Origin: Bacillota bacterium
GTDB lineage: Bacteria > Bacillota > Clostridia > Peptostreptococcales > Anaerovoracaceae
Direction of reading: 5' to 3'
Assembly (NCBI GenBank): GCA_022769485.1
Contig: JALEJU010000032.1
Coordinates: forward strand, 16,440 to 80,439
Length of the DNA: 64,000 nucleotides
Shown here: in pieces, positions 1 to 64,000 of the stretch
How the letters are laid out: every line of letters starts with the position of its first letter
How positions within the stretch are numbered: the first letter of the stretch is position 1
The notes under the pieces: model-generated
The model's input: the letters and a program-made list of their open reading frames with translations, nothing else
What the model was told of the DNA's origin: nothing
Databases searched by the model: none
Program-made: the position numbers and the translations under genes

Positions 1-309
1 TCCATGAGCGCTTTGGAAGGGCTGAAAATCAGCCCTTGGTATTATTTAAAGATAAAGTTAAGCCACGGAATCCTGGCTTCTTTTATTGCTTTTCTCCTGG
101 TTTATGTCCGGATAAGGCTGCTGCCTTCGGAAACAGGCATGGTTTTTGCACCCGTGGGAAACGGCCAGGCGATTGAAGCCGGGGGGACATTGTCGGAGTT
201 CTTTTCAAATTTAGGATTTTTCTCTCAGATGTTCTTTTCTTCTCAGGCAGTTTTGGCGGTAAGCGCTTTGCTGGGGCTTGCCGTTCTTGTAGGGAAACGC
301 AGAAAATGA
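1..309 (+). CDS. possible 3' end of a CDS entering from upstream; hydrophobic C-terminus ending LVGKRRK
   Basis: The frame is open from base 1 to the stop at 307-309. The translation ends in a hydrophobic stretch followed by a basic tail. I recognise no family. Confidence 0.25.
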   Translation, partial: SMSALEGLKISPWYYLKIKLSHGILASFIAFLLVYVRIRLLPSETGMVFAPVGNGQAIEAGGTLSEFFSNLGFFSQMFFSSQAVLAVSALLGLAVLVGKRRK

Positions 310-352
310 TAAAATCATCGGTGAAAGAAACATTCGTATAAAGGAGAGCGGC

Positions 353-1612
353 ATGGAACCTATAGTTGGGATTGTTGCAGAGTACAATCCGTTTCATAAC
401 GGACATTTATATCAACTAAGGGAAGCCAAACGCAGAAGCGGTGCGGACTGCGCCGTGGCGGTCATGAGCGGGAACTTTGTTCAGAGAGGAGCGCCGGCGG
501 CTGCGGATAAATGGGAACGAGCCGCTTCCGCAGCAGCCTGCGGCGCAGATCTTGTTTTAGAACTGCCTTTTTTTTATGCCTGTAATAGTGCGGAGCTTTT
601 TGCCGAAGGCGGAATCGGAATTTTAAGGGGGCTTGGCTGCGTTACGCATCTGTCTTTCGGCTGCGAGACTCAATGCCCGGAACTTTTAAAAGCCGCCGCG
701 GATGTTCTGGCTGAAGAACCGGCGGCGTTTCGGCAGCAGCTGCGAGTTTTTTTGGATCGGGGGGAGTCGTACCCGAAAGCCCGATGGGAAGCGCTGCGGG
801 CTGTCTGCGGGCAGAAAACGGCCTCCGTTATTGAAAGCCCTAATAACATTTTGGCGGTAGAGTATTTAAAACAGTGCATTCGTCAGGGCTGGAACCCGGA
901 ATACGTTCCGGTTTTCCGCAAGGGCGCCTCTTACGATGAGAAGCAGCTGAGTGGCGAAACGGCCAGCGCCGCGGCGCTTCGGGAAAGCTACGATGGGTTT
1001 TGTGCGGAAGATCCCGATAAACGGGATGCAGGCGCATGGAAAAAAACGATTGAGAGGTTTTTGCCGGAAATTTCTTTGGACATGCTTCTGCAAAAAGGGG
1101 CTTCCAAACAAAAACTGGAAGAAGGATTGTATCCCGTTTTAATTTCCAAAATTCTTACTGCGGCTCCGGAGGAACTGGGGGAGCTTGTATCGGCTGGGGA
1201 AGGGCTGCAGAACCGCCTGAAAAAAGCGGCTTTGCGGGCGGAGTCGATAGAGGAGTTAGTGCAGCTTGTAAAATCCAAACGTTATACGGAAACCAGAATC
1301 CGGCGTTTCCTGATTCATATCGTGTTCGGTTTGACGCAGCATGCAGAAGGTCGACATTATGCCAGAGTGCTGGCGTTCAATGCAAAAGGAGCGGCGCTTC
1401 TGAGGAAAATAAAAAAAGAAGCGTGTGCGCAGATTCCCGTTTTGACCAATGTAAATAAGGAACTGGAAAAGAACAGTCCCGTTTATGAGAGCATAAAACT
1501 GGATTTTACGGCATCGGAAATCTACCATTTAATACGGGGCGAAGCTTTGTATTCCAATTCGGATTATGTACGGAAACCGATTTTTGCGGACGAAATTGTA
1601 AAATTTGCTTGA
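353..1612 (+). CDS. tmcAL: tRNA(Met) cytidine acetate ligase (TmcAL / YlbM, UPF0348 nucleotidyltransferase)
   Basis: The N-terminus is IVAEYNPFHNGHLYQL...VMSGNFVQRG, the HxGH-type nucleotidyltransferase signature of the YlbM/TmcAL family. An AAAGGAG RBS precedes the ATG. Confidence 0.8.
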   Translation: MEPIVGIVAEYNPFHNGHLYQLREAKRRSGADCAVAVMSGNFVQRGAPAAADKWERAASAAACGADLVLELPFFYACNSAELFAEGGIGILRGLGCVTHLSFGCETQCPELLKAAADVLAEEPAAFRQQLRVFLDRGESYPKARWEALRAVCGQKTASVIESPNNILAVEYLKQCIRQGWNPEYVPVFRKGASYDEKQLSGETASAAALRESYDGFCAEDPDKRDAGAWKKTIERFLPEISLDMLLQKGASKQKLEEGLYPVLISKILTAAPEELGELVSAGEGLQNRLKKAALRAESIEELVQLVKSKRYTETRIRRFLIHIVFGLTQHAEGRHYARVLAFNAKGAALLRKIKKEACAQIPVLTNVNKELEKNSPVYESIKLDFTASEIYHLIRGEALYSNSDYVRKPIFADEIVKFA

Positions 1613-1744
1613 ATTTTCAGAAGATAGATGATAGTATATAAGGTGGAAGGATGGACTAAGGGAAACCTTCCTGTGGTTCTTTTTGCGATCAAAACAGAGT
1701 ACAGCAAACAGAAATATTATGATAGTAATAAAAGGAGATTTGAA

Positions 1745-2941
1745 GTGAAGGTATTAGTCATCAATTGCGGCAGTTCTTCGTTGAAATACCGTATTTTAGA
1801 TATGAGAACCGAAGAACTTCTTGTAAAAGGATTAGTAGAGCGAATTGCTCTGCCCGGGTCTGTGATCATACAGGAAAAACAGGGAGACCGGACGGAACTC
1901 GACTTACCGTTACAGGATCATAAGGATGCCATCAGTCATGTATTAGGACTTTTGACGGACGAAGTACACGGCGTTCTGAAATCTTTGGATGAAATCAGCG
2001 CTGTGGGACATCGCATCGTACATGGCGGGGAGCATTACTCGGAAGCCGCTTATGTTACCGATGAAGTGATCGAAGCCATCGAGCAGTGCAAAGATATGGC
2101 GCCTCTGCACAATCATGCCCATGTGCTGGGAATTCGTGCGTGCCGGGATCTCATGCCGAACACGCCCATGGTATGCGTGTTCGATACCGCATTCCATCAG
2201 ACTATGCCGCCGGAATCTTATTTATATGCGATTCCGTATGAATTTTATGAAAAGTACAAGATCAGAAGATATGGATTCCACGGCACTTCCCATGGTTATG
2301 TATCCAAACGGGCGGCGGAAATCTTAGGGAAGGATTTGAAGGATCTGAAGATGATTACCTGTCATCTTGGTAACGGCGCCAGCCTGGCGGCGATTAAAGG
2401 CGGCAAGTGTTTTGACACCAGCATGGGTCTTACTCCTCTGGACGGCTTGGTTATGGGAACCCGTTCCGGCGTTTTGGATCCGGCGATTTTGACTTTCCTG
2501 GCGGAAAAAGAAAATATGAGCGCAGAGCAGGTTTTGAACATGCTGAATAAAAAATCCGGCATTTTGGGTCTGTCCGGCATTTCCAGTGACTTCCGGGATG
2601 TGGAAGCAGCGGCGAAGGAAGGAAACGAACGAGCGCATCAGGCGCTGGACGTCTATGTTCACAGGGTAAAAGCATACATAGGTTCTTATGCTGCTGAGAT
2701 GAACGGTTTGGATGTTCTGGTATTTACAGCCGGCGTGGGCGAAAACGACAGATGGATCCGGAGCCGCATCTGCGAAAATATGGATTTCCTTGGAATCGAA
2801 CTGGATCCTGAAAAAAATCAGGTGCAGGGCGAAGAGGCGATTATCAGCACGGAGGCTTCCAGAGTAAAGATTATGGTACTTCCTACCCACGAGGAATTGG
2901 TCATTGCGAGAAGCACAAAAGAAATTGTGGAGAAGCTCTAA
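1745..2941 (+). CDS. ackA: acetate kinase
   Basis: The product starts VKVLVINCGSSSLKY and contains RYGFHGTSH and the C-terminal THEEL motif. I chose GTG 1745 because an AAAGGAGA RBS sits just upstream. The ORF-track start at 1628 adds a non-homologous extension. Confidence 0.95.
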   Translation: MKVLVINCGSSSLKYRILDMRTEELLVKGLVERIALPGSVIIQEKQGDRTELDLPLQDHKDAISHVLGLLTDEVHGVLKSLDEISAVGHRIVHGGEHYSEAAYVTDEVIEAIEQCKDMAPLHNHAHVLGIRACRDLMPNTPMVCVFDTAFHQTMPPESYLYAIPYEFYEKYKIRRYGFHGTSHGYVSKRAAEILGKDLKDLKMITCHLGNGASLAAIKGGKCFDTSMGLTPLDGLVMGTRSGVLDPAILTFLAEKENMSAEQVLNMLNKKSGILGLSGISSDFRDVEAAAKEGNERAHQALDVYVHRVKAYIGSYAAEMNGLDVLVFTAGVGENDRWIRSRICENMDFLGIELDPEKNQVQGEEAIISTEASRVKIMVLPTHEELVIARSTKEIVEKL

Positions 2942-2981
2942 CCATATACAAAATATAGGCTGTAAGAATTGGGAAAACCCA

Positions 2982-3010
2982 TTGACAAGGACATTTTTCT
3001 AATATATAAT
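2982..3010 (+). promoter_or_regulatory. sigma-A type promoter for rpmF
   Basis: TTGACA (2982-2987), a 17-nt spacer, then TATAAT (3005-3010). Both hexamers match the consensus exactly. Confidence 0.6.
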
Positions 3011-3078
3011 ACTCTACGTTCGTATGCAAAGAAACGTATTGAAATGCGATCGATTCAGGCATAAAGGAGGTGTAAACA

Positions 3079-3261
3079 ATGGCAGTTCCTAAGAGGAAAA
3101 CATCCAAAGCGAGAAGAGATAAGAGAAGATCACCGAACATGAAGATGAGTGCACCTGCGCTGTCTATCTGTCCTCAGTGTCACGAACCCAAGCTCCCTCA
3201 TAGAGTATGCCCGAATTGCAATTACTACAACGGTAAGGAAGTTGTTGCAGCGGAGGCTTAA
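3079..3261 (+). CDS. rpmF: 50S ribosomal protein L32
   Basis: [18 protein letters not shown] followed by CPQC...CPNC zinc-ribbon cysteines. An AAGGAGG RBS is present. Confidence 0.95.
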
Positions 3262-3264
3262 TCC

Positions 3265-3393
3265 ATGGAAATGTTTAACCAAGGCTTTGTGCTTTTCATC
3301 ATAGCCGTGGTTCTCACAATCCTGGTTTCGATTCAGATAACTCTGAATAAAATACTGAGAGCCTTGAATGAAATAAAATCTCGCAGAGAGTAA
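3265..3393 (+). CDS. unannotated 42-aa single-pass membrane peptide (MEMFNQGFVLFIIAVVLTILVSIQITLNKILRALNEIKSRRE)
   Basis: ATG 3265 lies 8 nt after a GGAGG (3252-3256) inside the end of rpmF. The peptide has one clear hydrophobic helix plus a basic tail, and a terminator follows directly. It falls below the ORF-track length cutoff. Confidence 0.4.
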   Translation: MEMFNQGFVLFIIAVVLTILVSIQITLNKILRALNEIKSRRE

Positions 3394-3397
3394 TCGA

Positions 3398-3434
3398 AGA
3401 ATCGTCTCGACGGAGGCGGTTCTTTTATTTTTTA
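3398..3434 (+). terminator. intrinsic terminator after rpmF and the small ORF
   Basis: Stem AGAATCG (3398-3404) pairs with CGGTTCT (3417-3423), followed by TTTTATTTTTT. Confidence 0.6.
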
Positions 3435-3537
3435 TTGTTTCTGAAAACATGCCGGTGTATAATAATAGAAATGTGTATGTGGATGCCTTTCGGCTGTCCC
3501 AAGCAGTGATTTGAGAAGCAACGGGAGAATAAAGGGT

Positions 3538-4404
3538 ATGAAATTAACGCAGTTATTCAAAGAAAAAACGGAAACATTATCATTTGAAGTATTTCCTCCC
3601 AAAGACGGAAAAAATTATGATTCGGTAAAATCGGCAACAGAAGAGATCGCGAAATTGAACCCGCATTATATGAGCGTGACTTACGGCGCGGGCGGCGGTA
3701 CCGGAGAATATACGGTAGAAATATCCCGGAATCTCCAGGAAAATTTCGGCGTGATATCTTTAGCGCATTTAACCTGTGTAAATTCCAAACGGGAAGTGGT
3801 CTGGGAACGGCTGCGGCAGCTTCGGGAAGCGGGCATTGAAAATATTTTAGCCCTGCGGGGTGATTTGCTTCCGGATGCGGCGGATCCAAGTGAATGGGAT
3901 TACCACTATGCGTCGGAACTGGTTTCCGAGATCCGGGAGTTCGGCGGTTTCTGCATCGGCGGCGCCTGCTACCCGGAAGGGCATGTTGAGTCGGAACATT
4001 CTAAAGATGACATCCGTCATTTAAAAGAAAAGGTGGACGCAGGCTGTCAGTTCCTTACCACTCAAATGTTCTTTGATAATAACATCTTGTATAATTTTTT
4101 ATACAGAATCCGCGAGGCGGGAATTACGGTTCCTGTGGTGGCGGGGATTATGCCCGTAACCGGCGCAAATCAAATCAAACGGATTTGCCAGTTATCCGGG
4201 ACGTATCTGCCCCAGCGGTTTAAAGCTATCGTGGATCGGTTCGGGTCGGAGCCTGCAGCTATGAAACAGGCGGGAATTGCTTACGCCACGGAGCAGATTA
4301 TAGATCTTCTGGCCAATGGGGTAAATCACATCCATATATATTCCATGAACAAGCCGGAAGTTGCGGAGCAGGTGCAGAAAAACCTGTCGGAAATTATTCG
4401 GTAA
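3538..4404 (+). CDS. metF: 5,10-methylenetetrahydrofolate reductase
   Basis: SFEVFPPK, MSVTYGAGG, LALRGD and TQMFFD motifs are typical of MetF. The start is placed at ATG 3538. Confidence 0.9.
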   Translation: MKLTQLFKEKTETLSFEVFPPKDGKNYDSVKSATEEIAKLNPHYMSVTYGAGGGTGEYTVEISRNLQENFGVISLAHLTCVNSKREVVWERLRQLREAGIENILALRGDLLPDAADPSEWDYHYASELVSEIREFGGFCIGGACYPEGHVESEHSKDDIRHLKEKVDAGCQFLTTQMFFDNNILYNFLYRIREAGITVPVVAGIMPVTGANQIKRICQLSGTYLPQRFKAIVDRFGSEPAAMKQAGIAYATEQIIDLLANGVNHIHIYSMNKPEVAEQVQKNLSEIIR

Positions 4405-4431
4405 AATAAAAGGAAATGCAAAAAGGATAAA

Positions 4432-5139
4432 ATGAGCACACCTGTTATTAAAATAAACCAAATGGAACCGGAAGCGGTAGAGATTCCGACGGAAGAGGTT
4501 CTGCGTTATCTGGGCTGCAGAGCGGGAACCCTTCAGAAAGAAGAATCCGTGGACTCTCTGAAAAAACTGGTTTCCGGGGGGATTGCGCTTTTGAAGCCCA
4601 GCCTTTCTTATAAAGCGTGTTATCTGCAAAGCCCTGTCTCTTTTTCCGAAAACGGAATTGTACGGATCGGAGGATTGGAGCTGAAAAGCAGGGGACTTTT
4701 CTGTCGGCTGGAAGGGTGTCGGGAAGCGGTTCTTTTTGCGGCGACCATCGGCGTTCAGGCAGAGCGTCTCATGCAGCGTGAAGCAAAGCTGCATCCTGCG
4801 ATGGGAATGATTTTGGATGCGGTCGGTTCTGCCGCCGTTGAAGCGTATTGTGATAGATTGGAAGAGGTTCTGCGAAGAACGGCAGAACCTGCGGGGTGGT
4901 ATCTGCGGGAGCGGTACAGTCCCGGATACGGTGATTTGTCCCTTGCGGTGCAGAATGAATTTTTACAGATTTTGGACGCGTTTCGGAAAATCGGAATCGG
5001 TTTGACCGACAGGCGGATGATGGTGCCGTCCAAATCGGTTACGGCTATTATCGGACTGAGCCGAACAAAAGAAATTGAAACGAAAAAAACCGGGTGCGCG
5101 GGTTGCGGCAATGTTGGCTGCGCATATCGAAAGGAATAA
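4432..5139 (+). CDS. stand-alone methionine synthase reactivation (AdoMet-binding) domain protein with a Cys-rich tail
   Basis: RYSPGYGD matches the RxxxGY AdoMet-binding motif of the MetH activation domain. The gene sits between metF and a metH that lacks this domain. The C-terminus is CAGCGNVGCAY. Confidence 0.75.
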   Translation: MSTPVIKINQMEPEAVEIPTEEVLRYLGCRAGTLQKEESVDSLKKLVSGGIALLKPSLSYKACYLQSPVSFSENGIVRIGGLELKSRGLFCRLEGCREAVLFAATIGVQAERLMQREAKLHPAMGMILDAVGSAAVEAYCDRLEEVLRRTAEPAGWYLRERYSPGYGDLSLAVQNEFLQILDAFRKIGIGLTDRRMMVPSKSVTAIIGLSRTKEIETKKTGCAGCGNVGCAYRKE

Positions 5140-5150
5140 CGGAGAAGAGT

Positions 5151-7616
5151 ATGAATATATTGGAAAAGGTTCGGCAGGGGTTTGTGTATTTTGACGGCGG
5201 GATGGGTACCCTTCTGCAGGAAAAAGGGTTGAGAGCGGGAGAAATCCCGGAATATTGGAATGTTACCCATCCCGAAATTATTCAGGAAATCCACGAAATG
5301 TATTTGCAGGCGGGAGCCGATATTGTAACCACCTGTACCTTCGGCGCAAATCCGCTGAAATTAAAAGAAGCCGGAAGTGAAATTTCCTTGCGGCAAATTA
5401 TAGAAGCGGCGGTGGGAAACGCGAAAAAGGCAGTGGAAACTGCGGGAAAAGGATATGTGGCTCTGGACATCGGACCTTCCGGAAAACTGATGAAGCCTTT
5501 GGGCGATTTGGAATTTGAAGAAGCGGTTTCCGCTTTCGGGGAGGCGGTGCGGATCGGAGCGGCGGCAGGAGCTGACTTGATTGCCATTGAGACTATGGCG
5601 GACACTTACGAGTTAAAAGCGGCTGTACTGGCAGCGAAAGAAAATTGCGATCTGCCGGTATTTGCAACGGTGACATTTGACCGGCAGAGCCGCATGCTCA
5701 CCGGCGCGGATCCGGAAGCCGCAGTGGCTCTTTTAGAAGGGCTGCGGGTGGACGCTCTGGGTGTTAACTGCGGATTGGGGCCGTCCATGATGAAAAGTAT
5801 TGTAGAGGAATTGACGAAATACAGTTCGCTGCCGGTAATTGTAAATCCAAACGCCGGGCTGCCTCAAATTGTGGACGGTCGTACGACCTTTGCGGTAACC
5901 CCGGAGGAATTTGCCCGGGAAATGCAGGAACTGGCGGAAGCAGGTGCGCGTATTTTAGGCGGTTGCTGCGGTACCGCGCCGGAACATATTCGCTGTATGA
6001 CCGAGCGGCTGAAGAAGATGGAAGCTGTGCCTGTAACGCCGAAAAATCGCACGGTGGTTTCTTCGTATACCCATGCGGTGACTTTCGGGGCACATCCCAG
6101 GCTGATCGGAGAGCGAATCAATCCCACCGGAAAATCGCGGCTGAAGCAGGCTCTGCGGGAACGGGATTTCGGATATATTCTGCGGGAGGGAATCGCCCAG
6201 CAGGAGGGCGGCGTGGATTTACTGGATGTGAATGCCGGACTGCCGGAAATCGACGAAACGGAAATGCTGGGCAGCATCGTAGAAGAACTGCAGGGAGTTT
6301 TGGATCTGCCGCTGCAGATCGATACGGCGGACAGCAGAGCCATGGAACGGGCTATGCGGCTGTACAACGGAAAGCCCTTGGTAAATTCCGTAAACGGAAA
6401 GCAGGAGAGCATGGACGCGGTGTTTCCTTTGGTGCAGAAATACGGCGGCGTTGTAATCGGTTTAACTTTGGATGAGGACGGAATCCCGCCCCTGGCAGAA
6501 GGGCGGTACGCTGTTGCGGAAAAAATCTATCGGGAAGCGGAAAAATACGGGATCGGCCGCAATGATATTATTATAGACCCGCTGGCGCTGACCATCAGCG
6601 CGGAATCCTCCGCAGCGGTTGAAACGTTAAAAGCTGTGCGGCTGATTAAGAACGCAGGCGGCCTGAGCAGTTTAGGCGTCTCCAATGTATCTTTCGGATT
6701 GCCCTGCCGTGACGCAGTCAACGCTACTTTTTTTGCTTTGGCATTGGAGGCGGGACTCAGTGCTGCTATTATGAACCCGAAATCCACGGCTATGCAGAAA
6801 GCATATCGCAGTTATTGCGCGCTGGCGGGACTGGACGCACAATGTGCGGAATACATTTCTTATGCGGAAGGCTGGCAGGCAGAGGCCGCTGCCTCCGCCG
6901 CAGCAGGAGGCGTCTCCGTTTCGGGTAAAGCCGATAATGAGGTGAAAGGAAGCGCGGCCGGGAATCTTTCAGATGACGGAAAAAGCGAAGGGTGCGCGGA
7001 GGAAAAGCCTTTGATGCAGGCGGTTGTACGGGGACTGCGGGATCAGGCCGCGGCGGAAGCCCGCCGGCTGGCGGAGGAAGACCCTCTGGTTTTAATTCAG
7101 GAACAGATTGTTCCGGCTTTAAATATACAGGGAAAGGGTTTTGAACAGGGAACTGTATTTTTACCGCAGCTGCTTATGAGCGCGGAAGCTGCGGGCGCTG
7201 CGTTTGACATTTTAAAAGAACGAATGGAAAAGCAGGACGAAACCATCCACGAAGGCATAGTCGTTTTGGCTACTGTAAAAGGGGACATTCACGACATCGG
7301 AAAGAACATCGTAAAGGTGCTTTTGGAAAACTACGGATTCCGGGTTTTGGATCTGGGCAAGGATGTGGCTCCGGAGCGGATTCTGGAAGCGGCGCTGGAA
7401 AACAACGCACCGCTGGTAGGGCTTTCCGCGTTGATGACCACTACCGTTCCCGCCATGGAAGAGACGATCCGGCTTTTGAGGAAAGAGGCGCCCGGATGCC
7501 GGGTTGTGGTAGGCGGCGCCGTATTAAATCAGGAGTATGCGGATCAAATGGGAGCAGACTGCTATTCTCCCGACGCAATGGAAACCGTGCGGTATGCGGA
7601 AGCGGTTTTGGGGTAG
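5151..7616 (+). CDS. metH: cobalamin-dependent methionine synthase (Hcy, pterin and B12-binding modules; no reactivation domain)
   Basis: It has an N-terminal homocysteine S-methyltransferase module (GGCCGT), a pterin-binding module, and the DxHxxG cobalamin motif (GDIHDIGKN). The start is placed at ATG 5151 (MNILEK). Confidence 0.9.
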   Translation: MNILEKVRQGFVYFDGGMGTLLQEKGLRAGEIPEYWNVTHPEIIQEIHEMYLQAGADIVTTCTFGANPLKLKEAGSEISLRQIIEAAVGNAKKAVETAGKGYVALDIGPSGKLMKPLGDLEFEEAVSAFGEAVRIGAAAGADLIAIETMADTYELKAAVLAAKENCDLPVFATVTFDRQSRMLTGADPEAAVALLEGLRVDALGVNCGLGPSMMKSIVEELTKYSSLPVIVNPNAGLPQIVDGRTTFAVTPEEFAREMQELAEAGARILGGCCGTAPEHIRCMTERLKKMEAVPVTPKNRTVVSSYTHAVTFGAHPRLIGERINPTGKSRLKQALRERDFGYILREGIAQQEGGVDLLDVNAGLPEIDETEMLGSIVEELQGVLDLPLQIDTADSRAMERAMRLYNGKPLVNSVNGKQESMDAVFPLVQKYGGVVIGLTLDEDGIPPLAEGRYAVAEKIYREAEKYGIGRNDIIIDPLALTISAESSAAVETLKAVRLIKNAGGLSSLGVSNVSFGLPCRDAVNATFFALALEAGLSAAIMNPKSTAMQKAYRSYCALAGLDAQCAEYISYAEGWQAEAAASAAAGGVSVSGKADNEVKGSAAGNLSDDGKSEGCAEEKPLMQAVVRGLRDQAAAEARRLAEEDPLVLIQEQIVPALNIQGKGFEQGTVFLPQLLMSAEAAGAAFDILKERMEKQDETIHEGIVVLATVKGDIHDIGKNIVKVLLENYGFRVLDLGKDVAPERILEAALENNAPLVGLSALMTTTVPAMEETIRLLRKEAPGCRVVVGGAVLNQEYADQMGADCYSPDAMETVRYAEAVLG

Positions 7617-7657
7617 AGCACCGCGTTAGATAAAGCCGGTATTACAGAAAACAGTAA

Positions 7658-7698
7658 GCAGCCGCAGAACTATCCGAAAAGATAGTTTCTGCGGCTGC
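7658..7698. terminator. bidirectional terminator between convergent metH and the ABC permease gene
   Basis: GCAGCCGCAGAAC (7658-7670) pairs with GTTTCTGCGGCTGC (7685-7698), with T or A runs on either side. Confidence 0.7.
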
Positions 7699-7775
7699 TT
7701 TGCGCTCCAAATCCGAAGATTACGGAATTCGGAGAACTTGAAGGAGATCCCCAAGCTCCTTTTTTCACTGTTCTT

Positions 7776-9818
7776 TTACAGTCCTAAAAAGTCCGGCATG
7801 GCGTCGAAGTAAACGTCATAGCATTCCTGCCCATCATAGGTGTTTTCTTCCTTGTAATATTCTGAGGAAGGCTCAGGCTGGCGTGCTTTTGAATACAGGC
7901 GAATGATATAATATTCATCTTTCGTGGGGAAAGATTGGCCTTGCTCTAAGATCTGCTGTATTTTTGCAGATTCGGTGATTTCGGCAAGTGTTTTTTCCGA
8001 CGAAATACCGTCTTTATCCTGCATTAGACGGATGACCTCCGCATAATCAAAATCTGCTGCTGTGACATTTATCTGTTCCCAATACCCTTTTTCTTTGAGC
8101 CAGTTGATTGTCTTTGTGCAGTATTTTGTTAACGATGCGTTGGTAGAGGAATTGGTATTGGTTTCTTTCAAATCCTCCTTGGTATAATAATCGACTGAAA
8201 TCTCACAGACGGGAAGAACCGCACCTGTCAGCTGTTCAAAGGTCATGTTTTTATAATCTTCGTTCAGACAGTCGATAAATTCCTTCACCTCTGCGGAATC
8301 CCGTATCTCAAGGGAAGAACCTACGCAGGGGAAAAGCGTAACGGAATCCAGTTTCTGCGCTTTTGTACTGACATAGAAGGACGTGACGCATTTGTATTCC
8401 TTGGATTCCATAATTTCTTTCAGCATGGGATGCCCGGCAAGAAATTCATAGCTGATCTGGGGATACGATCGGCGCATGTCAAACGGGCTGCATTTGTAAA
8501 TTAAATTCACATAGAAAGCGAAGTGATCGCCGCTGTTCTCAAACAGTTCTTTGTTCGCTGTGATAGACCGGTGGAATTCCGCCAGTCGTTTTATATTTTC
8601 GGGATCTTCCAGAGAGAAAGAATTGCCGTCGTTCCAAAAACTTCCGAAATTCGTCAGAAAAGAAGCGGAAGCAACCTTGTCGCTGTTGGGAACCCGTTTT
8701 TCGTAGCCGATGATATCCAAATTCAAAGCCAGGAAGAACAGCAGGGCAGCCAAACAGAACAGCAGAAAGCTCTTCAGGTTTTTCTTGTTAAAAATACGGG
8801 CGCTCTTCTTTACGATGATTAAACCGATGGCAAAGAAGAGAATTGCGCCGGCGGCAAAACCGAAATACATCAGCAGATTGGGCAGTTCCTCGGAATCGCT
8901 GTGCAGATACCCGAAGTAAAAGCCCAGCATGGTCATTCCCAAAAATGCGACCAGCCAGCAGACTACGGGTTCAAGAAAGCGGAACGCAATGGAATCTGCA
9001 GCGTGCTCCAATTTTCTCTTGTGGTAGAATACGGAAGAGACTGCCAGAATAATTAATCCCAGTACGAAAATGAGCCCGCCGTAAAACAGCCAATTTCCTT
9101 GGTCGGCAGCACTTCTTACAATGGGGCACAGATCTACCGTCAGCTCCCAGGAATCCCGAGTATCGTATCCGTAGAGATAGATGTCCGCATAGCAGGATCC
9201 CAGCAGATACAGCGCCGGTACAATAAAGCTTAAGCCGAAGGAGGCGAGAATCTGCATTACGGTATTTCCCGTCAAAATTCCGGCTAAAACGGACAGGGCA
9301 TAGGTAAAGAAGATCACCGCCAGGCTTACGCCCATCCAGTGCAGAATGGCTTCCGTCGTAAACACGTTCAGATCCGAATAATCGCCGATTGAACCGAAAT
9401 GAGACCATTCCGGATAAACGGGTTTATGGATTGCCAGCAGAATCAGGCCGGTCAGAAGAACCGGTATCACGCTCAGGGTTAAACCCGAAATCACATTGCT
9501 GTTAAAAAGCTTTGCGCGGGTAAAAGGCATAGCGTGCAGCGCCGTAGAGGAGCTGGTGGTCTGCAGGTAGCGGAACACATAGGCTGCGCATGCAATGGGA
9601 AGCGTTACGTTGGCGATAACGAAAAACGGCTGCTGGTTTTGCAGGCACAGGGATATGTAGCTGAACATCGGGTTCAGATCCCGGTATGTCATTAAAATGG
9701 GAAGTACACCGGACAGGAAATAGGTCAGGAATCCAAGAAGAGGAATGACCCAGAAACGCCTCATATTTTCTTTTATGAGCGTGCCGGAAACACTAAAATA
9801 AGATGTTTTTGATTTCAC
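7776..9818 (-). CDS. ABC-2-type transporter permease with a large C-terminal extracytoplasmic domain
   Basis: The first ~390 aa contain many hydrophobic helices, followed by a ~290-aa soluble tail. The gene lies downstream of, and overlaps, an ABC ATPase gene. I prefer GTG 9818 as the start because GGGAGGTGG precedes it, but ATG 9839 is also possible. Confidence 0.65.
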   Translation of the reverse strand: MKSKTSYFSVSGTLIKENMRRFWVIPLLGFLTYFLSGVLPILMTYRDLNPMFSYISLCLQNQQPFFVIANVTLPIACAAYVFRYLQTTSSSTALHAMPFTRAKLFNSNVISGLTLSVIPVLLTGLILLAIHKPVYPEWSHFGSIGDYSDLNVFTTEAILHWMGVSLAVIFFTYALSVLAGILTGNTVMQILASFGLSFIVPALYLLGSCYADIYLYGYDTRDSWELTVDLCPIVRSAADQGNWLFYGGLIFVLGLIILAVSSVFYHKRKLEHAADSIAFRFLEPVVCWLVAFLGMTMLGFYFGYLHSDSEELPNLLMYFGFAAGAILFFAIGLIIVKKSARIFNKKNLKSFLLFCLAALLFFLALNLDIIGYEKRVPNSDKVASASFLTNFGSFWNDGNSFSLEDPENIKRLAEFHRSITANKELFENSGDHFAFYVNLIYKCSPFDMRRSYPQISYEFLAGHPMLKEIMESKEYKCVTSFYVSTKAQKLDSVTLFPCVGSSLEIRDSAEVKEFIDCLNEDYKNMTFEQLTGAVLPVCEISVDYYTKEDLKETNTNSSTNASLTKYCTKTINWLKEKGYWEQINVTAADFDYAEVIRLMQDKDGISSEKTLAEITESAKIQQILEQGQSFPTKDEYYIIRLYSKARQPEPSSEYYKEENTYDGQECYDVYFDAMPDFLGL

Positions 9819-10689
9819 TGTTTCCACCTCCCAGTTCATAAATAAAAATTTCTTCCAAAGACAAGGGGAGCAGATCCAAAACCACAGGGTGATTTGCTTC
9901 TAAAATTCTGCTTACATCGTCTTTCGGATTTCTTACAATCAGCAAATCCACGGAGCCCCGGGATTCCTTGTGCAGGATATTCAGCCCTTCATAGGGATTT
10001 TCGACAGTGTCGCCGAAAACCACCTGAATTTTGTGAATATCCGATTTCAATTCATCCAGATCCCGTTCGATAATCATTTTGCCGTGGTCGAGGATGCCGA
10101 TAGAGTCGCAGATGCCTTCCATTTCTTTTAGGTTATGAGAAGAAACTAAGACGGTCATCTCCCGGTCTGCGACGTCTTCTACGATGAATTTCCATACCAA
10201 CTTTCTGACGATAGGATCCAACCCGTCAATGGGTTCGTCCAGAATCAGATAGTCCGGATTCGCAGACATGGTTAAAATAAACGCCGCCTGTTTCTGCATT
10301 CCCTTGGACAGACGAGACAGTTTTCTTTTAGGATCCAGCTCAAAAAGCTGGAGTAGATGCTCAAATCGTTCCTGGCTCCATGCAGGATAGAGCGAACTGT
10401 AAAATTTTGAAAACTCTCTCAGGTTGTAAGAACCGAAGAAGTACAGATCATCGGGAATAAACCCGGTGCGCTGCTTTAATCTCAAATTGTTATAAACAGG
10501 TTCCTCTTCCACTGTTATACTTCCTGAATCCGGGCGGTAAACGCCGGTAATGTGCTTTAATATGGTGGTTTTCCCCGAACCGTTGGTTCCGACCAGCCCG
10601 TAGATGGAGCCTTTCCGGACATTCAAATTCAAGTTGGACAGGGCGGTAAAGCCGTCGAAGGTTTTCGTTACATCGAGAACTTGAATCAT
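9793..10689 (-). CDS. ABC transporter ATP-binding protein
   Basis: Walker A GTNGSGKTT, the LSKGMQ signature and Walker B LILDEP are all present. Confidence 0.9.
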   Translation of the reverse strand: MIQVLDVTKTFDGFTALSNLNLNVRKGSIYGLVGTNGSGKTTILKHITGVYRPDSGSITVEEEPVYNNLRLKQRTGFIPDDLYFFGSYNLREFSKFYSSLYPAWSQERFEHLLQLFELDPKRKLSRLSKGMQKQAAFILTMSANPDYLILDEPIDGLDPIVRKLVWKFIVEDVADREMTVLVSSHNLKEMEGICDSIGILDHGKMIIERDLDELKSDIHKIQVVFGDTVENPYEGLNILHKESRGSVDLLIVRNPKDDVSRILEANHPVVLDLLPLSLEEIFIYELGGGNSEIKNILF

Positions 10690-11069
10690 ATAGTATAACC
10701 CCCTTCTTGCATAAGTTCCTGTATCAGCTTTTGAACGTCGTCTGTGGACAGCCCCAGATAACGAAGTTCGCGAAGCTCGCGGCCGATGGTTTCTTTCGAT
10801 TCCCGAAGCTTTTCTTCATCAAATTTGCGGTGCTCCCGGGGTGCTACGAAAGAACCCAGCCCGGATACGGAATAAAGATATCCCTGGCGTTCCAGTTCCC
10901 GATAAGCCTTTTGCACCGTGTTTGGGTTTACGGTCAGCGTTCGGGAAAGTTCCCTTACCGAAGGAAGTTTTTCTTCAGGAGCCAGAATACCGCTGATAAT
11001 GAATTCTTTTATGTTGTCGATTACCTGTTCGTAAATTGATTTGCGGCTTTTTAAATCAAGCTGAAACAT
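10686..11069 (-). CDS. GntR-family (YtrA-like) transcriptional regulator
   Basis: A short 127-aa protein with the GntR winged-helix motif (LPSVRELSRTLTVNPNTVQKAY). It overlaps the ABC ATPase gene by 4 nt. Confidence 0.9.
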   Translation of the reverse strand: MFQLDLKSRKSIYEQVIDNIKEFIISGILAPEEKLPSVRELSRTLTVNPNTVQKAYRELERQGYLYSVSGLGSFVAPREHRKFDEEKLRESKETIGRELRELRYLGLSTDDVQKLIQELMQEGGYTI

Positions 11070-11224
11070 AAAATCCCTCCTTTCGGACTAAGTGTACTAT
11101 GCGACACAGTACAATGTCAACGGCTTTTGTGAAAAAACACTGAGGAAAAATTGCAAAAGAGAAGGGGAATATGATAAAATAATAAATCAGTGCAGGGTCA
11201 ATATAAACGGAGGAGGAAAAACGG

Positions 11225-12232
11225 ATGAATGAAAACGCAGAAGTAAGAGAAGAAGTTTTTTATGAAAAGAAAAAAGGCCGGAAAAATACCGGACTGATGA
11301 TATTCCTGATCGTATTGGCCGTTTTTTTCGGATTTGTTTTTATTATGGCAGCTTTTAGTGAGAACGGCGCAAATTCCGCAAATTCTCCTTATATTGCAGT
11401 AATGCATGTGGAAGGCGTTATACAGTCGGATAACACGGGGTATTTCGGTGAATCGGAGGGATATCAGCACCAATGGACTCTGGAACAAATTGACGAACTT
11501 ATGTGGGACGATATGAACAAAGGCATCTTTCTGTTTCTGAATACTCCCGGCGGCGGTGTTTACGAAAGCGATGAACTGTATTTAAAGCTGAAGGAATATA
11601 AGGAAGAAACCGGTCGGCCGGTTTATGCTTATATGGGTTCTATGGCGGCTTCCGGCGGTTATTATATTTCGGCTGCGGCAGATAAAATCGCGGCTAACAG
11701 GAACTGCTGGACCGGTTCTATCGGCGTGACATTGGGAACTGTATATGATATTTCAGGTTTTTTAGAGCGCTACGGCATAACCGCGAAAACCATCACTTCC
11801 GGAGCAAACAAATCCATGGGCAGCTTTACAGAGCCTATGACGGAACAGCAGCAGCAGATTTACCGGTCTCTGGTAGACGAAGCGTATCTGCAGTTTGTTT
11901 CCATCGTAGCAGAGGGTCGGAATATGGAGGCTGAACGGGTAAAGCAGCTGGCGGACGGGCGGATTTATACGGCAAATCAGGCAAAGAACTTAGGTCTTGT
12001 AGACGAAGTGATGACCATGGACGAAGCCAAGGATGACATGCGGAAGCTTTACGGTCTGCAGGACGCTGAATTTCTGGATTTTGAATATGAGGATACTTCC
12101 GTACTGGGAAGCTTATTTGCAAAGCTCAGCTTACCGCAGCCGGAGGTGAAAGGCGATGTGTCCGCGGTTCTTTCTTTCGTACAAAATCAGCCGGATATGC
12201 CGATTAGTTATAAATGCGAGGTATTAAACTGA
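11225..12232 (+). CDS. sppA: signal peptide peptidase SppA (36K type)
   Basis: An N-terminal TM segment, then LNTPGGGV and [12 protein letters not shown], the ClpP/crotonase-like serine peptidase S49 motifs. Confidence 0.85.
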
Positions 12233-13560
12233 TGAGCAAACCCATTTTGGCCGTTGTAGGACGGCCTAACGTAGGAAAATCCACTTTTTTTAATAAGGTT
12301 ATAGGGCGCCGGGTATCCATTGTAGAGGATACCCCGGGGGTAACCCGGGATCGAATTTATGCGGAGGCGGAGTGGTGCGGCCGAAGCTTTATTATGATCG
12401 ATACGGGGGGCATCGAACCGGCTTCGGAAGATATTATCCTGTCACAGATGCGTGCCCAGGCGGAAATTGCTATGGAAACAGCGGATGTGATTCTGTTTCT
12501 TGTAGACGGGAAAGACGGAATTACCAATGCGGACAGAGAAGTGGCATCTATGCTGATGCGGACGGGGAAGCCCGTTGTTCTGGGCGTGAATAAGGTAGAT
12601 TCCTCGAAGCTTCCGGATGACTTTTACGATTTTTACGAATTGGGGCTGGGAGAACCCATTCCTCTTTCGGCGGCCAATATGCTTGGGATCGGTGACGTGC
12701 TGGAATTGATTTCGGATCATTTTCCGGAAGAAAACAGCGGGGATGAGGATGACGACCGGGTCAAAATTGCGGTAATCGGGAAACCGAATGTGGGAAAATC
12801 TTCGCTGGTCAATGCGCTTTTGGGTGAGAACAGGGTCATCGTCAGCAACATTGCGGGGACGACAAGAGATTCCATCGACTCTCCCTTTGTCTGGAACGGC
12901 GAAGAATATATTTTGATCGATACCGCCGGTATCCGCAGAAAGAGCAAGGTTACGGGCGATATAGAGAGGTATAGTGTTATTCGTGCGATCAGCGCTATCG
13001 AACGCTGTGATGTATGTCTTTTGATGATCGACGCTTCGGAGGGGATCACGGAACAGGATAAAAAAATTGCCGGGGTGGCGCATGAAGAAGGAAAAGGGCT
13101 GATCGTGGTAGTGAACAAGTGGGATCTGATCGAGAAGGAAACAAACACCATGAACGAGTTCCGGAAGAAGATCCAGCAGGAGCTGCCCTTTATGACATAC
13201 GCGCCTTCGCTGTTTATTTCCGTTGCGGAAAACCAGCGGGTTTCCCGGGTGATGGAACTGGCCAAATACGTTTCGGAAATGCGGGCTATGCGTGTGCCTA
13301 CGGGACAGCTGAACAGCTTGATTATCGATGCGCAGATGATGAAACAGCCGCCTTCGGACAAGGGCAAGCGCCTGAAGATTTATTATGTAACACAGGTGGG
13401 CGTAAAGCCTCCTCTGTTCTCGTTCCAGGTCAATAAGCGGGAACTGATGCATTTTTCCTATGCGCGTTACCTGGAAAACAAGATCAGAGAAAGTTATGGA
13501 TTCGAGGGTACGTCCATTAAGTTCGTATTCCGCGAAAAGGGGGAGAAGGAAGATGTCTGA
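12232..13560 (+). CDS. der: ribosome-associated GTPase Der (EngA)
   Basis: Two tandem GTPase domains (GRPNVGKST and GKPNVGKSS) plus a KH-like C-terminus. The ATG overlaps the sppA stop as ATGA. Confidence 0.95.
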
Positions 13561-14167
13561 TTCCGTTTTAAATATGGCGCTTGCTTTAATAATCGCGTAT
13601 TTCTTAGGGAATATTTCACCGGCTATTCTCATCGGGAAATCCATGGGAGTAGACATTCGGAAAGAGGGCAGCGGAAACGCGGGAACTACTAACGTCCTGC
13701 GGGTGTTAGGAAAAAAAGCCGCCGCGGCTACTCTGGTGATCGATATCCTGAAAGGAGTAGCCGCTGTGCTCATCGGCCGTGCCCTGGGGGGAGGCAGTGC
13801 GCTGCTAAGCCCCGATACACTGGCTTTGCTGTGCGGCTATGCGGTAATTTTAGGGCATGTATGGCCTGTGGTTTTTCGATTTCGCGGAGGAAAGGGAGTG
13901 GCCACGGGCGCCGGGGTGCTGTTTGCTTTTGACTGGCGCATCGGCCTGGTTTGCCTTCTTGTGGCAATTCTCGGGTTTGTTCTTGCGAAAAGGGTGTCCG
14001 TGGGGGCTTTGATGGCGGCGGTGATTTTGGTTCCGGCGGCATTTTATTTCCAGCCCGGCTATGAGCTGTTTTTCCTCCCCATTTCCCTGGTGGTTATCTT
14101 TATGCACAGAAGTAATATCCGCAGGCTGATAAACGGAACGGAACCGAAAATAAGCTTTAAAAAATAA
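13553..14167 (+). CDS. plsY: glycerol-3-phosphate acyltransferase PlsY
   Basis: [18 protein letters not shown] and RGGKGVAT motifs in a polytopic membrane protein. The start at 13553 overlaps the der stop. Confidence 0.9.
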
Positions 14168-14213
14168 AAATGATTGTAGTGCGGCGGCTTGAAAAGTGCC
14201 GAAGGAGAATGTT

Positions 14214-15224
14214 ATGGAACAGAAAATCGCGGTTTTAGGTGCGGGAAGCTGGGGGACGGCTCTGGCTATCTGTCTTTCGGAAAACGGGCATTCGGTTAAG
14301 ATGTGGGACATCAACCCGGAGCATTTGCAGGAACTGAAGGAAAAAAGGGAAAACGTACGTTATTTGCCGGGAATTGCTTTCGGAGAAAAGCTGGCCTTGG
14401 CAGACAGCCCGGAGGAAGCCGTCCGCGGCGCGGATATGGTTTTATTTTCCGTGCCCGCGCAGCATTTCCGCAGTGCGCTGGAAGGGGTAATTCCTTATCT
14501 TACGGATTCCATGGTGCTGGTTAATGTGGCCAAGGGGATTGAACAGAAATCTCTGATGAGGATCTCGGAGATCGTAAAGGAGAAGCTGCCGGAGGCGAAA
14601 TTCGCAGTGCTTTCCGGGCCTTCTCACGCGGAGGAAGTGGGCAGGAAAATACCTACCACTGTGGTAGCGGCTTCGGAAGATTTAGCGCTGGCAGAATATG
14701 TACAGGATGTATTCATGTGTGACTGGTTTCGGGTATACACCAACACGGATGTGGTCGGCGTAGAGCTGGGCGGCGCATTGAAAAATATTATCGCTTTGGG
14801 TGCGGGAATCTCCGACGGCATGGGCTATGGGGATAACACAAAGGCGGCTATGATGACCCGGGGAATTGCCGAAATGACCCGTTTGGGCACTGCCATGGGA
14901 GCGGATATCTCCACCTTTGCGGGGCTTTCGGGAATCGGCGACTTGATCGTTACCTGCTGCAGTATGCACAGCCGAAACCGCCGGTGCGGTATTTTGATCG
15001 GCCAAGGGGTAAAGCCTTCCGAAGCAACAAAGCAGGTGGGTATGGTAGTAGAGGGGATGTTCACTACGGAGGCGGCTTATCAGCTGGCTTCCAGGCTGGG
15101 CGTGGAAATGCCGATTACAGAGAGCATTTACAATACTATCAATGATAAAATCGACGCCCGGGAGGCTGTGCGTGCCTTGATGACCCGCCAGAAAAAACAC
15201 GAGACAAAAGCACAGGAGCAGTAA
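14214..15224 (+). CDS. gpsA: NAD(P)H-dependent glycerol-3-phosphate dehydrogenase
   Basis: IAVLGAGSWGTALA Rossmann motif plus LKNIIALGAG. An AAGGAGA RBS lies before ATG 14214. Confidence 0.95.
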   Translation: MEQKIAVLGAGSWGTALAICLSENGHSVKMWDINPEHLQELKEKRENVRYLPGIAFGEKLALADSPEEAVRGADMVLFSVPAQHFRSALEGVIPYLTDSMVLVNVAKGIEQKSLMRISEIVKEKLPEAKFAVLSGPSHAEEVGRKIPTTVVAASEDLALAEYVQDVFMCDWFRVYTNTDVVGVELGGALKNIIALGAGISDGMGYGDNTKAAMMTRGIAEMTRLGTAMGADISTFAGLSGIGDLIVTCCSMHSRNRRCGILIGQGVKPSEATKQVGMVVEGMFTTEAAYQLASRLGVEMPITESIYNTINDKIDAREAVRALMTRQKKHETKAQEQ

Positions 15225-15227
15225 AAA

Positions 15228-16562
15228 ATGGAAAAAACCTTTCATATTCAGACCTTCGGATGCCAGATGAACGAGCGGGATTCCGAAACGCTGGCAGGAA
15301 TGCTGATACAAAAAGGGTATACGGAAACCCCGGTGCGGGCGCAGGCGGATATTATTATCGTCAACACCTGCAGTGTGCGGGACAATGCGGATAAGCGTTT
15401 TTTCGGCACGTTGGGGCAGATTAAGAAAATCAAGGAGCAAAATCCGGAACTGATTACAGCCGTATGCGGGTGCATGATGCAGCAGCAGCACATTGTGGAC
15501 ACGGTAAAAAGCAAATATCCTTGGGTGGATTTGGTGTTCGGTACGCATAATATCCATGAATTTCCCCGCCTTTTGGAAAACATAGAAAATGAGAAAAAAA
15601 AGCTGGTGGCCGTTTGGGAAGACGGCGGCGAAATTGTGGAAGGCCTGCCTTCGGAACGCAGATATCCTTTTAAATCATTTGTGAATATCATGTACGGCTG
15701 CAACAATTTCTGCACTTACTGCATCGTTCCTTATACAAGAGGGCGGGAACGCAGCCGCAAGCCCTCGGAAATCCGAAAGGAAGCAGAGGCGCTGGTAAAA
15801 GACGGCGTGAAAGAGATTACTCTCCTGGGGCAGAATGTGAATTCCTATCGGGGCAGTGAAGATGCCGATTCCGATTCTTATATGGATTTTTCCGATTTGC
15901 TTCGCATGTTAAACGGGATTCCGGGGTTGGAGAGGATTCGTTTTATGACGTCCCACCCTAAGGATCTTTCGGAACGCCTGATTCAGGCTTACGGAGATTG
16001 TGAAAAACTTTGCCGCCACATTCATCTGCCGGTGCAGTCCGGCAGCAGTCGGATTTTAAAAGAAATGAATCGCCGTTACGGCAAAGAAGAATATCTGGAT
16101 CTTGTAAGACGGCTGCGTGAGGCAGTGCCGGATATCGCCATTACTACGGATATTATCGTGGGGTTTCCCGGGGAGACCGAAGAGGATTTTTCAGAAACTC
16201 TGGATTTGGTCAAAAAGGCAGGCTTTGATTCGGCTTTTACATTCCTGTATTCCATTCGGAAAGGAACCCCTGCAGCGGAATATGAAAATCAGATTCCGGA
16301 GGAAATAAAACACGAGCGGTTTAATCGCTTAGTGGACGCGGTCAATGAAATTTCGGCATCGAAGAATAGAGAAATGGTAGGGAAGGTTGCAGATGTGCTG
16401 GCGGAGGGACAGAGCAAGAACGACCCGACCATTAACACCGGAAGAACCAGCGGGCACAAGCTGGTGAATTTCAAAGGGAAGCCGGGGATTACGGGACAGA
16501 TTGTTAAGGTAAAGATTACCGGAAGCAATACGTTCAGCTTGGTTGGAGAACAAGAGGAATAG
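15228..16562 (+). CDS. miaB: tRNA-2-methylthio-N6-dimethylallyladenosine synthase (radical SAM methylthiotransferase)
   Basis: FHIQTFGCQMN at the N-terminus, the CNNFCTYC radical SAM motif, and a C-terminal TRAM domain. Confidence 0.9.
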   Translation: MEKTFHIQTFGCQMNERDSETLAGMLIQKGYTETPVRAQADIIIVNTCSVRDNADKRFFGTLGQIKKIKEQNPELITAVCGCMMQQQHIVDTVKSKYPWVDLVFGTHNIHEFPRLLENIENEKKKLVAVWEDGGEIVEGLPSERRYPFKSFVNIMYGCNNFCTYCIVPYTRGRERSRKPSEIRKEAEALVKDGVKEITLLGQNVNSYRGSEDADSDSYMDFSDLLRMLNGIPGLERIRFMTSHPKDLSERLIQAYGDCEKLCRHIHLPVQSGSSRILKEMNRRYGKEEYLDLVRRLREAVPDIAITTDIIVGFPGETEEDFSETLDLVKKAGFDSAFTFLYSIRKGTPAAEYENQIPEEIKHERFNRLVDAVNEISASKNREMVGKVADVLAEGQSKNDPTINTGRTSGHKLVNFKGKPGITGQIVKVKITGSNTFSLVGEQEE

Positions 16563-16712
16563 ATTTTAATATTTTGAAATACAGCGTTCTGCGGCTGCGA
16601 AATCAAAGCTGCGGGCGCTTTTTCTTTGCGTTTGTCTTTTTCTTCTTGTCATAATTCGGACGGCTCGTTCATATTCATGTACAAATATTTGAGGGATTCG
16701 GAGGAAAAAGAT

Positions 16713-18194
16713 ATGGCAACGGGAACAAATATCTATCAAGATATTGCAGCACGGACGGCGGGCAATATTTATATGGGGATTGTAGGGCCGGTTCGCACGG
16801 GAAAATCCACATTTATCAAGCGTTTTATGGATCTTCTGGTTTTGCCGAATGTGGCCGATGCCTACGAAAAAGAGCGAGTGCAGGATGAATTGCCCCAGAG
16901 CGGCAGCGGAAGAACGATTATGACCACAGAACCGAAGTTTATTCCTGCGGAAGCGGTTTCTTTGAATTTGCCGGGAAATCTGCATTTAAAGGTCAGATTG
17001 GTAGACTGCGTGGGGTATATGGTCAAAAGCGCCATGGGGCACATGGAAAACGGACAGTCGCGTATGGTTCATACTCCATGGAAAGAAGAAGCTATGTCTT
17101 TTGAAGAAGCAGCAGAGTACGGGACGCGGAAAGTGATTAACGACCATTCTACGGTTGGGATTGTAGTCACCACAGACGGAAGCATCGGTGATTTTGCCAG
17201 AGAGGATTATCTGGAAGCAGAAAAGCGTGTGGTTGAAGAATTGTCAAAACAGGGAAAACCTTTTGTAGTGGTTTTGAATTCAGCTGTGCCGGAAAGCCCC
17301 CGGACGGCGGCATTGGCAGCGGAAATGGAAGAAACTTACGGAGTGCCGGTGGAAGCGGTAAACTGTGCGATGATGAATACCGCGCAGCTGGAACGTATTT
17401 TAACCCGCGTATTAACCCAGTTCCCGGCTATGGAAATCGGGTTCTGCCTTCCGGGATTTATTGAAGGACTTCCCAATAAACATCGGATCAAGAGCGGCAT
17501 TTTAGAAAGTATTCGCTGCTTCTGCGGCGATTTTGAAACCGTTCGGGATGTGGAAAATGCCGTTTCTCTGCTGGCGGACGGAGCGGTAATACAGTCGGCA
17601 AAAATCGAATCTGTAGATTTAGGAAAGGGATCTGTTCGTGTGGTTATGGAGCCTGTATCCGGTCTGTTTTACCAGGTTATCGGTGAAATTATGGATTGCG
17701 AAATTCAGGATGACAGCTCCTTCTTTGCCCTTCTGAAGGATTGTGCCGGAGCAAAACGGTCTTATGACAAGCTGGCTGCGGCCTTAGAGCAAGTAGAGGA
17801 GGAGGGTTACGGCATCGTGCAGCCGGAGCTGACGGATATGGTATTGGAAGAACCGGAAATTTTCAAACAGGGAAGCAAGTTCGGGGTTCGTTTGAGAGCA
17901 CAGGCGCCGTCTCTGCACATTATAAAAACCAGCGTCAGCACAGAAGTGGCTCCTGTTGTAGGCAGCGAACGGCAGAGTGAAGATCTGATCGAATATCTGC
18001 TTTCGGAGTTTGAAAGCGATCCGGCTAAAATCTGGGATACTAATATTTTCGGAAAATCTTTGCAGGAAATGGTGACAGAGCAGATGGAAAACAAATTGGC
18101 CAATGTGCCTCATCACATTCGAAGCAAGCTTCGGAATTCGCTGCAGAAAATTTCCGATGAAGGAAAGGAATATCTGATCTGCGTAGTTTTATAA
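16713..18194 (+). CDS. spoIVA: stage IV sporulation protein A
   Basis: The product is collinear with Bacillus SpoIVA as I remember it: IYQDIAARTAGNIYMGIVGPVRTGKSTFIKRFM, TIMTTEPKF, RLVDCVGY, and the C-terminal LICVVL. Confidence 0.95.
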   Translation: MATGTNIYQDIAARTAGNIYMGIVGPVRTGKSTFIKRFMDLLVLPNVADAYEKERVQDELPQSGSGRTIMTTEPKFIPAEAVSLNLPGNLHLKVRLVDCVGYMVKSAMGHMENGQSRMVHTPWKEEAMSFEEAAEYGTRKVINDHSTVGIVVTTDGSIGDFAREDYLEAEKRVVEELSKQGKPFVVVLNSAVPESPRTAALAAEMEETYGVPVEAVNCAMMNTAQLERILTRVLTQFPAMEIGFCLPGFIEGLPNKHRIKSGILESIRCFCGDFETVRDVENAVSLLADGAVIQSAKIESVDLGKGSVRVVMEPVSGLFYQVIGEIMDCEIQDDSSFFALLKDCAGAKRSYDKLAAALEQVEEEGYGIVQPELTDMVLEEPEIFKQGSKFGVRLRAQAPSLHIIKTSVSTEVAPVVGSERQSEDLIEYLLSEFESDPAKIWDTNIFGKSLQEMVTEQMENKLANVPHHIRSKLRNSLQKISDEGKEYLICVVL

Positions 18195-18378
18195 ATCAGA
18201 AATTCCGAAAAAACAAATGGCTGCGGAGCAAACCGTATGGGGCGCTTTGCGGCCTTTATTTTTTTTTATTTTCATAAATATTACAAATCAAATTTCATAT
18301 TTACAACGTCTATAAAAAAGAAGATAATTGATAAAAAATATTGTGAAAGCAAGTAAAAATCTTGAGGGGGGGAAAATT

Positions 18379-19302
18379 ATGAAACAATGGAGTAAATTAA
18401 TCGTATTTGTTATGGTTTTGCTGCTGAGCGTATTTGCGGTTTCCGGGTGCGGGGACAGAGAGAAAGCAGAGGATCCGTCTGTGCAGGAAGAAAAAGGGGA
18501 AAGTCTGCACTTTTCGCCGGAGGAATATCCGAAAGTTGACGGGTCTACTGCTACGATTCCGTTTTCAGAGGCCGTTGCGGCAGCTGTGATGGATCTTCCC
18601 ATCGAGGAAGCCCGGCAGTATATTGTGCATAATACAACGCACAATGCATATGTGAATTTAATTAACGGAGACTGTGATATTATCTTTGTATCTCCGCCGT
18701 CGGAAGAAGAATTGCAGCTGGCGGCAGATTCCGGTGTGGAGCTGGATGTAATTCCTATGCTGCGGGGCGGTTTTGTATTCTTTGTCAACGAAGATAACCC
18801 GGTAGAAAATGTGAAATTCCAGGATATTGTAGATATTTATTCCGGGAAGATAACCAATTGGAAACAGCTTGGCGGAGAAAACAAGAAAATTATCGCTTAT
18901 CAGCGGCAGGAAAACTCCGGAAGCCAGACCGGTATGCTGAAGCTGGTTATGAAAGATACGCCTATGATGGAAGCGCCCAGAGAGCAGATGATTGGAGATA
19001 TGGGGACTATTATCGATGCCGTAGCGCTGTATGATAATGATGCTTCCGCTATCGGATACTCATACTATTATTATGTAAAAAATATGTGGGGAGATGAGCA
19101 TATTAAGCTGTTGGCCGTAGACGGAATCGCTCCCAGCGATGAAACTATCGGGAACGGTACATATCCCATCGTATCTACCACTTATATGGTTCTCAGAAAA
19201 GATGAGCCAAAGGACAGCAATGCCAGAAAGCTGGCGGATTGGATTTTGAGCGATGAAGGTCAAAGCGTTGCCGAGGAGGCCGGATATGTGCGGCTGCAGT
19301 AG
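18379..19302 (+). CDS. PstS-family (PBP-like) substrate-binding lipoprotein; no pstCAB genes nearby
   Basis: Lipobox AVSGC, then GSTATIPF and the QRQENSGSQ pattern typical of phosphate-binding-protein-like domains. No cognate permease or ATPase gene lies within several kb. Confidence 0.7.
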   Translation: MKQWSKLIVFVMVLLLSVFAVSGCGDREKAEDPSVQEEKGESLHFSPEEYPKVDGSTATIPFSEAVAAAVMDLPIEEARQYIVHNTTHNAYVNLINGDCDIIFVSPPSEEELQLAADSGVELDVIPMLRGGFVFFVNEDNPVENVKFQDIVDIYSGKITNWKQLGGENKKIIAYQRQENSGSQTGMLKLVMKDTPMMEAPREQMIGDMGTIIDAVALYDNDASAIGYSYYYYVKNMWGDEHIKLLAVDGIAPSDETIGNGTYPIVSTTYMVLRKDEPKDSNARKLADWILSDEGQSVAEEAGYVRLQ

Positions 19303-20902
19303 GCGAACCGCCGGCCGGCGCGCGGGGGCTCTGCTTTTAGCAGCGGCTTTGATTCCTGCTTTGCTGACCGGATGCGGCAAACCGGAAGAAAAACCGGGTA
19401 CGTTAGATCCGCTGATGGAAAATCAGTTAAAAACGGAGCCTTTGTCGTATTTTTGTTTCAATCCCATTGAAGTTGAGGAATACACTGTAAAGTTAGAAAA
19501 TTTTACAGAGGAAGGGAATATTATTGATTCGGATAAAATAGCCGTTAATCATAAATCTGTGCGCATAGAAGGCTTGAAAAACGAGGCTGTACAGAAAAAA
19601 ATCAATAAAACCATACAGGATACCTGCAAGGAGCTGGCAGAACGGAATGTGGCTCCGTACCGGGGTGTGAAAAAAGCGATCGGCAGCTGGCCTTTAAAGA
19701 TGGACGAAATTACCGTTTATGCCGGCGCAAACTTTAATAATATTTTGAGTATTTATTTTCAACGCTGCATGAGCTTTGAAGATCCGGAGGAAACAAACAC
19801 CGATGATTGGACGTATCACGAGATGATCAGTATACTGGATCAGTGCTGTTTAAATCTTGATTTGAACACGGGAGAGCAGTTCTCTTTGAAGGATGTATTT
19901 GCGGACGGATTTGATTATCTGGAATTTTTGAATAACCGTGTGGCGGAGGCGGCTGCTTTGAGCTTTGCGGAAGATGAAGTTTACAGCCCGTCCGGTTCTC
20001 TAAAGTTGGCGGCGCCGTTTACAGGACTGAAAGAAGATCAGAAATTTTATATCCAATCCGGAGGTCAGTTGGTTTTGGTTCTGGATTATGATACTCCCGA
20101 ATTTGTTCTGGAGTGGTACAATCCGAATACCGTTCCCGTATTTTATGATGATTGTCAGGGGAACATGGTGTTGCCCCAGCGTTTCTGGAGCAGGGATTCC
20201 GATTTATTTGTATCGAAGGAAGAGCCGGTATACTTTTTCCCGATTTCGGATCAGTCCATAGATGTTCTGATCAGTGATACGGGGGAAGATGCGGATGGGC
20301 TGTTGAGCTACGGCAGATATTTCAGCTGTGATGTAAAAACACCGGAAGTGCTGAGGGATGTTCTTTTAAAAGGTTCTGAAATGGATCCCCAGAGGCTGCG
20401 GAAGCTGAAAGAGGAATGCCTCGCAGCCGGCAGTCCGGGAGACGGAGCAAATGCCGGATATTACAGCTTGTACGGATATGCGGATGTGGTCGACCGGTAT
20501 TGCAGCCTTGCAAATGATGAATATTGCTATGTGTACAGGACGGATGCAACTTCCCAGTGCGTACAGTATGCCTGTTATGATCTTTACAGTATGCGGCGGC
20601 TTGGTTTATCGGACATTTTCAAAGACGGCTTTGATTACAGAGAAATCCTGACAGAAGCGTATTTAAAGCAATTAGAAGAGGCGGAAGTGGAAAACGCGGG
20701 AGAATCCCAGCCGATAACCGGCATGAGTAAAGAGGAACTCAAGGCATATCTGTTGGATCATTCCGAAGATTGGGAGCAGAATTTCCAAATTGATACCGGC
20801 GGGGTGAATGTAATGTTCTTTTCGGAAAGCGACAGCGGTGTGCGTTCCACATATCTTTCCTTCGAAGATATTGGCTGCAGCAATTTGAAGTTGTTCGAAT
20901 AA
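19286..20902 (+). CDS. lipoprotein with two tandem related modules (RsiV/DUF3298-like)
   Basis: Lipobox LLTGC. Two related modules each carry the motif [KS]D[VI]F.DGFDY.E.L (KDVFADGFDYLEFL and SDIFKDGFDYREIL). The start overlaps the preceding gene by 17 nt, and GAGGAGG lies upstream. Confidence 0.6.
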   Translation: MCGCSRRTAGRRAGALLLAAALIPALLTGCGKPEEKPGTLDPLMENQLKTEPLSYFCFNPIEVEEYTVKLENFTEEGNIIDSDKIAVNHKSVRIEGLKNEAVQKKINKTIQDTCKELAERNVAPYRGVKKAIGSWPLKMDEITVYAGANFNNILSIYFQRCMSFEDPEETNTDDWTYHEMISILDQCCLNLDLNTGEQFSLKDVFADGFDYLEFLNNRVAEAAALSFAEDEVYSPSGSLKLAAPFTGLKEDQKFYIQSGGQLVLVLDYDTPEFVLEWYNPNTVPVFYDDCQGNMVLPQRFWSRDSDLFVSKEEPVYFFPISDQSIDVLISDTGEDADGLLSYGRYFSCDVKTPEVLRDVLLKGSEMDPQRLRKLKEECLAAGSPGDGANAGYYSLYGYADVVDRYCSLANDEYCYVYRTDATSQCVQYACYDLYSMRRLGLSDIFKDGFDYREILTEAYLKQLEEAEVENAGESQPITGMSKEELKAYLLDHSEDWEQNFQIDTGGVNVMFFSESDSGVRSTYLSFEDIGCSNLKLFE

Positions 20903-21100
20903 TCCGTTGTTTACAGCAGACGATTGCTGAAATTCAGATAACAAGCTCCTCATAGGGCAGGCGGCCGGAAAAGGCTGCGAAGCTGCGTCTGCGGGGAGTC
21001 TTGTTATATTGAAAAAAACGTAACGGGAAACGACGGAAATCGTTGCTGTTTTAAGTATAAAAATCGCAAAAAAGGAAAGCATACCTTTGGGGTGATTTTT

Positions 21101-21538
21101 ATGATCGGTGTAATTATGAGTGCGATTGCGGGAGCTGCTATGAGCTTTCAGGGAGTTATCAATACGCGCTTAAGTGATAAAATCGGACTGTATGAATCCA
21201 ATGCATTCGTGCAGGGAACTGCTTTCCTATTGGGACTGATAGCCTGTTGGATGTTGGGAAAGGGAGACTTTTCGGGAATTCGGCAGGTTCCCTGGATCTA
21301 TTGGACCGGCGGCGTTCTCGGTCTTATTATTACAATTACGGTTATGCTGGGAATCGGAAATCTGAGTCCCACATACGCCATTTCTATTATTCTGATTACG
21401 CAGCTTCTGGTTGCAGCCATTATCGACGCATTCGGCTTGTTGGGATCGGAAAAAGTTCCTTTTGTCTGGACTAAATGGCTGGGGCTGGCGCTTATGATTG
21501 CAGGAGTGTTAGCGTTTAAATGGGAAACGAAAGGATAG
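21101..21538 (+). CDS. DMT-superfamily membrane protein (DUF606 / YdcZ-like)
   Basis: About 145 aa with four to five hydrophobic helices and the QGVINTRL motif typical of the DUF606 family. The start is uncertain: 21092, 21101 or 21116. Confidence 0.65.
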   Translation: MIGVIMSAIAGAAMSFQGVINTRLSDKIGLYESNAFVQGTAFLLGLIACWMLGKGDFSGIRQVPWIYWTGGVLGLIITITVMLGIGNLSPTYAISIILITQLLVAAIIDAFGLLGSEKVPFVWTKWLGLALMIAGVLAFKWETKG

Positions 21539-21540
21539 AA

Positions 21541-21577
21541 AGCAGGAGCATTTTGCGGAAATGCTCCTGCTTTCTTT
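21541..21577 (+). terminator. intrinsic terminator
   Basis: AGCAGGAGCAT (21541-21551) pairs with ATGCTCCTGCT (21561-21571), followed by TTCTTT. Confidence 0.7.
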
Positions 21578-21658
21578 GTGCTATAATGGAAGCAGGCAGA
21601 GAATTTTATTTGTTGAACTTACAGGTGAATAAAGACGGAAAAGGAAGGTTTTGCGGAA

Positions 21659-22057
21659 ATGAAGAAACATTGCAAAGGATTGGGGCATATTGCGATTTAT
21701 ACGAAAGATATAGGGCAGAGTATTGCTTTTTATGAAAAGATAGGCGGGAAATTGCACAAAAGCGAGACGCTTTCTGTCCCCGAGGGAGAAAAAAGGCTGG
21801 CATTGGTGGAATTCGCAGGGATTTTGCTGGAGTTCATTCAGCCGCCGATTACGGAGACCTGGGAGGAAGGAGTTATTTCACATTTTGCGGTCTATGTGGA
21901 TGATGTAGATGCTGCGGTCGAAGAATTGAAAACTGTCGGAGTAGATACGTTTATCGGAATGGAAAAGAAGGTGCTCCCGCATTTATTCGGCGGTCTGGAA
22001 AACCGCTTTTTTACCGGTCCGTCCGGAGAAAAAATTGAACTTTTAAAGATGTTGTAA
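21659..22057 (+). CDS. VOC-family (glyoxalase/bleomycin-resistance fold) protein
   Basis: 132 aa with LGHIAIYTKDI...HFAVYVDD, the paired beta-alpha-beta-beta-beta pattern of glyoxalase I-like proteins. Confidence 0.8.
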   Translation: MKKHCKGLGHIAIYTKDIGQSIAFYEKIGGKLHKSETLSVPEGEKRLALVEFAGILLEFIQPPITETWEEGVISHFAVYVDDVDAAVEELKTVGVDTFIGMEKKVLPHLFGGLENRFFTGPSGEKIELLKML

Positions 22058-22062
22058 AAGAA

Positions 22063-22100
22063 AAGAGAGGTTGGTTTACAGGTAAACCAACCTCTCTTTT
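22063..22100. terminator. bidirectional terminator between convergent VOC and cls genes
   Basis: A 16-bp perfect stem: AAGAGAGGTTGGTTTA pairs with TAAACCAACCTCTCTT, flanked by A and T runs. Confidence 0.8.
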
Positions 22101-23570
22101 TTAAAGAAGATCGGATAGGAGTCGGGAAACCGACTCTTTAAATTTAATCAGAGCAGAACGTTTTTTGTATTCGGATTTGGTAAGCTCTTTGCAAGAAGCC
22201 ATATCAGATTCAAAAATAGATTCCAGTTTGTAGACCTCGCTTTCATCATACAGGAACGCGTTGGCTTCGAAATTCAGCTTAAAGCTTCGGATATCGAAGT
22301 TGGAAGAACCTACCGAAGCCACTTCTCCGTCTACGCATACGGTTTTAGCATGCAGGAAACCGTCTTCGTAAATAAAGATACGGGCGCCGTCGTTTAAAAG
22401 TTCTCCCACATAGGATAGTGTGGCCCAGTAAACGAACATATGATCCGGCATGCAGGGGATCATAATGCGTACGTCAACACCGGAATAAACTGCAGTTCGC
22501 AAGGCTTCGATAAGGCTTACATCCGGAACGAAATAGGGGGTTTGGATGTAGATGTTTTTCTTTGCGGAAGTGATCATTTTCAGGAAGCTTTGCTTGATCT
22601 GTGTCTTTTCCGAATCGGGACCGGAAGAAACGATTTGAATACCTGTAGAGCCCATGGGGCAGACTTCGCCGTAATATACGGAGGGAAGAAGCAGATCTTC
22701 TCCGGACGCAAAGCGCCAGTCCAGCAGAAAACGGGCGTTGATATCCTGTACGGCGCTTCCCATTAAACGAAGATGCGTATCCCGCCAGTTTCCGAACTTC
22801 TTGCTTTTCCCTAAGTATTCGTTTCCCACATTATAGCCGCCGATGTATCCGATTTGTCCGTCGATGACTACAATTTTACGGTGATTCCGATAGTTCAATT
22901 TAAGGTTCACATATTTTAAAAATTTGATGCGGGGCGGGAAAAAGTAAGCGAATTTTCCGCCTGCCCGGCGAAGCTGCAGAAGCATGGAATCGCGAATCTG
23001 CCGGCTTCCCATAGCGTCGATAAGAAAACGCACTTCTACCCCTTCCTTTGCTTTTTCTGTTAAAGCATGGATCAACGCACGGCCTAATGCGTCGTTTTTT
23101 ACAATGAAATACATGATGTTGATAGATTTCTTTGCCTCGCGAATATCCTTTAACAGAGATTCAAATTTATGAGAACCGTTGGTAAAAACGGTAACCATGT
23201 TGTTCTGGGTATAAAACGCGTCATCGTACGACTGGTTCAGCAGGATCATATCCTGCCATTTCTTCGCGGCCTCGTTGGAAAAAGAAAATTCTTTTCGGCG
23301 GATCGCACTGCTCTGTTCCTGCAAAGCGGAATCCAGTATGGTATGTTCGTAATTTGTCAGCCGGAAAATACGCTGGCGGTAGATATTCTGGGATAAAAAA
23401 ATGTAGAGCAGAATGCCTATGCCGGGAACCATGAACAGAATTAAAAGCCAGGCCAGCGCTGCCGAAGGATTTTTCCGCTCAATAAAGATGATCGTTAAGG
23501 CAATTAAGAAACTGATCGCATATAAAATTACGAAAAAATTGGATAAGGTAAAATGATTTGCTACAGACAT
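22101..23570 (-). CDS. cls: cardiolipin synthase
   Basis: Two N-terminal TM helices and two phospholipase-D HKD motifs (NHRKIVVIDG and LHAKTVCVDG). Confidence 0.9.
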   Translation of the reverse strand: MSVANHFTLSNFFVILYAISFLIALTIIFIERKNPSAALAWLLILFMVPGIGILLYIFLSQNIYRQRIFRLTNYEHTILDSALQEQSSAIRRKEFSFSNEAAKKWQDMILLNQSYDDAFYTQNNMVTVFTNGSHKFESLLKDIREAKKSINIMYFIVKNDALGRALIHALTEKAKEGVEVRFLIDAMGSRQIRDSMLLQLRRAGGKFAYFFPPRIKFLKYVNLKLNYRNHRKIVVIDGQIGYIGGYNVGNEYLGKSKKFGNWRDTHLRLMGSAVQDINARFLLDWRFASGEDLLLPSVYYGEVCPMGSTGIQIVSSGPDSEKTQIKQSFLKMITSAKKNIYIQTPYFVPDVSLIEALRTAVYSGVDVRIMIPCMPDHMFVYWATLSYVGELLNDGARIFIYEDGFLHAKTVCVDGEVASVGSSNFDIRSFKLNFEANAFLYDESEVYKLESIFESDMASCKELTKSEYKKRSALIKFKESVSRLLSDLL

Positions 23571-23618
23571 TTCAAAAACCTCAAAAAATACGCCCTTTTA
23601 AAAAAGGGCGCACATCAT

Positions 23619-23945
23619 TTAGAGTAAAGAATTTATGATCTCTTCGCATTCAGGCTGAGCCAAAGCGCCGGTTACTCTCTTGGAAAGTTCCCCGTTTTTC
23701 AGGAAAAACAGAGTGGGAATACTCAGCACCTTGTTGCTGACAGCTAATTTTCGATGCGCGTCAATATCGATCTTACAGATTTTAACCCGGTCGCCGTATT
23801 TTTCCGCTAATGCTTCCATTACCGGACTTAAAGCCTGGCAAGGGCCGCACCAGTCGGCGTAAAAATCGATTACAACCGGTACGCTGCACTGATTTACTTC
23901 TTCTTCGTACGTTTCAGGTGTCAAATAGACAATTTTATCAGACAT
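23619..23945 (-). CDS. trxA: thioredoxin
   Basis: 108 aa with the WCGPC active site. Confidence 0.9.
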   Translation of the reverse strand: MSDKIVYLTPETYEEEVNQCSVPVVIDFYADWCGPCQALSPVMEALAEKYGDRVKICKIDIDAHRKLAVSNKVLSIPTLFFLKNGELSKRVTGALAQPECEEIINSLL

Positions 23946-24087
23946 GTAAAAAATTCCTCCTAAATCAATGGATTACTAATATTTTTTCGGTGGAAATTGT
24001 ATCTAATATGCATATCTCCAAACTATTTAATAAATAGTTTACCATAAATTTAGAAGTTAATCACCCTATTTTTGCGCTTTTCATACT

Positions 24088-24657
24088 TTATTCTTTACAG
24101 GAAGGAATGCAGAGTTGCGTTCCGATGCGCAGATTGTACGGGTTTAAAGAAGGGTTAGCTCTCATCAGGGCATCCAATGTGATTCGGTACTGTTTTGCGA
24201 TCATGTACAAGGTATCGCCTGCGGCTACAATATGGGTATCCGCACATTCCATGGGATAAGGCGGGCGGGGAACCGTATTCTGAGGCTTGTCAGAAACGGG
24301 AGGCATCGGACAGGTTTCCCGATGTACCGGCATTTGCTGATTCGAAGCATTCGGTGTTTCCTGAGCGCGGGGCTCAGGGGAAGGCATTTCCGCAGAGGAA
24401 GAATCCGCGGGATCGGGATCGTTTCTTGGCATTTCCCCGGGCTGGAAAGGAATGCAGATTTTCTGTCCGATTTTCAGATTATAAGGATTTAAGACCCGAT
24501 TGGCCTGCATAAGCAGCGATACGGGAATGTCATAGTGTTGCGCAATCATGTACAGAGTATCTCCGGCTTCAACCACATAAATATCCTTACAGGGGAACGG
24601 ATTGGGTCTCTGCACGGGAATACCGGGAGTGCAGCAAGATGTAAGTGTTTCAGACAT
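24088..24657 (-). CDS. protein with two LysM domains and a Pro-rich linker (SafA-like spore-coat candidate)
   Basis: Two LysM repeats (YVVEAGDTLYMIAQHYDIPVSLLMQANR and HIVAAGDTLYMIAKQYRITLDALMRANP). The internal ATG at 24657 is preceded by AAGAGGTGA. The longer ORF-track version overlaps the divergent M50 gene. Confidence 0.75.
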   Translation of the reverse strand: MSETLTSCCTPGIPVQRPNPFPCKDIYVVEAGDTLYMIAQHYDIPVSLLMQANRVLNPYNLKIGQKICIPFQPGEMPRNDPDPADSSSAEMPSPEPRAQETPNASNQQMPVHRETCPMPPVSDKPQNTVPRPPYPMECADTHIVAAGDTLYMIAKQYRITLDALMRANPSLNPYNLRIGTQLCIPSCKE

Positions 24658-24795
24658 AATATCAATCACCTCTTTAATGGAACTACTTGCAGCGGTTTCG
24701 GAAAGATGAGAATTTACCGCTTTTCCTTCAATATATTTGCAGGAAAGAAGAAATGTGATAGAATACGGAAAAGAAAGAAGAAAGGAATCAATGTC

Positions 24796-25512
24796 TTGAA
24801 ACGTTTTTTTCAAAACCCATTGGCGATTATTCTGATTTTGTTTATGACCTATACTGCCGTGTTCAGCGGGCGCTATGACGGCCCGATGGATTGGCTGATC
24901 AGTACGCTGCTTTTTCTGCCGGGAATTCTGATCGGACTGTCGTTCCATGAATTCGGTCACGCTTTTGTTGCCTGGAAATGCGGGGATGATACGCCCCGGC
25001 TGCAGGGGAGGGTGACTACAAATCCCATTGCCCATATTGATCCCATCGGGTTTATCGCACTTTTGTTTATTGGATTCGGCTGGGGAAAACCGGTAATGGT
25101 CAATCCGAATAATTTCAAAAAAATGCGCAGAGACGAGCTCCTGGTGGATTTGGCCGGCGTTACGATGAATTTAATCCTTGCCGTTGCCTTTACCGGAATC
25201 TGGCGTTTACTGGCGCAGTTTTTCCCGGAGTTTCTGGCGAGCTCTATGGGAAGTATTGTAAACGAAATTGTTTTCAATGTGGTTTATATCAATATCGTTC
25301 TGATGGTTTTCAATCTGCTGCCGGTACCTCCGTTAGACGGTTTTAATGTGGTTACTGAGATTTTCAACCTTCGGAATACTTCTCTGTATTATACGATTTA
25401 CAACAACGGATTTTTGATCCTGATGCTTTTGATTTTGTTTGATATAACAGACCGCATTCTTACCCCTGCGGTAATCTGGTGTTTTGATACGCTGGTTATG
25501 CTTTTCTTTTAG
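24796..25512 (+). CDS. M50-family (site-2 protease-like) membrane metalloprotease
   Basis: HEFGHA zinc motif, NLLPVPPLDG motif, and multiple TM helices. The TTG start at 24796 (with an AGAAAGGAA RBS) is my choice. The upstream part of the ORF is antisense to the LysM gene. Confidence 0.7.
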   Translation: MKRFFQNPLAIILILFMTYTAVFSGRYDGPMDWLISTLLFLPGILIGLSFHEFGHAFVAWKCGDDTPRLQGRVTTNPIAHIDPIGFIALLFIGFGWGKPVMVNPNNFKKMRRDELLVDLAGVTMNLILAVAFTGIWRLLAQFFPEFLASSMGSIVNEIVFNVVYINIVLMVFNLLPVPPLDGFNVVTEIFNLRNTSLYYTIYNNGFLILMLLILFDITDRILTPAVIWCFDTLVMLFF

Positions 25513-25537
25513 TTGTTGTTTTAGGAAATAAAATAAA

Positions 25538-25564
25538 TTAGCACTCTTATAATGAGAGTGCTAA
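25538..25564 (+). promoter_or_regulatory. CIRCE operator (HrcA binding site) upstream of clpB
   Basis: TTAGCACTC-N9-GAGTGCTAA matches the CIRCE consensus inverted repeat exactly. It lies about 100 nt upstream of the clpB start. Confidence 0.85.
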
Positions 25565-25663
25565 TTTTTATGTTTATAAAAGGGAAAAGGTGGTATAAAT
25601 CATACGTAAACAGCGAAGATAAAAGAAAGCGCTGTGAAAAGGGTCAGGAAAGGAGTTTGGACT

Positions 25664-28246
25664 ATGAACTTTGAGAAATATACACAAAAGGCACAGGGCG
25701 CCGTTTTGGATTGTCAGAATATAGCTGTTCGTGAAGGAAATCAGCAAGTGGATGGAGAGCATCTCCATCTGGCGCTGTTGGAGCAGGAAGACGGCTTGAT
25801 TCCCAAGCTGCTGGAAAATATGGGAATAAACCGCGCGGCTTTTCAATCGGAAGTGGCGGATGAAATTGCGAAGCTCCCGAAAGTACAAGGAGGAAATGAT
25901 TCCATTTACAGCTCTGCACGGCTGAGCCGCATTTTCATGAACGCGGAAAAGATCGCAGGGGATTTTAAAGACGAATACGTCAGCGTAGAACATTTATATT
26001 TGGCTTTAATCGAAGAAAAAGCCACGCCCTCGGCAAAAATTTTTAAGCGGCACGGCATAAGCAAGGAAGCGTTTTTACAGGCTTTAAGCAAGGTGCGGGG
26101 AAATCAGAGGGTAACCGGCGATAATCCGGAGGACAACTACGACGCTTTAAATAAATACGGGAGAGATCTGGTAGAAGCGGCAAGACAGGGGAAATTGGAT
26201 CCGGTTATCGGAAGGGACAGCGAAATTCGGCATACGATTCAGATTCTGTCCAGAAGAACGAAAAATAATCCGGTTCTCATCGGAGAGCCGGGCGTAGGCA
26301 AGACGGCAGTGGTAGAGGGACTGGCACAGAGAATTTTAAACGGGGACGTGCCGGAAGGCTTGAAAGATAAAACCATCTACGCACTGGATATGGGCGCATT
26401 GATTGCAGGTGCGAAGTTCCGCGGAGAATTTGAAGAACGTTTGAAAGCAGTCTTGAATGAAATCGAAAAATCCGAGGGACGGATTCTGCTTTTCATTGAC
26501 GAGATCCACAATATTGTAGGCGCAGGGCGGACAGAGGGCTCTATGGACGCTGGGAATCTCTTGAAACCGAAACTGGCCAGAGGAGAACTGCACTGCATCG
26601 GCGCGACTACTTTGGACGAGTATCGGAAATACATCGAGAAAGACGCGGCGCTGGAACGTCGTTTCCAAAAAGTTCTGGTAGATCAGCCTACGGTAGAAGA
26701 TACGATATCCATTTTGAGGGGCTTAAAAGAACGCTTTGAAATTCATCATGGCGTGCGGATTACAGACAATGCGCTGATCGCCTGCGCGGTGCTGTCCGAC
26801 CGGTATATCAGCGACCGTTTTCTTCCGGATAAGGCCATTGACTTGATGGACGAAGCGGCCTCTATGATCCGTACGGAGATCGACTCCATGCCTGCAGAAC
26901 TGGATGAATGCGCGCGGAAAATTATGCAGCTGGAAATCGAAAAACAGGCGCTGGGAAAGGAAGCGGATTCTGCTTCCAAGGTGAGACTGGAAAATATCGA
27001 AAAGGAATTGTCACAGCTGAAAGAAAAGAATTCCAATATGCGGGCACAATGGGAAAACGAAAAGAAAGGCATTACGGAATTAAAAGCCGCGAAGCAGGAA
27101 ATCGAGGATGTTAAACTGCAGATTGAGGAAGCGGAACGGGCGTATAATCTGGAAAAACTGGCGGAGCTGAAGTACGGAAAGCTTCCGGAATTGGAACGCA
27201 AGGTAGAGGAAGAGAAAGCGAAGGTAGAGCAGAGCCAGGAAAACCGCCTGTTGAAGGAAGAAGTGGACGAAGAAGAAATTGCGGAAGTAGTTTCCAAGTG
27301 GACGGGTATTCCGGTCAGTAAGCTGGTTGAGGGCGAGCGGGAAAAACTGCTGCGTTTGGGCGAAGAACTGCATAAGCGGGTAATCGGTCAGGATGAAGCG
27401 GTAAAGGCCGTAGCCGAGGCTGTTTTAAGAGCCAGAGCCGGCTTAAAGGACGAGAACCGACCCATCGGCTCCTTTATCTTCTTAGGACCTACGGGGGTAG
27501 GTAAAACCGAATTGGCGAAAGCGTTGTCAGAAGCGCTGTTTGACAGCGAAAAGAATATGATTCGAATCGACATGTCGGAATATATGGAAAAGCATTCTGT
27601 TTCCAGACTGGTGGGAGCGCCTCCGGGATATGTAGGGTATGACGAAGGCGGTCAGCTGACGGAAGCGGTACGGCGCAGACCTTACAGTGTAATCCTGTTC
27701 GATGAAATCGAAAAAGCTCATCCGGACGTATTCAATATTCTGCTGCAGTTGCTGGATGACGGACGGCTGACAGATAATCAGGGACGAACCGTTGATTTTA
27801 AAAATACCATCGTTATTATGACTTCCAACTTAGGAAGCGCATATTTGACGGAAAATATTTCTGCCGACGGCAAAATTTCCGAAGATGTAAAAGAAAAGGT
27901 TACTGAAGAGATGAAACGGAATTTCCGCCCGGAATTCATTAACCGAATCGACGATATTGTAGTATTTGCGCCCTTGACTGAAGATCAGATTAAGCAGATT
28001 ATCGACCTGGCGGCGGAGCAGATTCGGGCAAGACTGGAAGACAAAGGCATGAGCCTGGTTATCACCGATGCGGCCAAAACGCTGATTGCAGAGGAATCTT
28101 ACTCGCCGGCATATGGCGCAAGGCCTGTAAAACGGTATCTGCAAAAGCATTTGGAGACGGCCATTGCGGAAAAGATCATCCGGGGCGAAGTCAAAGAAGG
28201 AGGCGTTATTACCGTAGATGCCAAAGACGGCGAGTTGGTTGTATAA
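25664..28246 (+). CDS. clpB: ATP-dependent chaperone ClpB
   Basis: A Clp N-domain, two AAA+ modules (GEPGVGKT and GPTGVGKT), and a long coiled-coil middle domain. The start is at ATG 25664, after AGGAAAGGAG. Confidence 0.95.
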
Positions 28247-28273
28247 CATAAAAAATTTATGATCTTTCTGTGT

Positions 28274-28303
28274 AAGGGGGGCGGCAGGAGCCGCCCCCTT
28301 TCC
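28274..28303 (+). terminator. GC-rich hairpin after clpB
   Basis: AAGGGGGGCGGC pairs with GCCGCCCCCTT around an AGGA loop. The T-tract is weak. Confidence 0.55.
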
Positions 28304-28455
28304 AATGTGATTGTTTCCGTTTTCTTAAAAAAGCTGTTCTGCTTTTCCGAGGATTGCAATCGGAGGCGGAATCGGATAAAATAAAGGCGAAAGGAATTAT
28401 TTTGGAATTCCGGCGGTATTTCAAGCCGGGTGGAGCACAAATGGAGGTTTATTTT

Positions 28456-29190
28456 ATGGAATCCCATATTATTGTTACAGAAAGCGCCTCGAATCTTCGA
28501 TCCTTAGGGAGAAGATCGCTGGCGGGGAACTGGAAAGCAGCAGCGCTGATTTCGTTTTTGCTATTATTATTGGCGGCAGGCCCGCAGGTTCTTCTTTTTT
28601 ATCTGTTTGGTGAAAATCCGACAATGGAGTCGCTGAGCAATTTCTATTTGCTCTTGGTATATGGACCTTTGTACCTGGGATATGCAGGGTTTATCCGGTG
28701 TTTGGTTCGCCGGCAGGAAGCCCGTGTGGGGCAGCTGTTTGACGGCTTTGAAATGTTTTTAAAAGCCTTTTCGCTGTATTTCATGATGATTTTATTTACG
28801 ACATTATGGACTTTCCTGTTGGTGATTCCCGGCATTATCGCATCGTACCGGTATTCGCTGGCGTTTTATCTGCTCCTGGACGATCCGGAAATGGGCGTTA
28901 TGGATGCTATCCGAAAAAGCAAGGATCTCATGTACGGGAACAAATGGAAGCTGTTTTGTCTGGATTTGTCCTTTATCGGCTGGAGCTTTCTTGCGGTGCT
29001 TACCTGCGGAATCGGATTTATCTGGGTTCTTCCTTACATGGAAACAAGTCGGTTTTCCTTCTATGAAATCATCGTTGGAAATTTAAAAATCCGACATGAA
29101 TATGTGGAAACGGAGGAGGCTTATGAACAGCCTGACAGCAGATCCGATGAAAGCGAAGAGCCGAAGTCGGAAGCGGACGAAATAAAATAA
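28456..29190 (+). CDS. DUF975-family membrane protein
   Basis: The N-terminal LGRRSLAGNWKAA pattern, four to five TM helices, and an acidic C-terminal tail fit DUF975. ATG 28456 is preceded by GGAGG. Confidence 0.65.
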   Translation: MESHIIVTESASNLRSLGRRSLAGNWKAAALISFLLLLLAAGPQVLLFYLFGENPTMESLSNFYLLLVYGPLYLGYAGFIRCLVRRQEARVGQLFDGFEMFLKAFSLYFMMILFTTLWTFLLVIPGIIASYRYSLAFYLLLDDPEMGVMDAIRKSKDLMYGNKWKLFCLDLSFIGWSFLAVLTCGIGFIWVLPYMETSRFSFYEIIVGNLKIRHEYVETEEAYEQPDSRSDESEEPKSEADEIK

Positions 29191-29294
29191 ACGTGCATGG
29201 TTTATAAAACAAACGGAGAAAATGCTGAGTGTTTTCAAACAAAACTTAATTACATTCGGTATTGTAATGGAGCTTTACAGACATCAATCGAAGA

Positions 29295-29663
29295 TTGGTG
29301 TCTGTTTTTCTTTGCATCCTCACATATGCTTATGAAACCGTTGGTAAAATTGATGGTGTTAAGGTATTACAGAAACTTGATAAAAGGGCAAGTGCGGGAC
29401 TGCCCGAAGAAGCTCATTCAAGTTCCGCTTACATACTGTTAAATAAAGACGGGGTCTTCCGTATGTATCGAGAATATGACGATAACCACTACCTTCGTTT
29501 TGAGATTGCATATCATCCCGAAAAGAACATCGATCCTTCTCGCAAACCCGTTTTGCACATTCACGAATACAAACCGGATAATTTTTCCGATAGAATTGCA
29601 AGGCCACTGACAAAGCAGGAATACGAGAAATACAAAAAATATTTTAAGGGGCTGACACGATGA
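29295..29663 (+). CDS. hypothetical protein, possibly a 5'-truncated remnant
   Basis: The ORF sits in a low-GC islet. It has only a TTG start, no convincing RBS, and an out-of-frame ORF (29197-29442) overlaps its 5' end. Its stop overlaps the next ATG as ATGA. Confidence 0.35.
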   Translation: MVSVFLCILTYAYETVGKIDGVKVLQKLDKRASAGLPEEAHSSSAYILLNKDGVFRMYREYDDNHYLRFEIAYHPEKNIDPSRKPVLHIHEYKPDNFSDRIARPLTKQEYEKYKKYFKGLTR

Positions 29664-29953
29664 CAGGTATGAGCATTAGCGAATTTATGGACAAAATATA
29701 TTACGGTGACGAAATCGAGTTTAAGATCGGCGACACGACATATTTTGTTCAAGGCAATCAAGATGGCGGCAAATTTTATTTGACCGTTGATTATTGGAAT
29801 GCCACAGACGGTTCCGAGCCGAAACACGATTATCTGCTCTCTTTTGAATGTGATAGTGCAGATGAGCGTATTCAGAAATTCGAGGAGGCAAATATTTTTG
29901 ACGGCAAAAATATTTATGAAATCGAATCTGCTATTGAAGTGGTATTCGGATAA
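29660..29953 (+). CDS. hypothetical 97-aa acidic protein
   Basis: It is translationally coupled to the previous ORF through an ATGA overlap, and a terminator hairpin follows (CGGCAG...CTGCCG then TTTTT, about 29962-29995). Confidence 0.5.
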   Translation: MTGMSISEFMDKIYYGDEIEFKIGDTTYFVQGNQDGGKFYLTVDYWNATDGSEPKHDYLLSFECDSADERIQKFEEANIFDGKNIYEIESAIEVVFG

Positions 29954-30150
29954 AACTCTCACGGCAGGGGTTTGTTCTCTGCCGCGGTTTTTCTATTATG
30001 CGGAATTATCGTAAACGATACCTCCGGAACAGAAAACCAAGTCTGCTTGCGGAAATTTAATCGCCGGAGACGACTTTCTTATAGTGCAGAATTCCTTTTT
30101 CGGCGCATAGAATAGATGAGCCAGAAAAAAATAGAAAAAGGAGGATGCTT

Positions 30151-31260
30151 ATGAGCGGAATGGAACGGCACCTGTTTCCGGGAAACAACACGCCGTCAGG
30201 CTTTTTTTCTTATTACGAATATATTTTAAACCAGGATGAAGGGCAGAAAATCTACTGTTTGAAGGGCGGTCCTGGCGTAGGAAAATCCACTTTGATCGGT
30301 AGAATCGGAAAACGGTTTCTTGAACAGGGAGAAGATGTAGATTTTTTCCATTGTTCCGCAGATCGGAATTCATTGGATGCGATCCTGCTGAAAAAGCGAA
30401 ATATAGCCGTATTGGACGGCACATCGCCTCATGTAATAGATCCGGTGAACCCGGGAGCGGTGGATACCATTGTCAATCTGGGAGATTGCTGGAATGAACA
30501 CGGGATTCGGGCAAACCGCCACCGGATTATAGAGAGTCATAAGCGATGCTCTTCGCTGTTTTCAGGAGCATATCATTACCTGGCGGCAGCAGAACAGCTT
30601 TACGATAATCTGCGGGAAATCTATTCTTTCCGCATAAAACCGGAAGAGTATACAAAATTGGCGGCGGGGTGGATTGGAAAAGAGCTTGCGCATAAACAGA
30701 TTGCTTCACGGCGAGGAGCAACTAAGAAGTTTTTTGCTTGTGCAGTCACACCGCAGGGAATCGTAAGCGAACTTTCTTCTCTCCTAAATTGTGTGAAGAA
30801 AGTGTACCGTATCGAAACCTGTGTGGGTCTGGAGCCGGAGAGAATATTGAAACCGTTTGCTGAAAGCGCTTTAAATCGGGGATTTGATCTGGAATTGTAC
30901 TACTCTCCGTTGAAACCGGAAACAGGGCTGGAACACATTATTTGTCCGGAATTGGGTCTTGCCCTTATAACGGATTCCGATTTGCAGCATTGGAGTGGTG
31001 CGGAAGACGGAAGAAAACAGGAAATAATTACGGTAAATCTATGCGAAAAAGCGGGAACTGTGATTTCAGGAGCATTAGCGGAACTGGAGCGGGACAGCAG
31101 GGAACGCTTTTATCCGCTGTTGGATCAGGCGGTATACTGCTTGTCTAAGGCGAAAGAAGAGCATGACCGCCTTGAGAGTTATTATATTCCACATATTGAT
31201 TTTGACAAAGTCAGAAACCTTGAAAAGCAGATTACAGAAGAAATTTCCGAGATGGGGTAA
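30151..31260 (+). CDS. P-loop ATPase of the uncharacterised PRK06851-like family
   Basis: FPGNNTPSGFFSYYEYIL followed by Walker A GGPGVGKST. GGAGG lies 6 nt before ATG 30151. The family assignment is from memory. Confidence 0.65.
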   Translation: MSGMERHLFPGNNTPSGFFSYYEYILNQDEGQKIYCLKGGPGVGKSTLIGRIGKRFLEQGEDVDFFHCSADRNSLDAILLKKRNIAVLDGTSPHVIDPVNPGAVDTIVNLGDCWNEHGIRANRHRIIESHKRCSSLFSGAYHYLAAAEQLYDNLREIYSFRIKPEEYTKLAAGWIGKELAHKQIASRRGATKKFFACAVTPQGIVSELSSLLNCVKKVYRIETCVGLEPERILKPFAESALNRGFDLELYYSPLKPETGLEHIICPELGLALITDSDLQHWSGAEDGRKQEIITVNLCEKAGTVISGALAELERDSRERFYPLLDQAVYCLSKAKEEHDRLESYYIPHIDFDKVRNLEKQITEEISEMG

Positions 31261-31287
31261 AACTGACAGAAAAGAACTTTGGCAATC

Positions 31288-31316
31288 TTGCTATCCTGCC
31301 GTAAAACGGATATAAT
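31288..31316 (+). promoter_or_regulatory. sigma-A type promoter for the racemase/ligase operon
   Basis: TTGCTA, a 17-nt spacer, then TATAAT (31311-31316). Confidence 0.55.
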
Positions 31317-31363
31317 GGAAAAACGCAGAATATTTTGGTTACATGTGACGGAGAACCGCATTT

Positions 31364-32470
31364 ATGCAGGAAAATCAATTGCAGAAGCAGTATCCGCGTT
31401 TGGTTGTGGATCTGAAAAAATTGAGACATAATATTGACGAAATTGTCGATCGCTGCGCCGGCTGCGGGATCGCTGCAACCGGCGTGGTAAAGGGATTTAA
31501 CGGGCTTCCGGAAATTTTGAGCGTATATAAGGATTGCGGCACCCTGGGCATTGCGTCCTCCCGGCTGGAACACCTGGAGCAGGCCGGAAAGCTGGGACTG
31601 AAAGGGCCGTTTCTCAGTATCAGAATTCCCATGCTGTCCGAAATCCCCGATCTGGTTCGTATTGCCGATTGGAGCTTAGAAAGCGAGCGTATCGTTTTAG
31701 AAGCAATCGAAGATGAATGCCGCAGACAGAAGCGGCGGCATGGTGCGATCCTCATGGTGGATTTGGGGGATCTTCGGGAAGGGTTTTGGAATAAAGAGGA
31801 ACTGCTGGCTTTGGCCGAGGAAACAGAGCGGAAGTTTGAATGGATCGATTTAATCGGAATCGGTACAAACTTGAATTGTTACGGTTCTATTGCGCCTACG
31901 GCGGAAAACCTGCAGCAGCTGGTGGATTTGGCGCGGCAAGTAGAAATTCGTATCGGAAGAAAACTGCAGATTGTCTCCGGAGGAAGCACGACTTCGCTTC
32001 CCCTGGTATACAAAGGGGCAATGCCGCGGGGAATAAACCATCTTCGAATTGGAGAAGCCATGCAGACCGCTGCGGATTTGGAGGCGTTCTGGGGAGTTTC
32101 TACACCGGAGCTGCACAAAGATGTTTTTACATTGCAGGCGGAAATCGTGGAATTAAAGGACAAGCCATCGTATCCGGTAGGTGAAATCCGTGTAGACGGA
32201 TTCGGAAAGACAGAATCAAAATATGTGGATCGGGGGATTCGGCGGCGGGCTATTGCAGCTGTCGGGCGGTTGGATTTTTCCTTCTGCAGCCAGCTTCTTC
32301 CGGTAAATTCAGGAATTGAAGTTCTGGGTGCTTCCAGTGACCATCTCATTCTGGATGTGGAGGAAGCCAAAAATGAAATCAAAATGGGCTCTATCGTAGA
32401 GTTTCGTATGTACTACGGGCCGATGCTCTATTTGACCAATTCGGGATACATATCATTGGTTTATAAATAG
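31364..32470 (+). CDS. alanine-racemase-fold PLP enzyme (ornithine/lysine racemase-like, YhfX-like)
   Basis: N-terminal TIM-barrel pattern with the candidate PLP lysine in TGVVKGFNG, then a C-terminal beta domain. The size and layout resemble the ornithine/lysine racemase group rather than Alr. Confidence 0.7.
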   Translation: MQENQLQKQYPRLVVDLKKLRHNIDEIVDRCAGCGIAATGVVKGFNGLPEILSVYKDCGTLGIASSRLEHLEQAGKLGLKGPFLSIRIPMLSEIPDLVRIADWSLESERIVLEAIEDECRRQKRRHGAILMVDLGDLREGFWNKEELLALAEETERKFEWIDLIGIGTNLNCYGSIAPTAENLQQLVDLARQVEIRIGRKLQIVSGGSTTSLPLVYKGAMPRGINHLRIGEAMQTAADLEAFWGVSTPELHKDVFTLQAEIVELKDKPSYPVGEIRVDGFGKTESKYVDRGIRRRAIAAVGRLDFSFCSQLLPVNSGIEVLGASSDHLILDVEEAKNEIKMGSIVEFRMYYGPMLYLTNSGYISLVYK

Positions 32471-32499
32471 GTTGCGGCAGATAAAAGGGAGGCGTAAAA

Positions 32500-33708
32500 A
32501 TGGGAGAAAAAAAGGCGTTTGTTCCTCTTCTCTTTGCAGGGGATATCAATGTATACAGTTTAGCCAGAGCGTTTCATGAAGCATATGGAATAAAACCGTA
32601 TGCTTACGGAAAATATCAGACAGGCCCCTGTTGGGAAAGTAAAATTATGCACTACCGGGCGAACCCCAGAGCGGACGAAAAAGATACTTTTATCCGGCTG
32701 GTTTCGGAATTTGCCAGAGAGCATGAAAAGATACAGGTTCTGCTTATGGGCTGCGGGGACAGCTATGTACAGCTGATCAGCGAAAACCGGGAGCATTTCC
32801 CGGAGAATGTAGTAGTGCCTTATATTCCTGCCGATATGATGAACGATCTGATTCATAAAGAAAAGTTTTACGCTTTGTGTGAAAAAGTAGGGGTGGATTA
32901 CCCGGACACCTTTGTGCACCGCAAAGAAATGGGGCACGATTTTACGCTTCCCTTCGGTGGGCCGTTTATCATAAAGCCGTCCAACGGAATCGAGTATTGG
33001 AGGCATCCGTATCCTACGCAGAAGAAGGTGTATAAGGAAGATACTATCGACGATGTAAAACGGGTTCTGGACGACATTTACGGCGCCGGTTACGAAGACA
33101 GCGTGATCATTCAAAATTTTATTCCCGGTGACGATACTTACATGCGGGTTTTGACCAATTATTCGGACAAGCACGGAAAGGTAAAACTCATGTGCTTAGG
33201 GCATGTACTTCTGGAAGAGCATACCCCTCACGGATTGGGGAACCACGCGGTTATCCTTACGGAAGCAAACGAGGAACTGCAGGAGCGGTATAAAACGCTT
33301 CTGGAGGAAATGGGATATGTAGGCTTTTCCAATTTCGATATTAAATACGACCAGCGGGACGGAAAATACAAGGCGTTTGAAATCAACACCCGGCAGGGTC
33401 GAAGCAACTTCTATGTAACCGGCGCCGGCGCAAACATTGCGGAATATGTGGTAAAAGACTGGATTTACGATGAACCGTTAAATTTTCGGGCAGTCAACCA
33501 GGAATCTCTCTGGCTGGTTGTCCCCAAAGGAGTCGCATTCCGATATATCAAGCCGAAGAAGTATCAGGAACGCATGAAACAGCAGATCCGGCTGGGAAAT
33601 GTGGTGAATCCTCTGTACTATGGCCCGGACAATGGCTTAAAGCGTCGTTTGAGGTTATTTAAATCGCAGATAGGGCATTACGTTAAGTTTAAGAAGTACC
33701 TGAAATAG
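32500..33708 (+). CDS. ATP-grasp carboxylate-amine ligase, D-aspartate ligase (Aslfm)-like
   Basis: ATP-grasp motifs (IIKPSNG, IIQNFIPGDD, FEINTRQGRS). The layout matches my recollection of Enterococcus faecium D-aspartate ligase, and an aspartate racemase gene lies adjacent. Confidence 0.65.
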   Translation: MGEKKAFVPLLFAGDINVYSLARAFHEAYGIKPYAYGKYQTGPCWESKIMHYRANPRADEKDTFIRLVSEFAREHEKIQVLLMGCGDSYVQLISENREHFPENVVVPYIPADMMNDLIHKEKFYALCEKVGVDYPDTFVHRKEMGHDFTLPFGGPFIIKPSNGIEYWRHPYPTQKKVYKEDTIDDVKRVLDDIYGAGYEDSVIIQNFIPGDDTYMRVLTNYSDKHGKVKLMCLGHVLLEEHTPHGLGNHAVILTEANEELQERYKTLLEEMGYVGFSNFDIKYDQRDGKYKAFEINTRQGRSNFYVTGAGANIAEYVVKDWIYDEPLNFRAVNQESLWLVVPKGVAFRYIKPKKYQERMKQQIRLGNVVNPLYYGPDNGLKRRLRLFKSQIGHYVKFKKYLK

Positions 33709-33720
33709 GGAGGATTGGAT

Positions 33721-34431
33721 ATGTGGGAAAGGAACGATAAGGTTTTAGGTGTAATCGGCGGAATGGGGCCTTTGGCGACGCAGCTTTTTTACCGGCAGGT
33801 AATTGACAGGACTGTGGCTTGTCGGGATCAGGATCATATCGACATGATTCTTTTAAACCACGCTACTATGCCGGATCGAACGGCGGCCATTCTCAGCGGA
33901 AAAACGGAAGAGTTGTTCGCACTGCTGCTGACCGATGCAAAAAAGCTGGAAGCTCTGGGAGCCGTGGCCATCGCTATCCCCTGCAATACATCCCATTATT
34001 TTGTGCCCCGGCTGCAGGAGCAGCTGTCCATTCCCATTATTCACATGATTCGGGAGGCTGCGAAAGAAGTGGCATCCCGGGGGAAAGCGGAGCGTGTGGG
34101 AATTCTGGCTACAGACGGGACGATTCAAAGCGGAATGTACCAAAAAGCCTGCCGGGAGGCGGGGTTAACGCCTGTGGTTCCCACCAGAGAAAAACAGGCG
34201 TTGGTAATGAAGATCATTTATGACGGTGTAAAAAACGGCGGGACTATCGATTATAACGACTTTATTGCTGTCGAGGGAGATCTGGCGGCGCAGGGCTGTC
34301 AGGCGGCGATTCTGGCCTGTACGGAATTGTCGTGCTTTAAGGAAATGTATCATTTGCCGAATTATTATGTGGACGCAATGGAAGTTTTAGCAGTTCGTTC
34401 CATCGAGGCATGCGGAAAGAGAGTGAAGTAG
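33721..34431 (+). CDS. aspartate racemase (Asp/Glu/hydantoin racemase family)
   Basis: GVIGGMGPLAT, with the two catalytic cysteine regions IPCNTSH and LACTELS. GGGAGGA lies before ATG 33721. Confidence 0.85.
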   Translation: MWERNDKVLGVIGGMGPLATQLFYRQVIDRTVACRDQDHIDMILLNHATMPDRTAAILSGKTEELFALLLTDAKKLEALGAVAIAIPCNTSHYFVPRLQEQLSIPIIHMIREAAKEVASRGKAERVGILATDGTIQSGMYQKACREAGLTPVVPTREKQALVMKIIYDGVKNGGTIDYNDFIAVEGDLAAQGCQAAILACTELSCFKEMYHLPNYYVDAMEVLAVRSIEACGKRVK

Positions 34432-34436
34432 AGAAT

Positions 34437-35942
34437 ATGAAACTGAAGAAATATATTGATATGCTGGAGCGGGAAGATTTGCTGCGGGAAACGTCTTCCT
34501 GCGGGAAATGCGTAGAACAGGAAGTGGAATATCTTTCCTTTGATTCAAAGGACATGAGAGAAAACGGCCTTTTTGTCTGCAAGGGAGCGCATTTTAAACC
34601 GGAATACTTACAGGAAGCTTTAAACAGAGGCGCTTTCTGCTATTTAGCAGAGCAAGCCGTCCCCATAGAAGGAAACGTTCCTTTTGTATTGGTAACGGAT
34701 ATTCGGAAAGCTATGGCTCTTTTGGCAAATGCGTATTATAAAGAGGCGTGGAGAGAACTGAAAACCATCGGCATTACGGGAACAAAGGGAAAATCAACAA
34801 CGACGTATTATGTACGTTCGATTTTAGACAGTTATCTGGAATCCCAGGGAAAGCCAAAAAGTGCGGTTATCTCCGGAATTGACGTGTACGACGGCGTGAT
34901 CTGCGAGGAATCACATTTAACCACACCGGAGGCGATAGCCCTGCACCGGCATTTTCGCAATGCGGTGGATTCGGGGATTTCTTATGTGGAAATGGAGGTT
35001 TCCAGCCAGGCTCTCCGATATTACAGAACCTTGGGAATTCAATATGATGTGGGCTGTTTCCTGAATATCGGAACCGACCATATCAGCCCGATTGAGCATA
35101 AAGACTTCGATGATTATTTTGACGCCAAGCTGACACTGATGAAGCAGTGCAGGACGGCCTGCGTAAATCTCAATGCGGATCATTGTCAGGAGGTCTGCGA
35201 TACAGCCAGGGAACATGCGGATCTTTCCACATTCGGAACGGACGAGCGGGCGGATTACTATGCTCACCATATTGTGAAAACGGAGCGGGGAATCGCTTTT
35301 TCTGTGCGTATGGCTGCGAAAAACAGGAAACCGGAGCGAAATGAGAATTTTACGCTCAGTATGCCGGGGTTGTTCAATGTGGATAATGCGTTGGCCGCTA
35401 TCAGCATTTGCGATGCGCTGGATGTTCCCGTGCAGTATATGAAAGAGGGACTGGAAAAGGCCGCTGTTCCGGGGAGGATGGAAGTGTTCCGGGGGGGAGC
35501 GGGTTCTCCTACTGTAATCGTGGATTACGCCCATAACCGTATGAGCTTCGAAAAGTTGTTTACATCGGCGATTCGGGAATATCCGGACAAGAAAATTATA
35601 TCCATTTACGGCTGTCCTGGTAAAAAAGCGCAGGCAAGGCGTAAAGAGCTGGCTGAAATTGCCGGTCGCTATGCGGCAGTGGTTTATGTAACGGAGGAAG
35701 ACGCGGGGGAGGAACCTGTGGAATCCATCTGCAGGGAAATTGCAGCTAACCTGAGAGGGCTGCCCTGCCGCTGTGAGATCATCACGGATCGGGGAGAGGC
35801 CATCCGCAAAGCCATTGAAGAAAGCGGCGAGGATACGTTGATTCTTGTGACCGGAAAGGGGAGGGAAACACGGCAGAAGCGCGGTGTGGAGTACATCGAC
35901 TGTCCTTCCGATGTAGAGTATGTAGAACGTTATTTAAAATAG
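34437..35942 (+). CDS. murE: MurE-like UDP-N-acetylmuramoyl-tripeptide synthetase without the DNPR (meso-DAP) motif
   Basis: Mur-ligase P-loop GITGTKGKSTT, and DYAHN. At the position of the E. coli DNPR motif the sequence reads EDAG (35697-35708). Confidence 0.8.
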   Translation: MKLKKYIDMLEREDLLRETSSCGKCVEQEVEYLSFDSKDMRENGLFVCKGAHFKPEYLQEALNRGAFCYLAEQAVPIEGNVPFVLVTDIRKAMALLANAYYKEAWRELKTIGITGTKGKSTTTYYVRSILDSYLESQGKPKSAVISGIDVYDGVICEESHLTTPEAIALHRHFRNAVDSGISYVEMEVSSQALRYYRTLGIQYDVGCFLNIGTDHISPIEHKDFDDYFDAKLTLMKQCRTACVNLNADHCQEVCDTAREHADLSTFGTDERADYYAHHIVKTERGIAFSVRMAAKNRKPERNENFTLSMPGLFNVDNALAAISICDALDVPVQYMKEGLEKAAVPGRMEVFRGGAGSPTVIVDYAHNRMSFEKLFTSAIREYPDKKIISIYGCPGKKAQARRKELAEIAGRYAAVVYVTEEDAGEEPVESICREIAANLRGLPCRCEIITDRGEAIRKAIEESGEDTLILVTGKGRETRQKRGVEYIDCPSDVEYVERYLK

Positions 35943-36005
35943 GGGTTAAAGGGGAGGTCCTCCGAACCCATCGGAAAGCCTTTCTGTTTTTAGCAAGAGG
36001 GAGAA

Positions 36006-37781
36006 ATGAAAAAAAGGGGAATTTTCGCGGTTTGCGCCGCTTTAGCGGTTCTGGTGCCGACGGTTTTGGGAGGCTTTGCCGTAAATGCGTTTGCGGCGGA
36101 TAACGATAAAGGGGATCGATTAAGGGGCGTATGGGTAGCTACGGTTTACCGATTGGATTATCCGAAAACCGCAAGTACAGACGAAGCGGTTTTAAAACGG
36201 CAGGCTGACGAAATTCTGGACGGAGCCGCTTCTATGGGATTGAACGCGGTATTTTTTCAGGTTCGGCCCGGCTCGGATGCTTTTTACGATTCAAAGATTT
36301 ACCCTTGGAGTCAATATTTGACAGGAACGCAGGGAACTGCGCCGGAAAACGGCTTTGATCCGTTGGAATATTGGACAGAAGGCGCTCATGCCAGAGGAAT
36401 GGAACTGCATGCCTGGATCAATCCTTATCGAATTACGAAAAACGGAGATTCTGAGTATGCGTCTCTGGCGGAGGAAAATCCGGCAAAGCAGCACCCGGAC
36501 TATGTAATCCGCAGCACGGACGGGAATTATTATTATGATCCGGCCGTGCCGGAAGTGCGGGATTTGGTGGTAGAAGGGGCTTTGGAAATCGTAAATCATT
36601 ACGACGTGGACGGAATCCATTTAGATGATTACTTCTATCCTTCTCAGGACTTTCCGGATGACGAATCGTTTGCCTGTTACGGAGAAGGGTTTGCGGATAA
36701 AGGCGACTGGCGCAGAGAAAACGTAAATCTCTTAATAAAGGATCTGGATCGGCAGCTTCACGCGGCAGACCCGAATCTGTCTTTCGGAGTAAGCCCTTCG
36801 GGTATCTGGGCAAATAAAAGCACAAGACCGGAAGGAAGCGATACGAGGGGAAGTGAATCGTATAACAAGCAGTATGCGGATACCAGAGCCTGGGTCAAAG
36901 AAGGCTGGGTAGATTACATTGCTCCGCAGATTTACTGGAATATTGGATATTCTGTTGCGGATTACAAAATTCTGACGGAGTGGTGGAATGACGCTGTGGA
37001 CGGCACAGATACGGAGCTTTACATCGGCATGGCCGATTACCGCACGGTGGATGCGGCAGCCGAAAGCGCTTTTTACGGAACCGGGGAGATTAAACGGCAG
37101 CTTGATTTGAATCGTACATATGATAATGTTTCGGGAGAAATTCATTTCCGTTACGGCTCTCTGGTCAGCGGAGAGGGACTGGATCAAATGCTGGCTTCTT
37201 ATTATCGGTTCGAATCGGGAATTCGGTTTTCTGATCTTTCCGAAAGCAAGTGGGCGGAAGATTATATCTATAAACTGGCAGAACAAGGTATTGTCAACGG
37301 CATGGGCGAAAACCGCTTTGCTCCGGCTGCTTCCGTAAAACGAAGCGAGTATATTAAGATGCTCATGAATACCTTTGGATATGACAGTGATCCGTTTGTC
37401 TCCGGCAAGGCAGTGTATACGGATGTGCCGGATTCTTATTGGGGGTATCGCTGGATTGCCTGCGCAAAAGAGCAGGGAATTCTTGAAAACAGCGCGGCAT
37501 TTCGGCCGGAAGAGCCCATCACCCGCGAGGATATGGCGCTGTATTCATATCGGGCGATAAAAGGAACGGGGACGCTGCTTGGTTCCGGTTCAAAAGAAAT
37601 TGCTTTTGCGGATGAGAATGAAATTTCACCCGCGGCTGAAAACGCTGTGCGAATGTTAGTGGGAGCGGGTGTTTTAAACGGATATCCGGACGGAAGCTTC
37701 GGGGCGAAGAAAACCAGTACTCGGGCAGAAGCGTGCAAAGTAATCTGCGTTTTGCTGGATGCGTATAGCGAATCCCATTAG
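36006..37781 (+). CDS. secreted glycoside-hydrolase-like (GHL10/DUF187) protein with C-terminal SLH domains
   Basis: A signal peptide, then LRGVWVATV...LNAVFFQVRP...HAWINPYR, typical of GHL10. The C-terminal repeats FSDL..WAEDYIYKLAEQGIVNG, YTDVP..YWGYRWI and FADE..ISPAAENAV look like SLH domains. Confidence 0.75.
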   Translation: MKKRGIFAVCAALAVLVPTVLGGFAVNAFAADNDKGDRLRGVWVATVYRLDYPKTASTDEAVLKRQADEILDGAASMGLNAVFFQVRPGSDAFYDSKIYPWSQYLTGTQGTAPENGFDPLEYWTEGAHARGMELHAWINPYRITKNGDSEYASLAEENPAKQHPDYVIRSTDGNYYYDPAVPEVRDLVVEGALEIVNHYDVDGIHLDDYFYPSQDFPDDESFACYGEGFADKGDWRRENVNLLIKDLDRQLHAADPNLSFGVSPSGIWANKSTRPEGSDTRGSESYNKQYADTRAWVKEGWVDYIAPQIYWNIGYSVADYKILTEWWNDAVDGTDTELYIGMADYRTVDAAAESAFYGTGEIKRQLDLNRTYDNVSGEIHFRYGSLVSGEGLDQMLASYYRFESGIRFSDLSESKWAEDYIYKLAEQGIVNGMGENRFAPAASVKRSEYIKMLMNTFGYDSDPFVSGKAVYTDVPDSYWGYRWIACAKEQGILENSAAFRPEEPITREDMALYSYRAIKGTGTLLGSGSKEIAFADENEISPAAENAVRMLVGAGVLNGYPDGSFGAKKTSTRAEACKVICVLLDAYSESH

Positions 37782-37874
37782 AATATCAGCGCTGCGGAAA
37801 AGGTGCTCGCAGCAGAGGCTAAGTCGGAGCGCTTTTTCAGAGAATTGAAAAGAATAAGAATATGGTTTTAAAGT

Positions 37875-37907
37875 AAAACCCGTCACTTTTTAAAAGCGGC
37901 GGGTTTT
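37875..37907. terminator. bidirectional terminator between convergent genes
   Basis: AAAACCCG (37875-37882) pairs with CGGGTTTT (37900-37907). Confidence 0.65.
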
Positions 37908-37918
37908 ATGTTTAACAG

Positions 37919-40384
37919 TTATTTTTTGACTTCCAGGTTCAATTCCTTGATCGCGTCCTCACGCATTTTATATTTCAGAATTTTCCCTGCGGCGTTCATG
38001 GGGAAGCTGTCGGTAAAGGAAATATAGCGGGGAATCTTGTGCTTCGCCATATTTTGACGAACGTAATCCTTGATTTCCTCTTCCGTTGCTGTTTCGCCTT
38101 TTTTCAGAATAATGCAGGCCATGATTTCTTCTCCGTATCCGGGATCCGGTACGCCGATAACCTGAACATCTTCAACCTTTGGATGGGTATAAAGGAATTC
38201 TTCGATTTCCTTGGGATAGATATTTTCGCCGCCGCGGATGATCATATCTTTTAAACGTCCTGTAATTCGGAAATTTCCTTCCGGGGTTCTGCAGGCCAGA
38301 TCTCCTGTATGCAGCCAGCCTTTCTCATCGATGGCGGCTGCAGTTGCGCCGGGCATTTTGTAATATCCTTTCATGATATTATACCCTCGGGCTATAAATT
38401 CTCCGTTTTCGCCGTCCGGCATTTCCAGACCGGTTTCCGGATCCACAATTTTACATTCGATTTCCGGAAGGGGACGCCCTACGGTACTGACCCGTACATC
38501 AATAGGGTCGTCGGTACTGCTCATGGTGCAGCCCGGGGACGCTTCCGTCTGCCCGTAAACGATGGTTATTTCCTTCATATTCATCTTTTCCTGCACATCC
38601 TGCATAACGGAGATGGGGCAGGGGCTTCCGGCCATAATCCCGGTTCGCATATGAGAGAAGTCAACACTGTTGAAATCCTTATGCTGGAGCATGGCGATAA
38701 ACATGGTCGGAACACCGTGGAAGCAGGTAATCCGTTCCTGATTGATACAGGTTAAAGCCGGCTTCGGCGAGAAATACGGCAACGGGGACAGCATAGCGCT
38801 GTGGGTCATAGCCGCGGTCATAGCCAGTACCATGCCGAAGCAGTGGAACATGGGAACCTGAATCATCATGCGATCCGCAGTAGATAAATCCATCCGGTCG
38901 CCAATGCATTTTCCGTTGTTGACTACGTTCCTGTGGGTCAGCATAACCCCTTTGGGGAAACCGGTGGTTCCGGAGGTATACTGCATATTGCATACGTCGT
39001 CCGGATGAACCTGAGCGGCTCTGCGCCATACTTCTTCCACGGGAACTTTCTGCCCAAAAGCCAGCGCCTCTTCCCAGGTGAGACAGCCTTTCTGTTTGGA
39101 AGAAACCGTAATAATGCGGCGAAGGAAGGGCAGGCGGCTGCAGTGCAGCGGCGCGTTGGAGTCGGCGGTTTCCAATTCCGGACAAAGCTCTTTAATGGCG
39201 CCGATATAGTCGGAATCCCTCCAGCCGTCTATCATGATCAGAACACGGGTATCCGATTGGCGAAGCAAGTATTCGGCTTCCCGGATTTTATATGCCGTAT
39301 TCATAGTAACTAATACCGCGCCCAATTTTACAGTAGCCCAGAAAGCGATATACCACTGAGGAACATTGGTAGCCCAAACAGCCACATGATCGCCTGCTTT
39401 TACGCCCAAAGCAATCAAAGAACGGGCAAACTGATCTACATCTTCCCGGAATTCTGCGTAAGTTCTGGTGTAATCCAGCGTGGTGTAACGGAAAGCGTAT
39501 TGATCCGGGAATTCTTCCACAAGACGGTCGAGAACCTGGGGGAACGTCAGAGAGATCAATTTATCTTTGGGCCAGATGAACCAGCCGTCGCCACGCTTAT
39601 TTTCGCAGAGGCGGCCTGCTTTTTTGTCTTTGCCCAGATACGTATTCATGTAATTTACATAATGGGGACAGATGATCTCCGGGTCGTTAAGCCCCATATT
39701 GTCTTTCTCCGGCCAGATCAGGGAAAGAAAGCCGCTGTAGCCGATGGAGTTAAGCGCACTGATCATATCGGCGAGGGGCAGCTCGCCGTCGCCGATGAGG
39801 CAGTCGTGCTTTTCACTTCCATGCCGGAAATCCCGGACATGAACGTGCTTAATATAAGCGCCCAGGTTTTTTACGGTTTCTTCCGCGCTTTCTCCTTTTA
39901 AATAAGGACCGCGGAGATTCCAGAGCGCCCCCAGCCAGTCGCTGGCGAATCGATCCAGAAGAGCGCTTAATTTGGATGTATCCGCATAAAGTCCGCGGGT
40001 TTCCATAAGCAGGATGGTATCTTCTTCCTCTGCAATGGGAATCAATTTTTCCAAAGCTTTAATGATTTCTTCTTCCTGCTGTCCCTCCTGCTTCGGAGCC
40101 GGAAGATGGACGTAAGGAATCTGCAGAGCGCCCGCCAGCATAACCGCAGATGCGGCGTCTTTAAAGTCAACAGCCGAGAGGCAGGGGACAGAGAGTTCCA
40201 TCTGATTCAGTTTTCGAATCAGGTTCTGGCTGTCCGCAATGGCGTAGGGACCTGTTAAGTAACGTTCTTTTGCGGCTTCCTGAAAGAGCAGTTCCACACC
40301 GGAAAAACCCATTTCTTTTGCCAGAGAAAAGTGTTCGGACCAGGAGTAACCGGGCCATCCATGATTTGAGTAACAGAGCTTCAT
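37919..40384 (-). CDS. fusion protein: xylose-isomerase-like TIM barrel (N, ~250 aa) plus AMP-forming acyl-CoA synthetase (C, ~560 aa)
   Basis: The N-terminal GFSGVEL...HVHVRD pattern fits sugar-phosphate isomerase/epimerase-like TIM barrels. The C-terminal part has YTSGTTGFPKGVMLTH, GYGQTE-like QTEASP, TGDL and the final KILK of the ANL superfamily. It is one continuous ORF. Confidence 0.8.
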   Translation of the reverse strand: MKLCYSNHGWPGYSWSEHFSLAKEMGFSGVELLFQEAAKERYLTGPYAIADSQNLIRKLNQMELSVPCLSAVDFKDAASAVMLAGALQIPYVHLPAPKQEGQQEEEIIKALEKLIPIAEEEDTILLMETRGLYADTSKLSALLDRFASDWLGALWNLRGPYLKGESAEETVKNLGAYIKHVHVRDFRHGSEKHDCLIGDGELPLADMISALNSIGYSGFLSLIWPEKDNMGLNDPEIICPHYVNYMNTYLGKDKKAGRLCENKRGDGWFIWPKDKLISLTFPQVLDRLVEEFPDQYAFRYTTLDYTRTYAEFREDVDQFARSLIALGVKAGDHVAVWATNVPQWYIAFWATVKLGAVLVTMNTAYKIREAEYLLRQSDTRVLIMIDGWRDSDYIGAIKELCPELETADSNAPLHCSRLPFLRRIITVSSKQKGCLTWEEALAFGQKVPVEEVWRRAAQVHPDDVCNMQYTSGTTGFPKGVMLTHRNVVNNGKCIGDRMDLSTADRMMIQVPMFHCFGMVLAMTAAMTHSAMLSPLPYFSPKPALTCINQERITCFHGVPTMFIAMLQHKDFNSVDFSHMRTGIMAGSPCPISVMQDVQEKMNMKEITIVYGQTEASPGCTMSSTDDPIDVRVSTVGRPLPEIECKIVDPETGLEMPDGENGEFIARGYNIMKGYYKMPGATAAAIDEKGWLHTGDLACRTPEGNFRITGRLKDMIIRGGENIYPKEIEEFLYTHPKVEDVQVIGVPDPGYGEEIMACIILKKGETATEEEIKDYVRQNMAKHKIPRYISFTDSFPMNAAGKILKYKMREDAIKELNLEVKK

Positions 40385-41820
40385 GATTCTTTTTCCTCAT
40401 ACACAATTTTGTTGACGGCGTTCAAATACGCGTTGATGCTGGCGCCTATAATATCAGTAGAGAGCCCGTGGCCGGAGTACAGTTTTCCATTGTGACGGAG
40501 CTTAACCAGCGCGTCGCCCATGGCTTCCCTGCCTTCGGTGACTGCCTGAATCTGGAAATCGTCCAGTTCGAAATGACGACCCAAAAGCTGTTCGATGGTA
40601 AGGAAGGCCGCGTCGATGGGGCCGTCCCCGGTGGAAACGGTTTGGCGTACTTCATCTTCCCGGTTAATTCTCACCTTTATGCAGGCGGTAGCCGCGATAG
40701 AATTCCCGCTGTTGATCACATAATGAACCAACTGGTAAGTAGGGGAAACCTGTTGGGTGCTCTCTGCGATGATCGCTTCCAGATCCCGATTATCCACTTT
40801 TTTCTTGGATGCCAGACGGTGGAATTGTCGGTAAACCTGCTCCAGATCCTTTTCTTCCAGATCGTATCCAAGCTTTTCCACCCTCCGGCGGATTACCAGC
40901 AGATCCGAATCCACGGTCAACTCTTCTTTTGCCAGGTTATCTTCTGTTTCGGGAGAACCCACCGTATGAGAAAACACGGATTTTCCGGTACGATTCATGC
41001 CCATCAGCCGTTCAATCTGCTTGCAGCTTCTTTGCAGGCCGGTAGCGTTTACTTCAAAACAGATACCCAGAGCGTCTTCCCGAACCCGAAGGGTATGGAT
41101 GAGCTCTTCTAAAGATAATGCGTTTCCGATCCCGCCGCAGGTTGTTTTTAAATGGGTGATTCCTGCGGAAACCGCGGACAGGGCGTTGGCAGTTGCCAGT
41201 CCCAGCTCATCTTTGCATTGGAAAGCCAGAGTAATATCGCTGCATTCCGGAACTTCTTTCCGCAGCTGAGATATCAGGTTCGTAATTTCCTGGGGGAGTA
41301 TTTCCCCGGCAGAGTCGCATAATGTTACGGTTTTTACTCCGCTTTTAATTGCTGCGGCTACTGCCTTATGCAGAAATTCACTTTCGCTTCTGGTAGCGTC
41401 TTCAGCAGAAAATTCCACGTCGGGGCAAAGGGAAACGCAGTAAGCGGACAGCTCTTCAATGCGTTCCAGCATAGCGGCCGGTTTTGTGTGGTGAACGTAT
41501 TCCATCTGAATTGCGGAAGTGGGAACAACCAGGTTGATTCTCGGATGTGCCGCTCCGGACAGCGCTTTCCAGGCTTTGTCGATGGCATCCCGATCCAGTC
41601 CTACCGGAACACAGAGTACGGAATTTTTTAAAAAACCGGCTATGGTGCGCACCGTAATGGTTCCCACCTGTTCGTCTTTAAGGAATCCGGTTTCGATCAC
41701 ATCCACATGAAGTTTTTCTAAAATCTTTGCAATTTCAATCTGTTCTTTAAAGCTCAAGCCGGAAGCAGAATCCAATTCTCTTTCCCGCAGAGTAATATCG
41801 GTAATACGAATTTTTTGCAC
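40381..41820 (-). CDS. 2-isopropylmalate synthase paralog with degenerate metal-binding residues and a retained LeuA-type C-terminal domain
   Basis: HMGL-like barrel (EFSAEDATR, DSAG) plus a LeuA_dimer-like C-terminus. The DTTLRDGEQ motif reads DITLRERE, and the HxHND motif reads QCKDE (41200-41220). It overlaps the downstream gene as ATGA. Confidence 0.75.
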   Translation of the reverse strand: MQKIRITDITLRERELDSASGLSFKEQIEIAKILEKLHVDVIETGFLKDEQVGTITVRTIAGFLKNSVLCVPVGLDRDAIDKAWKALSGAAHPRINLVVPTSAIQMEYVHHTKPAAMLERIEELSAYCVSLCPDVEFSAEDATRSESEFLHKAVAAAIKSGVKTVTLCDSAGEILPQEITNLISQLRKEVPECSDITLAFQCKDELGLATANALSAVSAGITHLKTTCGGIGNALSLEELIHTLRVREDALGICFEVNATGLQRSCKQIERLMGMNRTGKSVFSHTVGSPETEDNLAKEELTVDSDLLVIRRRVEKLGYDLEEKDLEQVYRQFHRLASKKKVDNRDLEAIIAESTQQVSPTYQLVHYVINSGNSIAATACIKVRINREDEVRQTVSTGDGPIDAAFLTIEQLLGRHFELDDFQIQAVTEGREAMGDALVKLRHNGKLYSGHGLSTDIIGASINAYLNAVNKIVYEEKES

Positions 41821-41836
41821 CGGGTAATCCTCCTTT

Positions 41837-42913
41837 TTATACGGTTACGGTCCATCCCATTTCATCTTTTACTGCGCCGGTCTGAATTCCGTAAAGCGTG
41901 TCATAAAGCTTCTGGGAAACAGGGCCGACTTCTCCTTCTCCGATTTCCAGTGACTGGCCTTTGTACACCAATCTGCCGATGGGGGAGATTACCGCAGCGG
42001 TTCCCGTCGCAAATACTTCCTGCAGCCGTCCTTCTTTTGCAGCTGTAAAAAGATCTTCCATAGAGAGACGTTCTTCCTTGACCGTATAACCCCAGTTTCT
42101 CAGGAGCTGCAGAACGGAATTTCTGGTAATGCCGGGTAAAATAGTGCCTGTCAAGGGAGCGGTGATGATCTCGTTATCGATCATAAAAAACGCATTGGAG
42201 GTTCCGATTTCTTCTACATATTTCTTTTCGATGGCATCCAGCCAGAGAACCTGCTCACAGCCGTTGGCATGGGCTTTCTCCTGCGCTTTCAGAGCACCCG
42301 CGTAGTTTCCGCCTACTTTTGCGTAGCCGGTTCCGCCGGGAACGGATCGAACGTATTCGTCTTCCACGAAAATGCTGTTGGCTACCAGACCGCCGTTGCT
42401 GCTTTCATAATAAGAGCCTACGGGGCTGAGAATGATCACAAAGAGATAGTGGTTGGAGGGTCTTACGCCTAAAAACGCCTCATCGCCGATGATAAAGGGG
42501 CGAATATAGAGAGCGGTTCCGGGCTGATCCGGAATCCAGTCCCGTTCCACATCTACCAGGGCCTTGATACAAGCGACATAAAGATCTTCATCCATCTGCG
42601 GCATGCACATGCGGTCGTTTGTGGCGTTGGTACGCTTTGCATTCATATCCGGACGGAACAGAAGAACTTTACCTTCCGCAGTTTTATATGCTTTCAGCCC
42701 TTCGAACATCTCTTGACCGTAATGGAAAACCACTGCGGCAGGATCCATCTGCAGGGGACCGTAAGGAACGATGCGGCCGTCATGCCAGCCTTTTTCTGTA
42801 TCATAATCCATCAGGAACATATGGTCGGTGAAAATTTTACCGAAACCAAGGGACTTCGGATCCGGTTTTTCTTTCGGAGTATCAGTGAGTGTTTTTTTGA
42901 ATTCGTAATTCAT
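41837..42913 (-). CDS. ilvE: branched-chain amino acid aminotransferase
   Basis: 358 aa, fold-type IV PLP enzyme pattern (FEGLKAY, GGTGYAKVGGNYA, GITR), as in long-form IlvE. Confidence 0.9.
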   Translation of the reverse strand: MNYEFKKTLTDTPKEKPDPKSLGFGKIFTDHMFLMDYDTEKGWHDGRIVPYGPLQMDPAAVVFHYGQEMFEGLKAYKTAEGKVLLFRPDMNAKRTNATNDRMCMPQMDEDLYVACIKALVDVERDWIPDQPGTALYIRPFIIGDEAFLGVRPSNHYLFVIILSPVGSYYESSNGGLVANSIFVEDEYVRSVPGGTGYAKVGGNYAGALKAQEKAHANGCEQVLWLDAIEKKYVEEIGTSNAFFMIDNEIITAPLTGTILPGITRNSVLQLLRNWGYTVKEERLSMEDLFTAAKEGRLQEVFATGTAAVISPIGRLVYKGQSLEIGEGEVGPVSQKLYDTLYGIQTGAVKDEMGWTVTV

Positions 42914-42929
42914 TTTTTACCTCCATTAT

Positions 42930-43463
42930 CTATTCACATTTGAATGCTTTGATCGCTCTGCGGTTCAAATCAAGGTGCTTTGCTTTCTTTCCGGAGAAGA
43001 CTTTCTGCAGGACGTATTCGATGGCTTCTTCCGATAAAATTTTGGTAGCGGATAAAATGGCTCCGAACATAACCATGTTGGCCGCCTTCGTATTTCCCAG
43101 TTCGTTTGCCAGTTCGCTGCAGGGAACTTTATAGATGGAAATATCTGACCGGATGGGTTCTGTCTGAACCAGAGACTGGTTGATAAACAGATTTCCGCCG
43201 GGTTTAACCAAGCGTTCAAAGCTTTGCAGAGACGGTTGATTCATAGCGATCACGGTGTCTGCCTCGTAAATCATGGGGCAGTTGATTTTTTCATCGGATA
43301 CGATTACGGTGCAGTTGGCCGTGCCTCCCCGCATCTCGGGACCGTAGGAAGGCATAAAGGTAACTTCTTTGTTATCATACATACCGCCGTATGCCAGCAT
43401 TTGTCCCATAAGCAGGATGCCCTGGCCGCCGGCACCGGCGAAAAAGAATTTATTCGTACTCAT
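42930..43463 (-). CDS. 2-oxoacid:ferredoxin oxidoreductase, gamma subunit
   Basis: FAGAGGQGILLMG and SYGPEMRGG motifs. Confidence 0.85.
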   Translation of the reverse strand: MSTNKFFFAGAGGQGILLMGQMLAYGGMYDNKEVTFMPSYGPEMRGGTANCTVIVSDEKINCPMIYEADTVIAMNQPSLQSFERLVKPGGNLFINQSLVQTEPIRSDISIYKVPCSELANELGNTKAANMVMFGAILSATKILSEEAIEYVLQKVFSGKKAKHLDLNRRAIKAFKCE

Positions 43464-43464
43464 A

Positions 43465-44208
43465 TTAGTCCTCCTCCGGTGTTCTGAAATTGCCTAACGG
43501 ATAATAAGGAATCATTTCATCTCTCATCCACTGTAAAGCGTCTGCGGGTGTTTTGCCCCAGTTGGTCGGACAGGAAGAAAGGAATTCCACAAATGTAAAG
43601 CCCAAACCTTTTTCCTGAATTTCCAGCGCTTTCATAACGGCCTTTTTGGCTTGCCGAACGTGAGCGGGGGTATCCAGAGAAACCCGTTCTACGAATACCG
43701 CACCTTCCAGCGTGGCGATCAGCTCGGATACGCGGATGGGAGCGCCAGCCTGTTCTTTTGTGCGTCCGTTGACGGAAGTGGTAGAGCGCTGTCCCAGCAG
43801 GGTGGTGGGAGCCATCTGGCCGCCGGTCATACCGTAGATACAGTTGTTGATAAAAAATGTAGTAAAGTGTTCGCCTCTTGCTGCGGCGTGGATGATTTCC
43901 GCCATACCGATGGAAGCCAGGTCGCCGTCGCCCTGGTATGTGAAAACGATGCGGTCAGGCTGTGCCCGGCGGATGCCGCTGGCAACAGCGGGAGCTCTGC
44001 CGTGAGCCGCTTCGCACATATCTATATTCATAAATTGATGAGCCAGTACACTGCATCCGATTGGTGCAACGCCGATGGTGTCGCCTAATTTTCCTTTTTC
44101 CTCAAGACATTCCATAATCAGGCGATGGGCAATGCCGTGGGTGCAGCCGGGGCAGTAACTTGTGGAAACGGGAAGCATTCCCTTTGTATAAGTAAATACC
44201 GGTTTCAT
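43465..44208 (-). CDS. 2-oxoacid:ferredoxin oxidoreductase, beta (TPP-binding) subunit
   Basis: CPGCTHG, GDGD and NNCIYGMTGGQ motifs. Confidence 0.9.
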   Translation of the reverse strand: MKPVFTYTKGMLPVSTSYCPGCTHGIAHRLIMECLEEKGKLGDTIGVAPIGCSVLAHQFMNIDMCEAAHGRAPAVASGIRRAQPDRIVFTYQGDGDLASIGMAEIIHAAARGEHFTTFFINNCIYGMTGGQMAPTTLLGQRSTTSVNGRTKEQAGAPIRVSELIATLEGAVFVERVSLDTPAHVRQAKKAVMKALEIQEKGLGFTFVEFLSSCPTNWGKTPADALQWMRDEMIPYYPLGNFRTPEED

Positions 44209-45284
44209 TTTAATCCCTCCAAAATCTTCTTCGCTTTTTCTGCAACTTCCAGGGAAGTGGGAATGATGCCGCCGGTTCTGTGAATCAGTTCAACCGGGAA
44301 TCGTCCGCACACGCCCATTTTTACGTCCTGGAGCATCTGTCCCATAGATAATTCCGCTGAAATGACGACTTTCGTTTTGCTTTCAATCCGGTCAAATGCT
44401 TCGTACGGGAAGGGCCACAGAGAAATGGGACGGATCATGCCTGCTTTGATTCCTTCTTTTGCTAAGAGCTCTATAACCTCGTGAATCAGACGAGCCATGG
44501 TTCCAAAGGCAGTGAATACGATGTCCGCATCTTCTAAGCCGATGCATTCGTAACGAACCAGTTCTTTTTCAGCTTGTGCATACTTTTCATACAGCTTTTC
44601 CACATGAACTTCCAGGTCTTCCGGTTTTAAACGGAGGGATTTTACCACGCTGCGGTTTTCTTTGTAGCCGCTGCCGCTGGCCGCCCAGGGTTTTACTTTG
44701 GGAACATCGCCGGGGAGAAGGGGGGCTTTGGGTTCGGGAAGAACGACAGGCTCCATCATCTGTCCCATAATACCGTCGGCGAGAATCATAACAGGGTTTC
44801 TCCAATAGTCTGCCATAGAGGGTGCTTCGTAGAGAATATCCACGGCTTCCTGGATTGTGGAAGGCGCGAAAACCGGAATCCGGTAGTCGCCGTTTCCGCC
44901 GCCTCTGGTAACCTGAAAATAGTCTGCTTGTCCGGGCTGGATGCCGCCGATTCCCGGACCGCAGCGGGATACGTTCAAAAGTACCGCCGGAACTTCTGCG
45001 GAAGCCAGAAAGCTCATTCCTTCCTGCATGAGGGCAATACCGGGAGAGGAAGAGGAAATAAAACAGCTTCCTCCTGCGGCTCCGCAGCCGTAGGCCATAT
45101 TGATTGCTCCCAGTTCACTTTCCGCTTGCAGGAACGTTCCGCCTCTTTCGGCCAGTTCCCTGGACATATATTCGGGAATTTCACTCTGAGGGGTAATCGG
45201 GTAGCCGAAATAATAACGGCAGCCGCCTCGGATGACTGCTTCTGCGAAAGCTTCGTTTCCTTTCATTAATACCTTTTCTGCCAT
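44205..45284 (-). CDS. 2-oxoacid:ferredoxin oxidoreductase, alpha subunit
   Basis: GNEAFAEAVIRGGCRYYFGYPITPQSEI is the typical N-terminus. It overlaps the beta-subunit gene by 4 nt. Confidence 0.9.
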   Translation of the reverse strand: MAEKVLMKGNEAFAEAVIRGGCRYYFGYPITPQSEIPEYMSRELAERGGTFLQAESELGAINMAYGCGAAGGSCFISSSSPGIALMQEGMSFLASAEVPAVLLNVSRCGPGIGGIQPGQADYFQVTRGGGNGDYRIPVFAPSTIQEAVDILYEAPSMADYWRNPVMILADGIMGQMMEPVVLPEPKAPLLPGDVPKVKPWAASGSGYKENRSVVKSLRLKPEDLEVHVEKLYEKYAQAEKELVRYECIGLEDADIVFTAFGTMARLIHEVIELLAKEGIKAGMIRPISLWPFPYEAFDRIESKTKVVISAELSMGQMLQDVKMGVCGRFPVELIHRTGGIIPTSLEVAEKAKKILEGLK

Positions 45285-45502
45285 TATGCTTCCTCCTCAA
45301 AAATTTCAATCGCGCCATCGGGGCACATTACAGCGCAGCTGGTGCAGCCGACGCATTCTTCCTGCCGCTCCACAGACGCGGGGAAATATCCTTTGCCGTT
45401 AACGTGGGAACCCATGACGATCAGGTCTTTGGGGCAAACTGTTTTGCACAGTTCACAGCCTTTGCATTTGTCCGCATCAATGCGAACCACATATTTTGCC
45501 AT
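45284..45502 (-). CDS. 2-oxoacid:ferredoxin oxidoreductase, delta (2x[4Fe-4S] ferredoxin) subunit
   Basis: Two cysteine clusters, CKGCELCKTVCP and CVGCTSCAVMCP. ATG 45502 is preceded by AAAGGAG. It overlaps the alpha-subunit gene start. Confidence 0.85.
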   Translation of the reverse strand: MAKYVVRIDADKCKGCELCKTVCPKDLIVMGSHVNGKGYFPASVERQEECVGCTSCAVMCPDGAIEIFEEEA

Positions 45503-45559
45503 TAGTGATGCTCCTTTCAAATCGTAACAATAGTTCTATATTAATTGAATTTAATCTGC

Positions 45560-46282
45560 TTATTTGTCCAGCCATTCCGGGCGCATATATAATTGAAGCG
45601 GAAAAATCAATGTGTCCAAAAATTCCAGCTCCTGCGCAGAGACCAGAGGTTCCGGAAACGTATCACAGATAATGGGTTTTCCGGTTTTTTCGGAAAGCGC
45701 TTTGCAGAGTTCATGTCCTTTTTTTATATCCTCCGCTGTGGTTTCCCGAAGCAGGTGTGTATTGTTGATCAGACCTTTTACCTCTGTTTCCAGTTCTGTT
45801 TCGATGGCGTACAGGTGTTTTAAAGCACCGTTTAAATTTCTGGTTTCCGGGCGGTTTCGGTTAATGACGGTCAGAAGGATGGATTCTTCTGTTTGAAAAT
45901 ACTTTCGAAATTGCTTCAGTACCCGAGCGCCGCTGTCGTTTCCGCCGATATCCAGAATCGCGCAGCAGTCGGGATTTTCTAAAGGCGTCCGGATGGATGC
46001 GGACAGAGCGGGAAGCTCTGCTGTGATTTCTCCCCGGTACGCACTTCCGAATACCTGAATCCCGCTGGCCTCCAGAATTTCCGTACGTTCCCGGGAGCGG
46101 AAATAAGGATTTGCAACGTCTAAGTCTACTAAAGAGACTTCCTTAAAAGGACAGTGCATTTCATCGTTTTTTAATGCCAGAGCCAGATTGACCGCAAACT
46201 CTGTTTTTCCGCTACCGTAATGTCCGGTTATGACAATAATTCTCTTTTTCGTGTCAAAGAGATAGGGCATAGGCTGTTTCAT
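45560..46282 (-). CDS. P-loop NTPase (MinD/ParA/CooC-like), first gene of the oxidoreductase operon
   Basis: Walker A ITGHYGSGKTEF, followed by DLD and DIGGND patterns. I recognise no specific family. Confidence 0.6.
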   Translation of the reverse strand: MKQPMPYLFDTKKRIIVITGHYGSGKTEFAVNLALALKNDEMHCPFKEVSLVDLDVANPYFRSRERTEILEASGIQVFGSAYRGEITAELPALSASIRTPLENPDCCAILDIGGNDSGARVLKQFRKYFQTEESILLTVINRNRPETRNLNGALKHLYAIETELETEVKGLINNTHLLRETTAEDIKKGHELCKALSEKTGKPIICDTFPEPLVSAQELEFLDTLIFPLQLYMRPEWLDK

Positions 46283-46325
46283 AAAATATCCTTTCAGCGC
46301 GGCTCAAATTTCTCTCACCGTTCAT

Positions 46326-46360
46326 TTATAAAAGAAACCCCGCTCACTAAGAACGGGGTT
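46326..46360 (-). terminator. intrinsic terminator / candidate attenuator between the leader ORF and the operon
   Basis: On the minus strand, AACCCCG pairs with CGGGGTT around an 11-nt loop and is followed by TCTTTTAT. It ends about 45 nt before the first operon ATG, and I see no promoter in between. Confidence 0.55.
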
Positions 46361-46383
46361 GTGCTTACAACTATGATTATAAA

Positions 46384-46536
46384 CTAACAATTGCCTATTC
46401 TCAGTGTACCTGTGTTTTCATCAGATTTAGCTGCCAGCAGAATGCTAAGCAACAGAACCAGACCCAGCAATACAACGATTGCAGGGCTAATCAGCAGATC
46501 CAGGTTGTTGAGAACATGCATATAAGTTTTCATCAT
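46384..46536 (-). CDS. unannotated 50-codon ORF rich in Leu/Ile/Val (MMKTYMHVLNNLDLLISPAIVVLLGLVLLLSILLAAKSDENTGTLRIGNC); leader-peptide candidate
   Basis: The ORF runs from ATG 46536 to TAG 46384-46386, downstream of a minus-strand promoter and upstream of the terminator. By my count 22 of its 50 residues are L, I or V. The RBS is weak. Confidence 0.4.
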   Translation of the reverse strand: MMKTYMHVLNNLDLLISPAIVVLLGLVLLLSILLAAKSDENTGTLRIGNC

Positions 46537-46606
46537 TTTAATCTCAATTTCCTTTTCGTACGGTAAACAGCCTCCTTCTCAGCGGCTGCATAATTATCAC
46601 GCAAGT

Positions 46607-46634
46607 AGAATACCAAGAAAATTTAAGGTTGTCA
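46607..46634 (-). promoter_or_regulatory. candidate sigma-A promoter for the minus-strand leader and operon
   Basis: On the minus strand: TTGACA (46634-46629), a 16-nt spacer, then TATTCT (46612-46607). Confidence 0.5.
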
Positions 46635-46675
46635 AGTAGATTGTTGAAGGAAACAAAAAAATATAAAAAAAATTG

Positions 46676-46704
46676 CTTGACAGTACAAAAAAACGGTGTT
46701 AGTA
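46676..46704 (+). promoter_or_regulatory. candidate sigma-A promoter for the T-box leader
   Basis: TTGACA (46676-46681), a 17-nt spacer, then TAGTAT (46699-46704). Confidence 0.55.
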
Positions 46705-46711
46705 TGGGTGC

Positions 46712-46990
46712 GTAACTTAATAGAAACAAAGGCTGTGACGAAGACGGTTGAATTTTTTCGTTTCCAGAGAGTCGGCGGGCGCTGTGAGCCGATAATGAGA
46801 AAATTCGGGAACCTATCCCTTCCGAGCCGGGAGCCCGAACTCGCAGGAAAGTAGACGCTCTCCGTAATCGCTGCGTAAAAGCGAAAGGCTTGATAGAGCC
46901 TGTGAGGTGGTATGCTTTGCATGCAATTTGAGTGGTACCGCGGATTGTCAGATTCGTCTCAAAGAAAAAAATTCTTTGGGGCGTTTTTTT
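46712..46990 (+). promoter_or_regulatory. T-box riboswitch leader (Stem I, AGTA box, F-box-like element, T-box core, terminator)
   Basis: GA/K-turn motif (GUGA at 46734-46737 with GA at 46824-46825). AG bulge AGAGAG at 46766-46771 with a distal loop ending GUGA. AGTA at 46850-46853 and CCGTAATCG at 46862-46870. T-box core AATTTGAGTGGTACCGCGG at 46925-46943. A 12-bp terminator spans 46955-46983, followed by seven T. Confidence 0.85.
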
Positions 46991-47014
46991 ATGGCCCCGG
47001 AAAAGAGGTAAAAG

Positions 47015-49282
47015 ATGCAGCAGACAAATGAAATAAGTATGTTACGCGACGTAGCGGCCAGAATCCAGGAACTGAGAGAAATCTCCGGATATACCGCAGA
47101 GGAGATGGCGCAGAAAACCGATGTGAGCGCAGAGCAGTACAAAAGTTATGAAAGCGGAAATGTGGATATTCCGTTTACCTTTATTCATAAGTGCGCGCTT
47201 TGCTTCGGGGTGGAAATTTCCGACTTGATGGAAGGAACCAGCGCTCATTTAACATCTTATACGGTTACGAGAAAGGGAGCAGGTCAGATTACCGCCAGGG
47301 AAGAGGGAATTGAAATTCGAAATCTGGCTACCATGTTCCATAAAAAGATAGCGGAGCCGTATTGGGTAAAATATGAATATTCCGTTGAGCAGCAGTCGAA
47401 GCCCATTCATTTAACGACGCACAAAGGGCAGGAATTTGACTTTGTCCTGAGCGGACAATTAAAAGTGCAGGTAGGCACTCATACGGAAATCCTGTCCGAG
47501 GGCGACAGCATCTACTACGACAGCGCTACGCCTCACGGCATGATCGCTGTAGGCGGAGAAGACTGCGTGTTCTGCGCGGTGGTTCTTTCCGGCGAAGAAA
47601 ACGAAGAAAATCAGATGGGTGAAACAATCGTAGCGGCAAAGCAGACGGAGCATCTGATTTATGAAAACTTTATCCTGCCTCTCGAAGATGAAAACGGCGC
47701 ATTGCAGTCCATCGGGTTCCACAATGAAGATAAATTTAATTTTGCGTTTGACGTTGTAGATGAGCTGGCAAAGAAAAAGCCCAATAAGCTGGCCATGATC
47801 CATCTGGATAAGAACAAGAAGGAACGAAGATTTACTTTTGACGAAATCAGAAAGGCGTCTAACCGTACGGCAAACTATTTTAAGTCCATGGGGATTCAAC
47901 GAGGTGACTGCGTTATGCTGGTCTTAAAACGGCATTATCAGTTCTGGTTTGCCATATTGGCACTTCATAAGATCGGAGCGATTGCGGTGCCTGCGCCCAA
48001 CCAGCTTTTAACAAAGGATTTTGAATACCGTTTCCAATCGGCCGGAATCAAAGCCATCGTCTGCACGGCGGACGGCCAGACGGCGGAGTGCATAGACGAA
48101 GCGCAGCTTACATCTCCCAGCCTTGAATTGAAAGTCATGGTGGGCGGAAATCGACCCGGATGGCGGAACTTTGACGAAGAGTATCTGATGTACAGCGGAA
48201 AATTCGACAGAAGTGAGGACTGTCCCTGCGGCGACGATCCCATGGTTATGTTCTTCAGCTCCGGCACCACGGGTTATCCGAAGATGGCACAGCATAGCTA
48301 TAAATATCCGTTGGGACATTTCGTTACGGCGAAATACTGGCATTGCGTGGATCCCCACGGGCTGCACCTGACCATTTCCGATACAGGCTGGGGAAAATCT
48401 CTTTGGGGCAAGCTGTACGGGCAGTGGATGTGCGAAGCGGCAATTTTCGTGTATGACTTTGATCGCTTTGATGCCAACGATATCCTGCCGCTGTTCAAGC
48501 AGTATAAGATAACAACATTCTGCGCGCCGCCTACTATGTACCGCTTTATGATCAAAGAAGATCTGTCCCGGTTTGACCTGTCCAGTATCCGGCATGCCAC
48601 TACGGCAGGCGAGGCGCTGAATCCGGAAGTATATCATCAATTTAAAAAGGCGACGGGACTTTCTGTTATGGAAGGATTCGGTCAGACGGAAACCACTTTG
48701 CTGATCGGCAATCTGGTCGGCGATACGCCGAAAATCGGTTCCATGGGAAAAGCAAATCCGCTGTTTGATGTAGAGCTTATGACTTCTGACGGAAAACTGG
48801 CCGAAGTGGGAGAAACGGGCGAGATTGTAGTTCGGACGAAGGAAAATCTGCCTGTGGGTATTTTCCTGGGATACTACAGGGATGAGGAAAAGACGAGAGC
48901 ATCCTGGCATGATGGCTATTATCATACGGGAGATACGGCCTGGAAAGACGAGGACGGTTATTTCTGGTATGTAGGCCGGGTAGACGATTTGATCAAATCC
49001 TCCGGATACCGGATCGGGCCCTTCGAAATCGAAAGCGTTATCATGGAGCTTCCTTATGTGTTGGAATGCGGCGTATCGGCTGCCCCGGATGAGATCAGAG
49101 GGCAGGTCGTAAAGGCCAGCATCGTCTTGGTAAAAGGCAAGGAAGGTACGGAAGAATTAAAGAAAGAAATCCAAAACTATGTAAAGAAACGGACGGCCCC
49201 GTATAAGTATCCCAGAATCGTTGTGTTCAGGGACGAGCTGCCTAAGACGATCAGTGGAAAAATCCAGAGAAACAAATTATAA
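47015..49282 (+). CDS. fusion protein: XRE-type HTH plus cupin plus AMP-forming (medium-chain-like) acyl-CoA synthetase
   Basis: N-terminal HTH (ISGYTAEEMAQKTDVSAEQYKSYESG). A cupin (GQEFDFVLSGQLKVQVG...YYDSATPHG). Then ANL motifs (FFSSGTTGYPK, GFGQTE, YHTGD, and SGKIQR at the end). Confidence 0.8.
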   Translation: MQQTNEISMLRDVAARIQELREISGYTAEEMAQKTDVSAEQYKSYESGNVDIPFTFIHKCALCFGVEISDLMEGTSAHLTSYTVTRKGAGQITAREEGIEIRNLATMFHKKIAEPYWVKYEYSVEQQSKPIHLTTHKGQEFDFVLSGQLKVQVGTHTEILSEGDSIYYDSATPHGMIAVGGEDCVFCAVVLSGEENEENQMGETIVAAKQTEHLIYENFILPLEDENGALQSIGFHNEDKFNFAFDVVDELAKKKPNKLAMIHLDKNKKERRFTFDEIRKASNRTANYFKSMGIQRGDCVMLVLKRHYQFWFAILALHKIGAIAVPAPNQLLTKDFEYRFQSAGIKAIVCTADGQTAECIDEAQLTSPSLELKVMVGGNRPGWRNFDEEYLMYSGKFDRSEDCPCGDDPMVMFFSSGTTGYPKMAQHSYKYPLGHFVTAKYWHCVDPHGLHLTISDTGWGKSLWGKLYGQWMCEAAIFVYDFDRFDANDILPLFKQYKITTFCAPPTMYRFMIKEDLSRFDLSSIRHATTAGEALNPEVYHQFKKATGLSVMEGFGQTETTLLIGNLVGDTPKIGSMGKANPLFDVELMTSDGKLAEVGETGEIVVRTKENLPVGIFLGYYRDEEKTRASWHDGYYHTGDTAWKDEDGYFWYVGRVDDLIKSSGYRIGPFEIESVIMELPYVLECGVSAAPDEIRGQVVKASIVLVKGKEGTEELKKEIQNYVKKRTAPYKYPRIVVFRDELPKTISGKIQRNKL

Positions 49283-49312
49283 AGTAAAAAAGTCTGATTT
49301 CAGCAGAACGGG

Positions 49313-49338
49313 AACGGCGGAATCTTTCCGCCGTTTTT
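49313..49338 (+). terminator. intrinsic terminator separating the T-box-controlled gene from metY
   Basis: AACGGCGGAA pairs with TTCCGCCGTT around a 3-nt loop and runs into TTTTT. Confidence 0.8.
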
Positions 49339-49416
49339 CCTTCTGCTGTCATGGCTTTTCTCTTGTATATATGCTATTATAAAAGAACAATGTATGTTGC
49401 AGAAAGGGTAAAATTT

Positions 49417-50694
49417 ATGGAAAGACAGAAAATAGAAACGATTTGCATACAGGAAGGATATAAGCCGGGGAACGGTGAACCGAGAATTCTTCCCATTTAT
49501 CAGAGTACAACCTATAAATATGATTCTGCGGATCATTTAGGCAAGCTGTTTGATTTGGAAGTGCCGGGACATATGTATACGAGAATTTCCAATCCTACGG
49601 TGGAATATGTGGAGCAGAAAATCGCCGCGCTGGAAGGCGGGGTGGGCGCTATGTGCACCTCTTCCGGTCAGGCGGCCAATCTCGTGGCCGTTATGAATAT
49701 TGCCGGCTGCGGTGATAACATCATTTCGCTGTCTTCCATTTACGGAGGAACAATAAACCTGTTTGCGGTAACTATGAAACGTTTCGGAATCGACGTTCGC
49801 TTTGTGAATCCGGACATGACGGATGAAGAGATTGAGCCGTTTTTTGATGAGAATACAAAGGCTGTTTTCGGGGAAACCATTGCAAATCCGGCGCTGAAAG
49901 TATTGGATATCGAGCGTTATGCAAACTTAGCGCACAAACATAATGTTCCTCTTTTGGTGGACAACACATTCGCCACTCCGGTTTTGTGCAGACCTTTTGA
50001 ATTCGGTGCGGATATCGTGATTCATTCTACTACAAAATATATGGACGGGCATGCCAGCGTAGTGGGCGGCGCAGTCGTTGACAGCGGTAATTTTGACTGG
50101 GAAGCAGCGGGCGGTTTTCCGGGGCTGACGGAACCGGACGAATCGTATCACGGTGTGGTTTATACAAGAGATTTCGGAAAAGCCGCTTATATCAGCAAGG
50201 CGCGCTGTCAGCTTATGCGGGATTTGGGCACAACACCTCAGCCCATCGCTGCTTTTATTTTAAATCAGGGACTGGAAACATTGGCACTGCGGATGGAACG
50301 CCATTGTGAAAACGCTATGCAGGTTGCGGAGTATCTGGAGAAGCATGAAAAGATTTCCTGGGTAAATTATCCGAAACTGCCCGGCTCCGACCAATATGAA
50401 CTGGCGGAAAAATATCTGCCCAAAGGCGCCTGCGGCGTAATTTCTTTCGGCGTAAAAGGCGGAAGAGAGGCAGCGGTAAAGTTTATGGACTCTCTGAAGC
50501 TTGCGCAGATTGTGGTGCACGTTGCGGACGCAAGAACCAGCGTGCTGCATCCGGCCAGCACCACACACCGCCAATTAACGGATGAGCAGCTGAAGGATGC
50601 CGGAATCGGCGCAGATCTGGTTCGTCTGTCCGTGGGGATCGAACATATTTCAGATATACTTGCGGATTTAGAACAGGCTCTGAACCAATTGTAG
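49417..50694 (+). CDS. metY: O-acetylhomoserine sulfhydrylase (aminocarboxypropyltransferase)
   Basis: Cys/Met-metabolism PLP enzyme with the PLP lysine in [10 protein letters not shown]. Its length and N-terminus (ETICIQEGY) are typical of MetY. The start is at ATG 49417. Confidence 0.85.
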
Positions 50695-50728
50695 TTTTTA
50701 TCGTAAAAGAGAAAGAGGGGGCTTAACT

Positions 50729-51643
50729 GTGCCGATTAAAATTCCCAGCGGACTTCCCGCAGAAGCCACGCTGAAACAAGAGAAAATTTTTGTTATGGAC
50801 GAAGCCAGAGCGCTGTCTCAGGATATTCGTCCTTTGCGCATTGCGGTTCTGAATCTCATGCCTACAAAAATTGCCACGGAAACACAAATTGCCAGGCTGA
50901 TCGGCAATACGCCGCTGCAGTTGGAACTGGAGCTGATTTATACCCAAAGCCATCAGGCGAAAAACATTCCTCTGGAACATTTGCTGGCGTTCTACAAAAC
51001 GTTTGATGAGATAAAGGATCAAAAGTTCGACGGCTTGATTATCACAGGGGCGCCGGTGGAAAAATTGGAATTTGAAGATGTGGATTACTGGCCGGAACTC
51101 TGTGAAATTATGGAATGGTCGAAAACTCATGTGTTCAGTACCTTCCATATCTGCTGGGGCGCACAGGCGGGAATGTATTATCATTTCGGCATTCACAAAT
51201 ATTTGTTGGATGAAAAGCTGTTCGGAGTCTATCCCCATGAAGTGGAAGCGCAGAATGCTGTATTATTCCGCGGCTTTGATGATACGTTTATGGTTCCTCA
51301 GTCGCGGCATACAACCGTGAAACGGGAAGAGATTGAAGCTGTTTCGGATTTGTGGATTTTGGCGTCTTCAAAGGAAGCAGGGGTTTATGCGGTAGCTTCG
51401 CCCCGTTACAAGCAGGTGTTTATTACCGGGCACTCCGAATATGACAGAGAGACACTGGAGAAGGAGTATCTGAGGGATAAAAAAGCGGGACTTCCTATTT
51501 CTGTTCCCGTAAATTATTATCCCAATGATGATGATACGCAAAGACCGATTATGAGCTGGAAAGGGCACGCGCATCTGCTGTATTCCAATTGGCTGAACTA
51601 CGTTTATCAGGAAACACCTTACAATTTGGATGAAATCCAATAG
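50729..51643 (+). CDS. metA: homoserine O-acyltransferase (MetA family)
   Basis: [11 protein letters not shown]...[10 protein letters not shown]...[10 protein letters not shown]...HICWGAQA are hallmark MetA motifs. The start codon is GTG. Confidence 0.9.
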
Positions 51644-51724
51644 AGGAGAAGGATCTCTTGTGTTTCCGAATCGTTTGCAGCGGGGAAGCACAGGCGTCGG
51701 GATTGAAATTACGGAGAAGGATGA

Positions 51725-52207
51725 ATGGAGCAGATTTGGGATTCCCTATTGCATTTCGGTGCCGAACCGGCGCTGGTAATCGTTTCGATGATTCCTTTCA
51801 TCGAACTGCGGGGCGGAATTATTTTAGGGGCGGCGCTGGGCGTAAACTGGGCGTTGACCTTAGTTCTCTGTACGCTGGGGAATATTATTCCTGTTCCGTT
51901 TTTGATCGTATTCGGCCGTTATGTAATGGAACTGCTGGAACGAACAAAGCTATTTGGTCGCTGGGTGCGTGGCTATAAAAGACGGTTAATGGGAAAATCC
52001 GGAACGATTCAAAAATACGGCCCCTGGGGTCTGGTTCTTTTCGTAGGAATTCCGCTTCCGGGAACCGGTGCGTGGTCGGGAGCTCTTCTGGCAGTTCTCT
52101 TAGGGCTGCGGATGAAAGCGGCTGTACCGGCCATCTTGTTGGGGGTTCTACTTGGGGGCGCTGTTATGACGCTGGGAACTCAGGGGATTATCGGCATCTT
52201 TCAGTAA
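51725..52207 (+). CDS. small multidrug-export-like membrane protein (COG2426 family)
   Basis: 160 aa with SMIPFIELRGGI and GIPLPGTGAWSGA motifs, characteristic of this family as I recall it. Confidence 0.65.
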   Translation: MEQIWDSLLHFGAEPALVIVSMIPFIELRGGIILGAALGVNWALTLVLCTLGNIIPVPFLIVFGRYVMELLERTKLFGRWVRGYKRRLMGKSGTIQKYGPWGLVLFVGIPLPGTGAWSGALLAVLLGLRMKAAVPAILLGVLLGGAVMTLGTQGIIGIFQ

Positions 52208-52256
52208 AACTGATTGTTTATTGACAACCGAACGGAATTCTGAGAAAATTTTACAC

Positions 52257-52298
52257 GGTGAGTTCGAAACCATCCTCACCTAAAACAAAACTAAGGAG
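52257..52298 (+). promoter_or_regulatory. preQ1-I riboswitch in front of queT
   Basis: GGTGAG-TTCGAAACCAT-CCTCACC followed by TAAAACAAAACTAAGGAG. This aligns with the Bacillus queC preQ1-I aptamer (AGAGGTTCTAGCTACACCCTCTATAAAAAACTAAGG), including the A-rich tail that runs into the SD. A TTGACA-17-GAAAAT promoter lies at 52221-52249. Confidence 0.75.
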
Positions 52299-52304
52299 AA
52301 AAAA

Positions 52305-52790
52305 ATGAAGAATAACAGGAGTGTATATCTGTGCAGAGCGGCCATGACGGCAGTTCTGTATGTGATCTTGACTTATGTGTCTGCGGAGTTCGGATTGGCG
52401 TCCGGCGCTGTACAAGTCCGGCTTTCTGAGGCCTTATGCGTTCTTCCTGTCTTTATGCCGGCAGCAGTTCCGGGATTGGCTGTCGGTTGTTTTTTTGCCA
52501 ACTTGATGACAGGATGCGTAATTTTCGATGTAATTTTCGGTACATTGGCTACTTTATTAGGGGCGATGGGAACCTATGTGCTGCGGAACCGACCGGTCTT
52601 ATTTTTACTGCCGCCGATTTTATCCAATATGATTATTATACCCTTTGTTCTGCGCTATGCGTATCACCTGGGAGATGCTCACTGGTATCTGGTTGCCACA
52701 ATCGGAGCAGGAGAATTTATTTCGGCAGGAATTTTAGGATATTGCCTCTACAGAGCACTAAATCCGCATAGAAATCAAATATTCAAATAG
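52305..52790 (+). CDS. queT: queuosine-precursor transporter QueT
   Basis: 161-aa polytopic membrane protein whose size and pattern fit QueT (COG4708). It is preceded by a preQ1 riboswitch. Confidence 0.8.
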   Translation: MKNNRSVYLCRAAMTAVLYVILTYVSAEFGLASGAVQVRLSEALCVLPVFMPAAVPGLAVGCFFANLMTGCVIFDVIFGTLATLLGAMGTYVLRNRPVLFLLPPILSNMIIIPFVLRYAYHLGDAHWYLVATIGAGEFISAGILGYCLYRALNPHRNQIFK

Positions 52791-52852
52791 AATGGAGTAA
52801 AATCGCAGCTTTTTCGCTTTTGTTTTTATAAATTATATCAGAGGTGTAGTTC

Positions 52853-54268
52853 ATGAGCCTTCAGGACATAAAAAAATCCAAATGGAGTGTATTTGTAATT
52901 ACCAGTATGGCAAATCTGGGCGCTGCATTTGCGATTAACAGCCTGAATCTGGCGCTTCCGTTTCTCAGGGAGGAGTTTTGTGCCTCCCAGGCAGAAGTCA
53001 GCTGGCTTGCGCTGGTTTACGCTCTTCTGCCGTGCTGCTGTCTGCTGTTTTTCGGCCGGCTGGCGGATATTTACGGCTATAAGAGACAGTATTTATTAGG
53101 GTTTGGATTTTTTTCTGCGGCATCCATATTGGCTCCTCTTTTATCCCACAGCCTTTCGGTTTTGATCTTTTTCCGAGCTCTTCAAGGAATCGGCTACAGT
53201 ATGTTGATTTCCATTACCCAGGCTACCATTTACCGAACATTTCCGCCTGACGAATGCGGCAGGGCATTGGGAGTCAATACCGTTTTTGTTTCCGTGGGAT
53301 TTGTATCGGGTCCTTGTATCGGCGGTTTTCTGCTGGAATATTTCGGGTGGCATGCTATCTTTTATTTCAGCGCTGTTTTTACTGTTTTAGGCTTTTTCGG
53401 AGCCTGGTTTGTTCTTGAAAACGATTCCGGGGGAAAAGAGGGGGCTGTGTCTTTAGATTTAGCCGGCAGTATTGTTTTTATGGCGGCAACGGGGCTTTTC
53501 GCCGTCAGTCTGAATTCCGTCGGTTCTGCGGAAAGCTATGGGCGTTTGCTTATACAGCTTGGTATTTCCGCATTGCTGTTCCTCCTTTTTGTAAAAATTG
53601 AAAAACGAGCCAAATATCCGCTTTTGCCGTTGGAACTGTTCCGGAACAAAGCATTTACGTTAGCGGGATGCGCCAGCGGTCTTTCTTATTTAACGCAGCA
53701 GCTGACGACTTATTTGTTTCCGTTTTTTCTGGCGGACGTTCTGCTTTTTTCCGCCAAACATGCCGGCAGCATTATGTTAACCGCGCCTTTGCTTATGATG
53801 CTTATGGCGCCGGTGGGCGGAGCGCTGATTGATAAAAAGGGAACGGTGCTTCCGGCTGTGATCGGACTCTCCATGATGGGAGCGGCCTGTATCGGTATCA
53901 GTTTTTTTACGGAATCTGTCTCTATTTGGCTTGTTATTTTTGTATTGATGCTGGTGGGTGCAGGAAATGCATTTAGTTCCTGCGCTATCAATACCACAAT
54001 TTTGCAATCCGCAGACCGCAGTATGTCCGGCGTTGCTTCAGGCGCCTTGGGAACCACGAGAAACATCGGAAATACAATGGGAATCGCTTTTGGCAGCGCA
54101 ATGCTGGAACTGCTGCAGAATCATTACTCCGCCGGTTTATCCATGGCTGAAGCGCATTTGAAGGCGCAGCAGATTATATTTTTGTTCGGAGCCGGATTTG
54201 CGGCAGCGGGGATTTTGCTGTTTTTGAAATTGTCTGTTTCCGGGGAGAGCAATCGAGACGCAAAATAG
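52853..54268 (+). CDS. MFS transporter (DHA2/EmrB-like, about 14 TM segments)
   Basis: 471 aa, about 14 hydrophobic segments, and MFS motif A-like GRLADIYGYKR. Confidence 0.85.
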   Translation: MSLQDIKKSKWSVFVITSMANLGAAFAINSLNLALPFLREEFCASQAEVSWLALVYALLPCCCLLFFGRLADIYGYKRQYLLGFGFFSAASILAPLLSHSLSVLIFFRALQGIGYSMLISITQATIYRTFPPDECGRALGVNTVFVSVGFVSGPCIGGFLLEYFGWHAIFYFSAVFTVLGFFGAWFVLENDSGGKEGAVSLDLAGSIVFMAATGLFAVSLNSVGSAESYGRLLIQLGISALLFLLFVKIEKRAKYPLLPLELFRNKAFTLAGCASGLSYLTQQLTTYLFPFFLADVLLFSAKHAGSIMLTAPLLMMLMAPVGGALIDKKGTVLPAVIGLSMMGAACIGISFFTESVSIWLVIFVLMLVGAGNAFSSCAINTTILQSADRSMSGVASGALGTTRNIGNTMGIAFGSAMLELLQNHYSAGLSMAEAHLKAQQIIFLFGAGFAAAGILLFLKLSVSGESNRDAK

Positions 54269-54418
54269 GACGTCTGCTTTTAAAAGCAAACGTCCCGGCC
54301 CCCTCTGAAACAGTTGAACGGCAGAAAGCGGATTATCTGAGTTAAAGTTTTTGTTTTTTATTTAAACTTTAGATTAGTGGGGTATAAATAAGGATAGAAA
54401 GGAGTTAAGGAGGTTAAA

Positions 54419-55015
54419 ATGAAAGTATTTTTTTCAAAATCAAAGAAAGCTGTTTTGCTTTTGTGTATGGTGATGCTTCTTGTCTTCGGAGCCGCTTGCG
54501 GCGGCCAGGATGAAAACGGCGGCAATGGGCAGAATCAGACACCCGGCACTTCATCAAACCAGACGATCAGTTTGGATAAGGCAAAAGAGCTGGCTCTGAA
54601 GGATGCGGGGATAAATAGTTCGGAGGTGACTTTCGTCAAAGAAGAACTTGAGAAGGACAAGCAGGTTCCTTCGTATGAGCTGGAATTTTACAATGATTCC
54701 GCAGAGTATGAGTATGATGTTCATGCAGGAACAGGCGAAATCTTAGAGAGCAGTGTTGAATATATTGCCGCAAAATCCCAAAACGGCCGGACTGCGGGTC
54801 AGAACGTCATCACCTTAGACCAGGCAAAAGAGATTGCGTTGAAGCATTGCGGGGCTGCTGCTGCGGATGTAACTTTTACCGAAACGAAACTGGATCAGGA
54901 AGAGAATGTCTACGAAATAGAATTCTATAAGGGCGAAGCCGGATATGAATACGAAATCAACGCGGCCGGCGGTGATATCAGGGGAGTCTGCAAGAGGCTA
55001 AAAGCGCATATGTAA
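54419..55015 (+). CDS. lipoprotein with two PepSY domains
   Basis: Lipobox GAACG. Two repeats follow, of the form LD.AKE.ALK..G......VTF...EL.......YE.EFY....EYEY...A.TGEI. Confidence 0.8.
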   Translation: MKVFFSKSKKAVLLLCMVMLLVFGAACGGQDENGGNGQNQTPGTSSNQTISLDKAKELALKDAGINSSEVTFVKEELEKDKQVPSYELEFYNDSAEYEYDVHAGTGEILESSVEYIAAKSQNGRTAGQNVITLDQAKEIALKHCGAAAADVTFTETKLDQEENVYEIEFYKGEAGYEYEINAAGGDIRGVCKRLKAHM

Positions 55016-55070
55016 TTAAAATCTTGCGGTTTGAAAAGCAGAAAATTGATATGCGTGCGGCCTTCGAATA

Positions 55071-55120
55071 ACAACAGCTGCGGGAAACGAATTCTTTATT
55101 TTCCGCAGTCGTTGTTTTTT
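55071..55120 (+). terminator. intrinsic terminator after the PepSY gene
   Basis: A long imperfect hairpin, ACAACAGCTGCGGGAAA pairing with TTTTCCGCAGTCGTTGT, followed by TTTTT. Confidence 0.7.
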
Positions 55121-55322
55121 ACTGCGGCTGTTTTTTGGAGAAGACGGTAATTTATAAATTTTCTGCTGAAATATTTTTGTATTAGGATTGACAAATCATA
55201 CATTTTTGTGTAAGGATAAGATATAAGCAATAGTTAAAGTTCCTGACAAAAAGTTTCTTATAGTAGATTCTGACTGAAAGGATAGCGCAAATAAACCGGC
55301 ATATAAAGTATGCTTTGTGCGG

Positions 55323-55350
55323 CTGTACCTTTCGCAGGTACAGTTTTTTT
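55323..55350 (+). terminator. intrinsic terminator closing a ~125-nt unit upstream of hydG
   Basis: CTGTACCT pairs with AGGTACAG around a TTCGC loop, followed by seven T. Confidence 0.75.
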
Positions 55351-55474
55351 ATTGTAGCGCGGTACTTTGCGGGGAACAGCAATAACGGTATAAAAGGCTA
55401 CGGAACCGCTTCCGGAAGCGACGATATAATCAGATCTCTGAAGGAAAGGGCATCCTGACCGTAAGAAAGGAAGT

Positions 55475-56929
55475 ATGAAAATGGCAGTTTATAATCCCAA
55501 ATCGAGAAAAGCAGAGGAATTTATCAATGATGCTGAAATTCTTGAAACCATTCGTTACGCGGAAGAAAACAAGAACAACATTCCGCTGATTGACAGCATT
55601 TTGGAAAAAGCGCGTCCTAAAAAGACCCCGGACGGCATGCACTGCGCAGGGTTGACACATCGGGAAGCATCTGTGCTTCTGGCTTGTGACATTCCGGAAA
55701 AAGTGAAAGAAATGTACGAATTGGCGGAAGAAATCAAGCTTGCGTTTTATGGAAACCGCATCGTTATGTTTGCGCCGCTGTATCTTTCCAATTATTGCGT
55801 AAACGGCTGTGTATACTGTCCGTACCATTTGAAAAATAAGCACATTGCCCGGAAAAAGCTGACCCAGGAGGAAGTGCGCCAGGAAGTCATCGCGCTTCAG
55901 GATATGGGACACAAGCGTCTGGCCATAGAAGCGGGGGAAGATCCGGTTAATAATCCCATCGAGTATATATTGGAGTGCATCAAAACAATATACAGCATTA
56001 AACACAAAAACGGAGCCATCCGCCGGGTCAATGTAAATATTGCGGCAACTACCGTGGAAAATTACCGCAAACTGCGTGATGCAGGAATCGGCACTTACAT
56101 CCTCTTCCAGGAGACATATCATAAAAAGAGTTATTTAGAGCTGCATCCTACGGGTCCCAAGCATGATTATGATTATCATACAGAAGCTATGGATCGGGCT
56201 ATGGACGGCGGAATCGATGACGTTGGTCTTGGCGTTCTGTTTGGATTGGAGCTTTATAAATATGAATTTGCCGGACTCCTTATGCATGCGGAGCACCTGG
56301 AAGCCGTTCACGGCGTAGGCCCGCACACCATCAGCGTTCCTCGGGTTAAACGCGCGGATGACATCGATCCGGAAATGTTCGATAACGGGTTAAGCGATGA
56401 ACTTTTTGAAAAAATTATCGCCTGCATTCGGATTGCCGTACCGTATACCGGAATGATCATATCCACAAGAGAAAGTCAGGCTGTTCGCGAAAAAGCGTTA
56501 TCCCTGGGCATTTCTCAAATCAGCGGAGCATCCAGAACATCGGTAGGGGGTTATACAGAGGAAGAACGACCCCATGATTCCGAGCAATTCGATGTTTCAG
56601 ACCAGCGTACACTGGATGAAGTTGTAAACTGGCTGATGAAGCTGGGATATATTCCTTCGTTCTGTACGGCGTGCTACCGGGAAGGACGAACCGGCGACCG
56701 GTTTATGAGCCTGTGCAAAAACGGCCAGATTCTGAACTGCTGTCATCCCAATGCGCTGATGACGCTGACAGAGTATTTGACCGATTACGCAAGCGAGGAG
56801 ACGAAAAAGATCGGTTTTGATTTAATTGAAGACGAACTGAAAAAGATTCCAAAGGAAAAAGTTCGGAAAATAGCGGAAGAAAACGTAAAAGATATTAAGG
56901 AATCCAATCGGAGAGACTTTAGATTCTGA
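55475..56929 (+). CDS. hydG: [FeFe]-hydrogenase maturase HydG (radical SAM tyrosine lyase)
   Basis: CVNGCVYC radical SAM motif, plus the C-terminal CX2CX22C auxiliary-cluster motif (CTAC, then 22 residues, then C). Confidence 0.9.
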   Translation: MKMAVYNPKSRKAEEFINDAEILETIRYAEENKNNIPLIDSILEKARPKKTPDGMHCAGLTHREASVLLACDIPEKVKEMYELAEEIKLAFYGNRIVMFAPLYLSNYCVNGCVYCPYHLKNKHIARKKLTQEEVRQEVIALQDMGHKRLAIEAGEDPVNNPIEYILECIKTIYSIKHKNGAIRRVNVNIAATTVENYRKLRDAGIGTYILFQETYHKKSYLELHPTGPKHDYDYHTEAMDRAMDGGIDDVGLGVLFGLELYKYEFAGLLMHAEHLEAVHGVGPHTISVPRVKRADDIDPEMFDNGLSDELFEKIIACIRIAVPYTGMIISTRESQAVREKALSLGISQISGASRTSVGGYTEEERPHDSEQFDVSDQRTLDEVVNWLMKLGYIPSFCTACYREGRTGDRFMSLCKNGQILNCCHPNALMTLTEYLTDYASEETKKIGFDLIEDELKKIPKEKVRKIAEENVKDIKESNRRDFRF

Positions 56930-56967
56930 TAAAATTTCTTAAGGAGAAGAATGCGTTTTATACGGCA

Positions 56968-56995
56968 GCCGGTCAGCCTAAGCTGACCGGCTTTT
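56968..56995 (+). terminator. intrinsic terminator after hydG
   Basis: GCCGGTCAGC pairs with GCTGACCGGC around a CTAA loop, followed by TTTT. Confidence 0.8.
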
Positions 56996-57049
56996 CGTAC
57001 GGAAAATTCCGGGTTTGACGCTTTTGATCCGGGCGATGGAACCCTAAAT

Positions 57050-57973
57050 TTACTTTTTTACCGCTAAGCAATAATTTACATTGTCAAAGGCTCGCATGGG
57101 ACGGTTCGGATTGACTTTGTTATATGCCGAAAAGTATTGCTGTGTAATCTGCTGCGGCGTCAGGTGTTCGTAAATCAGAAAGCCCGATTCTTCCAGCAAT
57201 CTTTCGAGCTGCGTATAAGACCAGCAGGACTGCATGGCTTCTTCCGCCCCGGCTGCCAGCAGAATCTGTTTTTTTACCCGGGAGCCGGCGTTCTCGTTAT
57301 AACTGCTTTCATCGGGATAGTCGAAAACGAGAGAACTGCCTTTCGGGAGAAGGGGCGTCAGTGAGGTAAGCAGGGAATGAACCGTGTTTTGATTCAGATA
57401 ATAGAGTATTCCTAAAAGGCTGCAAAAGCTGATTTTCCGTTTATCAAAAGCATCGCAGACTGTCAACGGATGAATCCGGTTTTCTTCTTCAAAATCAGCT
57501 GCGATGAAATGAACATTTTCCGGAATGGATATTCCCGCTTCTGACAGCCGCCGGCTTTTATCCTGCGCGCTTATAGGGTGGTCAATTTCAAAAATTCTCA
57601 AATTGGATGCCCATGCCGGCTGCCGATAGGCGAATGTATCCAGACCCGCTGCAAAAATCAGGTATTGAGAAGCGCCTGCGGCTACAGCGTTTTTCAAAGC
57701 ACTTTCCGCAAATGCCGATCTTCCCAGGGGAGAAGGGGACAGCTGGTTGTTCACGATCCAACGCAGCGCTTCCTCCGGGGTTCCGGAGAAAGCGGGATTA
57801 AAAAAGCTTATGCCCTGAGACATGTGATGGCAAATCTGCCGGTATTCTTCCGGGCGGAACAGCAGCTTTGCCACAGGATCGCTGAATATTTTGACTTGAG
57901 CCGTCTCGAAATGATAAGCTCTGGAGAATGCGCTGATCAGCGCTGTCATACTTTTTTCTTTCATATTCATCAT
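57050..57973 (-). CDS. class I SAM-dependent methyltransferase (LCMT / TIGR00027-like O-methyltransferase family)
   Basis: The N-terminus is TALISAFSRAYH...DPVAKLL, with GLDTFAYR and EIDHP motifs. The start could be any of three ATGs at 57964-57973. Confidence 0.75.
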   Translation of the reverse strand: MMNMKEKSMTALISAFSRAYHFETAQVKIFSDPVAKLLFRPEEYRQICHHMSQGISFFNPAFSGTPEEALRWIVNNQLSPSPLGRSAFAESALKNAVAAGASQYLIFAAGLDTFAYRQPAWASNLRIFEIDHPISAQDKSRRLSEAGISIPENVHFIAADFEEENRIHPLTVCDAFDKRKISFCSLLGILYYLNQNTVHSLLTSLTPLLPKGSSLVFDYPDESSYNENAGSRVKKQILLAAGAEEAMQSCWSYTQLERLLEESGFLIYEHLTPQQITQQYFSAYNKVNPNRPMRAFDNVNYCLAVKK

Positions 57974-58053
57974 ACCTCCGTATACTTAATACACGGAAAG
58001 TAAGAACGGTACAAGGCTTGAAATTTTACTGAAAATGTGGTAATATGAATATG

Positions 58054-58091
58054 AAAAAGACAGGAAATTTTTTTTATTTTCCTGTCTTTTT
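58054..58091. terminator. hairpin terminator downstream of bcp
   Basis: AAAAAGACAGGAAA pairs with TTTCCTGTCTTTTT as a perfect stem, with symmetric A and T runs. Confidence 0.7.
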
Positions 58092-58134
58092 CTATTTGAT
58101 TCAGGTAAATGCGTATCTGCCCGTCTGCCGGCGG

Positions 58135-58593
58135 TTACTGCGCCAGATATTCCAGAATTTCGGCAGCGTTTTTATCCGGTTTCACTTTACTCCAGATTTT
58201 TTCGATCATACCTTGTTCGTCGATGAGAAATGTGGTTCTGACCGTCCCCATAGTCGTTTTTCCGCATTGTGTTTTTTCCTGCCAGACTCCGTATGCTTCC
58301 AGGGCGGTGTGCTCAGGGTCTGCCAGAAGAATAAAGGGAAGTTCATGCTTGTCCGCGAATTTTTTATGGGACGCCGCAGTATCTTTGCTGATACCGATAA
58401 TCTCCACGCCTTGATCTTTATATGTGCCGTAAGCATCCGCAAAAGCGCAGGCCTGTTTCGTACAGCCGGAAGTATTGTCCTTGGAATAAAAATATACTAC
58501 GACTTTTTTTCCTGTAAAATCAGACAGAGACACTGCGTTTCCGTCTTTGTCCGGCAATGTGAATTCCGGTGCTTTCATTCCGATTTCCAGCAT
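58135..58593 (-). CDS. bcp: thiol peroxidase Bcp (peroxiredoxin)
   Basis: KAPEFTLPD...VVVYFYSKDNTSGCTKQA contains the peroxidatic Cys motif. Confidence 0.9.
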   Translation of the reverse strand: MLEIGMKAPEFTLPDKDGNAVSLSDFTGKKVVVYFYSKDNTSGCTKQACAFADAYGTYKDQGVEIIGISKDTAASHKKFADKHELPFILLADPEHTALEAYGVWQEKTQCGKTTMGTVRTTFLIDEQGMIEKIWSKVKPDKNAAEILEYLAQ

Positions 58594-58721
58594 AATAGAT
58601 TTCTCCTTTCGTGTATAGGGATTTGTTTAATCATATGGTCTCACAATATGTATGGAATTATTATAATCTGCGGGCAGCAGAAAAACAAGCCGAACGGCAG
58701 GGGAGCCGTTTCTGTTTTCCT

Positions 58722-60017
58722 TTAACGCAGAATAGCTATGCTTTGCCGCAGGCTGGGATCTGCCATGCGCGTGATGATGGCGGAGGCCTCCGTGCGGGAA
58801 ATGGTGGAATCCGGCAGAAATGCGCCCTGTGCATTGGAACCGGTAAGAATTCCGGCTCGGTAAAGACGGTAGACCGCGTCCGCGTAAGAAGCGGACGCAG
58901 AAACGTCGGGAATGGCGTTTGCGGAAATCGTATTGATCTGCATCAAAGCTTCTTCGGGAAGAGCGTTTGCGAAGATTTCCGCAAACTGCTCCCGGGAAGC
59001 GGCTTTGTTATAATCTTTGTATTTTCGCGGGAGAATGTCATTGTCCCATGCGTAATTCACATAAACCTGATACCATTCGTCGTCGGTCTGCACGAAGCTC
59101 TCGATTCCTGTGTAATAAATGCTGTGCAGACGGCAGGCCATGGCGATGGCTTCCGCAAGGGTGACGGTGCCGGCGGCGTTGAAGCAGGTGCTGCTGGAGC
59201 CTTTCATCAGCGCCAGATTATAGGCTGTGGTCACATTGTCGTAATACCATGCGGAGGGGGCGATATCTTCGAATTGACCGTAGTATTTATTGACCGTGAT
59301 AAAATTGTGCAGCCCGGCTCTCTGTTGTTTTTTTTCGCTTTCAGAGCCGCTTTCATCTGCCGCGAACGTATCGAGGTTGACTGCGGTATTGGCGTCGTAC
59401 AGCCAGATGTCATATCCGGAGTAGTAGTCGGAAAAAGCTTCGTATGTCCAGTAATCCAAAGTTATGCAGGGGTTGTTGTCGCCCCGGTAGCTGAAACTGT
59501 AAAAACCGGAATCGTCGCAGGAAATAAAGGTTACGGAATGTTTTCCGTCTACCCGGAGATGATCGCCGGCCTGACCGTATGTAAGAAGCAGCTGCCGGAG
59601 CGCTTCGGGCGTAAGGGCGCTTTTTCCGGTTATACTGCCCTCTGTTCCGTAGACAACATTGCTGACATAATAGCAATAGGAGCAGCAGCCCTTGGAGCCG
59701 CGGATATTTGCCGCATAGGTTCCGTCCGATACGGAGGTTACATACTCTCCGGAATTGGGGTAGGGATATTCTCCGCCGTTTACAGCGGAAAAATCAGATG
59801 TGAATATATAGTGCTGAATGTATGACTTTACGGTTTCCGCATCGGTGTCCGTTCCGCTGAAGCTCTGCTGATCGATGGCGTCCATCATATCGTCGATGCG
59901 GGGATCCGATGTATCGCATATGGTCGCGCTTGCCGCTTCTGCGTCAATTGCGGTGTATGCTGCCAAAGCAGATACCATGCATGCGGCCAGCAGTAAAGAA
60001 ACAAGTCTTTTTTTCAT
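58722..60017 (-). CDS. secreted protein with C-terminal SLH domains
   Basis: A signal peptide, an uncharacterised N-terminal region, then SLH-like repeats (FEDIAPSAWYYDNVTTAYNLALMKG, and IPDVSASASYADAVYRLYRAGILTG). Confidence 0.7.
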   Translation of the reverse strand: MKKRLVSLLLAACMVSALAAYTAIDAEAASATICDTSDPRIDDMMDAIDQQSFSGTDTDAETVKSYIQHYIFTSDFSAVNGGEYPYPNSGEYVTSVSDGTYAANIRGSKGCCSYCYYVSNVVYGTEGSITGKSALTPEALRQLLLTYGQAGDHLRVDGKHSVTFISCDDSGFYSFSYRGDNNPCITLDYWTYEAFSDYYSGYDIWLYDANTAVNLDTFAADESGSESEKKQQRAGLHNFITVNKYYGQFEDIAPSAWYYDNVTTAYNLALMKGSSSTCFNAAGTVTLAEAIAMACRLHSIYYTGIESFVQTDDEWYQVYVNYAWDNDILPRKYKDYNKAASREQFAEIFANALPEEALMQINTISANAIPDVSASASYADAVYRLYRAGILTGSNAQGAFLPDSTISRTEASAIITRMADPSLRQSIAILR

Positions 60018-60209
60018 GGAGAGCGCTCCTTTTCATTTCACAAGATTTTGTTTTATTCAAGGCATGGTAGAGTATATACTAAAAATCGATATACGGCAAG
60101 AAGGCTCCTCCGGATTCCGTATGGAAAAAGCCCTGTTTTCTTTTTAACTGCAAATTAGGATACCCTTTGTAGGCGTATATTTTCCCTTTCAATTTCCAAT
60201 CATTCCCGC

Positions 60210-60238
60210 TTGACTCTTTTATCGTATACATTTATAAT
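60210..60238 (+). promoter_or_regulatory. near-consensus sigma-A promoter driving the structured leader and tRNA-Ser
   Basis: TTGACT (60210-60215), a 17-nt spacer, then TATAAT (60233-60238). Confidence 0.7.
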
Positions 60239-60254
60239 ATTAAGGCATACTTTT

Positions 60255-60352
60255 GGAGATGTGCCGGAGCGGTAGCAACGAGCCGCCTTTGAAATCCATG
60301 GACGATGCGGCGGGGCGTCCCCGTGAAATCGTACGATTTCAGCGATATCTCC
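60255..60352 (+). ncRNA. cloverleaf-like tRNA-related element (not a canonical tRNA) within a ~210-nt leader
   Basis: An 8-bp closing stem, GGAGATGT pairing with ATATCTCC. A Ser-type D-arm-like GCCGGAGCGGTAGCAAC. A CCGCC/GGCGG stem encloses a 21-nt loop that starts TTTGAAA. The T-arm position is occupied by the perfect 18-nt palindrome TGAAATCGTACGATTTCA. There is no TTCRA loop and no CCA. Confidence 0.4.
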
Positions 60353-60466
60353 GGTTTGAAAGACTGAATATCAGTGAGTTCAGCCCTGTGGCTCCGCCGG
60401 GAAATTTCGGAAACGACGGTTGTTTATTTCCGGAGAGCGGCGGGAAATCAAGGCTTGAACATAGAT

Positions 60467-60554
60467 GGAGAGATGTCAGAGTGGTCGATCGTGCGGCACT
60501 CGAAATGCCGTGCCCTTTACCGGGCCCCGGGTTCGAATCCCGGTCTCTCCGCCA
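60467..60554 (+). tRNA. tRNA-Ser (anticodon CGA), CCA encoded
   Basis: Acceptor stem GGAGAGA/TCTCTCC. Anticodon stem CGGCA/TGCCG with loop CTCGAAA. A long variable arm. T-arm CCGGG-TTCGAAT-CCCGG. Discriminator G followed by CCA. Confidence 0.9.
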
Positions 60555-60556
60555 CA

Positions 60557-60594
60557 AAGCCCTTGAAAACGTTGAGTTTTCAAGGGCTTTTTTT
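60557..60594 (+). terminator. intrinsic terminator after tRNA-Ser
   Basis: AAGCCCTTGAAAA pairs with TTTTCAAGGGCTT, followed by TTTTT. Confidence 0.85.
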
Positions 60595-60731
60595 ATGCCC
60601 ATTTTGAAAGGACAAATAACAATGAGCTTTTTCAGTGGTTTATTCCGCTCAAGATATTCTTCACTGCACATTTGCTGGCGCTATGCATATATATTCAAAA
60701 CTTATCCCAAGGGTACTTTACAGGAGGAACA

Positions 60732-60950
60732 ATGAACGATATCAAGATACGCCCTGCTATGGACAAACCCAAGATCCTGAACCGGGATTCTGTCCCCAAG
60801 GAAGCGGGCAGCATCTGGTATTCTATCCGAATGACACCCATGTGGGGATCGTCGTCGGTTGGGATGAAAGCGGCAATATCCTCATCGTCCATTGTGCCAG
60901 CGGCTATAACACGGAAGCAGTTCATATCTCTCTTGCGATTGTTCTGTTGA
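60732..60950 (+). pseudogene. degraded remnant: a short N-terminal ORF piece joined out of frame to an NlpC/P60-like C-terminal fragment
   Basis: A good RBS (CAGGAGGA) precedes ATG 60732, which encodes MNDIKIRPAMDKPKILNRDSVPKEAG. In another frame, HLVFYPNDTHVGIVVGWDESGNILIVHCASGYN (about 60815-60910) resembles the His-containing C-terminus of NlpC/P60 peptidases common on conjugative elements. No intact ORF spans both pieces. Confidence 0.5.
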
Positions 60951-61079
60951 TTATGTATAATTTTCTTAATCAGACTTGTCGAGTCGAAGCCAAGGACTCA
61001 CCAAAACGAGAAGTCTGCGGCTTATTTCTTGCTTATGGGACATAAGCGGCTGACGCGAGATCAGAAAGGTAGTTCCGTA

Positions 61080-61337
61080 ATGAAGAAAAAAATACAATAC
61101 AACTGGATAGGAAGTATTCTGGTATTTCTGCTCGCCGTCATATGTGTGTTTTTCGTGGTACTGAAAAGCAACCAGGCATTTCTGTCCAAGCCGCCGCTCC
61201 AGATTTTTACCGGAGAATACAGTCGGGATGGAGAGACATGGTATCCGCTGGATGACAATGCCGATTTGGACGCGCTGGATGGAGACCTGTTCCTGCGGGG
61301 ACATCTCAGTTATGACAGCATTGCCGGGAGGACTTAA
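61080..61337 (+). CDS. 85-aa N-terminally anchored protein, possibly the detached N-terminal piece of the adjacent sensor kinase
   Basis: One TM helix, then about 55 extracytoplasmic residues. The stop lies 1 nt before the kinase ATG. A TTGCGA-17-TATAAT promoter lies at 60933-60961. Confidence 0.5.
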   Translation: MKKKIQYNWIGSILVFLLAVICVFFVVLKSNQAFLSKPPLQIFTGEYSRDGETWYPLDDNADLDALDGDLFLRGHLSYDSIAGRT

Positions 61338-61338
61338 T

Positions 61339-62649
61339 ATGCTCAGAATCAATACGATGATGGAACCCAACGTATGCCTGCTGCTCTTTGCGGCGGCGGT
61401 CACACTGTTCCTGCTGTCCGGTGCGTTGATGGACCGCACCCGGGAGAGGGCTTTTATGAAATTTTTTATTGCCCTGCTCATTGCAGCGATTTTTATGCTG
61501 CTGGGGGAGGCCGGACTGTGGTTTTTCAACGGAACGCCACAATATATCCCCATCTTGAAGCTATGCGCCTTTCTGTCCTTTGGCTGCGGTATAGCTGTGA
61601 ATGCGTTATTTGGCTACTGCTTGGTAGGGTATGTGCGGGAACGGGAAAAAGTTTCGTGGAAGTACGCCCACATCATTGCGGGAATCTGCGGCTCTTTTGG
61701 CCTGTTGGTAGTGATCTCCCTTTTCAACGGAATGCTGTTCGGTTTTGATGCCAACGGTATGTATACCGATGGCCCGTGGTACATCATTGTAGAGGTGGTA
61801 GACTTTGGTACGCTGATTTTGGAACTGCTGATGGTGGCATCCTATCGCGCAATTCTTTCCTTGAAGGGAATGCTGTCCCTGCTCACCTTTGGTATTTTGC
61901 CATTGCTGTCCATGTTAGTCCTGCCTTACTGGAATCCAACACCAATGTATATGGCTACCACGCTGTCACTGATCCTGATCCATAATCTGTTCCATGGAGA
62001 GCTGACTCGACAGTTGGCCGAGAAAGAGATACAGCTGGCCGACAGCCGCATCGCTATCACCCTCAGCCAGCTGCAGCCCCATTTTATCTATAATGTGCTC
62101 AATTCTATCTACCATCTTTGCGCACGGGATCCCAAGCTGGCCCAGGAGGCGGTTGACAAGTTCTCGGACTACCTGCGCAACAACATGAAATCCATCGAGC
62201 AGAAGGAGCCGATCCCCTTTGAAGAGGAGTATCAGCATATCCAGACCTACCTCTCCCTGGAAAAGATCCGCTTCAGAACGCTGGAGATCATCTACGATAT
62301 TGACATTGTCAACTTTATGCTGCCGCCTCTGACGGTGCAGCCGCTGGTGGAAAACGCCGTGAAGCATGGGGTGACCAAAAAGCGGGGCGGCGGAACCGTC
62401 ACCATCTCCACCCGGGAGACGGAGAATGCGTACCTTGTCATGGTCATTGATACCGGGATCGGCTTTGACCCCGAGCGGTATTCGGAGGACGGCAAGGTGC
62501 ATATCGGCATCCGCAATGTGCGGGAGCGGCTGCAAAACATGGTAAGCGGGACCCTTTCCATCACCAGCTCCCCCGGTAATGGAACCACGGCCGTGATCAC
62601 GATCCCAAAAAAGGAGGCGGACGGACATGAAAATCATCGCATTGGATGA
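61339..62649 (+). CDS. LytS/YehU-type sensor histidine kinase (multi-TM N-terminus, His_kinase and HATPase_c domains)
   Basis: Six to seven TM helices, then LSQLQPHFIYNVLNSI (the H-box of the LytS-type family), VENAVKHG and DTGIGF. GGGAGGA lies before ATG 61339. Confidence 0.85.
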   Translation: MLRINTMMEPNVCLLLFAAAVTLFLLSGALMDRTRERAFMKFFIALLIAAIFMLLGEAGLWFFNGTPQYIPILKLCAFLSFGCGIAVNALFGYCLVGYVREREKVSWKYAHIIAGICGSFGLLVVISLFNGMLFGFDANGMYTDGPWYIIVEVVDFGTLILELLMVASYRAILSLKGMLSLLTFGILPLLSMLVLPYWNPTPMYMATTLSLILIHNLFHGELTRQLAEKEIQLADSRIAITLSQLQPHFIYNVLNSIYHLCARDPKLAQEAVDKFSDYLRNNMKSIEQKEPIPFEEEYQHIQTYLSLEKIRFRTLEIIYDIDIVNFMLPPLTVQPLVENAVKHGVTKKRGGGTVTISTRETENAYLVMVIDTGIGFDPERYSEDGKVHIGIRNVRERLQNMVSGTLSITSSPGNGTTAVITIPKKEADGHENHRIG

Positions 62650-63397
62650 CGAGGAACTGGCTCTGGAGGGGCTGATGGATGCAATCCGGGCGTGTGCGCC
62701 GCATGCGGAGCTCCACGGCTTTTCCTACGCCGAGGATGTGTTGGAGTTCATCGAAGCTCACCCCTGTGACGTGGTCTTTCTGGATGTGGAGATGGCCGGT
62801 CTCAATGGCGTGGAGCTGGCGGAGCAGCTCAAGCTGCGCAATCCGGACGTGAACATCATCTTTGCCACCGGCTTTTCCCGCTACCAGGGCAGCGCCTTTG
62901 ACCTCCACGCCAGCGGCTATCTGATGAAGCCCATCACAGTGGAAAAGGTGAAGAAGGAGCTGGCCAATCTGCGCCGCCCGGTACCGGAAGAGAAGCGCAT
63001 GCAGGTGTGGTGTTTCGGGAATTTCGAGGTCTGGCTGGACGGAGCGCCCCTGAAGTTCAAATATAGCAAAACAAAGGAACTACTGGCCTATCTGGTCGAC
63101 CGGAAGGGCGCCCTTTGTACCAATGGCGAGATCATCGCAACGCTGTTCGGTGACGACAATCATGAGGCTTATCTGCGCAGTCTCCGGAAGGATCTGCTGG
63201 ACACGCTGGAAGCGGCAGGCTGTGCAGATGTCATCACCCAGCAGCGGAGCAGATTGGGCATCGTGCCCCAGGCCATCCGCTGCGATTACTACGACTGGTG
63301 CGCCGGCAAACGGATGGGAAACCCCTATCTGGGGGAATACATGGCGCAGTACAGCTGGAGCGAATATACCAACGCGGCACTGCAGCAGATGACTTGA
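62627..63397 (+). CDS. response regulator: receiver plus C-terminal winged-helix (SARP/BTAD-like) output domain
   Basis: The receiver has DVVFLDVEMAG and GYLMKP. The output has FGNFEVWLDGAPLKFKYSKTKELLAYLV. It overlaps the kinase gene by 23 nt. Confidence 0.8.
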   Translation: MKIIALDDEELALEGLMDAIRACAPHAELHGFSYAEDVLEFIEAHPCDVVFLDVEMAGLNGVELAEQLKLRNPDVNIIFATGFSRYQGSAFDLHASGYLMKPITVEKVKKELANLRRPVPEEKRMQVWCFGNFEVWLDGAPLKFKYSKTKELLAYLVDRKGALCTNGEIIATLFGDDNHEAYLRSLRKDLLDTLEAAGCADVITQQRSRLGIVPQAIRCDYYDWCAGKRMGNPYLGEYMAQYSWSEYTNAALQQMT

Positions 63398-63526
63398 AAA
63401 GCAGAACAGAACGGGGCAGGAAGCTTTTTGATTTCCTGCCCTGTTTTTTTGTCTGTGTGCAACGGTTCTGCAACGGTCGGATTGGTAAAATTACAACGTA
63501 AATATCTTGGGATGGGAAGTGATGCG

Positions 63527-63904
63527 ATGACATTTGTGGCAGTGGATCAAAACCGGGAAAGGCTTGCGGAGCTGACGAGGCTGCTTCTGGAGGCCTTTCC
63601 GGGCAGCGTGATCTACCAGCATACCAACCCGCTGAAAGCGCCGAAGGATGTGCGCGGCAACCGCGTGGACGCGGTTTTCGCGCAGCTTGACCCGGAGGAT
63701 CCGGCCGGTGCGGCGCTGCCCCACATGCTCCACCTGGAAAAGGCAGATCTGCCGGTGTTTCTCCTGACCGATGCTGAGGCAGGAGGCAGACCGAGCCCTG
63801 CGGCGGACTGTCTTGCCCGACCGCTCTCGGCAGAACTGCTGCGGGAGAGACTGAGCGGGGTCCTGCAGCCTGACATGTCCGGACTGCAGCAGGCCTGTGT
63901 ATGA
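63527..63904 (+). CDS. stand-alone degenerate receiver-like domain protein
   Basis: About 125 aa with a receiver-like layout (FVAVDQN...DAVFAQLD...VFLLTD...ARPLSAELL). The start could be 63512 or 63527. High local GC makes ORF evidence weaker. Confidence 0.45.
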   Translation: MTFVAVDQNRERLAELTRLLLEAFPGSVIYQHTNPLKAPKDVRGNRVDAVFAQLDPEDPAGAALPHMLHLEKADLPVFLLTDAEAGGRPSPAADCLARPLSAELLRERLSGVLQPDMSGLQQACV

Positions 63905-63952
63905 AGAACATTTCCATGATCTGATAACGAGCAAAATAAGGAGGAATGAATA

Positions 63953-64000
63953 TGAAACGAAAAAGAGCAAGTAAGGCGCTGAGTCTGCTGCTGACGCTGT
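63953..64000 (+). CDS. 5' end of a secreted or membrane protein gene running off the window
   Basis: AAGGAGGA lies 6 nt before ATG 63953. MKRKRASKALSLLLTL looks like a signal peptide. Confidence 0.4.

Follow-up and report, generated by a model that had tools for sequence, protein, structure and literature searches.

The enterobacterial operons ilvGMEDA, ilvBN and leu are preceded by leader peptides (ilvL, ivbL and leuL, respectively) that are 28-32 aa long, hydrophobic and rich in Leu, Ile and Val, and their transcripts follow a four-segment logic (pairings 1:2, 2:3 and 3:4) in which segment 1 and the stretch that follows it contain the regulatory codons and the stop codon adjoins segment 2. 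These leaders belong to Proteobacterial hosts, with a well-established transcription-translation coupling. The T-box leaders (RF00230) also place amino-acid genes under a terminator/antiterminator choice that reports tRNA charging, in this case through direct binding of the tRNA. In the Firmicutes, the initial annotation of the locus described here had regarded a ribosome-mediated attenuator as unusual, which is fair, though there is a precedent in Staphylococcus aureus, whose ilvD gene (ilv-leu operon) has an attenuator peptide of 26 aa, rich in Leu and Ile, for which there is genetic support (Kaiser et al. 2018, PMC5794164).

Here we describe a leader on the minus strand of the window, i.e. 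the whole 64,000-nucleotide stretch of an Anaerovoracaceae (Bacillota) contig that was analysed. The S. aureus ilvD attenuator peptide may be regarded as its closest documented Firmicute relative in kind. Common to both are the Firmicute host, a short leader ORF with many Leu/Ile codons, an intrinsic terminator located tens of nucleotides past the stop codon with a predicted alternative antiterminator, and the control of branched-chain amino acid (BCAA) supply genes with a proposed response to Leu (PMC5794164). However, the two differ in the length of the peptide (26 aa in S. aureus versus 44-57 in the window and its relatives), in the distance from the stop codon to the terminator (52 versus 23 nt), in the target of the antiterminator (the poly-U tail in S. 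aureus versus the terminator 5' arm and loop in the window) and in the operon itself (the classical ilv-leu pathway versus a VOR/acyl-CoA-ligase salvage route), and whereas the S. aureus attenuator has genetic support, that of the window is supported by sequence comparison (PMC5794164). There is no sequence similarity between the two leaders.

With the enterobacterial leaders that of the window shares the predicted four-segment logic, the placement of the regulatory codons and of the stop codon, and the hydrophobic Leu/Ile/Val-rich peptide, but segments 1 and 2, which are adjacent in the enterobacterial leaders, are about 85 nt and two hairpins apart in the window. Unlike the T-box leaders, that of the window lacks a specifier loop and a T-box sequence and matches no Rfam model, and a translating ribosome rather than a directly bound tRNA is proposed as the sensor. 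An Rfam cmscan of positions 45000-48000 (4227 models, E<=10) yielded on the leader only chance-level sRNA matches, and no Leu_leader, T-box or riboswitch. The mechanism proposed below is an already known one, classical leader-peptide attenuation, which is uncommon in Firmicutes, and the leader itself has no sequence or covariance-model relationship to curated families.

Organization of the leader and of the downstream operon

The order promoter, ORF and terminator found in the window also precedes the orthologous operon in three further lineages, referred to as L085, L086 and L176. The features of the leader of the window, with the evidence for each in brackets, are the following:

46607..46635, minus strand: promoter TTGACA-17 nt-TATTCT with a TG-extended -10 (promoter scan and direct count)
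46567..46589, minus strand: 5'-UTR hairpin GCAGCC...GGCUGU (folds; L085 keeps the stem, its loop differs)
46548..46556, minus strand: weak SD-like sequence AAAAGGAAA (11-13 nt before the AUG)
46384..46536, minus strand: leader ORF of 50 codons plus TAG, MMKTYMHVLNNLDLLISPAIVVLLGLVLLLSILLAAKSDENTGTLRIGNC (ORF list; 13 Leu, 4 Ile, 4 Val)
46501..46519, minus strand: segment 1, predicted anti-antiterminator partner, GCAUGUUCUCA plus ACCUG, codons 6-12 including Leu9 (CUC) and Leu12 (folding)
46458..46494, minus strand: internal hairpin AGCCCUGCAAU / AUUGCUGGGUCU, codons 15-27, inside the Leu-rich core (RNAalifold consensus)
46393..46412, minus strand: segment 2, CAGGUACACUGAGAAUAGGC, codons 42-48, pairing with segment 1 or segment 3 (folding and comparison)
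46345..46357, minus strand: segment 3, CC-C-GUUCUUAGUG, partner of segment 2 (folding and comparison)
46327..46360, minus strand: intrinsic terminator (segments 3:4), AACCCCGUUC-UUAGU-GAGCGGGGUU followed by UCUUUUAUA (terminator scan and folding)
45560..46282, minus strand: first gene of the operon, coding for a 240-aa P-loop ATPase, CbiA/ParA-like (ORF list and profile matches)

The promoter consists of a -35 box TTGACA at 46635-46630 and a -10 box TATTCT at 46612-46607 with a TG in front of it. Both boxes had been recognized in the initial annotation; the spacer, given there as 16 nt, is 17 nt long. The same TTGACA, 17-nt spacer and TG-extended -10 are present in the leaders of L085, L086 and L176, and a CodY-box-like AATTTTC that lies in the spacer of the window is conserved in neither L085 nor L086. 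Transcription would start near position 46600, with a 5'UTR of ~64 nt and a predicted promoter-to-terminator transcript of ~270 nt. The ribosome binding site, described from the outset as weak, is indeed weak and distant in the window (AAGGA) and in L085, and that of L086 is better (GAAGGAUGAUACAAAUG).

The leader ORF is present exactly where it had been placed, and it contains the runs LLGLVLLLSILL and AIVV; the Leu, Ile and Val residues amount to 21 of 50, one fewer than the 22 first counted. Leu alone accounts for 26% of the peptide versus 9.2% in the long ORFs of the window, and the three residues together for 42% versus 22.8%. The Leu codons used are the common ones, with CUG appearing nine times. 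The peptide has a polar N-terminus followed by 23 hydrophobic residues and then by K/D/E, and a Pfam search with it gave no match. The ORF had been reported as unannotated, a statement that holds only in part, since gene callers predict it in public assemblies, where it forms, in the NCBI, ENA and Logan collections, a cluster of 8 variants. The genome of the window contains a single copy of the element.

The terminator begins 23 nt past the stop codon of the ORF, and ~45 nt separate the end of its U-tract from the ATG at 46282. The GC-rich hairpin with a U-tract of the initial annotation was in place, and the correction concerns its stem (46360-46336), which has 10 pairs (6 of them G-C) instead of 7, a UUAGU loop, a UCUUUUAU tail and a folding energy of -17.4 kcal/mol. 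In the full-length ensemble of the window the probability of the stem is 0.997, and three compensatory pairs are observed in it among the four lineages. The promoter scan found no promoter-like site between the terminator and the ATG, as had been claimed. Along 2 kb, such scans detected 7 promoter-like and 7 terminator-like sites, versus 3.1 and 2.1 in shuffled sequences; matches being that common in shuffles, the real argument for the element is the conservation of its arrangement. The leader RNA folds better than its shuffles (z = -3.5).

The ATPase gene is followed by genes coding for a Fer4 delta subunit, a VorB-type alpha subunit, beta and gamma subunits, IlvE, a LeuA-like protein and a TIM-barrel/acyl-CoA-ligase fusion, the operon extending to position 37919. 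The alpha, beta and gamma proteins are subunits of a 2-oxoacid:ferredoxin oxidoreductase, and the alpha subunit scores 465 bits with the NCBIfam VorB model (cut-off 399). IlvE reaches 487 bits against an NCBIfam cut-off of 307, the LeuA-like protein stays below the LeuA cut-offs, and the acyl-CoA ligase part of the terminal gene is AMP-forming. In this 100% complete genome there was no match for IlvD, and for LeuC only an aconitase-like match below the cut-off. With no IlvD match and no LeuC match above the cut-off, the organism probably obtains its branched-chain amino acids through the VorB/IlvE/acyl-CoA-ligase operon, starting from branched short-chain acids. A T-box (RF00230, 87 bits) is located on the opposite strand at 46726-46964, ahead of a divergent HTH-cupin-acyl-CoA-ligase gene; it lies 90 nt from the leader and is one of the five T-boxes of the genome.

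Alternative pairings of the leader RNA

The folding check proposed in the initial annotation was aimed at mutually exclusive terminator and antiterminator structures, and both were found, with segment 3 shared by the 2:3 and 3:4 pairings. The core of segment 2, CACUGAGAAU (46406-46397, codons 44-47), is invariant in three lineages, and GUUCUUAGUG (46354-46345) comprises the end of the terminator 5' arm, the whole loop and the first base of the 3' arm. The antiterminator has 10-12 bp and joins positions 46406-46394 with 46357-46345, with two extra G-C pairs past a one-base mismatch. Its duplex energies are -15.3, -15.8, -16.3 and -14.6 kcal/mol in the window, L085, L086 and L176, respectively, and the minimum free energy (MFE) structure of a transcript ending before segment 4 is the antiterminator in all four leaders. 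When the upstream 160 nt were subjected to dinucleotide shuffling, only 6 of 1000 shuffles for the window, and 50 of 1000 for L086, paired equally well with segment 3. The weak GTTGT/ACAAC hairpin, which had been reported as the only competing structure, is thus superseded by a much stronger one.

Along the four lineages, 97.5% of the cells in the 2:3 register are paired, versus 30-42% in slid registers. The changes observed in this helix are one compensatory pair (A-U to G-C, contributed by L176) and three one-sided changes, and a column-shuffle control was not significant (131/500, with four sequences of which two are close). The support for the 2:3 pairing is, therefore, its register specificity and its conservation, not covariation statistics.

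The predicted 1:2 helix has 11-16 pairs, with an energy of -19.3 kcal/mol in the window and of -12 to -14 kcal/mol in L085 and L086. On the segment 1 side, GCAUGUUCUCA spans positions 46519-46509 (codons 6-10) and includes the block GUUCUCA (codons 8-10). This helix appears in the RNAalifold consensus of the window, L085 and L086, with A-U/G-U exchanges, but its energy is not significant against chance, as 120 of 1000 and 366 of 1000 shuffles were as good, and in L176 no clear counterpart of segment 1 as the 1:2 partner was found. The internal hairpin, which shows one compensatory pair (U-A to C-G) in L086, may be a pause or spacer element.

In the window, the 1:2 helix is within the MFE structure once the transcript reaches segment 2. 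When the transcript is extended to segment 3, the 2:3 state (-73.2 kcal/mol) and the 1:2 state (-71.8 kcal/mol) differ by no more than 1.4 kcal/mol. At equilibrium, the terminator is more stable than the antiterminator (-25.6 versus -21.6 kcal/mol), and therefore the attenuator model depends on kinetics. In constrained folds, masking a ribosome footprint at the stop codon led to the terminator, and masking segment 1 led to the 2:3 pairing. The stop codon falls within the segment-2 core in L086, and 10 nt past the core in the window, L085 and L176.

Related leaders and the constraint acting on them

Among 5.8 billion proteins, relatives of the leader peptide were found in only three clusters, i.e. 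those of the window's species, L085 and L086, and always before the same operon. The species of the window contributes 8 peptide variants, some of them from human and pig gut metagenome contigs, and its DNA is present in sequencing runs of human (Hadza) and pig gut. The L085 peptide is 80% identical to that of the window, and in L086 the peptide is 43% identical and the ATPase 66% identical, with synteny that includes the divergent T-box gene. The L176 leader is more distant and was reached through the neighbourhood of a 60%-identical ATPase. It shows a TG-extended promoter, an L/I/V-rich ORF (...HTLGIIKK*), a terminator and, 30 nt further, the ATPase gene. The end of the L176 ORF is in the same frame as that of the window (...GTLRIGNC*) and at an equal distance from the TL codons. 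The ORF end and the 2:3 pairing are kept, but the interior has no recognisable similarity to that of the window. L176 also carries an extra terminator-like hairpin (387-411) within or just ahead of the ORF, which the attenuator model leaves unexplained.

All four leader ORFs, of 44-57 codons, have an in-frame start (AUG; UUG or AUG in L176) preceded by an SD-like purine run. They contain 13, 13, 13 and 12 Leu codons, and the numbers of Ile (2-7) and Val (2-11) codons vary. The comparison of orthologous leaders that had been suggested at the outset thus revealed Leu codons that are kept along a peptide sequence that drifts. The differences between the window and L086 are distributed as 16, 12 and 10 over the first, second and third codon positions (~37 positions each), that is, without third-position bias. 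Just before segment 2, a 1-nt indel in L086 shifts the frame, so its peptide ends in ...RIRLSNMEMH with a UGA stop within CACUGAGAAU, and yet the CACUGAGAAU.GG block is kept. Because L086 reads this block in another frame, the block is conserved as RNA and not as peptide. Furthermore, CUGCUGGGUCUG does not vary among the window, L085 and L086. At the coding level, constraint is seen in an in-frame 3-nt indel, in the start, in the placement of the stop codon and in the 12-13 Leu codons, and in L086 the in-frame start and an SD-like motif are kept even though its 5'UTR is unrelated in sequence.

These comparisons suggest that it is the RNA, and not the sequence of the peptide, that is under constraint. 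Constrained segments, a kept frame and kept Leu codons along with a drifting peptide are what a regulatory leader predicts, and are hard to reconcile with a functional membrane protein. For the latter, the initial annotation had anticipated a peptide conserved with synonymous drift and a lost terminator, a pattern that was not seen, since the terminator is always present, the 16/12/10 differences are not synonymous drift and the C-terminus of L086 is frame-shifted. The elements of the leader, their alternative pairings, the calculated energies and their conservation are observed features of these sequences.

Outside these lineages, BLASTN of the leader against 60 relatives gave no matches, a six-frame peptide search of 150 family genomes gave chance matches only, and a leader covariance model (R1) run against 400 family genomes gave weak matches (best, 33 bits), none of them adjoining operon genes. 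The exact pattern ACTGAGAATNGG-N(20-50)-CCGTTCTTAGT had no matches in genome or metagenome contig collections. When the L086 ATPase was used as query, the genome contig collection contained relatives only at <=42% identity, and among the 400 family genomes its closest relative was the window's own genome. In two other ATPase-first operons, those of L177 and L178, a plain promoter is followed by a ~70-nt UTR without leader ORF or terminator, and another six (L026, L028, L029, L045, L047 and L051) have a 6S RNA upstream and likewise neither leader ORF nor terminator. The leader element is confined to one small clade, because the covariance-model and pattern searches gave nothing beyond the known lineages. 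Within the species of the window, 32 gut-metagenome contigs varied at 16 positions of the 380 nt compared, a number too small for testing; one of these SNPs, 46396 A>C, falls on the unpaired position of both the 1:2 and the 2:3 helices.

Proposed attenuation mechanism and alternative explanations

Our main reading, to which we assign a probability of roughly 0.6, is that the ORF and the hairpin form a ribosome-mediated transcription attenuator sensing Leu (and Ile/Val). In agreement with the leader-peptide reading of the initial annotation, the 2:3 pairing is kept in four lineages, a predicted 1:2 partner is present in three of the four, and the operon is related to branched-chain amino acids (VorB, IlvE). 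Transcription would start at the TTGACA-17-TATTCT promoter, and the leader would adopt one of the mutually exclusive pairings 1:2, 2:3 (antiterminator) or 3:4 (terminator). With ample charged tRNA-Leu (and Ile/Val), the ribosome would reach the stop codon and cover segment 2, so that the 3:4 helix forms and transcription ends 45 nt before the operon; if the ORF is not translated, the pre-formed 1:2 helix would likewise lead to the terminator. When Leu-tRNA is scarce, the ribosome would stall at Leu9, Leu12, Leu14 or Leu15 (segment 1) or in the LLGLVLLLSILL run, and this stall would block segment 1 and free segment 2, which would pair with segment 3 as the latter emerges and allow the polymerase to read into the operon. 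The encoded proteins (ATPase, VOR, IlvE, LeuA-like protein and acyl-CoA ligase) would then make branched-chain amino acids from branched short-chain acids, and induction on starvation fits such a biosynthetic direction of the operon. That the ORF is translated, that the ribosome stalls on it, that transcription terminates there in vivo and that an amino acid is the signal we infer from this architecture.

Several observations count against the attenuator. The ORF exceeds classical leader peptides in length and could pass for an ordinary membrane peptide with a single pass, the SD of the window and of L085 is weak and far from the start codon, the 1:2 helix is without statistical support and the lineages are only four. 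In addition, transcription-translation coupling, which the attenuator model requires, is weak in Bacillus subtilis.

The same helices can be read as an RNA switch responding to a metabolite, a protein or a tRNA, in which the 1:2 helix would be a P1 closing an aptamer-like domain, the 2:3 and 3:4 pairings the expression platform, and the ORF incidental. A P1 around conserved hairpins, followed by an antiterminator and a terminator, is the layout of many OFF riboswitches, and the weak SD, the invariant CUGCUGGGUCUG and third codon positions conserved as much as the others would also suit it. Nevertheless, we consider this explanation unlikely, since no Rfam family matched at E<=10 and all four lineages retain an in-frame AUG with an SD-like motif, the in-frame 3-nt indel and a stop codon in, or 10 nt past, the core of segment 2. 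The number of Leu codons is steady, L086 retains its ORF features behind an unrelated 5'UTR, and in L176 the ORF end and the 2:3 pairing persist although the interior has no recognisable similarity to that of the window. The P1 would moreover be long and stable without ligand (11-16 pairs, -12 to -19 kcal/mol), and therefore the default of such a switch would be termination and something would have to open P1. A specific form of it, a new riboswitch-like class with 1:2 as P1 and the two internal hairpins as aptamer, which would respond to leucine or to a branched-chain intermediate (2-oxoisocaproate, isovaleryl-CoA) and regulate the synthesis of BCAA by reductive carboxylation in gut Clostridia devoid of ilv/leu, appears quite improbable to us. 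It is also doubtful that the ORF and its terminator make up a separate gene, coding for a small membrane protein with a single pass, and that the operon is transcribed by leaky read-through or from an unrecognised promoter. The transmembrane-type profile described above, the prediction of the ORF by gene callers in many assemblies and the presence of a hydrophobic ORF before the operon also in L176 speak for it, but the peptide has no Pfam match and no relatives outside this locus among the 5.8 billion proteins, it shows no visible purifying selection (43% identity to L086, differences not concentrated at third positions and a C-terminus read in a shifted frame), the stretch past the terminator leaves no space for a promoter, and a plain gene with a terminator would not explain why the end of the ORF has stayed complementary to the terminator loop.

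Two further candidates are very improbable. A diverged 6S RNA gene spanning the promoter-to-terminator unit was suggested by RF00013 matches of 58-74 bits that, in six family members, precede the ATPase gene by 100-300 nt, by the presence of 6S RNA in 112 of 151 family genomes and of none in the window's genome at E<=10, and by the folding of the leader relative to its shuffles. This identity was rejected and is effectively refuted, as no RF00013 signal was obtained in 45000-48000 at E<=10 with permissive filters and the family motifs GGGA...CCCACCU and CCUG.GGUG.UCG...CGGCAC are absent; moreover, the transcript is ~270 nt rather than ~180 nt long, and the leader has a conserved ORF and a terminator/antiterminator pair. 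A type I toxin-antitoxin system, in which the ORF would encode a small hydrophobic toxic peptide under the control of an antisense RNA, is hardly credible either. Fst- or TxpA-like toxins are similar to the leader peptide in size and hydrophobicity, but the plus strand contains no convincing antisense promoter or terminator (its sole site, a 9/12 match at 46508-46536, points away), the terminator is unidirectional, and the element is single-copy in the genome and occupies a fixed position before a metabolic operon.

If the attenuator is confirmed, it would alert annotators that small hydrophobic 'hypothetical proteins' encoded before amino-acid operons can be leader peptides. It would then also clearly exemplify ribosome-mediated attenuation in a Clostridial lineage of the gut, Firmicutes normally using T-boxes, and it would imply functional transcription-translation coupling for this lineage. 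It would also provide a regulatory argument for the biosynthetic direction of the VorB-IlvE-acyl-CoA-ligase operon, from branched short-chain acids to Leu, Ile and Val, and would thereby link genes and a sensor to a nutritional finding made long ago with anaerobes of the gut and rumen.

The divergent T-box gene

The region on the other side of the minus-strand leader carries a divergent transcription unit with the following features.

46677-46705, +, promoter of the T-box leader
46726-46964, +, T-box leader (87.3 bits)
46955-46983, +, terminator of the T-box leader
47015-49282, +, HTH-cupin-AMP-binding gene, divergent from the leader and operon

The T-box match scored slightly below the gathering score of 93 for the family, and it is one of five T-box matches in the window's own genome (G000). 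The HTH-cupin-AMP-binding gene is under the control of this T-box leader, whose promoter lies about 40 nt from that of the minus-strand leader.

Additional elements in the leader and its orthologs

Two further elements were observed on the minus strand. The 5'-UTR hairpin at 46567-46589 carries a perfect SD-like GAGAAGGAGG in its loop, with no start codon downstream; in the orthologous leader of a relative, L085, the stem is kept and the loop is not. The ENA contig of L085 terminates at 553-567 in AGATCGGAAGAGCAC, an Illumina adapter, and its final ~15 bases are non-genomic. The second element overlaps segment 2, the antiterminator partner at the 3' end of the ORF.

46376-46404, -, promoter-like site CTGAGA-17-TATAAT, segment 2 itself being the -35

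Any transcript from this site, which is probably due to chance, would start directly before the leader terminator.

The distant orthologous leader, L176, contains a second terminator-like hairpin.

L176 387-411, GAAGCAUACG-AAUUC-CGUAUGCUUU then UUUGUUAU

This hairpin is located within a long 89-codon frame, immediately 5' of an internal AUG, and may represent a tandem attenuator or an occlusion of the ORF start.

6S RNA and branched-chain amino acid genes

Six family members (L026, L028, L029, L045, L047 and L051) have a 6S RNA gene (RF00013, 58-74 bits) in front of the orthologous ATPase-VOR operon, on its strand and at a distance of 100-300 nt; in several further family members the gene is within 1-8 kb of the operon. 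Matches to RF00013 are present in 112 of the 151 family genomes; the window's own 100%-complete genome gave none even at E<=10.

A search of that whole genome for IlvD (TIGR00110) returned zero matches, and the sole LeuC-like match in it, an aconitase-like ORF of 667 aa located on contig 26, fell under the cut-off. The organism appears to lack a classical ilv/leu pathway.

Follow-up and report, generated by a model that had tools for sequence, protein, structure and literature searches.

Which tRNA is read by a T-box leader whose specifier loop appears collapsed, and why would such a leader control a gene for a helix-turn-helix, cupin and acyl-CoA synthetase fusion? Both questions are raised by one locus of the window, that is, the whole 64,000-nucleotide stretch of Bacillota bacterium DNA analysed here. 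The best explanation, which we consider likely, is a transcriptional T-box specific for tRNA-Ile that gates a 2-methylbutyrate ligase for isoleucine synthesis.

In the Infernal scan suggested by a preliminary description of the locus, the T-box model RF00230 matched positions 46726-46964 (+) over its full length (model positions 1-219) with 87.3 bits (E 1.1e-19 in a local scan, 1.4e-17 for the whole window on both strands). This score lies below the gathering score of 93, so that a default Rfam scan misses the window leader, but orthologous leaders of this class pass with 97.5-104.9 bits. The shortfall is due to a gap at the AGUA, a GCUG variant of the distal-loop GGUG and an inserted hairpin. 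A T-box is present in 74 of the 80 orthologous loci. The leader of the 755-aa fusion gene is a genuine transcriptional T-box riboswitch, as had been claimed. The K-turn, AG bulge, distal loop, core and 12-bp terminator described before were all recovered, but what had been called an 'AGTA box' (46850-53) turned out to be the Stem II S-turn. From 5' to 3', the leader comprises:

46677..46705 (+), sigma-A type promoter (TTGACA, 17 nt, TAGTAT; TG ahead of the -10 element)
46726..46990 (+), complete T-box leader; begins with the covariance-model match and ends with the U-tract of the terminator
46731..46829 (+), Stem I, fold recovered by RNAalifold from 112 Stem I sequences; base helix GGC/GCC
46734-46739 UGUGAC with 46823-46825 CGA (+), Stem I K-turn (sequence)
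46740-43 GAAG with 46819-22 CUUC (+), Stem I lower helix (sequence, covariation)
46746-49 GGUU with 46810-13 AACC (+), Stem I upper helix (sequence, covariation)
46766-70 (+), AG bulge AGAGA, conserved in the Stem I alignment
46771-46793 (+), Stem I distal helix and loop; the helix covaries (RNAalifold fold)
46777-87 (+), distal loop GGGCGCUGUGA, conserved in the Stem I alignment
46815..46817 (+), specifier codon AUC (Ile) as read from the ortholog leaders, in which it is invariant; U46814 before, C46818 after
46829..46862 (+), Stem II with S-turn (GAA 46837-39, AGUA 46850-53; covariance-model alignment, sequence)
46863..46884 (+), Stem IIA/B region (CGUAAUCGCUGCGUAA...GCG; covariance-model alignment), with a predicted pseudoknot pairing
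46886..46901 (+), extra hairpin AGGCU-UGAUAG-AGCCU between Stem IIA/B and Stem III, an insertion relative to the Rfam model
46910..46924 (+), Stem III (covariance-model alignment)
46927..46963 (+), T-box sequence and anti-terminator (fold of 46920-46962)
46955..46990 (+), intrinsic terminator, 12-bp stem (46955-46983) followed by U7 (terminator scan, folding)

Upstream sequence could be recovered for 68 Ile leaders, and each of them has the promoter arrangement cTTGACAA-17-TGnTAtAAT at 25-55 nt ahead of Stem I. Within Stem I, the K-turn is kept as YGAC...YGA across the 112 sequences, and its flanking helices covary. The fold pairs 93.3% of cells versus 78.6% in shuffles (0 of 500 shuffles reach it), register slides leave only 29-54% of cells paired, and double-change cells number 298 versus 85. 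AG bulge and distal loop, features of the tRNA-elbow platform, are both present in the window leader. The extra hairpin before Stem III also occurs in ortholog leaders, with stems that vary between orthologs (leader alignment). The T-box sequence AAUUUGAGUGGUACCGCGG (46925-43) folds with a 7-nt bulge (UGGUACC, 46933-39) into an anti-terminator in which UUUGAG pairs with CUCAAA and GCGGAUU with GAUUCGU; TGGTACCGCG is conserved in 73 loci, with one further variant. Since CGUCUCAAAG is common to terminator and anti-terminator, the two structures are mutually exclusive. The discriminator A73, with which UGGU (46933-36) is compatible, is found in tRNA-Ile, tRNA-Val and tRNA-Leu.

The specifier loop had been described as collapsed and non-canonical, and its specificity as not assignable. 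It is indeed compact, with AC on the 5' side (46744-45) and UAUCC on the 3' side (46814-18), and S-turn elements (AGUA/GAA) are absent from it across the class in the Ile/Val Stem I alignment. But this is no oddity of one locus: as far as the covariation-supported alignment tells, the architecture is conserved in more than 110 related leaders. Comparison of ortholog leaders, a check also suggested beforehand, located the codon: both helices flanking the loop covary strongly, and AUC is invariant in 66 of 66 regex-parsed orthologous leaders with a compact loop (5' AC; 3' Y-AUC-A/C/G), the 5' side being AC in 58 of them. The same alignment columns (94-96) read GUA or GUC (Val) in some 45 paralogous leaders. 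Protein clustering separated 67 AUC-gated from 41 GUA/GUC-gated proteins with zero exceptions, and the window's protein falls in the Ile clade. By this comparison of leaders, we read the specifier as AUC (Ile) at 46815-46817. The specificity can thus be assigned, and the comparative evidence favours what had been offered tentatively, an Ile codon and activation of 2-methylbutyrate alongside the divergent operon.

Two features of the loop sit less easily with isoleucine. In the window the codon is followed by C, where a purine is usual (A 40, C 24, G 2, hence purine in 42 of 66 Ile leaders; purine in 45 of 45 Val leaders); this pyrimidine, noted earlier, is shared with 24 of the 66 Ile leaders. 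The compact loop also has no S-turn by which to present the codon, and its function is a predicted one.

Might another triplet of the same loop be read, and a tRNA other than tRNA-Ile be sensed? The 3' side of the window leader (CUAUCC), with its pyrimidine after AUC, permits UAU (Tyr), UCC (Ser) or CUA (Leu); UC(A/C/G) is a Ser codon throughout the orthologs, and UGGU could wobble-pair with the tRNA-Ser discriminator G73. We find this scarcely credible. The -1 frame would switch between His, Tyr and Asp codons, since AUC is preceded by C in 41 leaders, by U in 24 and by G in 1. The +1 frame puts the codon directly against the helix and would give UAG, UAA or UCA in the homologous Val leaders. 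The in-frame triplet, in contrast, agrees with the protein clade without exception (67 to 0 and 0 to 41), and the gene context is branched-chain amino-acid metabolism.

Downstream of the leader, Pfam domains confirmed the fusion that had been described, and the following features were located:

47015..49282 (+), regulated fusion gene, 755 aa (Pfam HTH_3, Cupin_2, AMP-binding and AMP-binding_C)
about 47042-47239 (+), XRE-like alpha domain (Pfam, structure model, fold search)
about 47351-47590 (+), cupin with H136/E140/H174 (Pfam, structure model, profile versus PDB)
47729-49279 (+), acyl-CoA synthetase domain (Pfam, 3ETC match, NCBIfam)
49301..49348 (+), stable hairpin, probable terminator separating the gene from metY (-30.8 kcal/mol, z = -5.9)
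49417-50694 (+), metY, 134 nt downstream of the fusion gene
50729-51643 (+), metA, same strand

A strong terminator had been proposed at 49313-49338. The hairpin is stable, but the run of U after it is short and broken, and the hairpin is absent from the consensus terminator calls, which leaves termination here plausible only. With such a weak U-run, and with metY and metA following closely on the same strand, read-through could make them the real targets of a Met-type T-box operon. We judge this very improbable: there is no AUG at the specifier position (the only one in Stem I, at 46795-97, lies in the distal stem), metY/metA are adjacent in 0 of the 80 orthologous loci although 74 keep the T-box, the hairpin is very stable, and a plausible extended -10 promoter (TGCTATTAT, about 49372-49380), read by eye, may precede metY.

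What does the regulated enzyme activate? The best solved relative of the synthetase domain is 3ETC (E 5e-190), 80 orders of magnitude ahead of the next (1e-109), and residues 239-753 align with it end-to-end (637 bits). 3ETC is MacsMa of Methanosarcina acetivorans, whose preferred substrate is 2-methylbutyrate and whose Trp259 is the acyl-pocket Trp replacing the Acs pocket Trp (PMC10455477). This pocket Trp is conserved, W442 (AKYW) being aligned with the 3ETC Trp in TAKYW. The best-scoring NCBIfam model is MbcS (NF047394), with 434 bits and thus far below the equivalog cutoff of 850; MbcS of Staphylococcus aureus is selective for 2-methylbutyrate and isobutyrate (PMC10026030). Judged from these relatives, the domain most likely activates 2-methylbutyrate to 2-methylbutyryl-CoA. 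Among the 14 positions that discriminate Ile from Val paralogs, 13 fall within the N-terminal 230 residues; since G460A is the only one in the synthetase domain, the paralogs may differ little in acyl preference.

Upstream of the leader, an operon of the opposite strand provides the candidate partners:

42930..46282 (-), core of the divergent operon, a functional partner outside T-box control in the window
45560-46282 (-), CbiA/ParA-like P-loop protein (Pfam, NCBIfam)
45284-45520 (-), vorD (Pfam, NCBIfam)
44205-45284 (-), vorA-like alpha subunit (Pfam, NCBIfam)
43465-44208 (-), vor beta subunit (Pfam, NCBIfam)
42930-43463 (-), vor gamma subunit (Pfam, NCBIfam)
37919..42913 (-), distal genes of the same operon (Pfam)
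41837-42913 (-), class IV (branched-chain) aminotransferase (Pfam)
40381-41820 (-), LeuA-like synthase (Pfam)
37919-40384 (-), TIM-barrel/AMP-binding fusion (Pfam)

The delta, alpha, beta and gamma genes are contiguous, and the alpha subunit scores 465 bits against the VorB subfamily NF005507 (cutoff 399). CbiA-like and vorDABG genes adjoin the fusion gene in 52 of 80 loci. The claim that the T-box controls only the fusion gene holds in the window. Most relatives, however, have the CbiA-like gene and vorDABG downstream and on the same strand; usually a second T-box (Val) and its paralog come in between, and seven loci have them immediately after the Ile-gated gene. In relatives, the LeuA-like synthase and the TIM-barrel/AMP-binding fusion (TIM-ACS) lie behind a Leu (CUC) T-box, which gives the cluster map [Leu T-box] leuA-like, TIM-ACS; [Ile T-box] ACS1; [Val T-box] ACS2; (ilvE); CbiA-like; vorDABG. 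The pairing of Ile T-box and ligase, as compared across these sequences, is conserved among gut and rumen Clostridia.

In the window itself, the oxidoreductase operon is divergent and outside T-box control, so that it is coupled to the ligase by neighbourhood only, a point against our reading.

Propionate-to-isoleucine routes exist in anaerobes, and the enzyme could be a propionate activator, with the oxidoreductase making 2-oxobutyrate from propionyl-CoA for the normal ilv pathway to isoleucine. MacsMa can adenylate propionate, but its CoA-ester reaction is efficient only with 2-methylbutyrate (PMC10455477), and MbcS is poor on propionate (PMC10026030). The Val-gated parallel paralog, moreover, has no analogous short-acid route, and the alpha subunit lies above the cutoff of a branched 2-oxoacid subfamily; we hold a propionate route to be improbable.

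Alternatively, the Ile T-box is real, but 2-methylbutyryl-CoA serves as a primer for anteiso branched-chain fatty acids and not as an isoleucine precursor. The enzyme would then act as MbcS does in S. aureus and offset the loss of Ile-derived primer when isoleucine is scarce. MbcS, the best family match, has a documented role in membrane lipid primer supply (PMC10026030, PMC11167679), and in the window the gene forms a transcription unit of its own, physically apart from the oxidoreductase operon. Still, we think this quite unlikely, given seven single-ACS relatives with ACS, CbiA-like and vorDABG immediately after the Ile T-box, an aminotransferase within the cluster, and a Val-gated paralog together with Leu-gated leuA-like and TIM-ACS genes, a logic of amino-acid supply. 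Induction of the oxidoreductase under starvation would also be sensible only in the carboxylating direction.

For isoleucine synthesis, the reading we prefer, transcription would start from the leader's own promoter, and uncharged tRNA-Ile (anticodon GAU) would pair with AUC (46815-17) in the compact 2 x 5-nt loop without an S-turn. The tRNA elbow would stack on the AG-bulge/distal-loop platform and the free ACCA end pair with UGGU (46933-36); the anti-terminator stabilised in this way would block the 12-bp terminator, and the downstream gene would be transcribed. With charged tRNA-Ile, this stabilisation would fail and transcription stop at 46990. The protein, of the Ile-gated clade in the Ile/Val paralogous pair, would activate 2-methylbutyrate to 2-methylbutyryl-CoA, the four-subunit 2-oxoacid:ferredoxin oxidoreductase would reductively carboxylate the CoA ester to 2-oxo-3-methylvalerate, and the class IV aminotransferase would convert this to isoleucine. 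The conversion of 2-methylbutyrate to Ile and of isobutyrate to Val is established rumen physiology (PMC7356843), and our reading would give gene names to this old observation on branched-acid precursors.

What, then, is the N-terminal module, which carries almost all residues separating the Ile and Val paralogs? It had been taken for an XRE HTH, and HTH_3 (PF01381) matches residues 17-71 with 27.1 bits (cutoff 23). Sequence and profile matches include the PbsX, SinR and 434-repressor HTH and the XRE-cupin 1Y9Q, and the module is 59-70% identical within each clade. As a true XRE-family DNA-binding regulator, it would make the protein a bifunctional enzyme/repressor (compare BirA) that also controls the divergent oxidoreductase promoter. 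TGTCAA does occur upstream of the -35 element in 9 of the 68 promoters of Ile leaders (1.5 expected), but this is 13% only, at variable spacings (6 to 57 nt), and no consistent inverted repeat or convincing operator was found in these 68 promoters. The HTH-like domain is acidic (mean net charge -5.8, range -9 to -2, in 108 proteins; helix-turn-helix segment mean -3.7), and the cluster is already T-box-gated in most genomes. Foldseek with the structure model returned the same two-domain fold (E about 7e-10) in 1Y9Q and, equally well, in HppE, HEPD and MPnS, for whose alpha domain no DNA binding is known; profile searches of the PDB gave 2.7e-7 for 1Y9Q and 2.6e-4 for HppE. H136, E140 and H174 are invariant in 127 of 127 sequences and align on the His-Glu-His metal positions of HppE, which suggests a putative metal-binding cupin (2-His-1-carboxylate, as in HppE). 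We therefore regard a DNA-binding regulator as unlikely: the module is probably not a classical XRE repressor, and DNA binding by it is doubtful.

We propose instead a ligand-sensing (allosteric) module. Possibly, and we say so tentatively, it is a new kind of domain within a CoA ligase, sensory or catalytic and specific for an amino acid or a branched acid. If it were a sensor, hundreds of gut and rumen Clostridia would control their assimilation of branched-chain fatty acids at two levels, the T-box reading tRNA charging and the metal-cupin the free metabolite of the same amino acid; in a more radical variant, the HppE-like cupin would perform an unrecognised chemical step of the pathway.

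Compared with known systems, the mechanism is that of an ordinary T-box, the specifier loop is a variant and the target is of a new kind. Ile-specific T-boxes of Firmicutes (ileS and ilv leaders; RF00230) share with it the K-turn, the AG bulge/distal-loop platform, the Stem II S-turn, the IIA/B region, Stem III, an AUC specifier ending in C, and a UGGN bulge in an anti-terminator that competes with the terminator. The window class differs from them in a loop reduced to 2 nt (5') by 5 nt (3') without an AGUA/GAA S-turn, in the C that follows the codon in 36% of its Ile leaders, including the window, and in the extra hairpin ahead of Stem III. Its target, an acyl-CoA ligase fusion with a 2-oxoacid oxidoreductase, is not a tRNA synthetase, classical ilv/leu gene or transporter, and we found no mention of such targets in the T-box regulon surveys that we read. 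Streptococcal glyQS leaders without the GAA element show that the specifier-loop S-turn is not strictly required across the T-box family, but they retain AGUC/AGGA as a 5' element, and their 3' side is long, with 10 nt (PMC11404447). In the window class, both sides are reduced to a minimum, and more than 110 Ile, Val and some Leu leaders have this same fixed architecture.

Among the proteins, MacsMa and MbcS resemble the fusion in synthetase homology, with the pocket Trp conserved with 3ETC, but they lack the N-terminal alpha-domain/cupin module, and no T-box is reported for either. The putative regulator 1Y9Q and the Fe(II) enzymes HppE, HEPD and MPnS share the two-domain fold of that module, which in the window is fused to an adenylate-forming enzyme and strongly acidic; in strict anaerobes, O2-dependent chemistry of the HppE kind is unlikely. 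The oxidoreductase, finally, is like VOR (2-ketoisovalerate:ferredoxin oxidoreductase) in its four subunits and in an alpha subunit that passes the VorB cutoff, but differs in that a CbiA/ParA-like P-loop gene is always present. Since it stands behind Ile or Val T-boxes in relatives, the carboxylating, that is, biosynthetic, direction would be implied.

Between a promoter and the gene for the 755-aa protein (47015-49282, forward strand), the sequence encodes a structured leader that we identified as a T-box riboswitch, as the preliminary description had proposed. Using the Rfam covariance model RF00230 with permissive filters, we obtained a match over the full model length at 46726-46964 with 87.3 bits (E = 1.1e-19 locally and 1.4e-17 when both strands of the whole window are searched), slightly short of the curated gathering score (93). 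With default settings, Rfam found nothing but a tRNA in the window and no T-box; the permissive whole-window scan detected no other structured leaders at E ≤ 0.001. A tRNA of 85 nt with a long variable arm lies at 60467-60551; by eye, its loop CUCGAAA gives the anticodon CGA (Ser). The leader's low score was mainly caused by a gap at the AGUA element, a GCUG variant of the distal loop and an inserted hairpin. Several orthologous leaders of the same class, characterized by a compact specifier loop, exceeded the Rfam threshold (97.5-104.9 bits), while other members of this class are missed by it. The elements of the switch are:

46677-46705, forward strand: promoter TTGACA-17-TAGTAT (promoter scan)
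within 46400-47200, forward strand: structured leader (46726-46990) between the promoter and the open reading frame 47015-49282 (sequence)
46886-46901, forward strand: extra hairpin AGGCU-UGAUAG-AGCCU between Stem IIA/B and Stem III (insertion according to the Rfam model)
in the leader, forward strand: anti-terminator UUUGAG/CUCAAA plus GCGGAUU/GAUUCGU with the 7-nt bulge UGGUACC (folding)
46955-46983, forward strand: terminator, a 12-bp stem followed by U7, alternative to the anti-terminator (terminator scan, folding)

All T-box hallmarks named in the preliminary description were found at their positions; its 'AGTA box' (46850-46853) forms part of the Stem II S-turn. The extra hairpin is kept across the class with differing stem sequences. 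The A73 discriminator is common to tRNA-Ile, tRNA-Val and tRNA-Leu, and the UGGU of the bulge is compatible with it. The leader would operate by the same mechanism as any other T-box. A second match to the T-box core (TGGAACCACG, window position 62580) lies within the open reading frame 61228-62649 and has no support from the covariance model, so we regard it as a chance match.

Since one sequence alone could not settle the specifier, we turned to its relatives. Database matches to the 755-aa protein at E ≤ 1e-20 number more than 8000; those with the best scores share its architecture, and one 100%-identical entry is named as coming from an Anaerovoracaceae MAG. Scanning one genome per species yielded at least 596 encoding loci, 80 of which were fetched. 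The core TGGTACC(G/A)CG was present within 450 nt upstream of the gene in 73 of these 80 loci, and one further locus (L041, 5670-6000) carries a variant core with one altered bulge base (TGGTAACGCG / UGGUAACGCG). Two loci are truncated by the contig end and four lack a leader: in L022 and L070 the Ile-clade gene follows directly behind a TIM-barrel/AMP-binding fusion gene (TIM-ACS), and in L019 and L064 the leader is missing altogether.

In the covariance-model alignment of the window's leader, AUC followed by C is located immediately 5' of the lower helix. The loop consensus 5'-GAAG|AC|GGNN...NNCC|Y-AUC-N|CUUC-YGA-GC was recovered in 66 of 66 automatically parsed leaders and in three more by eye, with AUC invariant throughout. 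Among the 66, AUC is followed by A in 40 leaders, by C in 24 and by G in 2, and the 5' side of the loop is AC in 58. Scanning the loci for T-box cores revealed, in most of them, a second leader directly 3' of the first gene, with the same compact loop and GUA (occasionally GUC) plus a purine in the AUC slot:

L001:8330-8560 and about 45 other loci: Val T-box (GUA/GUC plus purine), 5' side of the loop AG instead of AC

These Val leaders, each with its own TTGAC -35 element, lie between two paralogs of the HTH-cupin-acyl-CoA-synthetase fusion (ACS1, Ile-gated, and ACS2, Val-gated), and would gate ACS2, in some loci ilvE, a CbiA-like gene and the 2-oxoacid:ferredoxin oxidoreductase genes vorDABG.

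A joint alignment of 112 Stem I sequences from AUC, GUA and GUC leaders, folded with RNAalifold, gave a consensus with a base helix (columns 1-3/105-107), a lower helix (10-13/98-101) and an upper helix (16-19/89-92), the latter two enclosing a loop of 2 nt on the 5' and 5 nt on the 3' side (Y-NNN-R). Compensatory changes occurred at 14 of the 17 predicted pairs. Paired cells amounted to 93.3% versus 78.6% after shuffling, a value reached by none of 500 shuffles, and double-change cells to 298 versus 85. When the 3' partners were shifted by 1-3 columns, pairing fell to 29-54%. The compact loop is therefore a real and conserved feature. A single-sequence minimum free energy fold of Stem I did not reproduce the specifier loop, which only the comparative analysis recovers. 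The register of the Rfam model, with the GAA of GGGAAC at the S-turn, a UUGAAU/AUUCGG helix and a larger loop, is unsupported because this GAA is not conserved, and it is the GGNN/NNCC helix that covaries. We also rejected the neighbouring reading frames: the amino acid encoded in the -1 frame varies among orthologs, and the +1 frame yields stop codons in Val leaders. By contrast, the in-frame triplet agrees with the phylogeny of the proteins: when 127 paralogs were clustered by average linkage, all AUC-gated proteins (67) fell into one cluster and all GUA/GUC-gated ones (41) into the other, the window's protein being in the Ile cluster. What had been described as a local anomaly of the loop is therefore an architecture fixed in more than 110 leaders with covarying helices. 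Comparative sequence evidence identifies the element as a transcriptional T-box specific for Ile, whose minimal specifier loop is conserved, in line with the Ile codon that had been guessed at.

The genes around the leader were compared across the same loci. On the opposite strand, the window carries an operon that diverges from the regulated gene:

reverse strand, first part, in order: 50-aa hydrophobic open reading frame (46336-46536); CbiA/ParA-like P-loop protein (45560-46282); four oxidoreductase subunits
reverse strand, continued: class IV aminotransferase; LeuA-like synthase and TIM-barrel/AMP-binding fusion (37919-41820, terminating the operon, without a T-box)

The oxidoreductase alpha subunit scored above the VorB subfamily cutoff. 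The order across the 80 loci is [Leu T-box] leuA-like, TIM-ACS; [Ile T-box] ACS1; [Val T-box] ACS2; (aminotransferase); CbiA-like; vorDABG, and in seven loci with a single paralog the synthetase gene, the CbiA-like gene and vorDABG stand directly behind the Ile leader. In the window the oxidoreductase operon is inverted, as in locus L007. The 240-aa CbiA/ParA/MinD-like P-loop protein, found in 52 loci, is always encoded immediately 5' of vorDABG and weakly matches the Fe-S carrier MrpORP; one possibility is an ATPase dedicated to maturing or assisting the oxidoreductase. The 50-aa open reading frame is rich in Leu, Ile and Val (MMKTYMHVLNNLDLLISPAIVVLLGLVLLLSILLAAKSDENTGTLRIGNC) and is followed by a terminator-like hairpin (46360-46336) and a U-tract about 50 nt before the CbiA-like gene. 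No homologue was found among the 80 loci. It could encode a small membrane protein, or act as a leader/attenuator that replaces lost T-box control. Upstream of the LeuA-like synthase and the TIM-barrel (AP_endonuc_2)/AMP-binding fusion, three fetched loci carry Leu T-boxes, and the fusion may be the isovalerate-activating counterpart:

L057:1430-1690: Leu (CUC) leader with a canonical AGUA...GAA-CUC-A loop
L071:150-394: Leu (CUC) leader with a compact U-CUC-C loop
L013:45-282: Leu (CUC) leader with an intermediate loop

The preliminary description had also considered an ordinary Met-type T-box operon reading through into metY and metA. These genes adjoin the fusion gene in none of the 80 relative loci, and a hairpin of very high stability (-30.8 kcal/mol, z = -5.9) lies behind the regulated gene. 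The longest metY open reading frame starts at 49351, but the family models begin to match only at about residue 22-29 and the ATG at 49417 has a good ribosome binding site, so metY most likely begins there. We therefore rejected the Met-operon reading. No S-box or T-box lies upstream of metY/metA in this organism.

According to Pfam, the regulated protein comprises HTH_3/HTH_19, Cupin_2, AMP-binding and AMP-binding_C domains. Its synthetase domain aligned end to end with PDB entry 3ETC (E 5e-190; next match 1e-109), which is MacsMa, an enzyme that prefers 2-methylbutyrate and depends on the critical pocket residue Trp259 (PMC10455477). This tryptophan is retained as W442. The top NCBIfam model was MbcS (434 bits, under the equivalog cutoff of 850), the S. 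aureus ligase that selectively accepts 2-methylbutyrate and isobutyrate but uses isovalerate, butyrate and acetate poorly (PMC10026030). Together with the gene context, these similarities support the earlier suggestion that 2-methylbutyrate is the probable substrate. Residue 460 of the SDTGWGK motif, beside W459, is G in the Ile clade and 3ETC and A in the Val clade; the enzyme with the larger predicted substrate thus has the smaller residue, which would be consistent with a switch in pocket size.

Evidence on the N-terminal module, previously viewed as an XRE repressor, is mixed. HTH_3 exceeded the Pfam cutoff, and a profile of the module matched PbsX, SinR, the 434 repressor and the putative XRE-cupin regulator 1Y9Q in the PDB, whereas searching the PDB with the sequence of residues 1-233 alone yielded a single weak HTH match. 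The AlphaFold model (mean pLDDT 68; HTH domain 82-94, cupin 77-85) has a pTM of 0.42 and a poorly defined linker and domain arrangement, making the interdomain geometry unreliable, and of the structure comparison we used only the matches at domain level. Against a regulator, the model matched the Fe(II) enzymes HppE, HEPD and MPnS equally well as 1Y9Q (E about 7e-10, fold search). H136, E140 and H174 do not vary among the 127 sequences and coincide with the His-Glu-His residues of HppE in the profile alignment; and the HTH-like domain is acidic (mean net charge -5.8 in 108 proteins). Furthermore, no consistent operator was found in 68 promoters: 9 of them have TGTCAA 5' of the -35 element (1.5 expected), at spacings of 6 to 57 nt, which is weak and unconvincing as an operator. 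The repressor view thus needs correction. Between the Ile and Val clades, the module is 45-48% identical versus 71% for the synthetase domain (within clades, 59-70% for the module), and of 14 positions fixed differently, 13 fall in residues 1-230 and one (G460A) in the synthetase. This divergence, the acidic charge, the HppE-like triad and the missing operator make a branch-specific (Ile or Val) sensing of metabolites, with an allosteric role, the favoured reading; DNA binding and catalysis are less likely alternatives.

It has been recognized since the 1960s that many anaerobes of the rumen and gut form Val, Ile and Leu from isobutyrate, 2-methylbutyrate and isovalerate, which they either require or can use; 'isoacid' feed supplements take advantage of this. 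In the rumen, 2-methylbutyrate is converted to Ile, isobutyrate to Val and isovalerate to Leu by carboxylation and amination (PMC7356843). In the pathway we propose, the ligase would activate the branched acid, the oxidoreductase would perform reductive carboxylation and the aminotransferase would carry out the transamination. From context and homology, we infer that the cluster genes supply every step and that the T-box specifiers tell which ligase serves which amino acid. The codons would thereby be built-in labels, marking one ligase paralog for isoleucine and the other for valine and, in at least 596 genomes at species level, linking them to a specific oxidoreductase, P-loop accessory gene and aminotransferase. 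Pathway and regulation thereby become open to direct testing, and to annotation in metagenomes.

Our literature search found no enzyme or tracer reports for these proteins, and nothing relevant on a T-box tied to an acyl-CoA synthetase or oxidoreductase or on the HTH-cupin-synthetase fusion; an earlier mention in Vitreschak et al. 2008 is possible. New are the fusion as a class of T-box target, a loop variant that is fixed across more than 110 leaders, and a cluster with three T-boxes predicted to show which genes serve to assimilate branched-chain fatty acids into branched-chain amino acids in many Clostridia of the gut and rumen.

The S-turn is usually regarded as part of the codon-decoding platform of T-boxes. 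AGUA and GAA elements are typical of these riboswitches, and streptococcal glyQS leaders deviate from them (PMC11404447). Among the fetched loci, the Leu leaders vary between compact and canonical, and the compact loop is thus a lineage-typical variant found alongside canonical T-boxes. More than 110 natural T-boxes that present the codon from a minimal loop without an S-turn are a resource for RNA biology, and the matched Ile, Val and Leu versions suit specificity-swap experiments.

Follow-up and report, generated by a model that had tools for sequence, protein, structure and literature searches.

Organization of the tRNA-Ser(CGA) locus

The window, which is the whole stretch of 64 kb of DNA analysed here, contains a single RNA gene placed by ARAGORN and Rfam, an intact tRNA-Ser(CGA) that is also the sole CGA isoacceptor detected in its own genome (G000). 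A sequence-only reading of the window had drawn attention to a near-consensus promoter and to non-coding sequence directly before this tRNA, here a leader of about 220 nt, and both are confirmed, as is an intrinsic terminator immediately behind the tRNA. The locus is made up of the following features, with positions counted within the window.

60210..60238, plus strand: sigma-70-type promoter TTGACT-17-TATAAT, with 11 of 12 consensus matches
60255..60295, plus strand: orphan 5' half of a tRNA-Ser with the UGA-type anticodon loop TTTGAAA, stopping right after the anticodon loop (...TTTGAAAT, 60295)
60286..60294, plus strand: putative core-equivalent CCTTTGAAA, aligned with the core CACTCGAAA of an element in another genus (G084)
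60296..60466, plus strand: probable decayed element arm (P'-arm remnant), by local alignment to the arms of strain L067 and of G084
60319..60329, plus strand: copy 1 of the 11-nt repeat CSSCGKGAAAT, resembling the anticodon stem/loop core GCCGCC-TTTGAAAT
60324..60341, no strand assigned: perfect 18-nt palindrome TGAAATCGTACGATTTCA, invariant in seven haplotypes
60378..60399, plus strand: GTTCAGCCC-TGTG-GCTCCGCCG, degenerate counterpart, at the aligned position, of the arm direct repeat GTTCTCYCC-ATCA-GTTCTCYCC
60378..60460, plus strand: long imperfect RNA hairpin predicted in the minimum free energy (MFE) fold, with no U-tract after it and no terminator found
60395..60405, plus strand: copy 2 of CSSCGKGAAAT, by repeat search
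60438..60448, plus strand: copy 3 of CSSCGKGAAAT, by repeat search
60467..60554, plus strand: intact tRNA-Ser(CGA), by ARAGORN and Rfam
60556..60590, plus strand: intrinsic terminator of 15 bp, by terminator scan

The hexamers of the promoter are invariant in all strain contigs. A sequence scan has detected no second promoter-like or terminator-like site between the promoter and tRNA-Ser(CGA), and so the only promoter available to the tRNA, as far as the sequence shows, lies about 230 nt before it. The promoter now lies 16 nt upstream of the orphan tRNA-Ser 5' half. Six related genera have a tRNA-Ser(CGA) of the same type, 91–97% identical and without the long leader, and five of the six have a promoter-like site 16–21 nt upstream of this tRNA; in the sixth genus (G024), the tRNA lies about 80 nt after the stop codon of a gene. 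We infer that the promoter of the window is the own promoter of a host tRNA that has been captured, and transcription from it would probably give tRNA-Ser(CGA) a 5' leader of about 220 nt made up of the orphan half and the arm, so that co-transcription of the leader with the tRNA is plausible.

Resemblance of the leader to a serine tRNA

The first 98 nt of the leader had been described as a cloverleaf-like pseudo-tRNA, and this description does not hold beyond the first 41–43 nt, which keep the acceptor 5' strand, the D-region and the anticodon-loop sequences of a class II serine tRNA. The segment 60255–60297 is identical to the 5' half of tRNA-Ser(UGA) of its own genome at 31 of 43 positions and collinear with it from end to end. 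The alignment score of 18 compares with 10.5 +/- 1.4 for shuffled sequences and is reached by none of 300 shuffles and by one of 300 random genomic 43-mers; the second-best match of the segment, after tRNA-Ser(UGA), is tRNA-Ser(CGA). Since the last 55 nt raise the score of the whole 98 nt only from 18 to 20, the resemblance ends at the anticodon loop. When a sequence is taken as a tRNA if it reaches the gathering score of RF00005 (29 bits) or is called by ARAGORN, no second tRNA is seen: ARAGORN, one of the checks that had been proposed, calls only the real tRNA-Ser(CGA) and none in the leader, and RF00005 has no match in 60245–60360 even at E <= 10 with truncated matches allowed. There is also no T-loop like GGTTCGAATCC in the leader. 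Thus, compared with the Rfam tRNA family (RF00005, clan CL00001), the leader is alike over its first 41–43 nt and has no T-arm and no recognised cloverleaf. Consistently with the earlier impression that the leader belongs to no known RNA class, the 4227 models of Rfam 15 give no match on it either at the gathering threshold or at E <= 10, the Rfam matches listed being all on the real tRNA, its terminator or the close flank.

Several other identities of the leader have been considered and rejected. The normal tRNA-Ser(UGA) and tRNA-Ser(GCU) of the genome are both found on contig C35, and so no odd serine tRNA is needed; together with the missing T-loop, the presence of a normal tRNA-Ser(UGA) elsewhere disfavors a tRNA with an intron, an allo-tRNA and a tRNA-Sec. 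A small protein is not encoded in the leader, as the only open reading frames traverse the tRNA or run antisense to it. A MITE or an insertion sequence is not in keeping with a leader that is single-copy and lacks terminal inverted repeats.

Of the three options put forward by the sequence-only reading, a decayed tRNA comes closest, and one part of it is retained: the 5' half with which the leader begins most likely stems from an older serine-tRNA gene. A complete cloverleaf in decay is not seen, and the remaining 171 nt are most likely a decayed arm of a mobile element rather than tRNA arms. A decayed tandem gene, meaning a complete second tRNA-Ser gene located upstream within one operon that degenerated where it stood, its T-arm becoming the palindrome and 14 nt being inserted into its anticodon arm, with no mobile element being involved, would be compatible with the 8-bp terminal pairing that survives in the MFE fold and with a global MAFFT alignment that sets GGGGCG, the palindrome and the 3' strand approximately opposite the variable arm, the T-arm and the acceptor strand of tRNA-Ser(UGA), and a duplicate would have been dispensable because a working tRNA-Ser(UGA) exists elsewhere. 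However, the near-zero contribution of the 3' 55 nt to the score, the lack of both a T-loop remnant and a truncated match to the tRNA model, and the end of the similarity at the very nucleotide where proven integrations cut tRNA-Ser speak against such a gene, which also leaves the 114 nt from 60353 to the tRNA and the likeness to element arms unexplained, so that a tandem origin is considered unlikely.

Predicted fold, palindromes and repeats

The predicted MFE of the leader is −81 kcal/mol, which is only modestly better than that of shuffled sequences (z = −2.6). The 8-bp stem formed by GGAGATGT (60255–60262) and ATATCTCC (60345–60352), as recognised by the sequence-only reading, is present in the sequence and is paired in the MFE fold. 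If the leader is a left junction (attL) of an integrated element, this pairing must be a coincidence or a by-product of the TCTCC-containing arm repeats: ATATCTCC resembles these repeats, and so it may, as a speculation, owe its complementarity to GGAGA to them, with no cloverleaf being required. A second helix had been proposed between CCGCC (60283–60287) and GGCGG (60309–60313). Both strands are present in the leader, as is TCCATGGA, but the helix is absent from the MFE fold and its closing pair is broken in four of the seven haplotypes.

The perfect 18-nt palindrome at 60324–60341, also noticed beforehand, is found exactly there, and its counterpart in alignments with the other arms is the GAAATCCCTTGATTTTAC motif. 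The recurrence of a GAAAT core is likewise genuine: GAAAT/ATTTC occurs seven times in 222 nt, compared with 0.35 times in shuffled sequences (none of 5000 reaches seven) and about 1.1 times expected from the genome as a whole. The GAAAT repeats may be better read as copies, at the level of DNA, of a recombination core, and the CSSCGKGAAAT repeats may be recombinase sites. The palindrome, the GAAAT repeats and the GTTC-type repeats would then most likely be worn binding sites for a recombinase or accessory proteins in DNA and not RNA motifs.

Distribution and polymorphism of the leader

The leader is a single-copy sequence in its own genome and, over all the samples and scans described here, is found in one species only. 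Searches have shown that the tRNA alone matches in 60 relatives, that a sample of 400 genomes of the family gives only short matches at chance level, the five best of which were checked and do not lie beside a tRNA, that a sample of 400 genomes of the order gives one chance match inside coding DNA, and that phage and plasmid records give nothing. Exact-pattern scans of viral contigs gave no match in all three scans, and those of metagenome contigs gave none and then three chance matches of a 21-mer in unrelated sequence. The upstream DNA of tRNA-Ser(CGA) in the relatives is no more similar to the leader than shuffled sequences are, and a 10-nt match, GCTCCGCCGG, upstream of the tRNA in G024 is put down to chance. 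The 18-mer palindrome, used as a lead to homologues in genomes of the species, brought up unrelated terminator hairpins. In the genomes, records and contigs searched, the conservation by which the RNA was to be judged is not seen: no homologue turned up outside the species, and there is no covariation.

Exact look-ups of the SLH protein and the histidine kinase of the window found neither on record. With the neighbouring SLH-domain protein as bait, 25 contigs of the same species have been collected from other samples, and all of those that reach the region carry the leader. The tRNA-Ser(CGA) is unchanged in every strain contig that spans the whole gene, the other contigs breaking off or diverging inside it. 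A comparison of the window with strain L060 shows 7 differences in the 222 sites of the leader (3.2%), 10 in 565 fourfold-degenerate sites from four flanking genes (1.8%) and none in the 88 nt of the tRNA (0%), so that the divergence of the leader is not below the fourfold-degenerate level while the tRNA is invariant. The seven leader haplotypes have 11 variable sites, with transitions throughout; no pair is changed on both sides, and substitutions in some strains disrupt three predicted pairs. No variation among strains is seen in the outer stem, in the 18-nt palindrome or at paired positions within the long hairpin, the three polymorphic sites within the hairpin at 60378–60460 being at unpaired positions. 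In this small sample of seven haplotypes, the polymorphism looks neutral and reflects drift rather than a conserved structure.

These data bear on the idea of a functional structured RNA in the leader as a whole or in its first 98 nt, namely a tRNA mimic, a decoy or a protein-binding RNA freed by RNase P. The strength of the promoter, the stable predicted fold, the true enrichment of the GAAAT motif and the invariance of the outer stem, the palindrome and the paired hairpin positions would all suit such an RNA. Against it stand the presence of the leader in a single species, the lack of a match to any Rfam family, a substitution density that equals or exceeds that of fourfold sites, the absence of compensatory changes and the occurrence of broken pairs, and the promoter can be accounted for as that of the tRNA itself. 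The tRNA mimic or protein-binding leader suggested by the sequence-only reading is therefore unsupported, and a functional RNA is regarded as very unlikely. It is a shade less probable still that element debris has been co-opted, with RNase P releasing a stable RNA, about 220 nt in length, that would bind a protein (e.g., SerRS, a tRNA-modifying enzyme or a nuclease) through its 5' tRNA-Ser-like half and its GAAAU-rich hairpins or would tune the maturation of the sole tRNA-Ser(CGA).

An integration hot spot at the same locus in sister strains

The DNA 3' of tRNA-Ser(CGA) is wholly different among strains, with the difference starting just past the 3' end of the tRNA or past the terminator. There are at least four versions of this flank, those of the window, L060, L079 and L073. 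The flank of the window contains genes for a histidine kinase and a response regulator; that of L060 has an excisionase-like HTH_17 gene and a HIRAN-domain gene, and that of L079 has a Phage_integrase gene convergent on the tRNA. The variability of the 3' flank indicates that the tRNA-Ser(CGA) locus is an integration hot spot.

Strain L067 shows an integration at this very locus. It has the same leader haplotype as the window, and its present tRNA-Ser(CGA) is cut at ...GGCACTCGAAAT, after which come a foreign arm of 139 nt, a complete and different tRNA-Ser(CGA) (GGAGACGTATCGAAG...) and a terminator. The sequence beyond the terminator is 96% identical to the region of L079 that holds the Phage_integrase gene. 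The host tRNA is not reconstructed at the L067 junction. The layout of L067 is thus that of the window taken one level further, with a 5' half ending in GAAAT, then an arm of 140–170 nt and lastly a whole tRNA-Ser(CGA). For the element of L067, the far end is predicted to end in ACTCGAAAT, followed by GCCGTGCCCTTTACC...CTCTCCGCCA.

Three further observations have been made on these strains. In L079, the related integrase gene lies directly behind an intact tRNA of the window type without a second scar, an arrangement that a reading of the locus in terms of scars does not explain. The integrase flanks of L079 and L067 differ by 4%, and the core of the species by about 1%. In L083–L085, unrelated sequence begins exactly where the tRNA should start after the leader.

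The same architecture in two other genera

The arm of L067 has clear homologues in two genomes of two other genera, G084 and G015. Both have the same order of features, which is the strongest promoter-like site in the vicinity, an orphan tRNA-Ser 5' half, an arm, tRNA-Ser(CGA), a terminator and a convergent integrase gene. The arms of G084 and G015 are 138–151 nt long, compared with 171 nt in the window. ARAGORN calls no tRNA on the orphan 5' halves of either genome. The tyrosine integrase gene, which is on the strand opposite to the tRNA, is an open frame of 408 aa in G084 and a truncated remnant in G015, and the integrases of G084 and L079 share 73% identity. The integrase lies immediately past the tRNA terminator in every complete example. 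As in the window, the orphan half of G015 has a UGA-type loop (GGCTTGAAAT) before a CGA tRNA.

In G084, the orphan tRNA-Ser 3' half has been found on another contig, where it starts in the anticodon loop. The common core of attL and attR is solely the 9-bp sequence CACTCGAAA. When the two halves are joined through this core, ARAGORN recognises a canonical tRNA-Ser(CGA) of 89 nt, and it recognises no tRNA at either the attL or the attR junction, indicating that the integrase element has split a tRNA-Ser gene at the anticodon loop without rebuilding it. The G084 element supplies its own tRNA-Ser(CGA) about 150 nt from the junction, and no intact tRNA-Ser(CGA) other than the copy on the element side has been detected in G084 or in G000. 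Four copies of GTTCTCTCC precede the orphan 3' half of G084, and the same 9-mer is present twice in the left arm; repeats of the GTTCTCYCC type thus occur twice in attL arms and four times beside attR of G084. In G015, a search over about 40 kb before the tRNA and 60 kb after it found no orphan 3' half.

Comparison of the window arm with integrase-linked arms

The tRNA likeness of the leader and the cut tRNA-Ser genes of L067, G084 and G015 all break off at one and the same nucleotide, the position by which an att scar is recognised here. The window arm is collinear with the arms of L067 and G084. The alignment of the window arm to the L067 arm has a score of 37, which is reached by none of 300 dinucleotide shuffles and by 3 of 1000 random genomic segments, and the alignment to the G084 arm has a score of 33, reached by 1 of 300 dinucleotide shuffles and 30 of 1000 random genomic segments. 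The score of 16 against the G015 arm is not significant, and an arm-only HMM (nhmmer) gives no match to the window arm. A profile built from three units, each consisting of half, arm and tRNA, matches 60255–60380 with E = 8e-8 in a search of the 601-nt window region only, and its alignment extends beyond the tRNA half into the arm. The aligned features are ACTGAATAT against ACTTAATAT, GTTCAGCCC-TGTG-GCTCCGCCG against GTTCTCCCC-ATCA-GTTCTCCCC and, directly before the tRNA, CTTGAACATAGAT against GTTGAGATAAATAC. The arm repeats are perfect in G084 and degenerate in the window, and CCTTTGAAA may have been the crossover site in the window. Judged from these alignments, homology of the window arm to the L067 and G084 arms is probable, not certain.

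A plausible origin of the leader

The leader is restricted to one species, its polymorphism looks neutral, and its tRNA-derived part is cut at the position used by the integrations described above. It is quite probable that the leader is a fossil attL, the left junction of an integrative element that replaces a tRNA. The main argument for this reading is architectural, and it makes such an origin probable by analogy: the cut position, the orientation and the spacing are alike, and the process is caught at the same locus in L067. The sequence of events may have been as follows. The target of an element with a tyrosine integrase would have been the anticodon loop of a promoter-linked tRNA-Ser gene, where recombination took place over a core of some 9 bp, so that the host 5' half (60255–60295) would remain joined to the promoter and the element arm (60296–60466) with its own tRNA-Ser(CGA) (60467–60554) would land directly behind the host half. 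The integrase and the rest of the element would later have been lost, or overwritten by other elements at the hot spot, and the arm would have decayed. The window arm would thereby descend from such an element, and tRNA-Ser(CGA) at 60467–60554 would have been delivered by it. RNase P cleaves at the mature 5' end of a tRNA. By this established route of tRNA maturation, a cut at 60466/60467 would discard the leader, which would be transcribed and processed and would probably have no function of its own.

There is no integrase on the window contig (C20), and neither an integrase nor an orphan 3' half of the old event was found near the locus or elsewhere in the fragmented 42-contig assembly of G000. 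The missing integrase and 3' half count against the attL reading, as does the weak homology of the arm. It is very improbable that attL is instead still active, with a resident element downstream whose integrase and attR are beyond the contig end or on another contig: the contig does end about 4.5 kb past tRNA-Ser(CGA), four other tyrosine recombinase genes are present in the genome, all on other contigs, and L079 has a related integrase directly behind the same tRNA, but the place after the terminator is occupied in the window by the histidine kinase and response regulator genes and not by an integrase gene, the arm repeats are degenerate, and the 3' flank differs among strains that all have the leader in common.

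Relation to known systems

A comparable strategy has been described as tRNA-dependent lysogeny in actinobacteriophages (Fionnbharth, the LeBron group, Gaia and others; Guerrero-Bustamante & Hatfull, mBio 2024, PMC10865867), where a tyrosine integrase uses an attB in a tRNA gene, the core is just 8–17 bp, the tRNA gene stays broken, and its loss is complemented by a tRNA of matching isotype that the phage carries. G084, L067 and G015 likewise have three sequence-level features of these phages, namely a short core, a host tRNA that is not rebuilt and, on the element, a complete tRNA of matching isotype. In the window itself, which holds only a decayed remnant without an integrase, a short core, the lack of reconstruction and a self-supplied tRNA would apply by extension, the complete tRNA lying 171 nt from the junction. 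The elements of G084, G015 and L067 differ from those phages in that their hosts are gut Clostridia known as metagenome-assembled genomes and their target is tRNA-Ser. The tRNA of Fionnbharth is located elsewhere in the phage genome and has its own demonstrated promoter (PMC10865867), whereas here the replacement tRNA is 138–171 nt from the junction and in the same orientation as the split gene. Being co-oriented with and adjacent to the junction, the replacement tRNA inherits the promoter of the host tRNA.

Classical tRNA islands of the Islander type bring along the 3' part of the tRNA, joined directly to the core (30–45 bp or more), so that the gene is rebuilt and a 3' fragment remains at the opposite end (PMC4383910). 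They share with the elements described here a tRNA gene as the target, a displaced fragment that marks an end, an integrase that adjoins the tRNA and repeats in the arms. In the elements described here, however, the gene is not rebuilt, and the fragment beside the working tRNA is a 5' half that lies upstream. Consequently, tRNA-fragment finders that are restricted to 3' fragments will miss such islands.

These comparisons indicate that the strategy of splitting a tRNA gene and bringing an own copy is also found in gut Clostridia, at tRNA-Ser. As probable debris of a mobile element, the leader should not be annotated as a gene, and the window, which holds only a decayed junction, belongs with the known elements and adds no new RNA. 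In such genomes, the tRNA-Ser(CGA) in use may have been brought in by an element instead of being the ancestral gene. A long leader ahead of a tRNA gene can serve as a record of past integration, in which stacked 5' halves are like tree rings; L067 carries two such orphan 5' halves, one stacked on the other.

Variable DNA on the 3' side of tRNA-Ser(CGA)

The 3' flank of tRNA-Ser(CGA), which begins at position 60555 in the window, exists in at least four versions that are completely different between strains of the species, including those represented by contigs L060, L073 and L079. The genes found in three of these flanks are as follows:

Window, 60555 onward: histidine kinase and response regulator
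L060: HTH_17 excisionase-like protein, HIRAN protein and DUF6809 protein
L079: tyrosine integrase

These differences between strains agree with the view that the segment from 60600 to 64000 of the window has been acquired. In L079 an intact tRNA of the window type is followed at once by the integrase, which shares 73% identity with that of G084, a genome of another genus; no orphan half of this tRNA accompanies it. The sequence flanking the L079 integrase matches, at 96% identity, the flank behind the foreign tRNA of L067, a contig of the window's species in which the window-type tRNA-Ser(CGA) is interrupted.

Leader and element arm in other contexts

In three contigs of the window's species from independent samples (L083, L084 and L085), the leader is followed by unrelated sequence at the position corresponding to 60467 of the window. 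The junction, ATAGATGG|GGAGTACCTGATGG..., falls exactly at the expected tRNA start, and the contigs stop 50 nt past it. This junction could represent either a further insertion at the 5' boundary of the tRNA or a junction in the assembly graph.

The element arms of L067 and G084 both include a hairpin motif, CCGAAAYCCCTTGATTTTAYTGGGKTTYCGG, that also occurs alone in other contexts in five other genomes of the family (L091, L092, L093, L095 and L096), where no tRNA was found for about 1.5 kb in either direction. Locus L090 (genome G157) carries CCGAAAYCCCTTGATTTTAYTGGGKTTYCGG together with a GTTCTCCCC-ATCA-GTTCTCCCC repeat but no tRNA-Ser, and may be an attP belonging to a relative that is free or has a different target.

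tRNA genes and tRNA fragments

ARAGORN detects 42 tRNA genes in the whole source genome (G000), and tRNA-Ile, tRNA-Tyr, tRNA-Thr(UGU), tRNA-Ala(UGC) and tRNA-Ser(GGA) were not found among them; these probably sit in rRNA or tRNA operons left unassembled in the 42-contig assembly. At locus L011 (G043, from another family of the order), the 3' half of tRNA-Ser(CGA) is matched again within 1.4 kb downstream (score 20, a good match). This fragment looks like the classical attR type, unlike the 5'-half scars of the window's species, G084 and G015 (a further genus).

The 18-nt palindrome in other genomes

The exact palindrome TGAAATCGTACGATTTCA (60324-60341) is present in 23 species genomes (loci L037-L059). 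About six occurrences look like chance matches within coding DNA, and in the remaining 17 the palindrome is the apex of a longer perfect hairpin, usually one with a T-run behind it, as in a terminator. Oscillospiraceae (Faecousia, Evtepia) hold most of these hairpins. Many TGAAATCGTACGATTTCA hairpins come immediately after the 3' end of a tRNA gene, or after a partial tRNA-Met 3' half that resembles an att site, and one copy in Hymenobacter lies downstream of tRNA-Lys.
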